Assembly (NCBI GenBank): GCA_051313645.2
Contig: JBNRSN020000024.1
Coordinates: forward strand, 48,918,001 to 48,982,000
Source: Centroscyllium fabricii
Taxonomy: Eukaryota
DNA length: 64,000 bases
Direction: 5' to 3'
Shown here: positions 1-64,000 of the stretch, piece after piece
How positions within the stretch are numbered: the first letter of the stretch is position 1
Layout of the letters: each line of letters begins with the position of its first letter
Translations under genes and position numbers: made by a program
Notes under the pieces: generated by a model
What the model was told of the DNA's origin: nothing
Database searches by the model: none
What the model saw: only the letters and a program-made list of their open reading frames with translations

Positions 1-892
1 AAAGAGTAGCTAAATTTCCAAAGTTAAACATGACTGCAAATTAATTCCTTCAAAAGAACACAGCAGAGGCTAAAATCTTAATTTGCAAAGAATTTGATTG
101 TTTAATAATATAATTCTGTGTGGGGAATGTCTGAGCAGGTAAATGACAAAAGCCGACAGCTAGGACACTGTAGGTGAAAGCTGGTGCACAAGAAAAATAA
201 ATCAGTTACATCACAAATTAAGAGGTACAGATGTAAGATTACAGCAAGAAAGTAGATTGGTAAATTTAATCCAGAGTTCAATTTCGTAAAAATCACTGTG
301 GGGTAAATCTTGGAAGGTTATCATATGAGGCCTCTCAAAAATCATTGTTCAGGGATAGAAGGAAACACACAAAGCACCGGGTCCACTCAAGAGTACTTAA
401 AAGCACTGTAAATGCGGCCAGATTTCTGTATTGTATAATCAACGTCATTTGATCATTTTTTTCCTGATCGATTGTCTACTTTGCACTTAATGATGCAATT
501 GGATTACACATATTAAATGATATTGGTTCCAATGACCGTTCTGTTTATGTACTCTTAATATGGTTGCTGGCTCGCAGATGATTGATTACATTTGTGAACA
601 CATGGTCTTCAGCCTGTGGACCAAACACAAACGATGCTTTATATAAAAAAACAAAGGGAGAACTGAAAAGTGCACGCGTCAGTAGCTGTGTCATTTCTGG
701 CCTGTCTCCTGAACAAGCAGCCCCGAGTTGGCTGCCTGGATTTTAAGAAAACCTCAGTGAGAAACTACAATCTAGGTTCGAAAATATAATGCAGGTGGAA
801 TTGGCGCAAGCTAACGAGCGCTCCCCTTTCTTGCTGCAGTCTTGCATTACCTCTGGGTGCATGTTGAGGAAATGTTCTCAGGCTCATCATAC

Positions 893-1010
893 CCATATTC
901 ACCCAGATGTTGGACTGTTGTGTACGCGTGGCTGGTTGCTGACGCAAGAAAAGTAGGTAGCGAGGAAACAATTCCAACTCGGCTTGATTACTCGTCGTGT
1001 TTTTAATTAC
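893..1010 (-). CDS. USP32: USP32 exon ~16 (VIKNTTSNQAELELFPRYLLFLRQQPATRTQQSNIWVNM); an alternative donor extends it to 851
   Basis: Acceptor atttag|GTAATT, donor ATATGG|gtatga (118 nt); second in-frame donor CCAGAG|gtaatg 42 nt downstream. Confidence 0.93.
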
Positions 1011-4000
1011 CTAAATAAGATAGAAAAATGAAAATGACTACAGTTAGTTACTGTCCTGATCACACAGTTGCAGCAAATGCCACAAAGAACCGCTCAAATT
1101 TCTATACTTGGTACGTGTAACATGATTTGCTGTCAATGACCAAGATTTTGGATAAAACGTGCCAGAGGCAGTGAATTGAAGCAGTAACAAATCATTTGCT
1201 ACATGAAAAGACAGCATAACAGGGTGCGTAAAAATTCATTATACTAAACGCTCTAGATATTTGCAGACATCTTCGTCGTTAAGCAAAGTAAAATACAGTC
1301 GAGGAACAAAAATTAAAATGTTCTTGCATTGCTCAAAAACTGAAAACTTCTGTTATTGCCAGTTTTGGACTCGGTGCTCAATTTTTAAATCATTACGTTG
1401 GTGATTATGCATAATCAAATTATTAAATTCTCTAACATTAAACTAATCAGTATTATGTTCAGACAGTTAGATATTCTAAAACTTTGCAGTTATATGATTT
1501 AACATCCTAATTCGGTCAACTCCTGTAACCAAAAAAAAAAAACGTATTTACCCTTTCTCGTATTTTCCTCAGGGAAAGATGAAGTACAGGCTTTAAAGAT
1601 GAAAGTGGAAAATTATTCCCTGACTGACTATATCATTAAAAAGAGGTTGACGGTTTAGAAGTTAAGGTACAGTACCACCGTTTCATAGACTTGTGAGTAT
1701 CCACCTCAAGTAACAGCATAAATATCTGCGGCAATATGTACTGGTGCAGTATACTCCCAAGTACATTATCATGCTTGGAAAATACAGTAATGTAGCCTGG
1801 TGGTTACGGTACTGGACAAGCAACCCAGTTGTGAGTTTATATCCCACTGTGGTAAATTGTGATCTAAATCTGAAATTCGAAAAATAATCATAAAAGCCGT
1901 AGGATTGTTGTAAAACCCCACTGGTTTGCTAATATCCTTCAGGGAAGGGACTTGCCAACCCCATCTGGTGTAGCCTATATGAAACCCCAGTCCCACAAGT
2001 GCGGTTGACTCTCAATGCTGTCTCGGTAACTCGGTACGGGCAATATTGTCTTACCAGTTTCTCACACTGCAAAAGCAAATAAAAGAAAAAAAATCTCCTC
2101 ATTTGTGTTCTATTAAATTGGTATTAAATGATTGCAACCAGTTCCATTCTAAACAAATAACTCAATGGGTTAAAAATACACATTTATTTTGAGATATAGT
2201 TATGAATCATTTCAAAATAAATATTTATTTTAATTGCTCATAAAAGGTTCATATTACTTTTAAAGTTTTTTCCCCCCAAATCAAGCACATTTTTAATTAA
2301 CATGTCCATAAAATATTCTAAAATACTTGCATGTTTTCTGGAAAAAATCCACAAAATTGAATGTCCACGTAAAAACACTGAAAATAAGTTCTATGGCAAA
2401 GATAACTTACAGGCCTTGGTAGAGACAGGTTTGCCCCATACCAATGATACAATGCCCTCCACACAGGCTCTGGGACAATCTCATAGTCCTTGCCTCGAAC
2501 CAAAGCTGGATTCCGTTTCAGGCGTCCACCCTCTAAAGTTAATGTAGGAGCCTTTACAAGAAAAACAACTCCATTTATTGAAACATACAAAAAACAAAAA
2601 CATGACAATTGTGGACATTTTCACACACATGATAAAACGATAAGAGTAACCCTAAAAAACCTGGACATGTGGCATATCACAGGTGTTCACGCATAAATGA
2701 TCTCGACTTAGGATCTGTGGGAATATCATCAAATCTGATGACACCAAATTAGGCTGTGAGACAAATTGTAACAAAGATCATGAAAGTCTGCAGGAAAATA
2801 CTGCATTATCCACACATATAAAGGGATAGCTAGAGGCCAGAAAGCAAAACAAGGATGCTCCCTGGATTGGCAGAATGTGGATAGTGGTGTGCCCCCGTGT
2901 CCTGTGCTAGATGCTCTTTTGTTTTCCACTGATACAAGCAATTTGGATGTAGGCACAAGAGGAACACTATTGAAGTTTGCTGGTGAAAATAGGCGGTCTT
3001 GGTGATGGAGCGGATATGGGGTCAGAAGCTCAGCTCAAGTTGGACAGTAAGGTTACAAACCATCTGGCAGTGGCCAGAGAGAGGGATGGAGTCCATGGCT
3101 AGGGAACGGAATTTGTGGCGGGGACCAAAGACAACGGCTTCGGTCTTCACAATATTTAATTGTAGGAAATTTCTACTCATCCAATACTGGATATCGGACA
3201 ATCAGCGTGACTAATCAGAGGCAGTGGAGGGGTTGAGAGAGGTGGTGGTGATGTAGAGCTGGGGGTCGTCAGCATATATGTGGAGCCTGATGTTGTGCTT
3301 TCAAGGTGATGTGACTGAGGGGCAGCATGTAGATAAGAAATAGGAGGGGGCCAAGGATTGATCCTTCGGGGGCATATGGTAATGATGCGGGAGTGGGAAG
3401 AGACGCTATCGTCTGGCTACGACTGGAGAGATAGGAAAGGAACCAGGTGAGGGCAGTCCCACCCAGCTGGACAACTGAGAAGAGGAGTTGGCGGAGGATG
3501 GTTTGGTCAACAGTGTCAAAGGCTGCAGAGTATGTGGTGAAAATTCTTATGAAGCTCAATTAAAATCTGGTTTAAGTTTAGTTTTAAATTGAAGTAACAA
3601 ATTTAATTTTGATGGATGACACCATAACACATCAGTTATTTCCATTATTTTCAAAAAGAATTATGTTTACAATCAAATCAGACTGCAGTTTCAAATTTGC
3701 TGCTGGCCCAGTCAATCCTAGGGCAATACTTGGGGCAAAAGGATTTTTTTTTAACAAAGATTTTGTTTCTACTGTAAGCGGTAAAATACTGCAGATAAAT
3801 GTCCAAGTGGTGCCCACTCTGAAATTAAGGCCATACTTGATCTAGGTATGGAAATGTGAAGTACCTCTGAAAGTCAGTCACCATAGAATGATATCAAATT
3901 TATATCAGTCCAAAGATGTACGGGTTAGGTTGATTGGTCATGATAAATTGACCCTTAGTGTTAGGGGCTTTGAATATGTGGGGTTACGGGGATAGGGTGG

Positions 4001-7000
4001 GATATGTGTCGATGGAGGCTCGATAGGGATCGAGGGATATGGGGAGAGGGCAGGGGCGGGGTGCTGGGTTTGGATGATCGGCCATGATCTCATTGAATGG
4101 TGGAGCAGGCTCGAAGGGCCGAATGGCCTACTCCTGCTCCTAGTTTCTATAACACTCGTTTCCGTTATGTTGATCCTCCACACAAGCAGTCATCCTAATG
4201 TCTGCCCTATCCAACCTATTCTTAAATGCCAATATGGTCTCTGCTTCAATCACTAATCCTGGTAGTGCATTCCACTTAGTATTCTCTTAGCTTCTTTTAT
4301 GTCCTTATCCATTGAGGTACTACTTTTAAGGTCTTATGAACATGAACCCCCAAATCCAGCTGCACATGATAGTATAATCATGAAATATATACACACACAT
4401 ACACTTTTTTTTTTTTTTTTTTTTTTAAACCAAAAATGTTTTAAATCTTTTAAACCACCGCATATTTACTGACACTGAATTCCATCTGCCATCTTTTTGC
4501 TCATTCCACCATCTTATCAATAACTCCATGCGGCTTCCTTTTGGTAAATACAAAGGTGTGACTTGACTGGAATGAAGCAAGAGCTGGAGTGGTTTGAAAT
4601 GTCAGATCAGAAGCATGTTTGTTTACCCCAAGGCTCTGCTGTACATTACGTCTTCGCTCATTTAAATCTCATATGAATAGGACCGGTTGGTTATTGTTTC
4701 GCTAATGTTTACATGAGTGAACATGATATCGAGCTGTCAAAATGACTTGATCTCAGAACATTTTGTGAAACATCCATCACAGTTGAAAACCGATCACCAA
4801 GAATCATGGGCCTAATATATACTCTGAATATTTAGTCTGAAAGTTTTTACATGTTTGGCACAAGTTATAGGACATTAAATTTAACATTTTGAAAAATTCA
4901 TAGTAAATGTAAGGACTTTTCATCTTTGGAGGCACTGTATATCCATACCTTCACAGACCCTTGCATTACAAGTAACTGGTTATCAATAGCTCCTGGTTTC
5001 TGCGGACCAAGTTGTGCTAAAATGTTCCCATTGGCACCCAGGAAACATTGGCCATTATTGTCCGAATTGTTGTGCTGTCTAGGAAAGCAAGCATCAGTAC
5101 CAGGTGGACTGGACTGGTATAAACCTGAAATAAAAGAAAACATTATCCTTAAAATACCTTCAGATTTTAATCTGCTTTTGAATGCAAAACACTCTTTTAC
5201 TAAAAATGGTAGAGTTTTGATTTTCTTATAATCTATCAAAATCCTTGCACTAAATACCAATACAGCCTCCTTAAATTGGAAAGATAAACATGTCATGCTT
5301 TCATCAGGCTTCTGCTGCAATCAGGACTTTGATATAATGAATGCGATTGGTTCACATATACAGGTTGAGCACCGGTAATCCGGCACCCGATGGTCCGGCA
5401 GCTTCAGTGGTTCGGCACGATTGGAAACCGGCGCTCTTCATTTTGTGGAGTAGCCGCTCAGCGGCGCTACCATTTCCCGTGAAGGGTGAGCGAGCGCCGA
5501 AGGAGTTGGGTGTTTGGGATTCTGTTTTTTTAGGTTTTGTTAAGTGTTCTATCCCCGGGCTCCCTCCTGGGGAGTGTTCTACCGTGCGCTCCGGGCACGG
5601 GGAGTGTTCTACCGCGCGCTCCGGGCACGGGGAGTGTTCTACCGCGCGCTCCGGGCACGGGGAGTGTTCTACCGCGCGCTCCGGGGAGTGTTCTACCGCG
5701 CGCTCCGGGCCCCGGCGAGTGTTCTACCCGCGCGCTCCGGGCCCCGGGAAGTGTTCAACCGCGCGCTCCGGGCCCCGGGGAGTGTTCAACCGCGCGCTCC
5801 GGGCCCCGGGGAGTGTTCAACCGCGCGCTCCGGGCCCCGGGGAGTGTTCAACCGCGCGCTCCGGGCCCCGGGGAGTGTTCAACCGCGCGCTCCGGGCCCC
5901 GGGGAGTGTTCAACCGCGCGCTCCGGGCCCCGGGGAGTGTTCAACCGCGCGCTCCGGGCCCCGGGGAGTGTTCAACCGCGCGCTCCGGGCCCCGGGGAGT
6001 GTTCTACCGCGCGCTCCGGGCCCCGGGGAGTGTTCTACCGCGCGCTCCGGGCCCCGGGGAGTGTTCTACCGCGCGCTCCGGGCCCCGGGGAGTGTTCTAC
6101 CGCGCGCTCCGGGCCCCGGGGAGTGTTCTACCGCGCGCTCCGGGCCCCGGGGAGTGTTCTACCGCGCGCTCCGGGCCCCGGGGAGTGTTCTACCGCGCGC
6201 TCCGGGCCCCGGGGAGTGTTCTACCGCGCGCTCCGGGCCCCGGGGAGTGTTCTACCGCGCGCTCCGGGCCCCGGGGAGTGTTCTACCGCGCGCTCCGGGC
6301 CCCGGGGAGTGTTCTACCGCGCGCTCCGGGCCCCGGGGAGTGTTCTACCGCGCGCTCCGGGCCCCGGGGAGTGTTCTACCGCGCGCTCCGGGCCCCGGGG
6401 AGTGTTCTACCGCGCGCTCCGGGCCCCGGGGAGTGTTCTACCGCGCGCTCCGGGCCCCGGGGAGTGTTCTACCGCGCGCTCCGGGCCCCGGGGAGTGTTC
6501 TACCGCGCGCTCCGGGCCCCGGGGAGTGTTCTACCGCGCGCTCCGGGCCCCGGGGAGTGTTCTACCGCGCGCTCCGGGCCCCGGGGAGTGTTCTACCGCG
6601 CGCTCCGGGCCCCGGGGAGTGTTCTACCGCGCGCTCCGGGCCCCGGGGAGTGTTCTACCGCGCGCTCCGGGCCCCGGGGAGTGTTCTACCGCGCGCTCCG
6701 GGCCCCGGGGAGTGTTCTACCGCGCGCTCCGGGCCCCGGGGAGTGTTCTACCGCGCGCTCCGGGCCCCGGGGAGTGTTCTACCGCGCGCTCCGGGCCCCG
6801 GGGAGTGTTCTACCGCGCGCTCCGGGCCCCGGGGAGTGTTCTACCGCGCGCTCCGGGCCCCGGGGAGTGTTCTACCGCGCGCTCCGGGCCCCGGGGAGTG
6901 TTCTACCGCGCGCTCCGGGCCCCGGGGAGTGTTCTACCGCGCGCTCCGGGCCCCGGGGAGTGTTCTACCGCGCGCTCCGGGCCCCGGGGAGTGTTCTACC

Positions 7001-10000
7001 GCGCGCTCCGGGCCCCGGGGAGTGTTCTACCGCGCGCTCCGGGCCCCGGGGAGTGTTCTACCGCGCGCTCCGGGCCCCGGGGAGTGTTCTACCGCGCGCT
7101 CCGGGCCCCGGGGAGTGTTCTACCGCGCGCTCCGGGCCCCGGGGAGTGTTCTACCGCGCGCTCCGGGCCCCGGGGAGTGTTCTACCGCGCGCTCCGGGCC
7201 CCGGGGAGTGTTCTACCGCGCGCTCCGGGCCCCGGGGAGTGTTCTACCGCGCGCTCTGGGCCCCGGGGAGTGTTCTGCCGCGTGCTCCGGGCCCCGGGGA
7301 GTGTTCTGCCACGCGCTCCGGTCCCCAGGGAGTGTTCTGCCGCGCGCTCCCCCCCGAACCTTCAGTGGTTCGGATTTTTCAGTGGTCTGGCACTGGCCTG
7401 GTCCCGTGGGTGCCGGATTAACGATGCTCAACCTGTACCTTCATCCACACTCCACTACATTGTTTATAACACAGTTCTAGACTCTGGACTCCCTGAATGC
7501 AATTTTTCTTGGCACTTCAGCTATTACAAATATAGACTGAGCTGAGAAGAAATTAACTGAACACCAGAGACGCCAACCAGCTAAAACATTAAATCCCAAC
7601 CCAAAGACATCCACATTCATTCACACACAGTTACATCCATCTTTCCCTTTTTGAAAGCTGCGGTTAATTTCCAGTCTTCATCTACTCTCTCACAAAACAT
7701 GCTGTGCTCAAAGTCTTTTGCTTCCTGCCACAACAATTTCTCTTCCATTTAGTACGATCTTAATCAGTGGTCTGTAAAACTCCATGAAGTGGAGCTAATT
7801 GGTCAGCCCAATTACTACACCACCAGATATTCAAAATTATGCACCTGCCGAGGTCCCTGAAGGTACATTGCTATTTTAAGCACAATTATCAGGTTTTTTT
7901 ACAATAGGAATCTTACCAGAACCATAAATAATGTACCAGGTTACGTTCACACTGGGCTCGATATTTATACAACTTGGATCAGACATCTTAATACACTTGC
8001 TAGTTTTGTCAGTTGTTTAGTTCAGTCCATTTATTATATAAATTTTACATCCAAAGGGAATTTGACACTTGCACCTAGTTCCAATGTGTGCAATAAAATT
8101 AACAAGACAATGGTTTCAAAAGATCTGTATTGCACAAGCTAAAAAAAAAATCACGTTACCAGTGCCAGTGCTCTCAGATGCTTCAGATGCAATTGATATG
8201 TTGTCGAAACATTTTTCATCCACAGAACTGAAGGAATTCTGCACTCCAGGCTTATCTTCACCCTGATCCACAGTGTTCAGTAGGTGCTGGCTTTTCACTA
8301 AATTCATTATTGAAGAGGGTTCCAATATGACTGGCTTTGCTTCCTGTAATAAAAGCAGGAAAGGATGAAACAAATCAAGAACTGAAAGGTAACAAGCATT
8401 AATTACACAGCCACATCTATCAACAAACACTGAGAATACAAGCTAAAGCTAGTTCAAGATCCTTTCTAACAATTTGTTTGGTTTAAATTAATACCCTCCT
8501 TTATACAGAAGCCATAAATTCTAACCGTCAAGATAAATTTTTTGACCCATATGCAAGTTTTTGGTCCCCTTCTACTATTCAACAAGGATGGGCAAAGGGC
8601 CTGCACTTTCAATCCCACTATTTAGTTGGCTACTTAAACGTCCTTATGGACAGCCCAAGATGGCTAACCTGAAGATTTTCTGTACCTCACTATCGGGAAT
8701 TAGTTAACTTCTGTTAACACCTCCGCTAGTTTATACAGGAGTTTCAGGATTCAGAAAATGTGTGCACACACCTCGACTCTGCCACTCAACTGATGCACTA
8801 ATTTGGAGCACAGACTGCCATTGTTCCAGCTAAGTTGCACTTTTCTTCCAATGGAACTAGAGTTCTGTTCTTTTACTCATCCACAGCTTACCTACAATTA
8901 TTAAATCTATTACAACACAGAATCACCTTGGTTAGTAAAATAGAAACCAAAAGCACAATGGAACCTATTTTTGAAATAGAACGTGCCCTTGATAAATATT
9001 ATTCCACCAAAGGATTTTAAACAGCTTTCAGGGCACTCGAACCAGTATATAACCATATGGAGATTATTTTAAAAATCTGCTTGAAGCATTCATTTTCTGT
9101 ATTTTGGCAAAAATGTTAACACATAACAAAAACATTGTTTTCTCAAACTACTGCACTTGCTGCACAGTTTAGAAGACAACAGCGGACTATAATGTGACAG
9201 AATTAAAGCTACATTGTACTTCAAACAGGAATATTTTTGGTGGAGATGAATTTTGATAGTATGTTAGATAGATTGAATAATATGAATTTAAAATTGACTA
9301 GTTAACTGTGGTTGAAACAGACTATTCTGACTTGCTGTCAAAAGCAATATACAATAATTTGAATATATCTAGATATATCCACATTTCACAAGGGCAAGGA
9401 ACATGGATGCATCTGGCCTAGCCAGCTCTCGACAGTGATGTAATTGTCTGTATCCAGAGCAGCATCAGAAATGACCTCATAGTTGAAAGATTCATGTATT
9501 CTAGCTTGTAAAATAAGAGACGGCAAAACTCTCTCTAAATGGCTGAACCATCAAGGATGTAATACTCTAGTCCAAATTCCAATATGCATTGTGTCAGATC
9601 GTTCTTTAGTATGCCCGCCAGTACTTTGTACATCTTTAATTTTTGGTACTGAAACCTGTATTTGGAAGTCCCGGAAAGGTGCAAGAGCTGAGGGTTTCCC
9701 TGAAGACTTGACCTCCCTGCTTTGAACACCTATTTCCACACTGAAGCTGCAAAGAGTAGCTCCGTGAAAGTTCAATTATGTTACGTCAGAAACTCAGTTG
9801 AAAGATTGTAAAACGGACTACACAGATTTTGGACTACAGGTTGAGCACCGGTAATTCGGCACCTTCAATGGTCCGGCACGAATCGAAACCGGTGGTCTGC
9901 AGTTTGCGGAGTAGCCGCTCGGCGGCGCCACCGTTTCCCGTTGGCCGGCCCACGTGATCCCAGGGACGCTCGCGAACCGCCAGCACCCTGCGACACGCGG

Positions 10001-13000
10001 CCCTCTCCCCGGCAGCACCCCGCGATACGTGGGCCTCTACCCGCCAGCACCGGAAAGTCCCAGGACCGCGAATCTACGTACCTCCCGGACCAACAGGCAG
10101 GCGGGCAACTTATTTGAGCACCGGAGAGTCCCAGGACCGCGAATCTACGTACCTCCCATCCCCTCACTCTTTGCACCGTTCTACTCGCGCGCAGCGGCCA
10201 CTTGGATTGATCTAAGTGCGCGCTGCGGCCACTCGGCCGGTCTGCGCATGCGCTCCCCGAACATTCAGTGGTTCGGCATTTTCAGTAGTCCGGCACCAGC
10301 CTGGTCCCGAGGGTGCCGTATTAACGGTGCTCAACCTGTATTACTTTTTGAACAGGTTGAAGTATTGTACAAGAGATGCATTATACCAGAGGTTCCTTGC
10401 TGTGCTTTTCTTCGGTGTAATTATCTCACTTGTAATTTTTTTATATAGCTTGACGAATATGATCTAGTGTGATACTTATCACCTTTTGAAATGGAGAGAA
10501 GCACACAGTCAGCAGTCCATGTGGTCTCCAATGTAAAATACTATAGTGAATGGGTCATTATTAGACTCGGGACATACTACGCCATTCACATGACGTGAGG
10601 ATTGCAAGTTTTAGTTTATAGATGTGGGACTGCGAAGGGAAACTGTCTTTTTGCTGCAAACAGGAATCAAGGTTGAAAGAAAAACCTGATGTGTGTCAAA
10701 TAAAGACATGGCTAAAGGCATTCAAAATGTTAAACCTTTTTGATACCCTAAATTATATAAAAGTGCTCTTTTAATACATTCGAATCACCTAGTAGCTTCA
10801 CTTTGTTTGATGTTGATGCATTCGCATCTGTAATGCTGTATTCATTTCTCAGTACATATTTACTCCTGAATTTTATTCCTTGAATGACAAAGTAAGCACT
10901 TGTCCCTTTTATGCAGGCATAAAACAGAATTTTAAAAAAAAGTTTTCATCATAAGACTCTTGAGCAGTTACAAAAAGCTGCAAGTTTGAAGAGGGACGAT
11001 TGAGAAAATATTTAAAAATAAAAATGTTATTTTGGCACCTCCAAAATTAAGCTAAGGCTCCTGGCGATATGCATTACTAGCACAGTACAATTATTGTTGT
11101 ATTCCCTGACCGCCACACTGAAAATAAAGAGCTTCAGTACTACAATGAAAGTCATTTGAATGCAATATTTATTACTACCCACTGTTTCACAATAATCTTT
11201 CTCCCACAGCTGAGTTTTTAATCTTGCCTTCAAATTTTTAGTCCTGACTACAGGCTGATTTAAAAAAAAAAATTAAACATCAAATTGAAACAATACATTA
11301 TGCATAATGGCAATATTGAAATACCATTTCCTTAATTACATTCACTGGTATTAAATGTAACCATGGAGTAAGTATTGGAAATATGCACTCAAATGCTCAG
11401 GGATGCACACAGCTGCTCGAGCATCGGGCCAGCACTGGTGAGCAGTGTCACCACATCTTCTGTATCATCTCGCATTCCACTGCTCATGTGACAACATCTG
11501 TAATGGTGACTAGGTCAGTCCATGATTCATTGTATACCAACTTATTGGTTGAATAATCAATTTTAACTTCTGGACTAAAATAAAAAGCAGCTGGTTTTGG
11601 AGCACACTGAGGTTTCTTACACAACATGAGAAGCAGGAGGAGTAGGCCATACGGCCCCTCGGCCTGCTCCGCCATTCAATAGGATCATGGCTGATCCGAA
11701 CTTAGACTCACGCCCACTTCCCTGCCCGCTCCCCATAACCCCTTATTCCCTTATCAGCTGGGAAACTGTCTATCTCCGTTTTAAATGTATTTAATGTCGC
11801 AGCTTCCACAGCTCTGAGGTAGCAAATTCCATAGATTTACTGCCCTCTGAGTGAAGAAGTTTCTCTTCATCTCAGTTTTGAAAGGGCAGTCCCTTATTCT
11901 AAGATTATGCCCCTAGTTCTAGTCTCACCCATCAGTGGAAACATCCTTATCGCATCCACCCAATCAAGCCCCCTCACAATCTTATATGTTTCGATAAGAT
12001 CGCCTCTCATTTTTCTGAATTCCAATGAGCAGAGGCCCAACCGACTCAACCTTTCCTCATAAGTCAACCCCCTCATCTCCGGAATCAACCGAGTGAACCT
12101 TCTCTGAACTGCCTCGAGAGCAAGTAAATCTTTTCTTAAATATGGAAACCAAAACTGTACGCAGTATTCCATGTGTGGCCTCAACAGCACCCTGTATAAC
12201 TGCAGCAAGACTTCCCTGCTTTTATACTCCACCCCCCTTGCAATAAAAGCCAAGATTCCATTGGCCTTCCGGATCACCTGCTGTACCTGCAGACTAACCT
12301 TCTGTGTTTCATGCACCAGGACCCCCAGATCCCTTTGTACTGTAGCACTTTGCAGTTTCTCTCCATTTAGATAATAAATGTGTGAATCTCTAAGTAGCTG
12401 ATACCTCGATCAATTTGTTGTGGTATTTAGAGCGTTGTGTTATCTTCTGCAAGCTGTACAGTTTATATGCAATGAGGTATGTGCGAGGCTACACACAATA
12501 GGCATCAGAGCTATTTGCTTTTGTAATTGGTCGTCTCAATTTACAACTATTTAAATGCATCAACAAAATTTATTAAAACTTCATATTTATATACTGCCAT
12601 AAGGTTTTAACTGTGGGATCCAACCTGTGACATGTGGAGGGGATGGGAAGTGAAGGAAACACGCATCTCAAAGATGCATTTGCTCAGTGAAAACTTTATA
12701 CATCATCTCCCCCTCAGCTATAAGGCCAAGTACTAATTTGCTTCAAATCATTTATGTAAATCCAATCTACTTGAATAAGGTTACATGAATAACTTAAGGT
12801 GGGACTAGATTCCCTTTCCCACCTATTTATTTACATATTGTTTTGTCAGGCATCCAGGCAACATTTTCTTTGCTGTGCAATATATTGTACAAGAGCTTAC
12901 CCTATGACTCAAAGAACCAAAAAAATAAGATCATTCTTTCTGTTCAAAATCAGAGCACATGTGCCATGATGACACAAAACAAAAGTTCTGTGATCGTACA

Positions 13001-16000
13001 ATTCAAGGAGTAATACTGTAGAATTTAAAAGCAAGCACAGTTGGTGAATTAGTTTATCTTCTTAGTAAGAGAATAAAAAGGTAAAACTTATACAAAACTA
13101 GCACATTTTCCATGGTGATGCTCACAGCTAAGCAACCGATACCATGGTCGCGCTTTTGCCGGCTAAGGCGGGTTCAGGGCGGGAGAGGTTGTCGTCGGGA
13201 TACGGTCCCGCTGCCTACTGAAGCCCGCCAAAAGAAAGGAATTTACGTTAATGGGCCTCGTTAAGCCCACACGTTGCGTTCTCCAACCCTATTGGAAAGT
13301 GCGGGCCAGGTGACGTCAGTGCCGCCGTTTTTCTTGCCGGTTTATTTAAAGGGCTCATGGCCCCACTTCATTCCACTTCCTGAATTTGAAACAACCATTG
13401 CTGAGATAACTTGCTCTACTCCAAAAATGAGCTCACAAAGGCAGAGGGCTGCACCTCGATTCTTCTGATGGAGGGTTTCAGAGCACGCAGGGAGGGTCTC
13501 TTTCCTGTCAGTGGTCAGAAGAGACCTCCCCAGGAGACCAAGGCAGCCTGGCTTCAAATAGCGGAGGAGGGCACAAGCAGGGATGTCATAAGGGAGGACC
13601 AGGCTGCAGTGATGCAAACCTTTCAATGATTTCAGTAAATCACGAAAAGTTACTGCAAAGCCACACTCAACCTCATCACATCCCCATCACTTTGCCTTCC
13701 CTACCCTGCACATCTTTACTCACACCAATTTACCTTGCACCTCCAGCCATCCCTCTCTATCGCTATCATCACTTCCCCATCTCACTAGCCACCCCTCACA
13801 CTCATCCTAGTCCAATCATACCAACTAACAACACACAAGGGAAGGCACTTGTGTGTTTTAGCCAATGTTCATGTGACGTTTCTGTTAATGTGCTGTCAAA
13901 CATTGAAATCTTTATTTTTAACACTGTGTGTTCTTGGACAGATTTGTGTGCACCTTTGGAAGTGGCTTAGCGAGTTGCAGTGAATGGTCATAAGAGTTTT
14001 ACAGCACAGATAGAGGCCCTTCGGCCCATCGCGTCCATGCCGGCCATCAAGCCCTGTCTATTCTAATCTCATTATCCTGCATTTGGTCCGTAGCCTTGTA
14101 TGCTATGGCATTTCAAGTGCTCATCCAAATGCTTCTTGAATGTTGTGAGGGTTCCTACCTCGACCACCCTTTCAGGCAGTGAGTTCCAGATTCCAACCAC
14201 CCTCTGGGTGAAAAAGTTCGTCCTCAAATCCCCTCTGAACCTCCTGCCCCTTACCTTGAAACTATGTCCCCTTGTTATTGACCCCTCTACCAAGGGAAAA
14301 AGTTTCTATTTACCCTATCTATGCCCCACATAATTTTGTACACCTCAATCAGGTCCCCCCCTCAGCCTTCTCTGCTCCAAGAAAAACAACATCAGTCTTT
14401 CTTCATAGCTGAAGCGCTCCAGCCCAGGTAACATCCTGGTGAATCTCCTCTGCACCCTCTCCAAGGCAATCACATCCTTCCTATAGTGTGGTGACCAGAA
14501 CGGCACACAGTATTCCAGCTGTGGCCTTACCAACGCTTTGTACAGCTCCATCATAACCTCCCTGCTCTTATATTCTATGCCTCGGCTAATGAAGGCAAGT
14601 ATCCCATATGCCTTTTTAACCACCTTATCTACCTGTCCTGCTGCCTTCAGGGATCTATGTACATGCACACCAAGGTCCCTCTGATCCTGTGTCTTTCCTA
14701 GGGTCTTCCCATTCATTGTGTATTCCCTTGCCTTGTTAGTCCTTCCAAATACATCACCTCACACTTTTCAGGGTTAAATTCCATTTGCCACTGCTCCGCC
14801 CATCTGACCAACCCATCTATATCGTCCTGCAGACTGAGGCTTCCCTCCTCGCTATCTACCACCCCACCAATTTTCGTGTCATCTGCGAACTTACTGATTA
14901 TACCTTTTACATTCATATCCAAATCATTAATGTAGACTACAAACAGCAAGAGGCCCAGCACCGATCCCTGCGTTACCCCGCTGGACACAGGCTTCCAGTC
15001 ACAAAAACAACCTTCGACCATCACCTTCTGCCACTAAGCCAGTTTTGGATCCACTGTGAGACATATCAGTACACCCCGCAATGGTGATGAGTGTGAAAGG
15101 AATGGCTTGGGAATTGTAGGGATGCTTTATGGTGTTGGTGTGGGGTGGTGCCAAGCTGGCGCATCATGGGGCAGCCAGGGTGTACAGCGTCAAGTGAAGT
15201 AAATGTAGCCATAGCGAGGCCATCCCTGGCAGCAATGTGGTCGGGTGTTGATGCCCTCCGTCCTGTGCAGCATCAGTTGATTGCGGAGAAGGTTGGTGGT
15301 GTTGTTGGTGCTGCTCGTATTGGGGCTGATCATGATCAGATTCAGAGGACCAAGGTGTGAGAGTGTAAACCGTACTCATTCTGATGTAATAGATGGCAGG
15401 TGACGGAGAGATGACAGAAGCAAATCCGTCAGTGGTGAGAGAGGTTGTTCCAATGAGGTGCCACTGGATAGAGGGTTGGATCTAAACACTTGCAAGCTAC
15501 AGACAGCTCTGTATGTCTTACAAATGCAGTAACCAACAGTTTATGAGCTCGGAAACTGAACAGCTGCAACATGGTATCCTTTACACCACTTCTGCAGCAG
15601 TCAGGTAATCAGATAAATCACCGCAGACTCAACTCACGACAGGGTGAGCTGTCCTGTTCCCTGAACAACGGGGAGCACGTAAAATGAGAAGGTAGGGTCA
15701 AAATAGCATTAAATTGGCTGTTAACAAGCTATTTAATTATCTAAATTGTCTCCACCGCCGCTTGGTGTCGGGTCTGTTCTGCACAGACAGATCCGACACC
15801 TGGGAGACTCGCGTGGAGGTGGGTTCGTAGCGGGTTTCCTACCCGGTCAAGCTTTGCTATTTTGAAAGCTGACCCGCCTCAGAACCTGCCCTGAGCGCCG
15901 GCAAAATCCAGCCCCATGTCTTTTTAAGGACAGGAGTGCTCTATAATGTAGGTACAATATTATATTCAGCTGTTACAATGGAGTTGTGTTTCAGCTGGCC

Positions 16001-19000
16001 ACAAAGCCTAGAGGTTATACATTCTGCGGTCAATTACCATTGGTGAGGTAAGTTTGCTGATTGGCAGATACTTGTAAATGTCCAGCTACCTGTGGTATTA
16101 CACAGGAATAGTCTGTGGTGTGGATCACAGTTGTGATCTTCAGCTGCACACCGAGCTTATAAGGACAAGGCCACTGCTCAAATGCTCCCTGTTGGAAGCA
16201 GGTAATAAGAGCAAATTAATTCTTCAGATCAATTCGAGGTTAGAAACATAGAAAAATAGGAGCAGGAGTCGGCCATTCAGCCCTTCGAGCCTACTCCACC
16301 ATTCAATATGATCATGGCAAATCCTCTATCTCAATACCATATTATCGCTCTCCCCATACCCCTTGATGTCTTTTGTGTCTAGAAATCTATCTATCTCCTT
16401 CTTAAATATATTCAGTGATTGGCCTCCACAGCCTTCTGTGGTAGAGAATTCCACAGGTTCACCACCCTCTGAGTGAAGACATTTCTCCTCATCTCAGTCC
16501 TAAATATCCTACCCCGTATCCTGAGACTATGACCCCTCGTTCTAGAACCCCCCAGCCAGGGGAAATATCCTCCCTGCATCCAATCTGTCTAGGTTAATAA
16601 ATTGCTTGTAAGCTTTAGGCTCTAGATTAAATAGTGGACTTCCGGAGGACTGGAAGCAGAAGACACACCCCCATCTTCATCCAAGGGGCTGAGGTGGAAA
16701 GGGTGTCCAGCTTCAAGTCCCTCGGGGTCCACATCTCGGAAGATCTCTCCTGGTCACTAAACACCTCCTCTCTGGTTAAGAAGGCCCAACAGCGCCTGTA
16801 CTTCCTAAGGAAGCTGAAGAAAGCCAGGCTGTCATCCGGCATCCTCTCCAACTTCTACCGCTGCACAATAGAAAGCATACTGTCAAGCTGCATCACTGTC
16901 TGGTATGGTAATTGCACTATCTCGGACCGGAAAACCCTGCAGCGGGTAGTCAAAACTGCCCAACGAATTACCGGTACACAGCTACCGTCAATGGAAAGCA
17001 TCTACCTCAAACGCTGCTTACGGAGGTCTATGAACATTATTAAAGACCCCACACACCCCAGCCACAGTCTGTTCGCCCCCCTGCCCTCCGGGAGACGCTA
17101 CAGAGCAATTTGCACCCGCACGACTAGATTTCAGAACAGCTTCTTCCCCAGGGCTGTCAGCCTCCTGAATTCTAAAAAGAAACTCCGGTACCTGCACGCC
17201 TGATAATGTACTCTACTGTATGCATTTTGCATGTAATTTATTTATTTTATTTGCACTACTCTTGGGAGTTGAGTCTTCGTCTCGTTGTATTGTACTAGTA
17301 CTCTGCAATGACAATAAAACTTGAATTGAATTGAATTGAAATGGCTTGTTTGCTTGCCTTCTTTTTAAAAAAGATTGCTTTGCCTCGAACAAAGCATGAC
17401 ATCTGCAGTGTTCTCTAGTCTGACCTTTTAGGAAGCATTAAAAAAAAAAGTTTAGCGATTACTCACATATTTCACATATTCCTTCCACTGCTGCCACCAT
17501 TGCACTGAAATCAGAAACCAGTTATGTCCGGGTTGCAGGCCATGTCTGCTTTCTCTTTCCAGCCATCCACTAGATACAAGATACACACACAATTAGCAAT
17601 GATATACAATTAAAAGCAGGGATTCCCAAAACAAATGAGTTCAAAATTACACTGCATGCTATTTTAACAATGCCGTTCGTGCCTCCATTAAGATAGCAGA
17701 CAAAGTAATTTTAGACTTCGGCAAGTAATATTCCACATCATAATTCCAAGACTATGATTACTAATTGCTGTGTTGACTTATACAACAAAAAGTTGTATTA
17801 AACGAATGTGGGTCAGCTTGGAGGCACGCAGCTGGTGGTGTCTCTCAGGGATCAGTCCTAGACCTACGAATGTTCACTATCATTATTAATGACCTGGACA
17901 GTGGAGGAGTGCAATCAAATGCAAAGTGATTTAGATACATTAGGGGAGTAGGCCATACAATGGCACATGTCATTTAACTTGATAACAGAATATTTCTATC
18001 ATTTGCTGGGAAAAATTATGAAAGAAGTTGAGAGTGCAAAAGTAGGCGTTGTTGAGCACAGATCACTGAAAGTGTATGACCAATCTAGAGAAGCTGTAGC
18101 TAAAGCTAACCATGTATTGGGTTGCATTAATAGAACCATTCAGTACAAATCAAAAGGACAACATTCTGTCATTCTGCAGGTTGCTGATTAGACCGCATCT
18201 GGAGTACTGCATCCAGTTTTGGTCGCCTCACATTGTGCGTGATATAGTGGCCTTGGAAAAGGTCCAGAGGAGAGCTCTGAGAATGTTTATTAGCTTAAAG
18301 AACCATAGCTACTCAGATAGGCTTAAGGGCTTGGGTCTATTTACTTTAGAGCAGCATAGACTTAGAGGTGACGTGATAGAGGTCTATAAAATCATTCAAG
18401 GGTTGGATAGCATGCCTATTGATAGATTATTCCAGTTTAACAGATTGGGAGGACCAGGGGACACGAGTTTAAATGTACAAGAGTAGGAATAGACTGGTTG
18501 TTAGACAGTTCTTCTACCAGAGAGTAGCGAGACTCCGGAATGCATTGCCAGCTGGTGCAGTGGGTGCGGACTGTCTGCATGCCTTCAAGAGGGAATTGGA
18601 CCGGTTCTTGACTGAGGCAGAGATTGCATCACATAGAAGGTAAGTGGCTTTACAGATAACACATGGTCCATGCCATCTCCTGGACTGGTTTTGATCACGA
18701 GGGGGCCAGGGAGGTATTTTCCCCCTTATTGGCCCCGGGTTTTTCTGTTTTTGTTGCCTCTCCCAGGAGATTACATGGCTGCGGTAGGGGAAGGCAAGAG
18801 AGTGTGTCTAGTCATGATGCTCCATGTGTCAACTTTGTATGTTCCATAAAGACCAACTTCCACGGACTGCAGAATTCCAATTAAACATGAGATTTCCTTA
18901 ATTTGAGAAACAACCTGAACACTGTATTTCAAGCATAAAATCTTATTGACAGTAAATAACTTTCTAAAATTCATCATAAAAATGTTGCATTGCTGGAGGC

Positions 19001-22000
19001 GGCTCCAATAACTAGTACTTTGTCATTTGAAACTGGGAAAGTTGTGCACCTGATAATTTGTCCTTCTTCTTCTGGTGTGGCTGGTCTTAGACCAAGAACT
19101 ATGTGGCATATCTGCAGATAAAAAGAAAAAGCTCACTGTGTTTCCGTGACAAGTATCTTCCTTTCTTCCCCAGAAAGAGATGTTCTGTCTTCTGCCGAAA
19201 AGACAATTAAACCTTTCACAGCTCAGACACTCCTACATGTTGTGAATGAACTAACTGTTCAACCTCCTGAATTGTCGCCATGTAACCAATGATTTATTAT
19301 TCAACTGTTTTTGAACACTTCTGCTGTTTCTCAGTTTGTGTGAAGGCCTATGAAAAAATCCCTCACCTACAAATTTCTTGTTACCACACTTGTGGGCAAA
19401 TTATCATCTGTCCCTGAACTGGACTGTAATTTGCACCATTCGTACATATTCCATTCATACTCAACACTATATTGATAATCTGGTCAAAACAGGCATTTTA
19501 AAACAGTGAATCTGGTCTTTGAGGAATACACCAGGAAAACCTCTAATTATATTTATCAGTCTTCCTTAAAAGAGAATGATTTAGAGTTAGTTTTTCATGT
19601 TCGTCTTCAAATAAATCAAAAACATATGTATGAAACATGATGCATGTGTGCACTTGGGACAAACACAGAATCTCTGCTGTGCAGACCTTGTAAGAATGAA
19701 GGTTGAGCAGCCAGTTTCTGTCAGTACAAGTACCATGCACCCCAAAATCCATTCAAGTGGTTTTTTAAACATTGCTCGTCAAACATCTAAAGAATTTTTT
19801 TAAAGGAGTATTAAATGGTCACTGAATTTGGTAAAAAGTGACCATTGCTTACTCTGAATATTTTCCACTTAATCAGCATTGTCCGATAGAATTATTCTAG
19901 AAGGCACAAGTCAGGAGTGTGATGGAATACTCTCCACTTGCCTGGATTAGTGCAGCTCCAACAACACACAAGAAGTTTGACACCATTCAGTACAAAGCAG
20001 CCTGCTTGATTAGCAGCCCCTCCACCACCGGCGCACCGTGGCTGCAGTGTACACCATCTACAAGATGCACTACAGCAGTTCACCAAGGCTCCTTCGACAG
20101 CACCTCCCAAACCTGCGACCTCAACCACCTAGAAGGACAAGGACAGCAGGCGCATGGGAACACCACCACCTCCAGGTTCCCCTCCAAGTTACACACCATC
20201 CCGACTTGGAAATATATCGCCGATCCTTCATTGTCGCTGGGTCAAAATCCTGGAACTCCCTCCCTAACAGCACTGTGGGAGTACCTTCACCACAAGGACT
20301 GCAGTGATTCAAGACAGTGGCTCACCACCACCTTCTCAAGGGCAACTCGGGCCTACTCCTGCTCCTATCTTCTATGTTTCTATGTATGTTTTTCTATGAA
20401 CAAATTAAAAGAATTCGCTGACTAGCCACAGGTAAGGTTACGGCAACATTGTTTTAGCCACATGCACTAATTTTAGTAGAAAATGCCTTGCACACAAGGT
20501 AAACATACTTCACGGGTATATTTACTTTACAAATATCCACCACCATTCAGTACAAAACTTGGCAGTCATTCTTTCACCAAAGTTTGAAATTCTGGCATGA
20601 ATTTATCTGACCCGACATCCTGGTGCAGCTTCTAGATATTTATCTAGCATTGGCGAGCTGACCTCTGACTTCATCGGAGTGAATGTTGTCTCATAAAAGG
20701 CACGCTATACCCACCCCTCTCTCCATTCCCAACTCGGTTGGATGGTGCTTGCCAAAGTTCCCTGTAATTATTTTGGGGGTGCACGGGCCATTCAAAATAC
20801 TGCGCATGCGCAGTTTATGCACTGAAAAGCTGGCAAGCCGGCTGCGTGGATTCCCTGGAGCTTTGCGCGGCCGTGCAGCTTAAAGGGAACATTGGCGCGT
20901 GCCCTGTGCCATGAAATGCCCTCTTGGAGCTGCTCGTTATTGGCTTGGCTCGCTTTCGTCCGCTGGCTTGAAGCAGTTATTCTGATTAGTCGAGCTAACC
21001 ACGATGACAATTTAACTCTCCAAAAAATGTTGCGAGTGTTGCCATGGTGAAGTCTGGCAGATTCACCATTTTAGCAGATAACCAATAAGCAGTAACCAAG
21101 GAAGAAAAGCACACAATGCAATAAAAAAACTCAAGACTCTGCTTCTCTTGTTACCATTTCTCCAACAAACTGACAAAAAGGTCAAAGTACACATTATTAC
21201 ACCGTGCAAATATGAGTATTGAGATCATGTGCTTAACATGTGCCCATAACTCATTCTTTTTATTTACTAATCAAAAATTTAATTAGCCACATCTGGATTC
21301 CCAATTAGCCACATGTGGCTAGTGGCTAATTTATTGAACATCACTGCACTAAATAAATACTCTACTTAAAAAGGAAATAAATCACATTTCCTGCCTCCTC
21401 TCCTGAAGGTGTTGTCTCATCAGAAGGTATGGGTGGATGGGTGAGGTTGGTTAAGGTCACTCAGGTGTAGACTGCCTTCCAGTGCCTCATCGACTTGACC
21501 ATTTTTCATGTGTGAGCCCAGTCTGGAGAGCACTATGGGGCAATCGTGCTCTTGTCCTCGCCCAGCATTCACAGTTGCACATTTTCTATAAAATTTCTGT
21601 GGATAGCAATCAGGAGCAGAAACTCGGGATAGTTTCGACCCCACCCCCAATGATGCCGAGGCCAACTGTTTCACACCCGATATTAGCCTGACCCAGATCA
21701 AGTACCTTGGTACAGACCAGGGATCAAACCTGGGAGTTTGATGGTCTGAAACAAAATGAAGGGGGAAAATCTGGAAACACATAGCTGTTCAATTACAGGT
21801 CGAGCACCGTTAATCTGGCACCCTCGGGACCAGGCCGGTGCCGGACAAGTGAAAACTCTGAACGATTGAAGCTTTGGTGAGCGCATGCACATGCGAAGGC
21901 CACTTTGAAAGGTCTGCGCGCAAGCGCTCGCCGAAGCATTAAGCGCGGCCATTTCGCGCATGTGCAGACCAGTTGGCCAGATTCTTTCCGGACGACTGAA

Positions 22001-25000
22001 GTTAGCAGATTACCGATGTCCGGATTAACGATGCCGGACCTGTACCACCTGCAGAGAAAGGATTTGTACACCATCAGGACTGAGCTTAATTGTCTTTTTG
22101 GTTCAGTGCCACAGTGGATTATGCATTGACCACCTACACCTGACTACCTAAGGAAAACAGGACAAAAGGAAGAAATAATTCATGAGAACCTGAAAGATAA
22201 ACAAAACATTTCGTGATTCTTACTTGCTGGCAAACATTTTGTGCACTAACCTGAAATAGGAGATTAAGAAACTCACTGGCCAGAGCACTTTTTACACTCC
22301 ATATCTGATAATCTTCTAGTGTTAAATGTCCCATCTGTCATTGAATTAGAAAAACAAAAGTTTAATTATCACAGAATACAACATTAGATACCAAATGCAC
22401 ATTTGTGTAGACAACATGTACTCTCAGGTTTTACTACTTAGCTTTTGAGAGAGTAATTTTTCTCAATTACCAACTATAGAATACAAACAAATAGGGAGAG
22501 ACAGAGCATATCAAGTCTAATTTTTTCAGTATGACTCCATCAATTTTTTTTTTAAAAGGAATTTCTTTTGAGTGCTCAGAATTTTTGTATAGGTTAACCA
22601 AAATAAAGTTTAAATCGCAGCCCCCCCCCCCCCCCACCACCACCGAGTGAAGAGGGAGGGGGAAATGGAACAAAATTAGAAAGGGTTTTGATGGAATGCT
22701 GTGGTTTAGGAAAAGCATTTGACAATGAGGTCACTTTTGTTAGAAGCTTTGCAACAGTTTCAAATAGATAAAAGCTCGTATTTTGTGTGCATCCATCAAG
22801 ATGAAAGATAAGGACAGTGAAAAGGGAATCACCTTCAACATCATAAACATATTTAGGACTAGATTTTCCCATCGATTAACTACCGAATGGATGTAAAACT
22901 AGCACTTAATTTCAGATATCTGCTCTCAATTAGTGAAACTGTTGCCATTGGGTGATCAAGTACTTGGTGATGGATTTCACTAAAAGCTTCATGGTACATT
23001 TATAACGCAGTATCAGTGCCTCATTTATACAGCCCGACTCTAAATGGAATTCTCCTGCCTAGGAGAGAGCTCTGAGCACATGTGCTTATATACATGCACA
23101 GAGCCTACCTCTCAAGGGAAACAATTAAAAATTGATTGGGTAGAGACAGCAGTGCCTTACCCTCTCAACTTTTAAATCAACTCCAGATGGAGGAAAAATG
23201 CTGAGGGAGATCCAAGCGACCAGATCTGACACTACATTAAAATTATACTCCATGCGGTTTCAGACTGCAGCACTAAGAGACTACTTCCCGCCCCCCCCCC
23301 ACCCAGAGCGCTCACACTGGCACTGATTATTTAACACACACCCCTCAAAAATGACACCCCTGAAGGAAAGATGGATAGAATTGTGGTATGTTGAGGATGG
23401 ACATCATTTGGAGAATGAATACAATCCTAAAGGTAGGTCATTTATGTTTATCCTTCATTCTGCATCGTCTATACACTTGGTGTATACCAAATGAATGCAG
23501 ATTTTGGAGAAGGGGAAGCCTCTACCTAGCAGCCATAACAAAACAGTTGCTTGCTATGGTTAAATTGAGCCAATAATGTTTCCTATACGTATAAGCATTG
23601 TTCAATTTGACAGCCTTTCATATGCTATCAATGGGATTGTGATTAAAATTTACTTGGGAAACACCTATGATCATTAACCTGCCCATGGTCATTGCCTTCT
23701 CAAGATCGTAACAGTGTAGGATGGTCCTGTACATTTGGCTATCCACAGCTTAGCCTTGGCTCTTGCAACATAGAAATTGGACAGTCAAAACTGCTCTATG
23801 TAAGACACATAACACATTGTTCTGTGAGCTTGTACATATTGGAACAATATTCCATTTCTGACCTGTGGGGCAACCAATGAGATAATGGGAGAATATCTTG
23901 ACCCAAAGGAAACATGGAAAACCGAAGCCAGAACAAAGAAAGTTCAATTCACACATTTGAAAAGTGGAAGCATTAACTTAGAATGATTAGAATGCTACAA
24001 AAAAGCCATTTGACCCATTAGGTTTGCACCAGTGCTTTTCTCAAAATAATATCCTTTTTCAAGCAAAAGTAGTTTGTAGAAGACCTCTTTAATTCTGTGA
24101 TTATCTTAAATTTGTGCCTCTGAGTGCCATCTCGCTGATCAATGAAAGCAATGAATGACATTTACCCTGTCATAACCCTTCATAATCTTCAAGACCTCCA
24201 AAAGATTACCCTTCAAGCTTCTCAGCTCATGAAAAAAAGAGCCCTCTCTTCTCAAGTCTCCCTTCATAACTATAACCCTTGATGCCTGCAGGAGCCACAA
24301 GGAAAACAAAATAGATTCAGACAATTGCATCTTTCAAGATAGAGGAAGAGACCTTGACTTTTTTGTGAAACACAGCTTCAAGGAAGAGGCCTGGGAGAGA
24401 TGGTCACAAGCTTGTTGGCCTGACCACTGAAGATGCTGCAGCCACGGTATTTGTGAAGAGGACGGCCCATGAAGCTTTGCGTTGTGTATTTTGCTATTTT
24501 CTGTACTACCATTGTTGTCATTAGTCTTCCAGGTGTACTGAGCCAGCTCATCAGCCATCTCTACATCAAGAGGCTCAGACAGGCAGATTAGACAATCTAC
24601 AACCAAAGTGGGATGGGTCGTCAACTTCATTTGAGCAACAGGCCTGAAGCATCACTAGTTTTGAGATCAGCTGGAGAAGTTACGCCATGAAATACACCTC
24701 TTCATGAAACAGAAGAGTACTGCCAGAACTCCAGTGAATCATAGAAACATAGAAGATAGGAGCAGATAGGTGGGGATTTTCCCGAAGGTGCGGGAACCTG
24801 GCGGGTTTTGGTCAGGTCGGGTTTCTGGCCCACCCAAGGGCCTGGGAACCCCACGTAATTTTCCCTAAATTGAGCAATTAATTCCCCACGTGCGGGGAGC
24901 AACTTCCAATTGCCGGAATCGAGCCAGCAATCAACGTGCTGCAGCTGGGAGCCAGAACTTTGACTGACAGATCTAGGGACTGTCTGTTGTCAGTTTCCAT

Positions 25001-28000
25001 GGAAACACTCCATTGTGACATCACAATGGAGTGCAACCAATCGCAAAGCCCAAGTATGTTGAGTGACAGGTGCACGGACGTGCTGGAAATCTTTCAGAGT
25101 TAGGGACCGTCTCTCAATCCAGCAATTCACCATCTGTCAAGATTAGTTTTTTAAGCTTTTTCTCCACAGATGGCCCTCAGAAAAGGGAGTCACTTACACC
25201 TCCAGGGTGTTGAAGGGCTGGAAAGCATTCTGCTCTCGGTCCTTCAATGCCTTGAAGGTGAAAGTGACCTAGCCGACTGTGATCCCACTAGCTTTCACCA
25301 GCGGGGTTTCAGGATGGCAGGGTTTGGGTGAGAAAGGGTGTAAAATGGGTGAGGACCCTAAAAATGGGATTATCCAGTCCAATTAAGAGCCCTCAATTAG
25401 CTAAACGAGCATCCCCGCTGGACACGCCGCCCGAAACTTACAAGCCGGCGGCGGGGGGGGAGGGACCCCCCCCCCCCGTTTCGCGATTTTAGGTCCCGCC
25501 CCGCCGGAAAGCTGCCCTCACGGACCCGCAAAAATTCCCCCCATAGACTTTACATTTCTAGTAGGTTTTACAGGCCCCTTGAATATATTCAGAAAGAAGT
25601 TATTCAAAAAGATGTTACAAGAGGCTAACTAGATTGTGACAGCTGTTCAGCTACTTGCACACTTTTGAGACTGAACGCCGTCAGTGCGAAAGCTCATGAT
25701 ACGCTGTTCCACTTCTAAACCTGTGTTGCCATTGGAAAGATCTATTGACTGGTTGTTAAGAATGCCAGCCACAACAAATCAGAAGCGAGGGCTAAGAAAC
25801 CATTTGATTGTCATTAAAGTGCCCCACCAGAGACTCAAATGGAACTTTAATGTAATGATCAGCTGAAGAGTAGGTTTGATGCAATGACTATGCTGGCATT
25901 CTATTAGTACCTGACAGAGGAGTTTGGAGGCCTGCAGTGTCATGCCCAGCACATATTGTCATTATTCATCGTGTGTGAACAAGCATTTTCACAAATAAAT
26001 CTGCAGAAATCTCCCTTGTGCTCAAGGCTCGCCAATGAATATCTGCAAGACACTCTCTGGTCATGACAAAACTGCAGCCACAAATAAATGACCTGGAAAA
26101 CCAGAAGCAAGCCAAGAGCATGCAAGAAACTGACAGTGCCATGCAACAAATGGTTTTCCAATAAATGTACAAATATTCTGCTGTAAATATAAAGATCAGA
26201 TCTCTCGTTCAAAAGATTGTGAAAATGCTTCTCCAATAACTGTGGCAATGTTTTATTGGAAAAGAAAGTGATTGTGTTGGACATGTCAATCATAATTCTA
26301 CCTGATCCAAAAGCATTTTAATTATACTACTTGCTAAATGTAGTACAGGGAATCGCCCCCTGCCCCAAAAAGTTGGGACATCTTCCTCTAATAATTATTG
26401 GGTTGTTTGTGAATGTAGCTAGTTGGGAAAATATTTTGCTAAAAAGAGTCACTTTGGACAATTTGGCAAATAGGGTAGAACTTTAAACGTACAAATAAAG
26501 ATATCTGTTGAAATGACAATGATTTACATCTCTCAACTGCCCAAGATCTAAATATTCAAAATAATGTTTTTTTAATCAAAAATGAGAGGCACAACAAATT
26601 AAAAAAGCATTATTAATTTGAAAGACGCGACAGGATTTTCTTAATGCAATATTATTCTACGGAAGATCAAATTATCCAACCATTTCTCCACCTCCCCACC
26701 CCACCTACTTCTTCTCTTCTAAGGCAGGGAAATGTAAGTCAAGTCAAAGGGTACAACAACCTAACAACCACCACCCTCCAATACTATCACAAAAGATAAT
26801 GATCCACATCTGCAAGATCAGAGTGACTTCACAAAACAGGCTTTTCCAACTTAATTTGAAGCTTTTAAAAAATAATACACCAAAAAACACATCTGAGCAA
26901 ATGTATTGACTGCAGGAAAGGTCAAAACATAGGGCAGCATAATGATGCAACACACAGGTGCTCCAACACATTGGCCCAAAAATTAGGGTGACCGCGGGCC
27001 CTTTTGGAGCTGGGTACTCACGCACACGGGCTCTGAATTGCGGGTAGCAGCCGTTTCCCGGAGCTACCTGCAATTCCGAAGACGGCCAGCGGGGGATCGT
27101 GAGCTGCAGCGAGCTGAAGAGCGTTCGTCTGCACACCAGGAGGAGCGCAGTGGAATTCTGATTTTTTTTAAAGTTTTTTATCGGGGTAAGTATTGAAAAA
27201 GTTACGACTGAAAATATCAGCCGTAACTAGCCATTTTTAGCAGGTAAGTCTCTATTTAGGAATCTAGGAACCGGAGCACATGCGGACCCTCAACGATGGC
27301 GCCGGAAAAATGGCTTGACGTCTTGTGGGTTCTCACGTGCTGTGTGTCTTTGTTCTTGTTGTATAGTTGTAGTTGTTTAGTTGTTATATAGTGCGTGAAA
27401 CTGCAGTAAGCATTTCACCTTCTGAATTTAATGTTTATTTTCAGTTGTGTGACAATAAAATTTTACTTACTTACTTATTTTATTCAATTTATGTATTTCT
27501 TTCACAGGTTTTTTCTTTTTAAATAATTTAAACAATGGTAAGTAGTTTTTTAGACAAGTTAAAAACATAAAATATTTTTTCAAAATTTTTATTTTTTGTT
27601 TAAAATAGGTAATTTATGTCAGGAATAGTAATGTTAAAAAATGTGGTGTTTTAAAAAAAATTATTTTATTGTTTAGTGTGTTTTTGGGGCTCTTGTAATT
27701 CATTAACTTTGACAGATCAAAGTTATGAATGGAGGATCCTTGTTAGTGATTGGCTCCCGCGGACCACGTGGTCCCGCGCGGCGGCGCCTGCCCACTAACT
27801 GCGACGCTGAGTTGCCTCAGCACGGCGCATGGAGCTTGGAGCCGGCCAGAAAATCAGGATTTCAAATCCCAGAAGAGAACAACGGCAGGTGCACTCCGTA
27901 AGTGTAGGTTTGAAGCTTGCACCCGCGGCAAGGCTCCGACCCTAATTTTTGGGCCATTATGTCAGAGTGGTAGCATATGAGTCATGTTTCATCACATGTA

Positions 28001-31000
28001 CAGCTCTTAATCTCAATCAGACTTTGAGGAAATATGTCAGGTGCTTTCGCTCAGCAGCATTTCAGGACACACACTCACTCATATGCTTATTGTTAATCCA
28101 AGAGCGACATGAATTGATTAAATAGCTTGGGGGAATTTTGTGTGTGCAGTATGCACGTGTGTTGACAGGGAGGAAACAAAATTCAAAAGAGGCAAAAATT
28201 ACATTTAAAACAGGATAAGCAAACCCACAACTCTCAGATGTTACACCTTTGATGCCTTAGTAAAGATGTTAACAATTGCAGCATTACTACCGAATTGATT
28301 AGTAACAGGTTTTAGGGTTAAGTGCACTACACTAGTTTACTGGGGCTTCAGTTGAAATATCTAGGAAACGCAAACTTAAATAAAATCATACTATTAACAC
28401 CGTTCCAACTAAATTGGTGCCATACAATATATATATTGCCTTCCTGAATTTTTTTAAGCTATGTCAGCTCTATTAAGAGACATACAATATGGACCATTTG
28501 CCTTGCTCAGCATTTGCACCAAGATCTACGCCGAGTTTGTCAAAACCTCAGTACAGCATTTGTGACATTTTGCAAAACAAAACCACGGTGATTAAACCAC
28601 TCCTAATACCATTTCTGCATGAAAATATTTCAAAGAAAGCGGACACTGAGAAAGGCAAACGTGAGCTCACAAAACCTAAATGCTGTATCAGCTGAATGTT
28701 TTACTCATACAAAGAAAAAGACTGGCTTTTAAAAAGAGACTATGGGGGGATTTTTCCTGGAGGTGCGGGAACCTGGCGGGGATGGCTCCTGACCCGCCCG
28801 GCCAAGGGCCTGGGAAGCCCACACTATTTTCACCTAATCACTCAATTAAATCCCCATGTGCGGGGTGCCTCTGGTAAGTGCAGCAGTACAGTCGCCAATT
28901 ACGGCGCTCAAACGGCATTCCAGGAGGCTGTCAGGCAGATGCGGCAACTGTTTGTTTATAGTTCCCATGGAAACAATCCACTGTGACATCACAGTGGAGT
29001 GGAACCAATGGGAAAGGCCAAGTGCTGTTGAGTGACAGGTGGACGGGCGGGATCCGAATCTTTGACAGTTAGGTGCCGGCTGTCAGTAAATCTGGGAAGG
29101 TAAGTTTTCTAAGTTTTTAGCCACAGCTGGTCTTAACCCAATGGAGTGACTTACTCCTCTAGAGTGCTGAAGGCCTGGGAAGCATTTTGCTGTAGGTCCT
29201 TCAACACTTTGAAGGAGAAAGTTAGCAACACCACTGTGATCCCGCTGAGTTTCACCAGCAGGGTTTTAGGATGGTGGGGTTAGGGTGGAAAGGAGGTGAA
29301 AATGGCTAAGGGAGCTTAAAATGGCATTACACATGCCAATTAAGGGCCCTTAATGAGCTGACCAAGCATCCCTGCCGGCCGCCGGCGGGAAAGATTCGGG
29401 GCGGGGGGACAGGGCGACGGAAAATGCGAAAGCAGCGGGGAGCCGGCAGGATGGGTCGTGACCCACTGGTTCCGCTATTTTGCCGTCCAACCTGTCGAAA
29501 ACCCTGCCTCATGGGGAGATGAAAATTTTGGCCATTGTATGGCTTATTTTATTCATTTTAAAACTATAATTCTTATCCATCCAGGACTATTTAGGTTTCT
29601 TAATGCTTAAAAATCAACTTATCACTTGACCCAGCTAGTCCCGTATCTCTGTATCTAAAACTAACAGCTTATTGAGTCTCTTACTGAACCATATAATGGC
29701 TGTGAAACTAAACCACATCACAACGCGATTATAACCAGTAGTTGCAGCAGCTGAACCCATTCACGTTTGCAATGTGGCTATGTACAACTTGTTATATTTT
29801 TTCTTTGAGTTATATATACACACATTTTCTTTGGTCGATTACTTAAGAATCATGGAACCACCAGTCATACAAGTGACTGGAATTTAATCAGGACCCCCCA
29901 CCACTGTTAGTTCAGCATGTGGCTTAACACCTCAGTTTGAGGTGCTAAATCAGAGGTTCCATTTCGTGGTTCAGGAAGATGTTAAAATATAGAATACCAC
30001 TATTCAAAGCTTTTTCTGCGTTGGCTAACCTTCCTCCATCAGTACAGATGAGGGAGGTCATTTGGCCCATCCAGCTCACCAATCCACAAAAAGCTACCAC
30101 TTTCCCCCTCACTCCCCTTCCCACAGCCCTTCCCACAGCATCCAACTCCCTCCTGATTGACTTGGTTGTCACTACCCTACATTGAAGACCATTCTAAGTA
30201 TTAAATCATTTTGTGGAGTAGTTCAGTTCTGAATTTGCTTAATATTTTACTTAATATGCCAAATTTCAACTGAGCTTGCCATATCTAATTTTAAGTTTTA
30301 AATAGTGTTATTGTAGAATAGTTTCTTCATTAATAATGCACATAAGCATCAGCAAGTTATTACTGGTAAACTATTAAAGAAAATCCTGAAGTAATAAGGC
30401 TCTGTTGATTGACTGAAAACTTTAAGTCACCATCTGTTCGATCAGTAGAAACACATTGCTGTTCCCCGACAGCAACTGCAAACATACAACTGGAGCACAA
30501 TCTAAAAGATCACAATAATCATTTAAATTCCAAGGGCAATTAACAAGGTCACCTGCAACACACTCATAGCAACACAAAATGCATAACTCTGGAAAGATTC
30601 ACCTTAGTGGTGTCGTGCTTCTTTAAGATGTGATTTACAATGTCAGCTGTCCCCATGTGCAATTCCTGAGGAAAGTTAAAAAAAATTATAAACAGCCGAG
30701 TTACACAGACAAAACTTTAAGATATACGCCAAAGGTGGTGTCGCGCACTCCTGCTTGGAAGTGATGTGCTAATGGAAAAGGAAAGGTAGCATGGAAACAT
30801 GACATGTAAAGGCCCAGTTCTTCTCCATAGGGAAGGGTGAGGAGCTTTGAATATTATTTAATCTCCTTCCTTTGTTGTTTTAATTGATTATGCTCATTTT
30901 TCCCCTGACGTTTTTCTGCCCCTTGAGTTCACAAAATGCCCAGTACTGTTCCAAGGGCAAGACAGCAAGCATTACTGGAGACTCAAAAGGCAGATTACCA

Positions 31001-34000
31001 GCTTTTCTGTCTCAGTTAATATATACGGTGGTATGAAGACCAAAAATACTTGAGTAAAATCACATTAATTGGTTACTGGGTGGTGCAGTTGGTTAAAGCA
31101 TTACACTTGCATCTCGGGGACTTAGACTCAAATACTGTTCAAATTGATGGGATGAAATGCCCCTCAGATCACTGTAAAGGTCATTCATGGAATTAGCTTA
31201 TGCAATCGCAACCGTTTTCCTTGTGGGAATGGGTCCATAACCGCGTTGTCTTTAAATGAGGGGGGGGGGGGGGGAAATAGTTGACTTAATTTATTCTATT
31301 TTCATTAGCTAAATTAAAATTAGAACTATATTCCTTACGAAGATAAACAAAAATTCCTGGATTGTAACACTGGTTAGAAGTCCACAGCTTTTGGAGCAGG
31401 TGTTGGAAACTGAAAAGGATGTATAAAGTCTGTGCCAGCCAAGCCTTAATTTATTATTTCCCAATATTTCTTGAGTTGTGTAAGAAGTGAATGAACCTTG
31501 ATATAAGCTGTATAATTAGATATTTTCTTGGTGTACTTTAACCTGTCTCCTGGGGTTCTTCCCTGAAAGATGGTAGCTGAATAGCTCAATTATGTATTTG
31601 ACTTTTCTGTTGCTTTTATTGGCTCAAAATTAATTTTCACAATGCAGTTTTCTAGGCAAGACATTTTAACCCATGAATTCAGAGGGTCGAATAGGGATGA
31701 TTATTTTGCCTGCTTTATTTTCCCTCTATACAGCTGCCTAGCAGTCACAGGCTTAGTCTCTGGTCTTACCATGTGACCTAAAGAGCATCGACTTCCATTT
31801 GTTTTGTATGATGGTCTCAAAAATGACAGCCTAGCAGGCCAGATCAATTGATGGACTATCTGATGAATGTAACCTATTCCAGTGGAGAAAATGAAGTCCT
31901 TGGCCCAGTATATCAGTCATGGGAGATCAGACTGATGTATCATCACTTAAATGCGACAAACATTTTTGTGTGTATGCTTAGCACATGCTTTCCGCAGAAC
32001 CCCCCACCCCGTTAAAGTCAGATAAGCCAGGTGGTGAATGATAGAAGGCTAGAGCCTAGTCTTCTGTCGTTTACTAGCCTTTATTTACAGAGACACACAT
32101 TACACACCGTGCACCCCCAAGATAAGTTTTTCCCTTCTCGAGCCTGCTCCCATACATATGAACACAAGAGAGTCCCCAATTAATACCCACCACCAACGTT
32201 CCCCCGAGGTGCGCGAGCACGGGGCTGCGCATCAATTGAAAGGTCCCACGCAGGCCGCTCGCCAGTTGTTGCCACTGGAAAAGGTACTGTGCGTGTGCAT
32301 CAGCGCAGCAAATTTAAAGGGACAGCACACACAAAAGAAATTGGAGGGAACACTGCCCACCGCCTGAATAAAATTAAGCCCCCCCCCCGCCCCCACCTCA
32401 AACCATACTGTGGTGTATAGATGTAGCAACAGGGGAAAAAATTGCTCGGCTACATTTAAGGGAAATTCAAATAGCCAGGAGAAGGTATCTTATTTGGAGT
32501 TAATTTAATGCCAGCGTTTTCAGGTTTTTTTTCATAGCCTGATGCATTAATTAAAAAAGTGTCTATATTCTAGGAATATATGGCTTTCTTTTTAATTAAA
32601 AGAATATCTGAAACCTTAAGAATTGATACCATTACTTACAGGAATACTGTCAGTGCGGTTATCTTTCCAGACTTCCAAAAGTGCAATTACCATTTCTTCT
32701 AATTCAGTGCGAGACAAAGCTCCATCGCGGTCAGTGTCAAATACCTTGAAACAAACTAGTGAAACAAAGAACTATTCACTTTAAAAATTAAAAATAATGT
32801 AGCAGAAACAATTCTGGAAAATGTACATAAAAGATTAAAATCAAAGGGGAAAAAACCCAGCAAATGCTGAAAATTTGAAATAAAACAGAAAATATTGGGT
32901 GTAGCACAGCAAGTCACTAACAGCTACAAAGAGAAAAGACAGCTTATGGATGTTTCGAATTCAAAGAGCGTCGAATAGGGGTGATTTTTTTGCCTGCTTT
33001 ATCTTCCCTCTATACAGCCGGCCAGCAATCACAGGCTTAGTCTCTGGGGTTACCATGTGACCTAAAGAGCATCGATTTCCATTTATTTTGTATGATGGTC
33101 TCGAAAATGACAGCCTTGCAGGCCAGATAAATTGATGGACTATCTGATGAATGTAACTGTTCCAGGAGAGAGAATGCTGTGCGTACGCGACATCAGGGTA
33201 TATACTCAAACTGTCTTTTCTCTTTATAGACATTACTGATCTGTTCTGTTAAAATATGTCATTTTCAGTTTTTATTTTACAGAAACCATTACAACATTAT
33301 CTTCGTAGGATACAAATCAAAACACTTCTACTTAGAAATATCTCCATGTTAAAACAGTTCAAGCTGCAGTCGTTAGAGTGTTGCTCTGGAACGGGAATAA
33401 TAGATCTAAATGATATAGGACCGAAGGTGGTGTTGCACAGCATCGTTTTAGCCTGTTCTATACCACAGTACAAGTGTAAAATCCAAATAAAGATTTGTGT
33501 TTACACCTAAGCAGTATATCATTTAGATCTATTATTCCTGTTCCAGAGTAACACTCTTAACGACTGTAGCTTGAACTGTTTTAACAGCCGAGATATTTCG
33601 AAGTAGAAAGTTTATTTAAGCGGCTGATCGAGGACTGGATAGGACAGAACGTAGATATTGGCTTTCCACCACTGGAGCCTGGTTCAAATCCAACCCAGAA
33701 TGATGGGATGAAAGTAGGCTCAGTCTGTTGGCTATAAGCCTCCTGCAAGAAATTACGCTGGACACTCAGTCCAGTTTCTACAACCCATAGCAAAAAGATT
33801 GTCCTTAATTCTGCACTAATTGGCACTGTATTCTTTCTTTTTTTTTATTGGATTCCAAGAAGCAGAGCCCCACCTAAACTATGAACAGTTTTTTTTAAAT
33901 GTTCACAAGTTAATTTAAGATTTTTTAAAAAGTAAAAATATTTTAACATTTTTATAAATCATATCCACATAATATTGAACAAAATGACATTACACACACT

Positions 34001-37000
34001 TCAAAAATAGTGGCCACTTACCACTAACAGATGAATTTTCTTTGAACCATTGTACAACTGTCCAATCTACTAAAACTTACATTTCTGCCTTTCAGCAAGA
34101 GGTCCTCTACAGCAAGCAGAAAGCCCACAAGAAATTTCTTTGAAGTCTATGTGATTGTCACGATTTTCATCAAAAGCACTGAATAAACCTGTAAAGGATG
34201 CCCAGTAAGTTGACAATACAGTCCATAAGAGGATATTTACTGTAATAACATCTTGCATAGATCACAGTCTCAGATATATTTTTAATAGTATCATCAGTAT
34301 ATGTTTTATCTTCTGACTTTCCATGGTATTTCTCAGATAGAATTCTATATGATATTTGCAGTAAACACTTGCAAATCAATGGGCCCTGACTTCCTGTGCT
34401 CCAGAAGAGCTGCACCCCCACGAAGGGGGGTCCGAAATGCCTCGTGGGGGTGCAGCTCGGGTGATTACCAGAAACGTGAACTTCCTGTGCTGATGGGCAA
34501 GGGGCTTCAGCTTCCTACCCAGGAAGACTTTGAGCTGCAGACTTCCTGTGGCAGCTGCTCAAAATGCGGGTGTATCACGTGGGCAAGTCTCTCTTTTGCT
34601 GCACATATAAAAAGCAGTCTTAAGAGGCTGCAGGCAGCTTTGAGAAGTGAAAAAAACACATTTAAAGTTAAAACAAATTTGATTCCTTTGGAGATATTTG
34701 TCTGTGGTCTTTCAGCTTGTAAATGTGAAGGTTTTTATATATTTTGGTGAAAGTGAAAAAAAACGGGGATTTGAACGCGATGTCAGCAGCTCTGATGGGC
34801 CAACAGAGCGGCTGACATCGCGTTCAAATCCCCGTTTTTTTTCACTTTCACCAAAATATATAAAAACCTTCACATTTACAAGCTGAAAGACCACAGACAA
34901 ATATCTCCAAAGGAATCAATTTTTAAAAAACTTTAAACGTGTTTTTTTCACTGGAGAAAAAAAAACCCCAACATCAGAAAAGGCAGAAACTTAAAAAAAC
35001 CAGCTTCCTAGAAACTGAAAAAACCCAAAAAAAGGTGCTTCCCTACCGGATATTCTTCATCCCGCAGGCTGATTCGGTGCTTTGTGCGGGGGTAAAGCCG
35101 ACCTCAGTGGGCGTGGCTTGCACCCCGCACCAAAAAAAACACGACCCCTCCGAACGAAAAAAACCCGGCTTTTTGCACAGGAAGTTCACGTGACAGAAAA
35201 AAAAAAAATTACCTGCGCGTGCGCCGCGGGTGCACGTCAGCGCGCACCCGCAGCAATCGGGCCACAGGAAGACATGGCCCATTATCAACTAAGAGTAGAT
35301 TTTCACTTTATGGACTTTTGTTAGTTCAAGAGTTTAACCAAATCCACCTTAGACCCTGTTTATAATCATAGAATCATAGAAACTTTACAGTGCGGATAAA
35401 GGCCATTCGGCCCATCCAGTCCGCACCGGCCCAGGAAACTCCTCACTATACTAACCCCATTTGCCCGCACCTGGCCCATAACCCTGTATGTTACGGTCCT
35501 TCATGTGCTGGTCCAAATATTTTTTAAATGTTGCGATGGTTTCTGCCTCCACCACCCTTACAGGCAGGGAGTTCCACACTTCCACCACCCTCTGAGTAAA
35601 GAAATTTCTCCTTACCTCCCCCCTAAACCTCCCCCCCCTAATCTTGAATCTATGTCCCCTAGTACTTGACTCTCCCACCAAGGGAAACAATGCCCCTTTA
35701 TCCACCCTATCGTGTCCTCTCATAATAATCTGTGATTAAAAATGGTGAGTGATCTCAGGATTCCCAAGGCACTGTGCCTGTAGGTGGCGCCGTGATCATA
35801 CGGCTAGATGACTGAGTGATTACAAAGGAAAGCTTATGATTTCATAGAATCCCTACAGTGCAGATAGAGGCCATTTCGGCCCATCGAGCCTGCACTGACA
35901 CATATCCCACCCTATCCCCGTAACCCCAAATATTCAATCACCACTAACACTAAGGGTCAATTTATCATGGCCAATCGACCTAACCCGCACATCTTTGGAC
36001 TGTGGGAGGAAACCGGAGCACCCGGAGGAAACCCACGCAGACACGGGGAGAATGTGCAAACTCCACACAGATAGTCACCCGAGGCCGGATTTGAACCCGG
36101 GCCCCTAGAGCTGAGGCAACAGTGCTAACCACTATGCCGTGCCGCCCATATAAAACTGTTGGTGTTGTGTGACTTCTTACAATTGATTACAAAGGGACAG
36201 CAACAAAAGTTACGTGATGGCCCCAAACTGCACGCTCAATAATTCCTGCGCACCCTCATTAGCTCGTTCAAATAAAATTGCGAATGCTTTCTTCCAGGAA
36301 TCAGACAAGCAAACAAAGTGTTAAGCTACCTCTATGTCTTCAACTGACAACAATATGAATCTGTTGTAGCTAAATACAGCAACACCTTGCATTTATATAG
36401 TGCCTTTAGCGTAGTAAAATGTCCCATGGTGCTTCACAGGAGCGCTACCAAACAACATTTGGCACCATGCCACATAGGGCATATCAGGACAGATGGCCAA
36501 AAGCTTGGTCAAAGAGGTAGGTTTTAAAGGACAGAGAGATACAGAGGCTCAGGGAGGAAATTCCAGAGCTATGGGCCTAGGTAGCTGAAAGCACACCCCC
36601 AGTGGTGGAGATCGAGGATGCTGAGGCCAGAATTGGAGGAGCACAAAGATCTTGGCGGGTTGGAGGGCCGGGGGGGGGGGGGAAAGGGGGGGAAAGAGAG
36701 AAAGGGAGGGGCGAGGATTTGAAAACAAGGATGAGAATTTTAAAATTGGGGCATTGCCAGATCAGGAGGCAATGTATGTCAGTGAACACAGAGGTGCTGG
36801 TTGAACAAGACTTGGTGGGAGTTAGGATGTGGACAGCAGAGTTTGGATGAGCTTAAGTTTACAGAGGGTGCAAGGTGGGAGGCCGGCCAGGGGAGCATTG
36901 GAATAGTCAAGTCTAGAGATATGGATGAGGGTTTTAGCAGCAGATGAGCTGAGGCTGGGGCAAAGACGGGAGATGTTGCGGTGATGGAGAGGATATGGAG

Positions 37001-40000
37001 TAGGATGCTCAGCTCACGATTGCAAGAGTCCATCAGTGAATATTTTGAAGTAGTGCAATTGGGATAAAAATGTGGGGAAAAATAGAAGTGTAGAGTTGAC
37101 AGAATTATCACCGAGACAGAAAGTGACAAAACAGAATACTGGAAATCAGAACGCAGGCCCGCAAAGTGCAATCGTGAGCAGGATTTTGGAATAAGAACAG
37201 CACCAGCCCCCATGGGGCAGAAAATACAGACCGCCTCCTGCCTGTGACCAGAATTAGACACCCCTCCTCCAACTGAGCAGAAATTCTGGCCCCCTTTCCA
37301 CTGTGCAGACAGCATGGCACTGAGCAAGTAAGAAACATGTGAAGCATCTCAAGTAGAAGATTGTAAGCGAGCAAAGCACAATAGTGACTCAGCAATGATG
37401 TTAGTAAGCCAGGATAAGAAACAGCATGAATAGATCCTCATTGAGCAAGATGGCACTTGAAATTGTGACACCCCACCTTGCTCAGAGGAGAAATCTGGGC
37501 GTCTACCTTCCACCAAGCAGAAATCAGTTCACCTCAAGCCCAGTACTGGGGGAGTGCTGCACTATCGGAGGTGCTATCTTTCAGATGAGACATTAAACAG
37601 AGTCTCAGGTGGACATAAAAGATCCCATAGCAATATTCAAAGCAGAGCAGGGGAGTTCTCCCTGTGTCCAGTCCAAAATTTATCCCTCAACCAACATCAC
37701 TAAAATAGATTACCTGATCATTACCTCATTGCTGGTTAGGGGGCCTTGCCGTGTGCGAATTGGCTGGTGTGTTTCCCTAGGTAACAACAGTAACTAGACA
37801 TTAAAGGTACTTCATTCGCTGTAAAGCGCTTTGGGATGGCCTGAGGTCGTGAAAGGTGCTATACAAATGCAAGTTGTTTCTTCTTTCCCGACTCTGATGG
37901 AGGGCAAAGGAGGGCCGTCACACTCTGAGGACAATCCTACCATACAACACATACTTGCCGAGGGCAAAAATAACTTTGCCTTTCCTCCAACTCAGAGGAC
38001 GAATTAAGCCGCTGCCAGCCCCATCCATGAGTGCAAACTCATCCTTCCCATTTTCCCCCTCAAAGAACAAATCCATGTTCCCAGATGAGCTGAAGTTTGT
38101 CTGACTCTTGTATGCCCACTTGGAATTCAGCACCGCCGCCCTCCCCCCACTCCGTGAAGAGTCACTCAAACCCCTCCCAATGAGGAGCAAATTACCTCTC
38201 CCATCCAGAAAAATAACTCATGCCGCTCTAATCCCTCACCCTGAATCAGCTCAGCACCATTCCACACCCTTAATAGAAAACGTACCCGCTGAATGGTCTC
38301 TTCCACCCTCCTTCACACCCCCTGCTCTTTCCTCCACACTGAAGAAATGGACACACGCCCAGTGTCATGGACCCAACCATTGTCCTCTGCTGCTCCCTCT
38401 CCTCCAGCACATGTTCAGCCCTGTCCTTTTCCTCCTCTTCCCCCTGCCCCGCTCCATCTCTCCCACTGATCGTCCTCCCCCAGGTCAAGTGCCTGAATTG
38501 TGTTAGTGTTTCGACATAATGAACAAATAATCCATTACAATTGTAAGCTCATGCACATTTGTCTAGGCTATGTACATCCCAGCAAGAGGGAAAGGTAGGG
38601 GAACCGAAGTCAGGGTTCCTAGGATGACGAGGGAGATAGAGAATATGATGAAACAAATAAAAAAAGGGTGTATGATGCATGTCAGGTGAATTCTTCAAGT
38701 GAGAACCAGGCCAAATACAATACGTTGAGAGGTAAAGTGAAGAGGAAAATAATACTGGCAAAGAGAGAATGAGAATAGAATAGAATGGCAGTTAATATAA
38801 AAGGGAATCCAAAAATCTTCTACCAGCATGTAAATAGTAAGTGGGTAGTAAGAGGCAGGGTCTATTAGGGACAAAGGTGGTGATATATGCTTAGAGGCGC
38901 AGGGCAAGGCTAGAAGTACTTTGCATCGGTGTTTACCAAGGAAGAGGATGCTGACAAAATATCAGTAGAAGCGGCGATGGTAAGAGGTAACTGATGGGAG
39001 AAAATTTGGAAAGGCAGTATGTACTGGAAAGGCAGGATATGCTTAGAGTGGATAAGTCGCCTGGTCCGGATGGCTTGCATCCCAGGTTGCTAAGGGGAGT
39101 GGGGGTGGAGACAGCAGGAGGGCTTGCCCTAATTTTCCAATCTTCCCTAGATGTGGGGAAGGTGCCAGAGGGTTGGAAAGTGGCAAATGTAACACCCTTG
39201 TTCAAGAAAGGGTCCTGGTAACTACAGCCCGGTCAGTTTAACATCAGTGGTGGGTCAAGTTTTAGAAACAATAATCAGGGAAAAAATTAACAGGCACTTG
39301 GAGAGGTTTAAGTTAATTAAGATGAGCCAGCACGGATTTGTAAAAGGCAGATCGTGTTTGACTAATCTAATTGAATTTTTTGATGAAGTAACAGAGAAGG
39401 TTGATGAAGGGACTGCAGCGATGTTGTCTACAAGGATTTTTGGACGGCGTTTGACAATGTACCACATAAAAGGCTGGTTAACAACATTGAAGTTCATGGA
39501 ATAGGAGGGTCAGTGTCAGCTTGGATAAGAAATTGGCTTAAGAGCAGAAAACAGTGAGTTGTGGTAAATGGTTGTTTTTCCAAACAGGAGGATGGTAGAC
39601 AGTGGTGTTCCCCAAGGGTCAGTGCTAGGACCACTGATTTTAGTGATATATAAAATGACTTGGATATTTGAATACAGAGTAAAATTTCAAAACTTGCCAA
39701 TGATACCAAACTTGGAGCTGTGGCAAACAATGAGGATGATACCAATCAACTGCAACAGGATATAGAAAGGCTAGCAGAATGGGCAGACAAGTTGCAGATG
39801 GAATTTAATACAGAGAAGTGTGAGGTGATGCGTTTTGGCAGAAGGGATAGGGAGAGACAGTATAGACTTAATGGCACAGTTCCAAAGAGTGTGCAGGGAC
39901 AGAGGGACCTGGGGGTTCATGTGCATAGCTCTTTGAAGGTGGCAGGATATATTGAGAGTGTGGTTTGCAAAGCATATGGGATCTTGGGCTTCATAAATAG

Positions 40001-40823
40001 AGGTATTGAGTACAACAGCAGGGAAGTTAAGCTGAACCTTTATAAAGCGCTGGTTAGGCCACAACTGGAGTATTACACTTTAGGAAGGATGTGAAGGTCC
40101 TTGAGAGGGTGCAGAGGAGATTTACCAGAATGGTTCCAGGGATGAGGGATTTTAGCTACAAGCTGGGCTTGTTCTCCTTGGAGCAAAGGAGGTTGAGGTG
40201 TACAAGATTATGACGGGTTTGGATAAGGTAGACAAGAAAGGCTGTTCCCATTAGATAATGGTACAAGGTCTCGGGGGGGACAGACTTAAGGTTTTCGGCA
40301 AGAGATACAGGGGAGGATGTGAGAAAGAACTTTTTTACGCAGTGAGTAGTAATGACCTGGAACTCGCTGCCGACGAGGGTGGTGGAAGCGGAGAAGATCA
40401 ATGATTTCAAGGGGAAATTGGATAGGCACTTGAGGGAAATAATAGGCTACGGGGATAGAGCAGGGGAATGAAACTGACTGGATTGATCTACAGAGAGCCG
40501 GCATGGACTTGATGGGCTGAATGACTGTGACTCCAAAGTATCTGAATTCACAATAAAACTAAATGAACCAATTTCGGTCGGAGACCCATATTTTTGAAAG
40601 CATTTGCTGCCACAGTTTGACCTTAATTGGGTTCCAGTCATGTAGTTAACTCCCAGTATATATTATTCTCTCAGTAAACTGCCTCCATTACCTTCACTTA
40701 AAGATGGATGAATGGGTGGAGAAACTAAAGGAACAAATGTTTCCAAATCAAACCGTCCAGTCCTTGACTGAGCCTTAAGCAGCCAGTAGCGTTTCTCAAG
40801 ATCAATTATATCAGATTCTTCCA
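893..40823 (-). CDS. USP32: USP32 (ubiquitin carboxyl-terminal hydrolase 32), partial gene: 11 coding exons (about exons 6-16), EF-hand region and DUSP domain
   Basis: Exons of 132+108+116+63+84+62+103+184+176+141+118 = 1287 nt have canonical AG/GT boundaries and compatible phases. The peptides match USP32 as I recall it (EESDIIDLEKRYWLLKAQSRTGRFDLETF; FDENRDNHIDFKEISCGLSACCRGPLAERQK; WWQQWKEYVKY; VPEPVWRALYHWYG; ELFPRYLLFLRQQPATRTQQSNIWVNMG). Confidence 0.97.
1785..2065 (+). mobile_element. Degenerate tRNA-derived SINE
   Basis: tRNA-like head (GTAGCCTGGTGGTTA...GTGAGTTTATATCCC). The body (ACTGGTTTGCTAATATCCTTCAGGGAAGG...GGTTGACTCTCAATGC) resembles the reverse complement of the 55060-55340 copy. 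Confidence 0.6.
2411..2551 (-). CDS. USP32: USP32 exon ~15 (APTLTLEGGRLKRNPALVRGKDYEIVPEPVWRALYHWYGANLSLPRP)
   Basis: Acceptor ttgtaaag|GCTCCT, donor AGGCCT|gtaagt; 141 nt. Confidence 0.95.
2995..3535 (-). mobile_element. L2-clade LINE fragment (RT region)
   Basis: ORF 3269-3559 has SAAFDTVD...WFLSYLSSRSQ...PEGSILGPLLFLIYMLPL, typical L2/CR1 RT motifs. Confidence 0.8.
3905..4150 (+). mobile_element. HE1/V-SINE, 3' part
   Basis: CAGTCCAAAGATGTACGGGTTAGGTTGATTGG...AAATTGACCCTTAGTG matches the fuller copies at 35843 and 53474; CR1-type tail GGGCCGAATGGCCTACTCCTGCTCC. Confidence 0.8.
4949..5124 (-). CDS. USP32: USP32 exon ~14 (GLYQSSPPGTDACFPRQHNNSDNNGQCFLGANGNILAQLGPQKPGAIDNQLLVMQGSVK)
   Basis: Acceptor atttcag|GTTTAT, donor GTGAAG|gtatgg; 176 nt. 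Confidence 0.95.
5361..7435. mobile_element. Non-autonomous Tc1/mariner-type element, copy 1, carrying a minisatellite
   Basis: TA|CAGGTTGAGCACCGGTAATCCGGCACCC ... GGGTGCCGGATTAACGATGCTCAACCTG|TA; ~28-bp TIR and TA target-site duplication. Confidence 0.88.
5570..7350. repeat. 31-bp GC-rich minisatellite (GGGGAGTGTTCTACCGCGCGCTCCGGGCCCC)n, roughly 57 units
   Basis: Direct inspection; near-perfect core with variant units at both ends. Confidence 0.97.
8160..8343 (-). CDS. USP32: USP32 exon ~13 (EAKPVILEPSSIMNLVK...CFDNISIASEASESTGT)
   Basis: Acceptor ttacag|GAAGCA, donor GCACTG|gtaacg; 184 nt, phase 0-1. Confidence 0.93.
9837..10338. mobile_element. Tc1/mariner-type MITE, copy 2
   Basis: TA|CAGGTTGAGCACCGGTAATTCGGCACC ... 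GGTGCCGTATTAACGGTGCTCAACCTG|TA; internal ~30-bp duplication GTCCCAGGACCGCGAATCTACGTACCTCCC. Confidence 0.88.
11625..12372 (-). mobile_element. CR1 (HER1-like) LINE, 5'-truncated
   Basis: ORF 11894-12316 ([40 protein letters not shown]) followed by a CR1 3' UTR. Confidence 0.9.
13146..15914. mobile_element. Internally deleted PIF/Harbinger-like DNA transposon with a Myb/SANT-like ORF remnant
   Basis: Imperfect TIRs (GGTCGCGCTTTTGCCGGC / GCCGGCAAAATCCAGCCC) and a 3-bp CAT TSD. Frameshifted QRQRAAPRF..EGFRARREGLFP..RPPQETKAAWLQIAEE at ~13427-13630 is Myb/SANT-like. Confidence 0.7.
13990..15055 (-). mobile_element. CR1 LINE nested in the Harbinger-like element
   Basis: ORFs 14072-15024 contain SGVTQGSVLG, FVVYINDLD, ISKFADDTKIGG and RPQLEYCV. 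Confidence 0.9.
16243..16592 (-). mobile_element. CR1 LINE 3' end
   Basis: TAGAAACATAGAAAAATAGGAGCAGGAGTCGGCCATTCAGCCC tail, similar to the 11625 copy. Confidence 0.8.
16628..17340 (+). mobile_element. Rex1/Babar LINE, 5'-truncated, with an uninterrupted C-terminal ORF
   Basis: ORF 16634-17203 (VERVSSFKSLGVHISEDLSW..KKAQQRLYFLRKLK..FYRCTIESILSSCITVWYGNC..LPSGRRYR..FFPRAV); tail GCAATGACAATAAAAC(TTGAA)n. Confidence 0.9.
17467..17569 (-). CDS. USP32: USP32 exon ~12 (GWLERESRHGLQPGHNWFLISVQWWQQWKEYVKY), DUSP domain start
   Basis: Acceptor atctag|TGGATG, donor AAATAT|gtgagt; 103 nt. Confidence 0.95.
17790..18830 (+). mobile_element. Older CR1 LINE fragment
   Basis: IRPHLEYCIQFWSP..LEKVQRRA..RLRGDVIEVYKII with frameshifts. 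Confidence 0.8.
19050..19111 (-). CDS. USP32: USP32 exon ~11 (ICHIVLGLRPATPEEEGQII)
   Basis: Acceptor tctgcag|ATATGC, donor TATCAG|gtgcac; 62 nt, phase 0-2. Confidence 0.94.
19900..20390 (+). mobile_element. CR1-group LINE 3' fragment (second family)
   Basis: MEYSPLAWISAAPTTHKKFDTIQ..AAVYTIYKMH..AGSKSWNSLPNSTVG; homologous to 49070-49560. Confidence 0.8.
20753..20894. mobile_element. Small hAT-type MITE
   Basis: TIR CAAAGTTCCCTGTAA / TTAAAGGGAACATTG; degenerate 8-bp TSD GTGCTTGC/GCGCGTGC; same type as 32194-32355. Confidence 0.55.
21400..21760 (-). mobile_element. Old tRNA-derived SINE
   Basis: Minus-strand B-box-like CTCCCAGGTTTGATCCCTGG near 21715-21735, followed by a degenerate body. 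Confidence 0.45.
21796..22042. mobile_element. Tc1/mariner-type MITE, copy 3 (minimal; inverted relative to copies 1 and 2)
   Basis: TA|CAGGTCGAGCACCGTTAATCTGGCACC ... GTCCGGATTAACGATGCCGGACCTG|TA. Confidence 0.85.
22251..22334 (-). CDS. USP32: USP32 exon ~10 (MGHLTLEDYQIWSVKSALASEFLNLLFQ)
   Basis: Acceptor gacag|ATGGGA, donor TTTCAG|gttagt; 84 nt. Confidence 0.95.
24769..25542. mobile_element. Harbinger-like MITE, family A, copy 1
   Basis: Ends GGTGGGGATTTT / AAAATTCCCCCC, 3-bp ATA TSD; colinear with 28744-29533. Confidence 0.7.
26973..27955. mobile_element. Harbinger-like MITE, family B
   Basis: Perfect 17-bp TIR GGCCCAAAAATTAGGGT / ACCCTAATTTTTGGGCC; 3-bp ATT TSD. Confidence 0.85.
28744..29533. 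mobile_element. Harbinger-like MITE, family A, copy 2
   Basis: GGGGGGATTTTTCCTGGAGGTGCGGGAACCTGGCGGG...; aligns along its length with 24769-25542. Confidence 0.7.
30603..30665 (-). CDS. USP32: USP32 exon ~9 (ELHMGTADIVNHILKKHDTTK)
   Basis: Acceptor tttcctcag|GAATTG, donor ACTAAG|gtgaat; 63 nt, phase 0-0. Confidence 0.93.
31676..31893. repeat. ~215-bp interspersed repeat, copy 1 (direct repeat of 32957-33175)
   Basis: GAATTCAGAGGGTCGAATAGGGATGATTATTTTGCCTGC...GGACTATCTGATGAATGTAAC is closely similar to the second copy. Confidence 0.8.
32194..32355. mobile_element. Small hAT-type MITE
   Basis: TIR CAACGTTCCC / GGGAACACTG; 8-bp TSD CCCACCAC/CCCACCGC. Confidence 0.65.
32640..32755 (-). CDS. 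USP32: USP32 exon ~8 (FCFKVFDTDRDGALSRTELEEMVIALLEVWKDNRTDSIP), EF-hand
   Basis: Acceptor cactag|TTTGTT, donor ATTCCT|gtaagt; 116 nt; EF-hand loop DTDRDGALSRTE. Confidence 0.95.
32957..33175. repeat. ~215-bp interspersed repeat, copy 2, inside a degenerate palindromic element (~32860-33280)
   Basis: Similar to 31676-31893; the flanks GAGAAAAGACAG and CTGTCTTTTCTC are inverted. Confidence 0.75.
33320..33613. repeat. Long inverted repeat (~95-bp arms, ~97-bp spacer), MITE-like
   Basis: TGTTAAAACAGTTCAAGCTGCAGTCGTTAGAGTGTTGCTCTGGAACGGGAATAATAGATCTAAATGATATA versus TATATCATTTAGATCTATTATTCCTGTTCCAGAGTAACACTCTTAACGACTGTAGCTTGAACTGTTTTAACA. Confidence 0.9.
33630..33830 (+). mobile_element. LF-SINE-like ancient SINE, 5' part
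   Basis: GAGGACTGGAT..CTTTCCACCACTGG..CTGGTTCAAATCCAACCCAG..CTCAGTCCAGTTTCTA..GCACTAATTGGCAC resembles the LF-SINE consensus as recalled; a more decayed copy lies near 31075-31240. Confidence 0.55.
34081..34188 (-). CDS. USP32: USP32 exon ~7 (GLFSAFDENRDNHIDFKEISCGLSACCRGPLAERQK), EF-hand
   Basis: Acceptor ctttacag|GTTTAT, donor AGAAAT|gtaagt; 108 nt; EF-hand loop DENRDNHIDFKE. Confidence 0.96.
34381..35280. mobile_element. Harbinger-like MITE with an internal 109-bp perfect inverted repeat
   Basis: TIR GGGCCCTGACTTCCTGTG / CACAGGAAGACATGGCCC; flanks AAT/ATT; inner arms 34679-34787 and 34811-34919. Confidence 0.8.
35365..35727 (-). mobile_element. CR1 LINE 3' end
   Basis: ORF 35451-35723 (TRGHRFKIRGGRFRGEVRRNFFTQRVVEVWNSLP) and an (ATCATAGA)n tail. 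Confidence 0.88.
35843..36147 (-). mobile_element. HE1/V-SINE, full length
   Basis: Minus strand reads GGGCGGCACGGCATAGTGGTTAGCACTG..GGGTTCAAATCCGG (tRNA A/B boxes), then V-domain TGTGTGGAGTTTGCACATTCTCCCCGTGTCTGCGTGGGTTTCCTCCGGGTGCTCCGG and a CR1 tail. Confidence 0.92.
36375..37010 (-). mobile_element. L2 LINE 3' fragment
   Basis: Tail TTGCATTTATATAGTGCCTTT and decayed ORF pieces (FKILILVFKS). Confidence 0.7.
37540..37890 (+). mobile_element. DeuSINE (SacSINE1/AmnSINE1-like)
   Basis: CTTTCAGATGAGACATTAAAC..CAGGTGGACATAAAAGATCCCATAGCA..GAGCAGGGGAGTTCTCCC Deu-domain-like body, then L2 tail GTAAAGCGCTTTGGGATG..GTGAAAGGTGCTATACAAATGCAAG. Confidence 0.8.
38575..40530 (+). mobile_element. CR1 LINE (~2 kb, frameshifted RT)
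   Basis: DKSPGPDGLHPR, WKVANVTPLFKKG, QHGFVKGRSCLTNLIEFF, SGVPQGSVLGP, RPQLEY. Confidence 0.93.
40692..40823 (-). CDS. USP32: USP32 exon ~6 (EESDIIDLEKRYWLLKAQSRTGRFDLETFVPLVSPPIHPSLSE)
   Basis: Acceptor ttcgcag|TGGAAG, donor GTGAAG|gtaatg; 132 nt, phase 1-1. Confidence 0.96.
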
Positions 40824-41364
40824 CTGCGAATAGAAATAAATACATTATCAGATCATATGCACAAGAAGCCTGGGGTTCAGCACAGGAAATTTTAAATAGA
40901 TTGATACAAAACTGCTGATTATAAAACTGACATCAAACGCATCTTTAAAATGTCAGCAACAGTTTTTGTTTTGTTAAATACATGGGACTGCACCATAGCT
41001 TACTCAACTTTATTTACTGAATTCAAACAATAGTTCCTAAATTAAGAATCACAAATACTTACCAAAATGGCTGAAAAAAAGCCTACTTTGGTAAAAATGT
41101 TCTTGTACTTTTTTTTTTGAAACCGAGAACTCATTTGTGACAAACTGCATTTTTATAGTGCCTTTAATGCAAAAGAAATGTCCCAAGACACTTGACAAGC
41201 ATTTTAAAAAATGGACATGGAACCAAAGGAAATATTAGGAGGGCTAACCAAAATGGTTGGTTTTAAGCAAAGTTTTAAAAGTTGGAGAGGTTTAAAGAGG
41301 GAAATCGAGAGTGTGTGGCTGAGGTGCTGTAACAGCAGTAAAAACCTCATTGGAGAGATTTATA

Positions 41365-42056
41365 CAGGTTGAGCACCGTTAATCAGGCAACCGAAAAGCC
41401 GGCAACTTCAGTCATCCGGCACAAATCGCCCCGACTGCCCTGCGCATGCGCAAAATGGCCGCCACGATCGAGGCTTCGGCGAATGATCCGCACATGCGCC
41501 GCCGAATGGTGCGTGCATGCGCAGATCATTTGCCGAAGCCGCAATCACGGCGGCCATTTTGCGCATGCGCAGGGCAGTCGGGGCGAGCAGACAGGAGAGG
41601 ACAGGCGAGAGAGAGCAGCAGAGCCCACTCCAGCCTTTGATCTCGGCACACTCACACTCACCGTCCTGATGGCTTCAGGAGACGCCGACCCCATGGAAGG
41701 CAGCAGCAGCTTCAATAGCGACTCGCCCTCGGGAGGCCGAGAGCTCCGGCGCCTCGGAGTCGCTGGGAGACGAGGAGGACGAGGCCTTCTCCGACCTGTC
41801 GGATGAGGAGCAGATGTCCGACGTCGAGGGTACAACTGCGGGGCGGCCATTTCGCATGATCTGCGCATGCGTCGCCATTCGGGGGCGCATGCACAGATCA
41901 TTCAAAACTTCGCGGCGGCCATTTGCAATGTTCTGCACATGCGCGCTGCCATTTTGAATGGTGCGCGGTGCACTGGCCGGCTTCATTCTCCCGGTTTTTT
42001 CGGTATACCGGCGCAGGTCTAGTCCCGCCCGTGCCAAATTAACGGTGCACAACCTG
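41365..42056. mobile_element. Tc1/mariner-type MITE, copy 4, with exon-like cargo
   Basis: TA|CAGGTTGAGCACCGTTAATCAGGCA ... TGCCAAATTAACGGTGCACAACCTG|TA. Confidence 0.88.
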
Positions 42057-43207
42057 TACAATGATTTGAGGGAATGATGTCACTTCCTAAATCCCTGCCC
42101 ATGTTCAAATTTTACTTTCAGTTCCCAGCCACAGAAGGATGAGAGAATTTACATACAGCATTTATAGAGCTAACGGCAGCAGCTTTTCAATCCCTGCCAA
42201 GCAGTGTAATGATGACTTAATGGCAAGGAAAATTGATCATTACAAATAAAAAAAATTACTGTACAAATATCCCATTTTAGCATTTAAAATTAAAATAGTG
42301 TCACAATTTCTTTTGGAACCATGTTATTTAGTGAGGACGGTGGATTTCAACAAAAAAAGAGGTATTGCAGACTTCAATTGTATAACACAAACATTGCGTA
42401 AACACACAAGTATGAATTAGAAACAAATATGAATGCATTTGCCAAATAATTAGTTTTTAAGCTTTAAATATAGCCTTGAAGACGTTATACTTTACACACT
42501 TATATTTCCTTCAAACATCTGAATAAGAGTTCCAAAGTTAGAAAAAGATTGTACAACTAAATCTTTATAAATAACATAACAGTAAAAATGGCTTATTAAA
42601 AAGTGGCAATCCATGTTGAATCAAATAGCTTTCTCTTGTAGATATGCAACACATTTTGATTCGTTTCTATGTTTTTATATGATTAAATCAGTTTGATTTT
42701 TTCATTTCCACCATAAAATGGTGATTAAAAATGTATTACATGTGTAACACACAAAAGTAATTTGCATTTCTCTAGGGACAATATGCAATTCCAAAAGTGA
42801 CTTAAGAGTTAATAAACTGGTTTCTATTAAGAGGAGAACGTCAGGATGCTTCAATGCAATTTGGAGACAAGCACGGTCTCTTCCACTCCTGTGCAATGAT
42901 GCTGAATTGACTGCAACATCACTAATCTACAGCAGGATCCATCAACTTCAGTATAATAACGTAACATACACCAATATAGTTATGCTCAAGTGAAAGATGT
43001 GTACAGTGGGGGGGGGGGGGGGGGGGAGAAACAAACTTGACACAGGTTGAAAAATAATAATGACATTTCAATTCAATTTGTTCTTTGGTAGTTTTTAAAA
43101 ATCACAAAAATTACAGCATAAAGAACAGAATTAGTGAGTTTTCAAGGCAAGTTTTATAGCAATAGGTTGATACAGGTACTGCATAACGTTATGTAGTCAT
43201 AATTAGT

Positions 43208-43350
43208 CATAGAGCCAGAGTTATACAGCACAGAGAGAGGCCCTTCAGCCCATCGTGTCCGCGACAGCCATCAAACCCTTTCTATTCGAATCCCATTTTC
43301 TAGCACTTGGTCCGTAGCCTTTTATGCTATGGCATCTCAAGTGCTCAATT
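43208..43350 (-). mobile_element. CR1 3' UTR fragment
   Basis: Closely similar to the start of the 13990 copy (ACAGCACAGA.AGAGGCCCTTC.GCCCATCG). Confidence 0.75.
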
Positions 43351-44506
43351 TAATCCTTTAAATAAGTGTTAACAGAGTACTTGAAACCAACGTAAATGGA
43401 GAAAGAAGTGTGAATAATATAATAAAATGACCTTCACCACACAGGGAAACATTGCATAAACAGAGATCAGATTTATGCCAAGTTAACACTAGTAGAGGAA
43501 TGAATTTAGAGTTAAAATCCCAGATTACAGCAATCGAATCCACTCTGATTTGGCAACGCCGCCTCATAGCGATCACCTAAAGTGCGTGGCTTGAGACTGG
43601 AATAACTGTGCATTACCTCTAGTCTAACAACTTCAGTCAGCACTGCACCTCAGTAACCAATACGTGCAGTGGCACACATTGTGAACTTGCCATACTTGAT
43701 GACTATCCGGGCTGGTATTTTCATGACAACAAAAAACAGATCCAAATACGTGAGGCTGGTTAAAGCAGGTGACACACAATGTGCAGCTCGGTTTATCAAG
43801 CTTTGAGCCTCAGAGTCCACTTCGGGTTTAGAGAGCTGATTTACACTGGTTTTGCCGAACCATGGTGTTCAAATTACTCTGAAGCCCATTGGTGTTATTG
43901 TGCCATTATGTATGCATGATGAGGTCACCATACATAGTACACGGGCACATAACAATTTGTAAAATTTGCAAATGAAAAACATTTTATTCATTATCTTGGA
44001 ATGAGATTGCAAGTTAGTGCCAACTTGTGAGTGTGTCCATATACAAGTTGATATTAACAAAGGACTGGTTTGAAACTGCCCAAATTCATTTCATAAGACT
44101 GTTATGGTTAGTAGACAGAAGAAATTGCAAGGTTTGAACCTAGGTACCAGAGATGTAAATACAATACAATTATTCGCCGTGTCATCCAGCTCCTTTTATG
44201 AAGAATTTGCTTACATGTTCAAATTATGTCATGTGTTGTTTTCCAAAGTATGGCATATGGGAACTAATGATATCCTAGCTTCCAAGGTTTAAGATTATAC
44301 ATGTTTTTATTCATTATTCAAATAATGGATAATAGGTAACTTATACTCAAAGATTTAGGCATGACCGAACTCAAGATACTTTTCCACAAGACACTGTCCA
44401 AGCCTTTAAAAACACAACCCATATAAACTTTTCCACTAAAAACCACAAATTTGCAACAGCTATGAAGGGCATCAGAAATTCATTAATTTCATGAGAGTTT
44501 CAAATA

Positions 44507-44827
44507 CAGGTACACAATCCCTTATCCGCGACTCCGAAAACCGAAAGTTGTTTCGGAGCGTCACATGACCAGTTTTGAAAGCTAATTCATTATAATCCAG
44601 TGATAAAAGTAAAATTAAGATAGTAGCGCATAACAATTTTTTTTTTTTTTTTAATGGACCCGCGGGTCCAATTCCTCCCCGAGCCCACAATCTCCTACCA
44701 TTTCAGCCTGCGCACTGGGCCGCCAACACGGCAATGCGCATGCGATCTGCCCATGCGCACAGGGCACCATTCCGAAAACCGAAGAAATCCGAAACCCAAG
44801 GGTTTCGGATAACGGATTGTGTACCTT
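44507..44827. mobile_element. Tigger/pogo-like MITE
   Basis: TA|CAGGTACACAATCCCTTATCCG ... CGGATAACGGATTGTGTACCTT|TA; a lone matching end also occurs at ~46441-46485. Confidence 0.8.
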
Positions 44828-46111
44828 TATTGCAAAGCATGCAATTTTCTTGTAATATGCCGTACTAACCCTACTTTAAACTGAGTGGGTATGAAAGCTT
44901 TGGTGCAAATGTGCTTACTAAATTATGGTACAGTACACAGGTAAAAAGAAAAGTAGAATGCTGGAGATCTGAAATAAAAACAGAAAATGCTAAAAGCTCC
45001 GATAAGAAGCCCTACCTGAATCTTCCCTACACTGACTAACCTGCTGTACATTTTCTGTATTTTCGATTAACAGTACAATACAAATTTAAGCCTCAGTGCA
45101 TTACCAACTCTATAGATAGATAAACTATTTTAGAAGTTGCATAATTTCTTTTATAATACTTCAGTGTAATTTATTGTATATTGGTAGATGCATTGAAGGA
45201 AATGTGGAAATAATTCATTAATTTTAAATACGACTACATCATAGCAGCAGTTCTTGTGGCTTCACTTAAGAAACACAAAATGTGTTTCTGAAAGATTTCT
45301 ATGGACTCAAGTGAAAATATGACAAGAGACTCAATTTTAACGAGTGGGCGCAAGGGGCTGGCAAACCATCCTGACACCAGCAGCTTGAGGCTCGGGCGAT
45401 GTGAACTCCTGGGGCTCATTTGCATGTCCCCCAGTCATTCACCCACCCAAAACCAGCATTAAGAAGTAGCTGTCCGAGAGCGTAATGCCGAGTCGCAGGA
45501 AGGTGCCGCAGGGGAGCGAAGGAACGGTCCCTGGCATTCAGGTTCATCGTACGGAGCAGGATTTGGGAGAACCTAGAGCAGGGATGGCTGAAACACTCCT
45601 GCTCCTCCACTGGCCCCACAAAAAAAAACCCGAAACAAAATTTAAAATCTAAGCTGTTCGGATATAAATCTTCTGACTCCGACTCTCTTTCCAGTTAGGT
45701 TAATCTGAAGGGAAAGCCATAACCCATTCCCCGCTCAGGCCACTGTTTAAAATAGCAGGCGGGCTTTATTGGAGCCCAATATGCATATTTCTGGCAAGCA
45801 TCCTTCCCCCTTCTCAAAAGGGCAGGTTAAAATAGACAACTGCGTGAAGAAAGCGGAATTTCGGTAGGTAAAATCCAATGGCAATTTTAATTGCCCGTCT
45901 GTCCAGGTTCAAGACTGATTATTGATAGATTTGTTAGGCGAATGCATCATAGGATATGAAGCAAAGGCAGGAAATGGAGTTGAATGGGCTGAATGGCCTA
46001 CTCCTGGTTCCTATGAAATAAACATAATATTTGCTACATTTCAGGTGGCACTACAGTATTAACATGCAATGAAATGTGGATGAAAGAGAAGTTGACGTAG
46101 GGGGAAACAAT

Positions 46112-46762
46112 GGGCCTGAATTTGTGTTCAGAGGCTTCCCGCGGGCAGATGCCTCCGAACCGCAATAAATCTATGCACCTACCCGACGGTCCTGGATCCA
46201 CAGAGACCCGCGCTCCTGGGCCTCGACGCCTAGGCCTGTGTGGAGGCCCACCTATCCCAGGGGCTCATGCGATTCGCAAGCGCCCCTGGGATCGCGTGGG
46301 CCACCCAATCAGAAAGGGGATTCCCATTATGCTAAAGGGGATTCTACTTGCATATGGAATCCCCACAAGCTTATTAGGAATCACCCAAAAAACATGTGTA
46401 CACAAGCTTGAATAATTTTTTTCTTAAATAAATTGAAGAAAAACTTCGGTTTTTGGAGTTGCGGATAAGGGATTGTGTACCTGTATTTATTTTCACCCTT
46501 ACACCTTTACCAGGCATAAGAGTTTCATGAGCATTCGCTGGGCAAGAGTTGGAGCCCAACTCCCCGCCAGCAGATGTCCATTCCCCGGGGATGCAGAGAT
46601 CCTTGACAGATCCTCCGCATCTCCGGGAAATGGACATCCGCTGGCGAAGATTCTTGACAGATTGCAAGTTCCGGGTTTTCGTGCCTGTGCAGCCCATGTG
46701 TAAACCCGGAACTTGCAAGGCACTTATGCGTACACAGTCATAGGCCACGGAAAATCTGGGCC
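46112..46762. mobile_element. Harbinger-like MITE
   Basis: Ends GGGCCTGAATTT / AAAATCTGGGCC with a GC-rich interior. Confidence 0.55.
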
Positions 46763-49069
46763 AGAATAAGCTTGGGCTTTAGCAGTAATTTCATGCAAAA
46801 ATATGATTTTTTAAAAGCACTTTAGGCACCACGTCCATATATGATCCATATGTTCATTCACAGCACGTGAGTGAGAGAAAGCAGATAAGGTGCAGCTTAC
46901 TGATTGACAGTTACCTTTGTGTACGAACGCTGGGTTGTCACATGCAGGTTGTAGTGGAATGTGGCCACATATGTTTGAAGTACTTGAAGCATTTGGTGCC
47001 AACATGAATTAAGATTCAATCATTATTACTCGCAGTTTAATGTAGGAACTTGTTCAAAAAAAATTGCAGCCATAAAGATTATACATAGGTTACACCAGCC
47101 ACTTTCAAATGCAAACATTAATATAAGCGGGGACCAACAGTCAAAATTAATCGCTACCTCAAAGTCTTTGGAAAGGTATACATGCTTGGCTTCTACTGTG
47201 CTCTTAAAGGTCAGGACTGTTCACTGGCTGTAGTCCAGAGTCTTTTTTGGGGGGATTGGGGAGGAGGGGGAGAGCGGAAAGGAGGCAGTCACGTGCGTTT
47301 TGGAACCAGTTTTCCCCCGGACCACACATTACCTGTAGCAGAGGGGACAAGGGATGTACAGTAAAAGGAGAAAACTGGAACGACAACCTGCTGCCAGCTT
47401 GTCCCAGGATTCTCAAATGCAGGCTGCCAACAACCCCGGTTTTGCTCTCTCTTTCTGTCGGGCATCACTTATATCAACTTGACCAATACTGGGAAGTAGA
47501 TGGAGTAGGGAAATCACCATGACCTTGTACATTCCAATTCACTGAACTGCTTTAAGCTGTGCAAGATTTTATCCTGAAACAAAAAGATTCCAGTTCCCTT
47601 TTGTGAAGCAAGCAGTTGATGGTGTGATTAGATTTTCTCGATTAAGTCGAATTCTGTAACTGGGGTACTATTCTTACCATTGTCAGTGAAGAAGTCTGGT
47701 CTTTACATGAAACTAATGTTACCTATCAAATGTTCTTTTTGGAGCACTAAGTTTGAGAGATGGAAGTCATGTCACACAACTTGCAGCCATCTTGGAAATC
47801 CCCCAAGCAGAGATCCCCCAAGTGTGTGGGTGGGGGAGAGAAACATGGCCTGACCTCACCCCAGATAATTTTTTTACAGCGGGTTGCAGTGTGAGTTGAC
47901 CAGCTTCACTGCATCTCTCACTTCCAAAAATCAAATTGCTATTAAACTAAGCGAATACAGACACAGGCACTGTGGGCTGAATGGTCGCCTTTTGTGCTGC
48001 ATCGTTCGATGAATCTGTGCAGTGAGCTGACAATCAGCTGGCTCTAACAAAAGCATATTCCCTTTAATCTGTTCAGAGTGACACTGATGGGCGTCATGGG
48101 TAAATCCTAACTGCCCCAACTCTGTGGCAGGAAACTGTAGAGCAGTAGGTGGTTACCGCAGGAAAAGACAACATGGAGAAGCGGGGGGGGGGGGGGGGGG
48201 GGGAGAGGAGATTCTTTTTTATAAAAAATAATTCTATTGCAAATCATTTCTGTAAAGAATCAAATAAATAAAACCTTATCTATTTACTAAGGGCTCTTTT
48301 ACAAACCATTCTGAGCCCTTATACTATATATTTGTATGTATTTATAATGAGAATTGTATTTGAGAAACTGAATCCTCTTGCTACTTTGAGTGCAGCTGTG
48401 TATTATCTCATTTCCCAGCTGGTTTTGAGGCAGAGTTAATCCATCCCGATATCCTAAAAGGATTCCAGTAGACCCATTACTGAAACTCAATCACACAAAA
48501 CCAGAGTATGGAAGACAACACCATGCAACGATTCATCAAACATTGACCACCTCAAAAGCAACTTTAAAAAAAAATAGTTGCATCGTTTACAATTTTTCTT
48601 TACAAATGTTAAATACCGTTTCCAATAATTTTCAATGTTTTTTGGAATTTTCCCCAAACATTAAGTCTAGGGAAAGATTTTGTACTGAATATATATTGTA
48701 GTAAATAATTCATAGAAGTTTCCAAATTGTTCATCACACTCCCAGATGGCAGTAATTATAGAATTATTTACAAGAGCCAAATTCCATCTGTTAAACACAT
48801 CCAGCTCAAAATGTTTTAATTTCACAATAAATATAGCAAAAGCTAGAATACAGTTCAAACAGAAATGCCTTCTCAGTATTATTTAGGAAATACATTAAGT
48901 ACATAGCTCCGAAGTTTCTGTTTGATTATTTGTCACAGAAGGGGTGCCATGTTCCACTTTACAGCTTCATCACTCCTACCAATCATGTGCAGCTGCGATC
49001 CCAGCGCCATACTGAGGATTTTTGCACCTCGTATGGCTTCTCCTCACCCAGGTCGTATAACAAGGACAA

Positions 49070-49560
49070 ATTGCCTGGATGAGTGCAGCTCCAACAACAC
49101 TCAAGCAGCTCGACACCATCCTGGACAAAGCAGCCCACTTGATTGGCACCCCATCCACCACCTTAAGCATTCACTCCCTCCACCACCGGCGTACCGTGGC
49201 TGCAGTGTGTACCATCTACAAGATGCACTGCAGCAACTCGCCAAGGCTTCTTTGGCAGCACCTCCCAAAACCTGCGACCTCTTCCATCTAGAAGGACAAG
49301 GGCAGCAGACGCATGGGAACACCACCACCTCCAAGTTCCCCTCCAAGTCACACAGCATCCTGACTTAGAAGTATATCGCCATTCCTTCATCATCGCTGGG
49401 TCAAAATCCTGGAACTCCCTCCCTAACAGCACTGTGGGAGCACCTTCACCACACGGATTGCAGCAGTTCAAGGCGGCGGCTCACCACCACCTTCTCAAGT
49501 GCAACTAGGGATGGGCAATAAATGCTGGCCTTGCCAGTGACGCCCAGATCCCATAAACAC
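49070..49560 (+). mobile_element. CR1-group LINE 3' end (second family)
   Basis: MSAAPTTLKQLDTILDKAAHLIGTPST..AAVCTIYKMHCSNSPRLL; tail GGGATGGGCAATAAATGCTGGCC. Confidence 0.85.
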
Positions 49561-49689
49561 ATTTTTTTTAAATTACAAACTAAATTTTATGCTGGTGTTT
49601 ATAATTTAATTTCCTTTGGCTCCCCAGGCAAGCACTAAATCATAAAAATAATGTCCTTAAGTTAATTGTATGACGATATTTACGCAACA

Positions 49690-50940
49690 TTCAAAATGGA
49701 CTTCTCCATCTCCATTTCTGGGAATAGGCTGTTCACCAATGGCTACTCTAAGCCCACTGACTTCCACAGCTTCCTCGGCAACAACTTCCACCCACCCCGC
49801 TTCCTGTAAGGACTCTATTCCATTCTCCCAGTTTCTCCATCTCCGTCGCATCTGTTCAGATAATGCCACATTTCACACCACTGCTTCAGACGTCTTCCTT
49901 TTTCAATTAAGGATTCACTTCCACTGTGGTTGACAGATCCCTTGATCATGACCGTCCCATTTCCAGTACTTCTGCCCTGTCCTCACCCCCTCTCCCCTCA
50001 CCTCACGACAACAGGGTCCCCCTTTGTCCTCATTTCCACCTCACCAGCCTCCACAATCAACAGATCATCCTCCGCCATTTCCACCTCCAACAGTGCGATG
50101 CCACCACCAAACACATCTTCTCCTCCCCCTTCAGCATTCCAACGTGACCGTTCCCTCCGCGACTCCCTGGTCCACTCATCAAATCACCCCGAACACCCGC
50201 TCTCCTTCCTACGGCACCTTCACATAATAATGCAGGAGATGCAACACTGCTCTTTCACCATCTCCCTTCCCACCATTCAGTACCCCAAGCACTCCTGCCA
50301 AGTGAAACAAGTGTTTTGCCTGTACTTCTTCAAACCTGGTGCACTGTATTCGTTGCTCCTCTAAATTGGGGAGACCAAACGCAGATTGGGGGATCGCTTT
50401 GCTGAGCACCTCTGCAACAGTGACCCCGAGCTTCCGGGCGTTTGCCACTTTAATTCTCCATCCCACTCGGAGCTCTCTGCAATTTGCCGCCTACGCTGTT
50501 CCAACAAAGTTCAAGGAACGGCACCTCATCTTTCGATTAGGCACTTGCGGTCTCAACGTCAACTTCAACAACTTTAGATCATAACCACCACTCCCACTTT
50601 CTCGGGTGCTGATAATGGTTCTGCTGTTATCATTTACACCTCTTTTGGATTCACCTTTTGTTTCTTGTTGATCATTACCACTCCCTTTTGCCTTGCACCA
50701 TCATCCCTTCTGTCAATTCATCACTCCTGCCTTCCACCCCATCACAGAATGTTCCCTTTGCTCTTTCCTCCATTGCCCCCACTAGATCCCCGGGACCTCT
50801 GTATTTGCTTCAAAACCGTTCAATCTCCAACTTCTTCCAGTTGTGATGAAAGGTCATCCACCTACAATGTGAACTCTGTTTCTCTCTCCACAGATGCAGT
50901 CTGACCTGCTGAGTATTTCCAGCATTTTCCGTTTTAATTC
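49690..50940 (+). mobile_element. Penelope-like retroelement (degenerate RT thumb, GIY-YIG and pLTR)
   Basis: HPASCKDSIPFSQFLHLRRICSD; CIRCS..GETKRRLGDRFAEHL; decayed hammerhead/pLTR GTTGTGATGAAAGGTCATCCACCT..ACAGATGCAGTCTGACCTGCTGAG. Confidence 0.85.
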
Positions 50941-51545
50941 AAAATGGATCAAAGGACTTGATATAAGCTTTATAGATCAAGTGAGTGCAGTTGATCATGA
51001 CTAGAAAGGAACAACTAATTCTACTTGTTGCAAAGTTTTGCATCTTCAGACATGTCTTCTTAGATGTTGTCTTTTCTCTAGGCTACCACTTCCACACCCC
51101 ATTTCCTCGGTCTTCTTCATTTTTCCTTTATTTTCTTTCTCTTTGCTTATCCATTCCTCATTTTCTATTATTTTCTTCCTCCACTCCTTTGTCTTATTTA
51201 TACCACGATTTTATCTTTCAGGGAAGGAGAATATCAAAAGGAAACAGAACCCGGGGATGAAGGAAGAGGGAACAGAAAATGATCAAAAGGTGAAGGAATG
51301 AGACTGCGAGGACAAAAGAACATGAAAGAAATGGAGACCTCTTGTGACAGAGGAGGATGAGGAAATCAAAAAGAAACCAAGGGCTTGGAGGAAGAGCAAT
51401 TAAAAGGCAGCAGTTACCTCAGACACAAAGGAAAAGTGAAATGAGGAGCAGACATGGGGACATGAGTTAAAACAGAATTATATTTTACAGCTACACCATG
51501 CTATTTTTAAATCCTCCTCATAGTTCACTTACTCAAAGCAGTATT

Positions 51546-52222
51546 GGGGGAAAAACTCGGTTGCTTGCGCCAGCCGTTAGCGCCCTAAGAGGGCTGCTAA
51601 TGGGGCGCAAGGCACCTAGGGCGGGGGCTGGCATGATATTCAGCGGGGCGCTGATGGCGGCAACCGGTAGCGCCGCGCTGCCGTCATCGCCGTGCGCAGC
51701 GCCCCGCTCGTGAACTTGAGTCGCGCCCACTGACGTACCGCCGGACACTGTTACCGACAGGGTCAGGGGGGTGTACTTGCAGCCAGGGCAGCGCTATTTA
51801 AAGGGGGGGGGGGGGGTGGCGGGCAGCCATTTTTCTTGCTGGCCACCTGCCAGCACCTGCCCCTGATGCCGCCCCTTCCCCCGCCGAGTGCTGGCTGTGC
51901 TCCGTGAGCCCGGCACTTCCCTCGAGTGCCGGGCTCCTTTGGCGGCATTCCAAGCCCTGGCGGTCCAACAGGGCTTCGGGCCGCACCGCGCTAGGCCACT
52001 CCCCTTTAAAAAGGGGGAGTGAGGCCTGCAGTACCGCGACGTGGCGCTCTGCAGAGCGTGGCGCTGTGGCAAGCAGTCGCCCGAAATTGAGTGGTCGCAC
52101 CCAAAGAACGAGGTGGGGCGCTACAACCCAATTTCCGGCGGACCGGCGCAAACTTGTTCGGGGCACCAAAAGTAGCGCCCCGCCAAGTAGCGCCCCAAAT
52201 GGGGCGCAACCCAATTCCCCCC
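51546..52222. mobile_element. GC-rich Harbinger-like MITE
   Basis: Ends GGGGGAAAAACTCGG / CCCAATTCCCCCC; repeated TAGCGCCC motifs. Confidence 0.55.
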
Positions 52223-52657
52223 TCAAAGACTCTTAATTGTTAATCTAATGCGAGTAACTACAATTCAAAAAGCGCTCAACATAGTTACATATCATAGAAA
52301 GCCAAAAGAATTGAACTGAAGGATATTTAAATTCTAATTTAAAGGGCCAAACTCACACAGTAAAAATGTCTTTCATTATATTCTAATTGTCACCACAGGT
52401 CTGATTTATTATCTGTGTATCTATTCGAGAACATTTTTTTGATACTTAATCCTGCTCATAATCAGATCAACTGCAGTTTCAATATATCAGCAGTTAAGCT
52501 GGTGAATTTCTGTGTGGGGGTGAATTTCCAAACACTCCAGAGTGATATTATATGAAAGTACCTTGGTCTTCCGTTTTTACTTTCAGTAAAGAGACAACCA
52601 GTACTCCCAGCCGCCGACAGTGACATATTTAACTTACAGTGAAGACCAGCAAGCCAT

Positions 52658-52760
52658 GTTCTGACAAAGGGTCACCGACCTGAAACGTTAACTCTGTTTC
52701 TCTCTTCACAGATTCTGCCCTGACCTGCTGAGTATCTCCAGCATTTTCTGTTTTGATTGA
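52658..52760 (+). mobile_element. Penelope pLTR fragment with a mutated hammerhead core
   Basis: GTT-CTGACAA-AGGGTC-ACC-GACCT-GAAA-CGTT-AAC (core G8 changed to A), then GATTCTGCCCTGACCTGCTGAG. Confidence 0.7.
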
Positions 52761-53473
52761 AGCCAAATTAAGTGCTGCATGATTTTGCAATAGTTCTCAT
52801 TTTTAAATAGCGTATTCAAAATAAGAGTTAAAATCAGGTTACAACTAAACCAACCAAACCACACCAGCGTCCAGCAGTGTTTGTAAACATGTATACTGCT
52901 TTCAAAGGACTGAAACAGATTGTGCAACCCTATTAAATTAAATATGTTGTAAACTTCAAGCCATAATTGACACTGTCCTGCTGAAATGTCAAATTTAACC
53001 AAGTCCTGCAGGCCATGACAAACTTTGTGCAAAATGGCAGATTTTTCTTCCATGAAAAATTCAGAAACTTGAAGCTGAAGCAAGTTTTCACTTGTACTTT
53101 TGATCTGGCTTCAAGTCTGATGCACCAGAATTAATTTGGGTTGAATCAAACCAATTGCAATTACCCACTCATCTATGGTTCCCTCTTTATGCAGGAACTA
53201 CTCAGACGAGGGTATTGCATTTTTAATGACTACATTATTCATACGGTCCTTCAATTATTTTACCCATCTACAGCAAAAGCTCATAAAATCTATGCCAATT
53301 TGAGGATACAGTATTTGAGCTCAACACACTTTATACATGTGGTCCACAAAAGATTTGGTCATTGTTTGAAAACAACATTTTCCTCATTGCTGAACCCTTT
53401 CCTCTTGCTTAATTGATAATTAAGTTTCCAGACGCGCAATAAGTTGTTTGGAATTCAGCCCCACCTAATCTAC

Positions 53474-53770
53474 ACGTGGTTAGCACTGTTGCTTCACAGC
53501 GCTAGGGGCCTGGGTTCAAATCCGGCCTCGGGTGACTATCTGTGTGGAGTTTGCACATTCTCCCCGTGTCTGCGTGGGTTTCCTCCGGGTGCTCCGGTTT
53601 CCTCCCACAGTCCAAAGATGTGCGGGTTAGGTTGATTGGCCAGGATAAATTGACCTTTAGTGTTAGGGGGAGTAAATATGTGGGGTAACGGGGATGGGGT
53701 GGGATATGTGTCGGTGCAGGCTCGATGGGCCGAAATGGCCTCTATCTGCACTGTAGGGATTCTATGATTT
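53474..53770 (+). mobile_element. HE1/V-SINE
   Basis: GTGGTTAGCACTG..GGGTTCAAATCCGGCCTCGGGTGACTATCTGTGTGGAGTTTGC; close to the reverse complement of 35843-36147. Confidence 0.92.
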
Positions 53771-55059
53771 AAAAAAAATATATACATGTATAATTGAATA
53801 CTGAAGATAATAGTGTAGAATTTCAAAAAATATTCGTTCAAGCCAAATATTTAACAAATTTGTACTGTAAACTTGAATAAATACTTTTTTTTGCAAATAT
53901 GGTTGGTGAACAAGAAATAAATGTTACCATACTACGAATATCTATTTATATAAATTTAAAACACTGTGCATGTGCCCCTTCTTACCGACTCAGTTAGTCT
54001 GTGAGAGCCACATAACCATTAGTATCATCAGCCATGTATCTACCACAGACCAGTTCCTGCAAGACCACTCTGTGGCCAGCCTCCCCATCGCTCTCCCAAT
54101 CCAATCCCACACAAGGCTGTAGCATTTCCTATCTGGAAGAAAATCAGAGGCTCATGTTGAACTCAAACAGTGCGGGCAGAGAGAGCACAGCTGAACTGGA
54201 GCAGGTGGAGTAATGCTGGTGCCAAGAGTCTCGATGGGAGAAAGCTCCAAGGGTATTAAAGCCACTCTTACCAAACATAAGTGCACTTACCCAGAGAATA
54301 ACAGTGCACAAAATACATGGGCTCACGGTAAAGTCCATACCAGTACACGGTAATAAGTTAAAGTGGCTATTAAAGGCATCACGTTTCTGGAACATAAACT
54401 GAAAAGCTAAAACTCTGAAAATAACCACCTCAATGAAGACACCTCCAAAGAAAGGTTAAATATAGGATATGAATTACACAACTCAGAATTTTCAAAGGTC
54501 TTAAGTCAGTAGAAGACAGTCTGCTACATAGAGAGTCTAATCACATAACTATTAATTTCAGAGAGTTAAATAAACTTTTATTCAACAAAATCTAATTTTA
54601 AGGCTAGAAATTTGAGTCGTTACTTTAGGTGAAGAGTTCCTTGCCTGTCTGTGCATCCAACTGACTATTAGTCAAAACAACCCAATATAATTAAATCCAA
54701 GACAAACCGTAACTATATTCTCTACAGTGAAGGGGGAAGAGCCTGACAGCATCTTGGGAAAGGGAAGCAAGTTGGCATTCTAAGGATAGACCCTGGGGAA
54801 GGGGCATATGGGTCCTCGATATTGGCCCGTTCATTTAACATACCCATGTTTCTAGCATTTTAGCTTTCATTTTAGACTTGCATCTGTAAGCTTTCCCTGG
54901 TTTTTTCCCCACCCAGTTTCCCTTATTCTGTTGTCTCTTTCCTTCGGTGGGCCCTCACAGTCTGAGCTATTTGCAAGTTATTTTGTTTTTTTAATTTCTT
55001 TGCCTTCTCGTGGCTCCACTCCTACCATTCAAATTAAAAAAAATTTTTTTTTCAATTAT

Positions 55060-55340
55060 TCATTGATGGGATGTGGGCGTTGCTGGCTGGCTAGGCCTGC
55101 ATTTAGTGCCCATCCCTAATTGCCCTCGAGAAGATGGTGGTGAGCCGCCTTCTTGAACCGCTGCAGTCCATATGGTGTAGGTACACCCACAATGTTGCAT
55201 AGCGGTTGTTTACAACTGAGTGGCATTTCAGAGGGCATTAAGAGTCAACCCCATTGCTGTGGGTCTGGAGTCACATGTAGGCCAGACCAGGTAAGGACAG
55301 CAGATTTCCTTCCCTAAAGGACATTAGTGAACCAGAATTG
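55060..55340 (-). mobile_element. SINE with a CR1-group tail
   Basis: GCCCATCCCTAATTGCCCTCGAGAAGATGGTGG is the reverse complement of the 49070 LINE tail; the body is shared with 1785-2065. Confidence 0.7.
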
Positions 55341-55479
55341 TAGACATTACATCACCTCCGATGCTCCTCCTCGCATGCCCACCCCATGTTGACATGATCC
55401 AGAAGCATGTGGTTAATCTCCACAAGTTAGCTGCTGGCACTCAGATCTATTGCCTCGCCAATGAGCCCAAGTCTTCATC

Positions 55480-55920
55480 TGCACAAAGGCCTGTGTCCAT
55501 CACACCTGGCCTTGTGAACTTCCACTAACGTCCCAGTGAATTAATCCTTGCCCTCACTTTCAATCCTCCCATGGCTTCAACACACCCCATCAATCTCCTC
55601 CAGTCATTCCTCAGATACTGGCTTACCCCTCATTCTCCTGCTCGACTGACAGTGGCCGACACCTCATGCTCCTGCTCCATTATCAGTGGTCACTCCTTCA
55701 GCCCCGAGGAACCTGCCCTCTGGTACTTCCTTCCTCAACACCTCCACTTGGTGACCTCCCTTCCTGCTTTTGAAAAGCCCATAAAGACACTTCTCTTCAA
55801 CCGCGCTTTCACTGCATCCCCGAGTCCCTCTCTTCCTGCAGCTCTGAATCCATTTATTTGTCCACAGCCATGTAAAGCGCTGAGAAATCAGTCTGTATGT
55901 GAGGAGCAATATAGAAATAT
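55480..55920 (+). mobile_element. Decayed L2 LINE 3' end
   Basis: ..SLPAFEKPIKTLLFNRAF and tail TGTAAAGCGCTGAGA..GCAATATAGAAAT. Confidence 0.55.
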
Positions 55921-56972
55921 GATAGGCTGTTGTTCAAGCATAGAACCCACTAAAATTGTCCACATACATTTGTGTGCTTCAACTCCACCTACAGCACAGC
56001 AACAACTGAGACACTTGGCTGAGAAACTGCTGTCATCAGTCTAAATAGCGACCGTGGCACAATTCCAATGGCATTGAAATAGTAAGTCTCATGTCACACG
56101 AATAGAATTAACAGCCACTCAACATTATGTTTCATTTCCCTTGTGCAACAAACCTGAACAAACTGCAGCCCTCATGTGTCGTAGAAATTCTGCACTCAGA
56201 AAAATGGTATATTACACAGATAACCAAGCGGCATTTTCTTATACTGCAATGTGAATTGAATCTCATTCGTAGCAAAATCAATGGTACACTTCAGGACGTA
56301 CTATTACTTGCAGGGGCCCGATGTATATTCACTCACCTGCAGGTGCTATTCTTTCAGGCAGGCAGCAGTACAGGCATACCATAATCTAACCCGCACCGAC
56401 GATACTCGGCCAAGATTTATTATGCTCACCATACTCAAAACAAAATGTCCTTCAAAACAAGCTTAATAAAGACACCGATCAGCCAACAACAGAAGACCAT
56501 AAATCTAAGAAGTGCATTCAATTTATACAAATTAAATCTTTGCCACTTCTACAGCAAAATGAGGCATTCCAGCATGATGCCCAGAAGGTTACATGGAGAA
56601 AATCCGTCTGTTCAAAATACAGCTTCAAGAATTAAGAGGATAACAAGACAGGCCGATAATTAGATTGCACAAGCAATTTCTCTAATTGGCGTATGATGTC
56701 AAAACCGACTTTAAGGGACAAAAAAAGCCACTAATCAAACTTGCACAAGAGGATACTCATTTTGTCAGATTACATTAGCTGCTTGTAGACCTTGACTGTT
56801 GTATACATGTAACTGAGCATCTTTACAAATTATTTAGAAACTTTAGAATAGGGTGACCATACATCCCCGTTTTCCGGGGACAGTCCCCAGATGAGGTACT
56901 GTGTCCCTGGGAAAATAATGTCCCCGGATCACAAAATTCATCCACAAAATAGCCCAACTTTTAATTTCTCGT

Positions 56973-57992
56973 AATAACAACAGAAAATGCTGGAAAAACT
57001 CAGCGATAAAGGGAACCACCCGGAACGTTGACTCCTATTTCTCTCCACGGATGCTGCCTGAACTGCTGAGTTTTTCCAGCATTTTCTGTTGTTATTTCGG
57101 ATTTCCAGCATGCGCTCAAGGACGGCAGGATGCGGGAGGTCGGTCGGTCGCTGGCAGTCGGGAGTGAGCGGGGAGTTGGAGGTTCGGGGCTGCCGGCATG
57201 GCGGGCTGAGAGGTAGGTGCTAAGCCTTCGGACACGGCTCCTAGGTTTCGGAGCTCAGTGGATTTAGGGGATCTGGCAGAGCGTCAGGGCAAGGGGTGGG
57301 CCTCGGGCCTTCTGACGCGGTTCCCGGACCCAGGAGTTCAGGAGAATCTGGGGGACTGTGGAACAGGAAGCAGAAAAATCGGAACATTGAACTTTGAGAG
57401 CAGGAGAGGCCGGAGCGGTGCGGGAATGAATTGAAGATGGCGGCGCGCATAGACGCAGCAGCTTTGCGTCTCCCGAGATAATGCTGTCCGCTGGTTGTTC
57501 TGGATCTGTTCGCTCGGAGGGGATGGTATGGTCGGCGTGGTAGTGCACCGGGGTCAGCGCAACGGAATTGTCGGAGCACCGATGTGTCTGCGATCGGAGC
57601 ATCGGGGGCGCAACGAGGCCATCATGGTCGGAGTGCCGAGGCCTTGAGGTCGGAGTGTTCGGAGCCGGAGCCTGCGTGGTCACCGAGGTCGGAGCCTGCA
57701 TGGTTGGAGCGCCGGGGCCTTGGTCGCTGCGCCGGAGCCTGCGCGGTTGGAGCGCCGGGGCCTGTGTGGTCACCGGGGTCGGCGTGGTCATAGCGCCGGA
57801 GGTCGGCGAGTTCGGAGCGCCGGAGCCTGCATCTTCAGAGCAACAGCGTCGTCATGGAATAGAACAGACTGGGACTTCAGCAGAGGACATTTTAATATCT
57901 GCATTGTTTCTTGGGAGTTTGCAAGAATGCATTTCATGGCATTGTGTTTGTTCACTCTGCAATGACAATAAATTGAATTGAATTGAATTGAA
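56973..57992 (+). mobile_element. Composite non-autonomous retroposon (pLTR hairpin + GC-rich VNTR-like body + Rex1/Babar tail)
   Basis: 14-bp direct repeat TTTTAATTTCTCGT at 56959-56972 and 57993-58006; 3' end CTCTGCAATGACAATAAA(TTGAA)n as in the LINE at 17300-17340. Confidence 0.8.
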
Positions 57993-58588
57993 TTTTAATT
58001 TCTCGTGTTGGATTATGATGTACAACACACATACACTGCGCCGTTCACCCTAACTTGATTACACATTTCTTTCTCGGGCGCCCCATCAATTACAGCCACC
58101 GTGAACTCTGACTGGTTGCGAGGCCAGCCCTGAAGCGGGCTCAGTGGTTTAAGGGGCTGGTCTATTAGTTAGCATCCACGTCAATCGAGCACCGAGGGGT
58201 GGGCTCGTGCCACTAGCATGTTCGGCTGCGCTCCCGACACAGCCTCGCTTGACAACCAAACCCCCCATTTTCTTTCCCCCCCTCCTCTTCTTTTGCTATG
58301 GGGCGCACCAGTTTGAATCGCAGGTGGTTGCAAGCCGATTAGTCGGAGGGCTTCTGATTTAGTCATCTCTTCCACCCGCCCACCCACACAATTCAAAATG
58401 GTCGCAATTCGGAAGCCGATTGGATGCTCGGTCGGTGACAGTTACGCCCAATGATTCCATTATATGACAAAATATATTTTGAAAACATAGGTTGTCGACA
58501 TGAGCACAGCGGAAACAAAAGAACAGGTGTCAGCAGTGTAGACAGAGGCTATGAAAAACTGATGCTTCTGAACAGTGTTATTGTATTA

Positions 58589-59285
58589 CAGGTTGAGCAC
58601 CGTTAATCCGTGTCCCGAATAGCCGGCAGCTTCAGTCTGCCGGCACAAAATGCCCCGACTGCACTGCGCATGCGCAAAATGGCAGCCCCCATCGTGGCTT
58701 CAGCGAATGATCTGCGCATGCGCCGACCGCATGCGCAGATCATTCAAAACAGCTGCGGGTGTTTTGAATGATCTGCGCATGCGTCACCGGACGGTTAGCG
58801 CATGCGCAGATAATTCAATACGGCCGCCCGTTATTTTCTCGATCCGAAACAACAGAAATCTCTGGAGAAACTCAGCAGGCCAGGCAGCATCTGAAGAAAG
58901 GTCATCGACCTGAAACGTTAACTCTGCTTCTCTCTCCACCGATGCTGCCTGGCCTGCTGAATTTCTCCAGCGTTTTCTGTTATTACTTCAAAATGATCAT
59001 AGTCACACAGCTGTTGCTTAGTGACTGAGGCGGACAGTCACTAAGCAACAGCTGTCAGCCTGAGTCCCGCTCGGCGGCAGCAGCAACCCCAAAGGCGATG
59101 GAGAGGGACGGCGGACCCGGGCCCGATCTGCGCATGCGCGCGCCAGGCAATCGCAATGCTGCGCGCATGCGCGCGGCCATTTTGCCTGGCGCGCATGCGC
59201 AGTGTCCAAACTCGTTCTCCCGGTTTTTTCCATTTCCCGGCACGGGCCTGGTCCCGCCCGTGCCCGATTAACGGTGCTCAACCTG
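58589..59285. mobile_element. Tc1/mariner-type MITE, copy 5, with pLTR/hammerhead and hairpin cargo
   Basis: TA|CAGGTTGAGCACCGTTAATCCG ... CCGATTAACGGTGCTCAACCTG|TA. Confidence 0.88.
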
Positions 59286-59326
59286 TATTTATAAACAGTG
59301 TCTGAATGCACGTCAATAGTGTGACG

Positions 59327-59361
<35 letters not shown>

Positions 59362-62300
59362 TATTTGTAATGTATATGCGCAATTGTTAAAATATAGGCC
59401 GCTAAAAACATGTGCCTCGCTACGCTGCGCAACCTATATTTTGCGTTACACTTTGCTGTGCACCCACCCCGTGTCTCCCTGGATTTGGTTTTGAAAATAT
59501 GGTCGCCCCACTTTAGAACACTGCAGTATCACTCCTCGTATCTGCTCATCAATTTAAATACCAATCCCCTGAAAAGACACATTTCTGCAGGCTATCTCAA
59601 CTTTATAGGGCATTGTCTCCATGTGCTAATCTATTCACACTTCCTAAAGTTGGACATTACCACAAAATTAAACTCTCAAAGTATAGGAATTAAAATGCAG
59701 CTAGATAAGAACCCAATTTTAATATAAGCACAAACAAGCATCCTTTTGTCCTTGCCAAAAATAAATTCCATTTGATGTGGTGCGTTGGAGTGGGGGAGGA
59801 AAACCTACAGCTCAGTAAAGATTATTCTGAAGTCAAAAATCAAAAATATACAAACCCAAATCACGGAACAGGCTATAACACCCTTTTAACACTCCACAGA
59901 ACCCGAGATATAATGCACTTGGTTTATGCTTTCATTACAAATAGGGAAACCATATCAAACAACTGTTTCTGCAACCAGTGTTCCCTGCAAGGTGTGCGGC
60001 TGCGCATCGCTGCAGCGAACCTGCACTGCCGGCATTTTCAATGTAAAAACCGCGCATGTGCGGTATTTTGAATGACGCAGGGCCAAAAAAAAGACAGGGC
60101 ACATCGTCTGCAACATGACTCAATAGCAAACCTTTGGCCAGCATTTAAAACTATGGCAGGCACAGGATCAACAGAATTATCTAATATTTTTTGCCAGATA
60201 AAGTTGATAGAATTCACACATCCTTCTTGGATGCTATGGTCAATAATATTTCAGACTTGTGTTCAACATGATAAAATTTCAAGACTTTATGGGCCATCAT
60301 CTCTCAACAATCCAACAGCAGTTCCTGTACAAGGACTTTCCCCATCATCCGGAAGCTGCAACTTTTTTACCCATTTTACAGTATTTGCAGTAACCTGTTT
60401 ACTGGACTCATTGCAGTTGTGTGCGGCACTATCAAACTTTTCAAAATAGGAGATATTACCACAGAGCAGCATTTATAGACTGAAGTAATCAAGCTCTTTT
60501 TTTAACAATTATGTGATATACAGCACAAAACTCGATAAATATCAAGAGTAGGATATATAATTAAGAGTCTTGCATCTACTGCGAATCACTCTCCTCAAAA
60601 GGCACCACAACCTCAAAAGGGCCGTGTTTCTGTATTGCAGGCAGTAGCTAGTGGGGACATGGGCATGGGGAAGAAAGAGAACTCTTTTTAAGATTTTGTC
60701 CAGGACAATGGGAACAATAAAAAGACAATGGTGTTAAGTAGAGTAGCAGCTATTGACTTAGGCAAGGCAACTGAAGAGAAGTCAGCTGAGGGCTGTCTGG
60801 GATGATAGGATCAGGCTTGAGTAAGGAGTGAGAGACATGGTTCCAGCAGTGGACAAGGCTGTGGACGTGGGGAGGGATTGTAAGTGAGAGGAGCAATAAT
60901 GGAGACACATGAATAGTGAAGTGAGGTGGTAAGGAGTTTAGGAGGACAGAAAAGGACTAAAAAAAAAATTAAAACTTCAAATTTATAATGTTTTGAATGA
61001 CCTTAACAAGTCTGGATGAATGAAACATCAGGAAACCTCAAATTTTTATGCGTTTCCAAATTGACACTTTCAGGACAGAGCCTGAAATTGCACACAAGCT
61101 CAAACAGTTACTTTAGCATTAATTTTAAATATACTCTCCTGCAGCTGTTGCTTGTTATGTGGTATTTAAGCTTGAAATATCCTATTACAGCATTACCTAC
61201 AGGCAAAATGGGTACTGCAGTTTAATGTTGACATTCATAATGAATTCTCCCACAGATAGAGCCTGACATACAATTTTTCAAAGCAATTTGAAATGCAACG
61301 TTGCTATGCACTCAACGATTTTAATAGATAATAGTCTTATGTATAGTGTGCACTTACTTCCTGCATCGTTCCCCCGTCACACTTTATTTGTAACACCCTT
61401 CTGATAAAACAGTGTCTTCTTTCCAACTGCAGGATTGGAGGTTTTGTGACCTGCTTTATGTTGGATAATGAGGTAGAAAACCAAGCTGAAAGGGAAAAGG
61501 AAAAACTAACCTGCCCCATCATATGCTGGCTGCAAAATCCCATATTGCTGGCTGATCAATGCAATCAGTGAGAAGATTTGCAGCCTTAAGGAGCTCCGGT
61601 AGAAGAACTTTTGCAAGAAAAACATACTATTGGTTATTTCCCTCTTTACTAGCTGCAGAACACTTTTACCTGTAAGGTTTTTTAATGCATGGTATTACAC
61701 CGCACAAAAAGTGCACGCAAGCATTGTAAAGGCTATTCTGCATCACGCAAAAACATACAACTTGGGATTACCCGGTGGGATACCAGTCAATGAACACCTA
61801 ATTGGCCTATCTGAAATTCCTCTCTCCACTACTTTCGAGGAGGCATTTAGCTCTTGCGGAATCAACAGCGAGAGGAACTTCAGATGAATGTGTTCTGTTT
61901 GATAATGTCGGCATAATTTCGGGAAGTTATCTATTGAAGTACTTACTGAATTTTTTAAACCCTTGCTCCTTCATCCAGTTACTCAAAGATCACACATAAA
62001 AATCAAAGGACGACAATTTTTTATGATCTCCGATTGCCACCAGGGAAATCATGAAACTGTATTATGAGGAAAGAATCAGAATGGATTGGTCTGCGAGATG
62101 CACAGAAGCTTACCAGCTGCCACGGACACCATAATCAATTATATGAGAAACCTTCATATCAGCTGTCAGAACAAATACTTCCAAGCTCAACGGTTATATT
62201 GCAGTATAAACCCTTCCACTGTTCATTTCATTCACCTCTTAGTGCCAGAGTTTATGCCACTCCAGGGGAGGATGAAATTGGTGACAATATCTAACTGGAA

Positions 62301-62682
62301 GAAGTTGTGGCTCATCTAAGACTGGATGTTGGACAACTAGTCGGACAACACAGAAGCAGTGGAGGGATCGAGAAAAGTGATGGGGAGGTATAGCTGAGTT
62401 TTCGTCAGTGTACATATGGTTGATCGCATGTCTGCAGATGATGCTGCCAAAGGGCAGCAGGTAGATGAGTAGAGGAGAGGGCCAAGGATCGATCTTTAGG
62501 GAACTCCACAGTTAAGGTGCGGAGGGCGGGAAGAGAAATCATTGCTGGAGATGCTCTGACTACAATCGGATAGGTGCTGTGGCAGGGAGGATACCCAACT
62601 GGAGATAGTCAAAACAGGGAGTTGTGGGAAACATGGGAATGGATTCATGAGGTGACAACACATTCAAGGACTAGAGGAAAGG

Positions 62683-63081
62683 TGCAAGAAGTCACACAAC
62701 ACCAGGTTATAGTCCAACAGTTTTATTTTAAATCACAAGCTTTCGGAGCTTCTGCCCCTTCGTCAGGTGAAAGAGAGACTGACTTAAAGAACGCACATAT
62801 GGGAGGGAGAAATCCGATCTCTCCCACATCTCACCTTAGCAGAGATAGACAGAACACACAAAGGCGTATTAACATATTTTAACACATCAGTCTGAGAGCA
62901 ATGAGGCACAGTCGCAAGGGGTCAAATGCTGCAAAACACACAGAATGATTTAAAAAAAGGAATTTCCTTACAAGACAAAGATGTCCCTCGTCTGGATGAC
63001 TCTACGTCAGGCAGGGTCACATGTAGCGTGACATGAAGCCAATATCACGGTTGAGACCGTCCTCATGGGTGCGGAATTTGG
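62683..63081 (-). mobile_element. 5'-truncated Penelope-like element with a 12-bp TSD
   Basis: TSD CTAGAGGAAAGG (62671-62682 and 63082-63093); GIY-YIG C-terminus AKFRTHEDGLNRDIGFMSRYM*; pLTR with hammerhead and AATAAA. Confidence 0.85.
62733..62770 (-). ncRNA. Minimal type I hammerhead ribozyme motif (Penelope pLTR)
   Basis: Minus strand UCAC-CUGACGA-A-GGGGC-AGAA-GCUCC-GAAA-GC-UU-GUGA: intact core, 5-bp stem II, 4-bp stem I, palindromic AAGCUU stem III. Confidence 0.8.
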
Positions 63082-63864
63082 CTAGAGGAAAGGGAGGTTG
63101 GAGACGGGGTAGTAGTTAGCAAGGACGGAGATGTCAAAGGAGGGATAGTTTTGAAAGGGAAGGGTAACGTACCCGAAAAGGAATTACTTACAACGTCAGC
63201 TTGCATGGGGGCCACAAAGAGAAATTGTGTGGTCAGCAGTTTAGTGCGAATGGAATCAAGGGAGCAGGAGGTGGGTTCAGTGGACAAGAGCAGCTCAGGG
63301 AGGGCATATGGGGAGATGGGAGATGTGGTCTCAGGGTGAGCCAGTTTGACTTGATGGTCAAGGAGAAGGGCAGAAAGCAGCACAGAATTGTCTCCATCTT
63401 AGTGAAGAAGTTCATGAGCTCCTTGCACTTGTTGGAGGCGAGGGTGGCGGTGGGTGAGAGGGTTTTGAGGAGATGCTTAGTAGTGGAGAAAAAAAGCCAG
63501 GGATTATCTTTCCTTTCCAGGCTGATCCTGGAGTAGCGAGAAGTTTTGGCAGAGGAGAGCGAGGCCCAATGGTGCTTGATGCAGTCCAGCCAGATCTGGT
63601 GATGGATGGGATGGTCAAACTGTCTAACAGGTATGCTAAAGTGAGCATCCTTTGGAATTGATCCTCCATCGAGTGAGGGCAGGGTTATTGGGAAGAAGAG
63701 TCACACCTGGGCAGTTCCTCACACCTGATGGCATTCACCGATAAGAGGCAATGATAGTGGTCTGGAAGCAGGCTGCACCTCACAGCAGCAGAGGCCTAAA
63801 AGCCCGACCTACAAGAAGCCAGGCGATCATGTGCCATGAGAAACAACATAAAAATAAATACAAT

Positions 63865-64000
63865 GGCCCAGAAATTTGGGTCCCAACGCGTGAGTATGCG
63901 CTGGGTACTCACCCGTAGGCCCATCCAACGTGCCGGTTTCCTGCATGCACAGCGCATGCGCGCAATACCGGCACTTATGATCTCCTGACAGAAGGGTTCA
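63865..64000. mobile_element. Left end of a Harbinger-like MITE (related to family B), cut by the window edge
   Basis: GGCCCAGAAATTTGGGT..CTGGGTACTCAC resembles the start of the 26973 element. Confidence 0.55.

Follow-up and report, generated by a model that had tools for sequence, protein, structure and literature searches.

Which host gene supplied the foreign segment that lies inside a small transposon of this DNA, and by what route was the segment taken up? Five TA-flanked copies of one element with terminal inverted repeats (TIRs) are found in the window (the whole stretch of 64,000 nucleotides that was analysed), and an earlier note had claimed that the fourth copy encloses the beginning of a host coding sequence, with an acidic N-terminus. 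The copies are as follows.

5359-7437: copy 1, TA-flanked
9835-10340: copy 2, TA-flanked
21794-22044: copy 3, TA-flanked
41363..42058, plus strand: copy 4, a non-autonomous TIR element with TA at 41363-41364 and 42057-42058
58587-59287: copy 5, TA-flanked

The TIR ends of copy 4 agree at 21 of 24 nucleotides, with the TA intact at both ends; the right end is common to all five copies, that of copy 4 carrying several private changes. The element folds strongly (z = -11.8). Neither a transposase nor any Pfam family was found at E ≤ 0.1 in the four element frames scanned, the coding cargo of copies 1, 2 and 5 likewise gave no Pfam family (four frames scanned), and the window gave no match to a structured RNA family in Rfam at the gathering score. 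Because a TA target duplication, short TIRs and several copies were observed and no transposase was found, the carrier is, by its structural features, a non-autonomous Tc1/mariner-type element (MITE). The TA flanks and the TIR start of copy 4 presumably resemble those of pogo/Tigger-type MITEs (Tigger4/Zombi). The five copies have five different interiors: that of copy 1 is a 31-bp minisatellite of about 54 units, that of copy 5 is a hairpin repeat which recurs on its own at 50844-50954, 52660-52752 and 56970-57102, and part of copy 2 resembles 46243-46308. Judged from these interiors, the element family seems prone to taking fillers. A perfect 12-nt palindrome is located at 20801-20812, 41441-41452, 41560-41571 and 58665-58676, three of the four sites in the window being inside copies 4 and 5; in 100 shuffles the motif did not turn up once, so that by chance no site would be expected. 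We take it to be an NRF1-type motif, and as such a putative one that could drive sense transcription. A second family of small TA-flanked elements with its own terminal repeat was observed at 44505-44829 and about 46445-46488; the inverted repeat at 44502-46488 had been considered as a long coding element and was rejected by eye, its ends belonging to separate small elements. A near-perfect inverted repeat of 153 nt with a 1-nt spacer (94% complementary) lies at 34646-34952.

The interior of copy 4 was resolved into the following parts, all on the plus strand.

41365..41530, plus strand: left part of copy 4, identical to copy 5 at 137 of 158 aligned columns
41482-41530, plus strand: short internal hairpin, predicted by folding, which closes the left part
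41531..41586, plus strand: fold-back of 56 nt that repeats 41426-41481 in inverted orientation and has no counterpart in copy 5
41587..41668, plus strand: leader of 82 nt, free of ATG and contiguous with the DDX60 ATG, without match to the element or the window
41669..41731, plus strand: DDX60 codons 1-21, sharing 18 of 21 residues with Heptranchias DDX60
41731..41733, plus strand: one-base frameshift, an extra G in a GGG run
41733..41831, plus strand: DDX60 codons 22-54 in the second frame, truncated at the 3' junction
41669..41806, plus strand: present open reading frame of 45 aa, 21 from DDX60 and then out of frame to the stop
41832..42056, plus strand: right part of copy 4, with further palindromes and the right TIR, collinear with copy 5

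The foreign segment within copy 4 spans 41587-41831 (245 nt), and is composed of the 82-nt leader and codons 1-54 of one of two elasmobranch DDX60 paralogues. The earlier note had placed it at 41587..41845; the start stands, and the end was moved to about 41831, since the element is collinear with copy 5 from 41832. The features that the note had described are all present in the sequence, namely the ATG-free, UTR-like leader, the start codon at 41669, both acidic peptides (in two frames one base apart) and the G/C-rich third codon positions (46 of 54 codons, with 34 at position 1 and 26 at position 2). We infer that the leader, from its place directly before the ATG, is DDX60 5' UTR. As the note had also stated, the segment is absent from the other four copies (0/4). 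Comparison of the segment with the rest of the 64-kb window gave matches of 21 nt at most, and none with an E value below 0.15. A local parent was not found in the window either: TBLASTN of 15 DDX60 proteins detected only the fragment site (others at E 0.08 or worse), a profile search with the orthologues likewise detected no second DDX60 site, and there is no DDX60 match beyond about residue 60.

For the identification of the donor, a read-through query (54 residues, with X at the break) was used, and its sole match among 20 candidates was DDX60 of Heptranchias perlo (E = 9.3e-8; 39/55 identical, residues 1-55). A search with residues 1-400 of Heptranchias DDX60 gave two DDX60 groups in sharks and rays, A and B, which were assigned by us from scores and N-termini; the groups differ in their N-termini, and several species hold both. 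In the literature searched, as far as its text was available, no discussion of two elasmobranch DDX60 groups was found. The match was evaluated with 2,000 composition-preserving shuffles per orthologue, a test that did without four models of Callorhinchus and three of group B in which the N-terminus is missing. The fragment matches all 11 group-A orthologues of sharks and rays (z = 10.5-19.4; 0/2000 shuffles reached the real score for each of the 11). With the 10 proteins of group B no match was seen (z not above 1.2), and with DDX60 of five other vertebrates a weak one (z = 0.7-3.2). Paralogue B was accordingly rejected as donor. The codons of fragment and DDX60 are collinear (54 vs 55), and a parent is identified at the protein level in 11 species. 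Identity is greatest with Heptranchias perlo (40/54) and then Pristiophorus japonicus (37/51), which would point to a squalomorph shark; in a short tree (62 columns) the fragment was placed nearest to Heptranchias and Pristiophorus, within no supported small clade. The outcome that had been named in advance as contrary to a host origin, a match to a transposase or a TE open reading frame, was looked for and did not occur in the protein-family and representative searches; a transposase or piggyBac-like acidic N-terminus was rejected by the DDX60 match together with the lack of any TE protein family. On these protein matches the donor gene of the transposon-borne fragment is DDX60, so that a host coding start inside the transposon, as proposed, is borne out by 11 of 11 orthologues. 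DDX60 is an antiviral helicase gene; its product is a co-sensor of RIG-I, and the gene was lost in teleosts, according to the available part of a review (PMC11466643).

The opposite direction, in which a TE-derived segment was exonised into the N-terminus of shark DDX60, was also considered. The weak scores of the five other vertebrates given above would fit it, as they show little conservation of the acidic N-terminus beyond elasmobranchs. However, that N-terminus is intact across the 11 sharks and rays and broken here, the DDX60 proteins of turtle, platypus and lungfish open with the same four residues, and there is neither a sister copy with the segment nor a TE protein match. Exonisation is therefore regarded as extremely improbable; because of the intact N-terminus in sharks and rays and the four shared opening residues, the direction was taken to be from host to transposon.

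The state of the copy was then read against the orthologues. In a scan of break positions (codons 15-30, against the 11 orthologues) the best score was obtained at codons 20-21, which fits the extra G at 41731-41733 and confirms the one-G frameshift that had been suspected near 41732. Among 20 columns invariant in the 11 orthologues, the fragment keeps 17 and changes three, whereas 0-2 are changed in orthologues left out one at a time; one of the three changed residues sits in the acidic run, a placement that depends on the alignment. The 45-aa reading frame gave no Pfam family and no match among 1.84 billion representatives (weak evidence with so short a query), and on the latter result, with the same reservation as to query length, a protein from the frameshifted frame was rejected; the read-through peptide gave one sub-threshold DUF match. 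The alignment score with the orthologues stops rising after codon 54. Two further suggestions of the earlier note found no support, namely that a splice donor (GAGG/GTACAA) follows the coding sequence and that the segment is a complete first exon. The proposed donor, AGG|GTACAA, has 4 of 9 positions in common with the donor consensus, and from base +3 to base +6 it consists of element sequence. At the 11 exon ends of USP32, the gene in which the element lies, the GT that fits best agrees at 5-8 of 9 positions, and 52% of the plus-strand GTs in the window reach 4 or more. A native donor at 41830 was thus rejected as weak and partly element-derived. The orthologues continue for about 40 residues past the fragment end, to the point where the Callorhinchus models join, and we infer that this join is the real DDX60 exon end. 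Because the donor is weak and half element sequence and the orthologues run on for these residues, the DDX60 exon in the fragment was probably cut short. The fragment corresponds to 3% of an 1800-aa protein, without the helicase or any other Pfam domain; with its frame broken and helicase domains lacking, it does not qualify as a functional DDX60 copy, and it is probably a non-functional, now decaying pseudo-fragment.

The junctions bear on the mechanism. Copy 4 runs collinear with copy 5 up to, and again after, a 301-nt insert (the 56-nt fold-back plus the 245-nt DDX60 piece), which stands against about 4 nt in copy 5. The fold-back ends exactly at the start of the leader, that is, at the DDX60 junction; it is identical to the left arm of copy 4 itself at 51 of 56 positions (91%) and to copy 5 at 45 of 56. 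Folded as DNA, 41426-41586 forms a single hairpin of -88.9 kcal/mol. The point of the switch coincides with the base of the short hairpin that copies 4 and 5 share. Note that the ancestral state was set by copy 5 alone, as copy 3 does not polarise the fold-back. The replacement of about 4 nt at a hairpin by a fold-back and a DDX60 piece points to template-switch repair, as read from these junctions. In such a course, the element would break or stall replication at the internal hairpin, the free 3' end would fold back and copy 56 nt of its own left arm, the template would then switch to the GC-rich 5' end of DDX60, of which 245 nt would be copied, and synthesis would rejoin the element about 4 nt from the point of departure. 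Our main reading is that carrier copy 4 with its DDX60 piece is a Pack-TIR, gap-filled by template switching, to which we give a probability of about 0.8.

Two other sources of such a junction were weighed. Long palindromes can generate fold-back chimeras, and the strong folding of the element would favour an artefact of assembly or library at the hairpin. The arms of the fold-back, however, differ at 5 of 56 sites, four of which are transitions in or beside CpG contexts, and the DDX60 piece has a frameshift and changed invariant residues. Because a chimera would copy both the arms and the DDX60 piece exactly, we consider an artefact highly implausible; the five arm mismatches also indicate that the event is not brand new. 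In the second, the template for repair of the break would have been the 5' end of a DDX60 mRNA or cDNA instead of genomic DNA. Such a template would suit a piece that begins 82 nt before the ATG, plausibly with the whole 5' UTR, and that holds no recognisable intron sequence, and human DDX60 has been placed in an interferon-inducible network tied to LINE-1 ORF1p (PMC9839780, in the portion available). On the other hand, neither poly(A) nor a duplication was found at the filler ends and nothing but the extreme 5' end was copied, features that set the piece apart from a LINE retrocopy; the fold-back fits switching between DNA templates. An RNA template is thus judged unlikely, and gap filling from DNA is retained.

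The insertion lies in USP32, in an intron of more than 23 kb, with the DDX60 piece antisense to the gene. Between 40823 and about 891 the minus strand carries eleven USP32 exons (residues 191-620), each 85-100% identical to Heptranchias USP32; residues 1-190 are absent from the window. Copy 4 sits 540 nt upstream of the acceptor of the following exon.

40692..40823, minus strand: nearest USP32 exon, about residues 191-235

Fragments at 11894-12409, 14345-15033, 16631-17203, 18100-18486 and 39193-40094 in USP32 introns are, we assume, similar to the C-terminus of a LINE reverse transcriptase. In Heptranchias, DDX60 and USP32 are on different contigs (198.6 vs 41.7 Mb), and the same holds for DDX60 and USP32 in Heterodontus (287.9 vs 65.2 Mb), where the USP32 entry stands for a 34-member cluster. 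In the elephant shark, DDX60 adjoins SPOCK3 (PMC11466643, in the part of the review available). From these different contigs and the SPOCK3 neighbourhood it follows that the capture probably crossed chromosomes.

This distance matters for the question of whether the piece was captured where it now stands. Animal Pack-TIRs were surveyed by Tan et al. (2021, PMC8277862), and we cite the survey here and below from the parts of it at hand. In most single-copy cases the parent is close by (at 15 kb or less in 56.9%); the multicopy cases are four (1.4%), all of them distal, and three of the five interchromosomal frog cases are multicopy (PMC8277862). Copy 4 could accordingly be a member of a multicopy, DDX60-carrying subfamily, in which the capture came first and the jump later (a FoSTeST-like route). 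A parent that is apparently on another chromosome, the consistently distal position of multicopy Pack-TIRs with their share of the interchromosomal frog cases, and the intactness of both element ends and of the TA flanks speak for this order. The rarity of multicopy cases in the survey speaks against it, as does the absence of the DDX60 piece from the sister copies in the window; moreover, the private changes at the right end of copy 4, set beside arms that are 91% alike, weakly suggest that the fold-back arose after the insertion. Capture before the jump therefore keeps an appreciable, if minor, share of our expectation, and we lean slightly towards capture in place at the USP32 intron site.

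The copy was also compared with the definition used in that survey. There, a Pack-TIR is an internal sequence between both termini of one TIR element, 100-5000 bp long and not TE-derived, with a unique parental locus (at least 90% nucleotide identity, length ratio 80-120%) that has no TE within 100 bp, by which segmental duplication is excluded; intron-less retrocopies are excluded as well (PMC8277862). Copy 4 has its own pair of TIRs (21/24), TA flanks and collinearity with copy 5 on both sides; its 245-nt filler matches DDX60 and no TE protein family; and a small internal deletion is present at the breakpoints (about 4 nt of 700, in comparison with one copy, copy 5). The tendency towards a nearby parent was not observed, there being no other DDX60 in the 64-kb window and different contigs in Heptranchias. 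The likeness to animal Pack-TIRs (PMC8277862, as excerpted) consists in a short host filler taken from an exon (245 nt here, median 224), a small deletion at breakpoints inside the element, as in gap-filled cases, and a TcMariner-type carrier (115 of 370 survey cases); the frog hAT-N8_XT also took a piece of 5' UTR (CAPSL, 291 bp). The differences are the cartilaginous fish host, the parent apparently on another chromosome, the accompanying fold-back, and the inclusion of a start codon and 54 codons in the piece. Exon capture by animal DNA transposons is rare (about two per 10,000 elements, 13.4% exonic), and the elephant shark, the one cartilaginous fish in the survey, scored 0 (PMC8277862, same sections). 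Plant Pack-MULEs share with copy 4 a GC-rich 5' gene fragment between TIRs (PMC8277862, likewise). They differ from it in their duplications of 9-10 bp and long TIRs, against a 2-bp TA duplication and short TIRs here; small RNAs with possible cross-talk to the donor are described in plants (PMC8277862; bioRxiv 10.1101/777037, as far as their text was available), whereas neither such small RNAs nor amplification is evidenced here. In the literature searched, mostly open-access, no report of a captured host gene in a DNA transposon of a cartilaginous fish was found. The case is most likely an instance of an already known kind, the Pack-TIR, with a named donor and readable junctions.

In the present gene context, the DDX60 copy would be transcribed passively and antisense within the USP32 pre-mRNA and then spliced out. 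A candidate cryptic exon was found on the antisense strand of the DDX60 piece.

41662..41762, minus strand: candidate cryptic exon of 101 nt, with a pyrimidine-rich acceptor and an ACG|GTGAGT donor

Its acceptor derives from the antisense acidic codons and its strong donor lies within the leader; if used, it would shift the frame, so that a stop codon would be met in the next USP32 exon, five codons from its start. Dinucleotide shuffling of the filler produced an acceptor/donor pair of this kind 28 times in 3000 trials; with shuffling confined to the leader the figure was 347 of 3000, and, of 261 tiles of the window, two contained such a pair. The rule for the pair was fixed after the site had been seen, and none of the 11 real USP32 exons passes it. 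The predicted exon is thus taken as a lead only. A regulatory effect of the captured piece, either by antisense or small RNA directed at DDX60 or by the 101-nt poison exon in USP32, is doubtful in our estimation. If it were true, copy 4 would belong to a mobile subfamily through which the 5' end of an antiviral gene is spread, and an antisense, hairpin-flanked transcript from the USP32 intron would yield small or antisense RNA on DDX60, as a vertebrate version of the donor-gene cross-talk of plants; or, with the poison exon, USP32 would be tuned by nonsense-mediated decay.

The fragment would matter more if it were multicopy, a source of DDX60 small RNAs, or spliced into USP32. The fold-back beside the filler directly records a way in which captures may take place at internal palindromes, and, with five interiors among five copies in 64 kb, the element family would be well suited to counting captures genome-wide in sharks.

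Follow-up and report, generated by a model that had tools for sequence, protein, structure and literature searches.

A gene-less insertion in Centroscyllium fabricii that probably joins the two ends of a Rex1/Babar LINE across a GC-rich minisatellite

Described relatives and how the locus compares

Among retroposons that travel without genes of their own, the closest described counterparts of the locus reported here are the bipartite LINEs (RTE-N, Bov-A, RIME/ingi, NARTc, Vingi-N and R2 SIDE), which retain the 5' and 3' ends of a LINE, possess neither an ORF nor a small-RNA head, are moved by the parent LINE and are presumed to be transcribed by Pol II (PMC5786205). In the account of Kojima (2018, PMC5786205) such ORF-less forms are reported from the RTE, Ingi, Vingi and R2 clades only, and that account leaves open whether the restriction reflects sampling bias or a requirement of transcription; several of the elements have 5' ribozymes. 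The subject of this study is a 1,020-bp unit in a 64,000-nucleotide stretch of the Centroscyllium fabricii genome (hereafter the window), enclosed by an exact pair of the 14-mer TTTTAATTTCTCGT. It appears to share the bipartite plan, and differs from the bipartite LINEs in its Rex1/Babar source, in keeping the first codons, in a variable GC-rich array at its middle and in extensions at its 5' end.

SVA and LAVA offer a second comparison: they too are non-autonomous and LINE-dependent, with a GC-rich variable array, a 14-bp target-site duplication (TSD) and variants that have gained sequence at the 5' end (PMC3287187). The unit has the GC-rich array of variable length but neither the poly(A) nor the L1 partner, its apparent partner being Rex1/Babar by way of a shared 3' UTR and TTGAA tail; it also lacks the (CCCTCT)n hexamer (TRF finds no hexamer array), the Alu-like part and SINE-R. 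Its array is built of units of 18-24 bp, against 36-51 in SVA, and common descent is not implied. The unit also resembles Penelope pLTR fragments and non-LTR retrozymes (PMC3846280, PMC4209133, PMC11167929, bioRxiv 10.64898/2026.07.22.740005) in its front of 139 bp, which derives from a pLTR and has an inverted arm as well as a hammerhead-like core. It departs from them in that this piece is single rather than tandem, has changed core positions and accounts for 14% of a unit closed by a Rex1 tail. Template-switch chimeras likewise consist of copies of two or three transcripts fused within one 14-bp TSD pair by a LINE reverse transcriptase (PMC2104539), but the fusion of front and core is here itself repeated, and at most the Penelope junction could be a one-off switch. 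The elasmobranch SINEs HE1, SacSINE1 and SINEX-1_CM resemble the unit in their dependence on a LINE tail and in their residence in cartilaginous fish, but have tRNA heads and CR1-type partners, and the unit has neither (PMC3747384).

Rex1 itself is described in a 2026 survey of the CR1 group as devoid of ORF1 and as reaching its highest abundance in rays, among others, and the term 'non-autonomous' is absent from that survey's main text (PMC13343379). The literature searched, which had most subscription journals outside its scope, yielded no non-autonomous Rex1/Babar; the core of the unit may already be catalogued as a curated repeat.

Anatomy of the insertion

The features are as follows, positions being counted from the first letter of the window.

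56849..59510, unstranded: host, a non-coding DNA element of presumed hAT type, with 13-bp terminal inverted repeats (11/13 match) and an 8-bp duplication
56959..56972, + strand: left 14-bp TSD copy, exact, 2 occurrences in the window
56973..57004, - strand: 32-bp copy of 57065-57096 in inverted orientation, a pseudo-LTR arm of Penelope type, beginning at the first base after the duplication
~57003-57029: decayed hammerhead-like core, within which the pseudo-LTR fragment starts, from sequence comparison
57005..57111, + strand: Penelope pseudo-LTR fragment, 80-86% identical to four other copies in the window
57112..57433, + strand: G-rich 5' extension, repeated, by contig depth far less than the core
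57434..57518, + strand: Rex1/Babar 5' end, namely the opening ~28 codons (MAAR...) with AAGATGGCGG, a start of TISU/YY1 type, aligning to L021 and L027
57530..57830, + strand: degenerate GC-rich minisatellite with units of ~18-24 bp, from TRF, self-comparison and contig joints
57889..57972, + strand: Rex1/Babar 3' UTR homologue, 60/85 columns identical to 17240-17318
57973..57992, + strand: (TTGAA)4 tail, from the sequence and a repeat scan
57993..58006, + strand: right TSD copy, an exact match to the left one
16610..17340 (left end approximate), + strand: 5'-truncated Rex1/Babar, likely partner family, PF09004 E 1.6e-19
49696..50939, + strand: decayed Penelope-like element (RT end, GIY-YIG, 3' pLTR) of the hairpin's source family, colinear with P0125, E 2e-37

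The two copies of the 14-mer are the only ones in the 64 kb, and neither can be extended. Contigs of two runs span the left junction with 0 (X1) and 1 (X7) differences, and the junction is therefore not an assembly artefact; X1, possibly the same sample as the source of the window, contains the locus itself, with flanks and left junction at 0 differences and a depth of 10.3-11.6. No empty site appears among the 15 joints listed, the tool having passed over the right junction (57961-58004). From 57101 to 57800, GC content is 55-75% and CpG is retained. No protein-coding body was found in the unit by Pfam, protein search or tblastn: its 144-aa frame has no Pfam match, the protein search drew none of 588 candidates for its 195-aa antisense frame, and 35 long proteins (>800 aa) set against it by tblastn gave only scattered matches, with a best E of 0.006 among those listed. 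Long frames over the array were rejected as genes, being artefacts of GC content and repetition. Nor does the unit show the tRNA, 5S or 7SL head of a SINE: ARAGORN reports 0 tRNA genes in it, a result that a strongly decayed head could escape, and across 56800-58200 no Rfam family reaches its gathering score, the matches being generic hairpins below it.

The surrounding element, which we take to be hAT from its 8-bp duplication (CTTTAGAA, at 56841-56848 and 59511-59518) and short terminal inverted repeats, houses a second insert at 58589-59285. With perfect 20-bp terminal inverted repeats flanked by TA and an abundance of GCGCATGCGC palindromes, this is presumably a Tc1/mariner-type MITE, and has a Penelope arm and pLTR nested at 58842-58989. 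Related MITE ends lie at 5359, 7437, 9829, 10344, 21792, 22044, 41363 and 42058; between the first two, a 31-bp minisatellite (5681-7350, 53.8 copies, 98% matches, several frames open) is an array that expanded recently within a DNA transposon. A near-perfect 49-bp hairpin at 34743-34855, whose Rfam miRNA match is below gathering score, is probably a small palindromic MITE, and RT fragments at 11894-12409, 14345-15030, 17786-18486 and 39423-40094 are, we assume, CR1-type, a normal background in such a genome.

The unit opens with a hairpin. Its arms (56973-57004 and 57065-57096) pair over 32 bp without a mismatch, and over 35 bp at 97%; a 33-bp stem dominates the fold. One of the four other pLTR copies follows a Penelope ORF remnant: 49696-50590 is colinear with P0125, a protein with RVT_1 and GIY-YIG, and the remnant's 3' end (50883-50939) is 86% identical to 57040-57096. 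This assignment came through P0125, a Pfam scan of the remnant's six frames having yielded nothing usable; the protein matches fall among Leucoraja, Heptranchias and Rhincodon, as would be expected in the genome of a cartilaginous fish. The arm-plus-pLTR layout recurs at 58842-58989, the same inverted arm being joined at the hammerhead start, and a short inverted Penelope piece at 44958-45005 has a junction that reads CGATAA as in the unit, whether by chance or as a shared subfamily junction. Penelope elements typically have inverted 5' pLTRs (PMC3846280), and pLTRs bear minimal hammerheads with a palindromic helix III (PMC4209133). In the unit, pLTR homology with an inverted 5' arm is limited to 56973-57111, a single piece at the 5' end, with neither a tandem arrangement nor a pLTR at the other end. 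Rfam has no hammerhead match in the unit or the window. Against a consensus core that we take to be CUGAUGA ... GAAA, the window has GCGATAA ... GGAA, and with several positions changed the ribozyme core is predicted to be inactive. A 5' end defined by an active ribozyme was rejected, given this altered core and a start that precedes the expected cleavage site by ~55 nt.

The head of the core is 57434-57518, where the reading frame is now broken by a stop and a short gap. Rex1/Babar copies for comparison were host DNA in metagenome and MAG contigs (40, 5 and 2 loci); the window's own LINE is 5'-truncated, and the 5' comparison is with teleost elements. In L021 and L027, among 12 long loci listed, the ORF opens with (A/G)AGATGGCGGCGCG, read MAAR, and the protein P0058 begins MAAREQ.... 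Aligned with the first 160 nt of these two elements, the whole unit matches both at 57434-57518, with scores of 46 (L021) and 51 (L027) against shuffle maxima of 32 and 33, neither real score being reached in 100 shuffles. When both strands of the window were scanned, the unit ranked top of 4,258 positions for L021 (44 vs 31) and L027 (51 vs 32), the runner-up being an unrelated place. The 5' ends of L023, L061 and L025 found no match at the head (1, 94 and 19 of 100 shuffles reached their scores, and the best match of L023 falls elsewhere in the unit), leaving two of the five full-length 5' ends tested that align there.

That score depends in part on the 12-nt motif: on its removal the unit still ranks first for L027 (33 vs 30) and trails two unrelated places for L021 (29 vs 31). 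The motif AAGATGGCGG has a single exact occurrence in the window, at 57434, and seven matches at one mismatch vs 3.3 expected, a number reached by 9 of 100 shuffles; taken alone it is not above chance. The alignment to the two elements continues in order, at the same place, for ~70 nt beyond it, and this further match appears real in position and order, though modest in score and near background. At 57504 the base in nearly all other copies agrees with L027, and one joint (2 contigs) falls exactly on 57434. Upstream of the ATG, L021 and L027 share ~8 nt and L025 and L026 share ~28 nt, from which Rex1 5' UTRs appear to be very short. In two fish loci (L021:109 and L027:389) the Rex1/Babar ORF starts in a TISU/YY1-type context a few bases from the shared 5' end. 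The sequence AAGATGGC is the core of TISU, which is found in ~4% of human promoters; this core acts both as a YY1 element and as the start codon of genes whose 5' UTRs are very short (PMC2518114).

Beyond the head, the array is loose: a 31-nt reference recurs in eight copies at 61-100% identity and a spacing of 20-52, and TRF reports periods of 18-24 with scores of 51-76. Eight of the 15 listed contig joints skip 44-135 nt inside it, and others go back (X1, X5 and X7), which fits an array whose length differs between copies, a pattern that repeat misplacement of reads can mimic in part.

The match of the 3' UTR to the window's LINE was reached by none of 300 shuffles; deprived of its last 19 nt, the final shared block, it scores 29, as did 3 of 300. 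Over the final stretch, 57954-57992 is 95% identical to 17300-17340, and CTCTGCAATGACAATAAA, at 17301 and 57955, occurs twice vs 0.08 expected. The 60/85 columns of likeness together with the (TTGAA)4 against 17240-17340 give the unit the 3' UTR and tail of the clade to which its head aligns. We take the LINE at 16610..17340 to be Rex1/Babar from its layout of RT followed by PF09004; a 190-aa frame carries the PF09004 match and is 60-72% identical to fish proteins with both domains. AATAAA and a 5-6-nt repeat end eight of 12 listed fish Rex1/Babar loci (L023, L024, L025, L026, L029, L038, L043 and L061), and a conserved 3' UTR with oligonucleotide repeats is a described Rex1 trait (PMC6274825). 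Loose contig ends at 57923 (X10, 2 contigs) and 57467 (X5, 1 contig) enter sequence with 10-11 nt of exact identity to the LINE 3' UTR, the second of which, leading straight from the head, hints at shorter bipartite forms. Exact-pattern scans found no tail in metagenome contigs and no head in genome contigs, and the Rex1 protein search of viral contigs returned 0 of 5 candidates. Three contaminated MAGs were rejected as sources of relatives, only the TTGAA repeat having matched, at 28 places in one of the three genomes. The species-representative MAG G002 ('Metamycoplasmataceae', 17.8 Mb) is heavily contaminated, consisting largely of animal host DNA with Rex1 relatives (L002, L003 and L005) and microsatellites.

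Most of what a preliminary description of this unit had listed withstands these comparisons: the 1,020 bp within a perfect 14-bp direct repeat are there exactly as claimed, the Penelope-pLTR-like hairpin, the decayed hammerhead-like core and the degenerate VNTR are all present, the last variable in length by the contig joints, no tRNA head has come to light, and the likeness of the 3' end to the Rex1/Babar LINE, 95% over the last 39 nt, spans ~85 nt in all, further than it had stated. The CpG-rich segment with a YY1-type motif also exists, but as the 5' end and first ~28 codons of the LINE, by the alignments to L021 and L027, rather than as an independent module; since very short Rex1 5' UTRs fit TISU, the remark on YY1 was right and the motif belongs to the LINE. 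Through this segment the outcome that the description had held against itself, an internally deleted Rex1/Babar (its own 5' UTR plus tail), is half realised.

Abundance and linkage of the parts

Contigs of four of the 15 listed runs (X1, X7, X10 and X5, from four studies) were aligned to 56760-58259 at 85% likeness, their summed depth being a measure of orders of magnitude only and not of copy number. On that scale the parts of the unit are strikingly unequal in X1, where the Penelope piece reaches 0.9-6.7 million, the front (57160-57359) 1,463-8,220, the head (57410-57509) 241-312 thousand and the body (57510-57959) 25-112 thousand, with host flanks at 40-4,180 and single copy at ~11. The head is likewise deeper than the front in X7 (9.9-11.8K vs 34-204), X10 (312-396 vs 9-50) and X5 (4.5-5.3K vs 20-44), and thus in all four runs, by ~6- to 350-fold depending on the bin; in X7 and X10 one bin of the body (57710-57759) drops into the range of the front. 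Read as orders of magnitude, the core would number thousands or more and the front hundreds. All bins from 57410 to 57959 are deep in the four runs, where overlapping pieces tile the core and no listed piece spans it; in the listed pieces other copies differ from the unit by 3-13%.

Depth climbs steeply from ~57390 within the G-rich front, and high depth begins ~40 nt upstream of 57434, so that the core may start before that position. Record 11 of X10 spans 57382-57466 with 6 differences and links front to head in another copy, and record 3 of X1, which covers 57160-57295 with 2 differences at a depth of 23.6 (double the single-copy value), hints that the front has a nearly identical sibling. 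Two spots in the front, 57373-57398 and 57426-57436, resemble Rex1-type tails: in other copies AATAA at 57377-57381 is followed by TTGAACTTTGA, and AATGAATTGAA continues into the head. With the step in depth nearby, the front may be the 3' end of an older element or a remnant of its target.

The Penelope piece stands apart. None of the 32 listed pieces carries the 57111/57112 junction in another copy; the seven listed rows of loose ends at 57111 or 57115, from four runs, continue without exception into a single common sequence foreign to the unit, and in X5 record 19 the likeness ceases at 57120, the 32 letters upstream being unlike. Further copies of the Penelope-to-front junction may lie among the 752 loose ends, 38 joints and 45,236 pieces outside the listing. 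A joint from 57091 to 57434 (2 contigs, side 29) was rejected as a second composite family, a few such neighbours being expected by chance, on a rough reckoning, among repeats this abundant; an argument on age, which set the perfect TSD and arms against the 3-13% difference between copies, was dropped (40 of the 130 difference rows were covered, and 11 of the 38 inside the unit are CpG decay).

The modular SVA-like family that the preliminary description had proposed thus survives in part: a non-tRNA retroposon with a Rex1/Babar tail, an array of variable length and, elsewhere, a link of front to head. That its four modules co-occur as a family is not supported by the listed pieces, their abundance being unequal and the Penelope piece joined to the rest in no other listed copy.

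Origin of the unit and its meaning

Because it combines a LINE 5' end with a LINE 3' UTR and tail and has no coding body, we read 57434-57992 as an internally deleted, bipartite Rex1/Babar. The whole is best explained, and we think probably so, as a single gene-less insertion in which the 3' 560 bp consist of a Rex1/Babar start and tail across a GC-rich minisatellite, likely copied into the site, along with a 460-bp passenger upstream, by Rex1/Babar enzymes; its likeness to SVA (LINE dependence, a GC-rich variable array, 5' pick-ups) would be one of analogy only.

In this explanation the highly repeated core, which comprises by alignment the LINE 5' end, variable array, LINE 3' UTR and (TTGAA)n, would have arisen by internal deletion of a Rex1/Babar, and its Pol II transcripts would begin at the TISU/YY1-type start or upstream of it. 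The Rex1/Babar protein would then bind the 3' UTR, nick an AT-rich site and prime on the TTGAA repeat, leaving a 14-bp duplication; the target begins TTTTAATT, resembling the tail. Such 3'-UTR recognition followed by target-primed reverse transcription is what we infer for Rex1/Babar by analogy with SINE/LINE pairs (PMC3747384), as is any stringency that Rex1 may show in it. A minority of copies appear to carry the G-rich 5' extension, and the Penelope piece, which is among the commonest repeats of the genome and whose hairpin would be the usual Penelope inverted-pLTR structure, may have been gained at the donor locus by upstream read-through, a 5' transduction with precedent in SVA (PMC3287187), or by template switching during insertion.

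A bolder account would make of these copies a family of thousands of minisatellite-cored, Rex1/Babar-derived retroposons in cartilaginous fish, a fifth bipartite clade with SVA-style 5' growth, and would place the copy here in a subfamily whose promoter or 5' cap is an acquired Penelope pseudo-LTR, joining the signals of two unrelated retrotransposon classes; we regard it as doubtful. Somewhat harder to credit is a fixed four-part family in which Penelope hairpin, G-rich part, array and Rex1 tail were amplified as a unit, the pLTR serving as a promoter or protective 5' hairpin. One exact TSD pair does bound everything, with the hairpin at its first base, the front is repeated in four runs and tied to the head in another copy, a near-identical sibling is possible (X1 record 3), and pLTRs are thought to hold promoters (PMC11167929), but the parts differ in depth by two to three orders of magnitude, and neither the 32 listed pieces nor X5 record 19 continues the unit across its Penelope junction.

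It is quite improbable that Penelope machinery made the 5' end, whether by later insertion of a fragment exactly at the 5' junction of a Rex1 insert or by mobilisation of the whole stretch in trans. An inverted beside a direct pLTR inside an 8-10-bp TSD, and the capture of unrelated sequence, are both known for Penelope (PMC3846280), and the inverted arm carries this copy's own variant letters and was therefore made from this lineage; yet at the 3' end (TTGAA)4 directly abuts the TSD, which is the Rex1 signature, with neither a second pLTR there nor a separate duplication around 56973-57111, and a chance insertion at the exact junction would be unlikely. Least credible is a head captured from a host CpG-island/TISU promoter, which would make the core SINE-like, host sequence and minisatellite being fused to the Rex1 tail. 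In its favour, AAGATGGC is the TISU core of ~4% of human promoters (PMC2518114), the match past the motif is modest and three of five Rex1 5' ends fail to align. Against it, the alignment of both L021 and L027 runs in order ~70 nt beyond the motif at one shared position of the unit, and within the core depth is greatest at the head, as it should be in a stretch common to LINEs and other derivatives.

Read as a bipartite Rex1/Babar, the core would have consequences for how such parasites are understood. The single Penelope-capped copy carries little weight unless it belongs to a subfamily. An abundant bipartite example from Rex1/Babar, if true, would favour sampling bias over a transcription requirement as the reason for the narrow distribution of these forms, and with a TISU/YY1-type motif only a few bases from the Rex1 5' end, head and tail together may suffice. 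Annotation is also affected, such copies being probably mislabelled as LINE fragments or unknown repeats. If the reading is true, a GC-rich variable array in a LINE parasite arose outside apes, and the core would be the first natural substrate on which the stringency of 3'-UTR recognition by Rex1/Babar could be tested.
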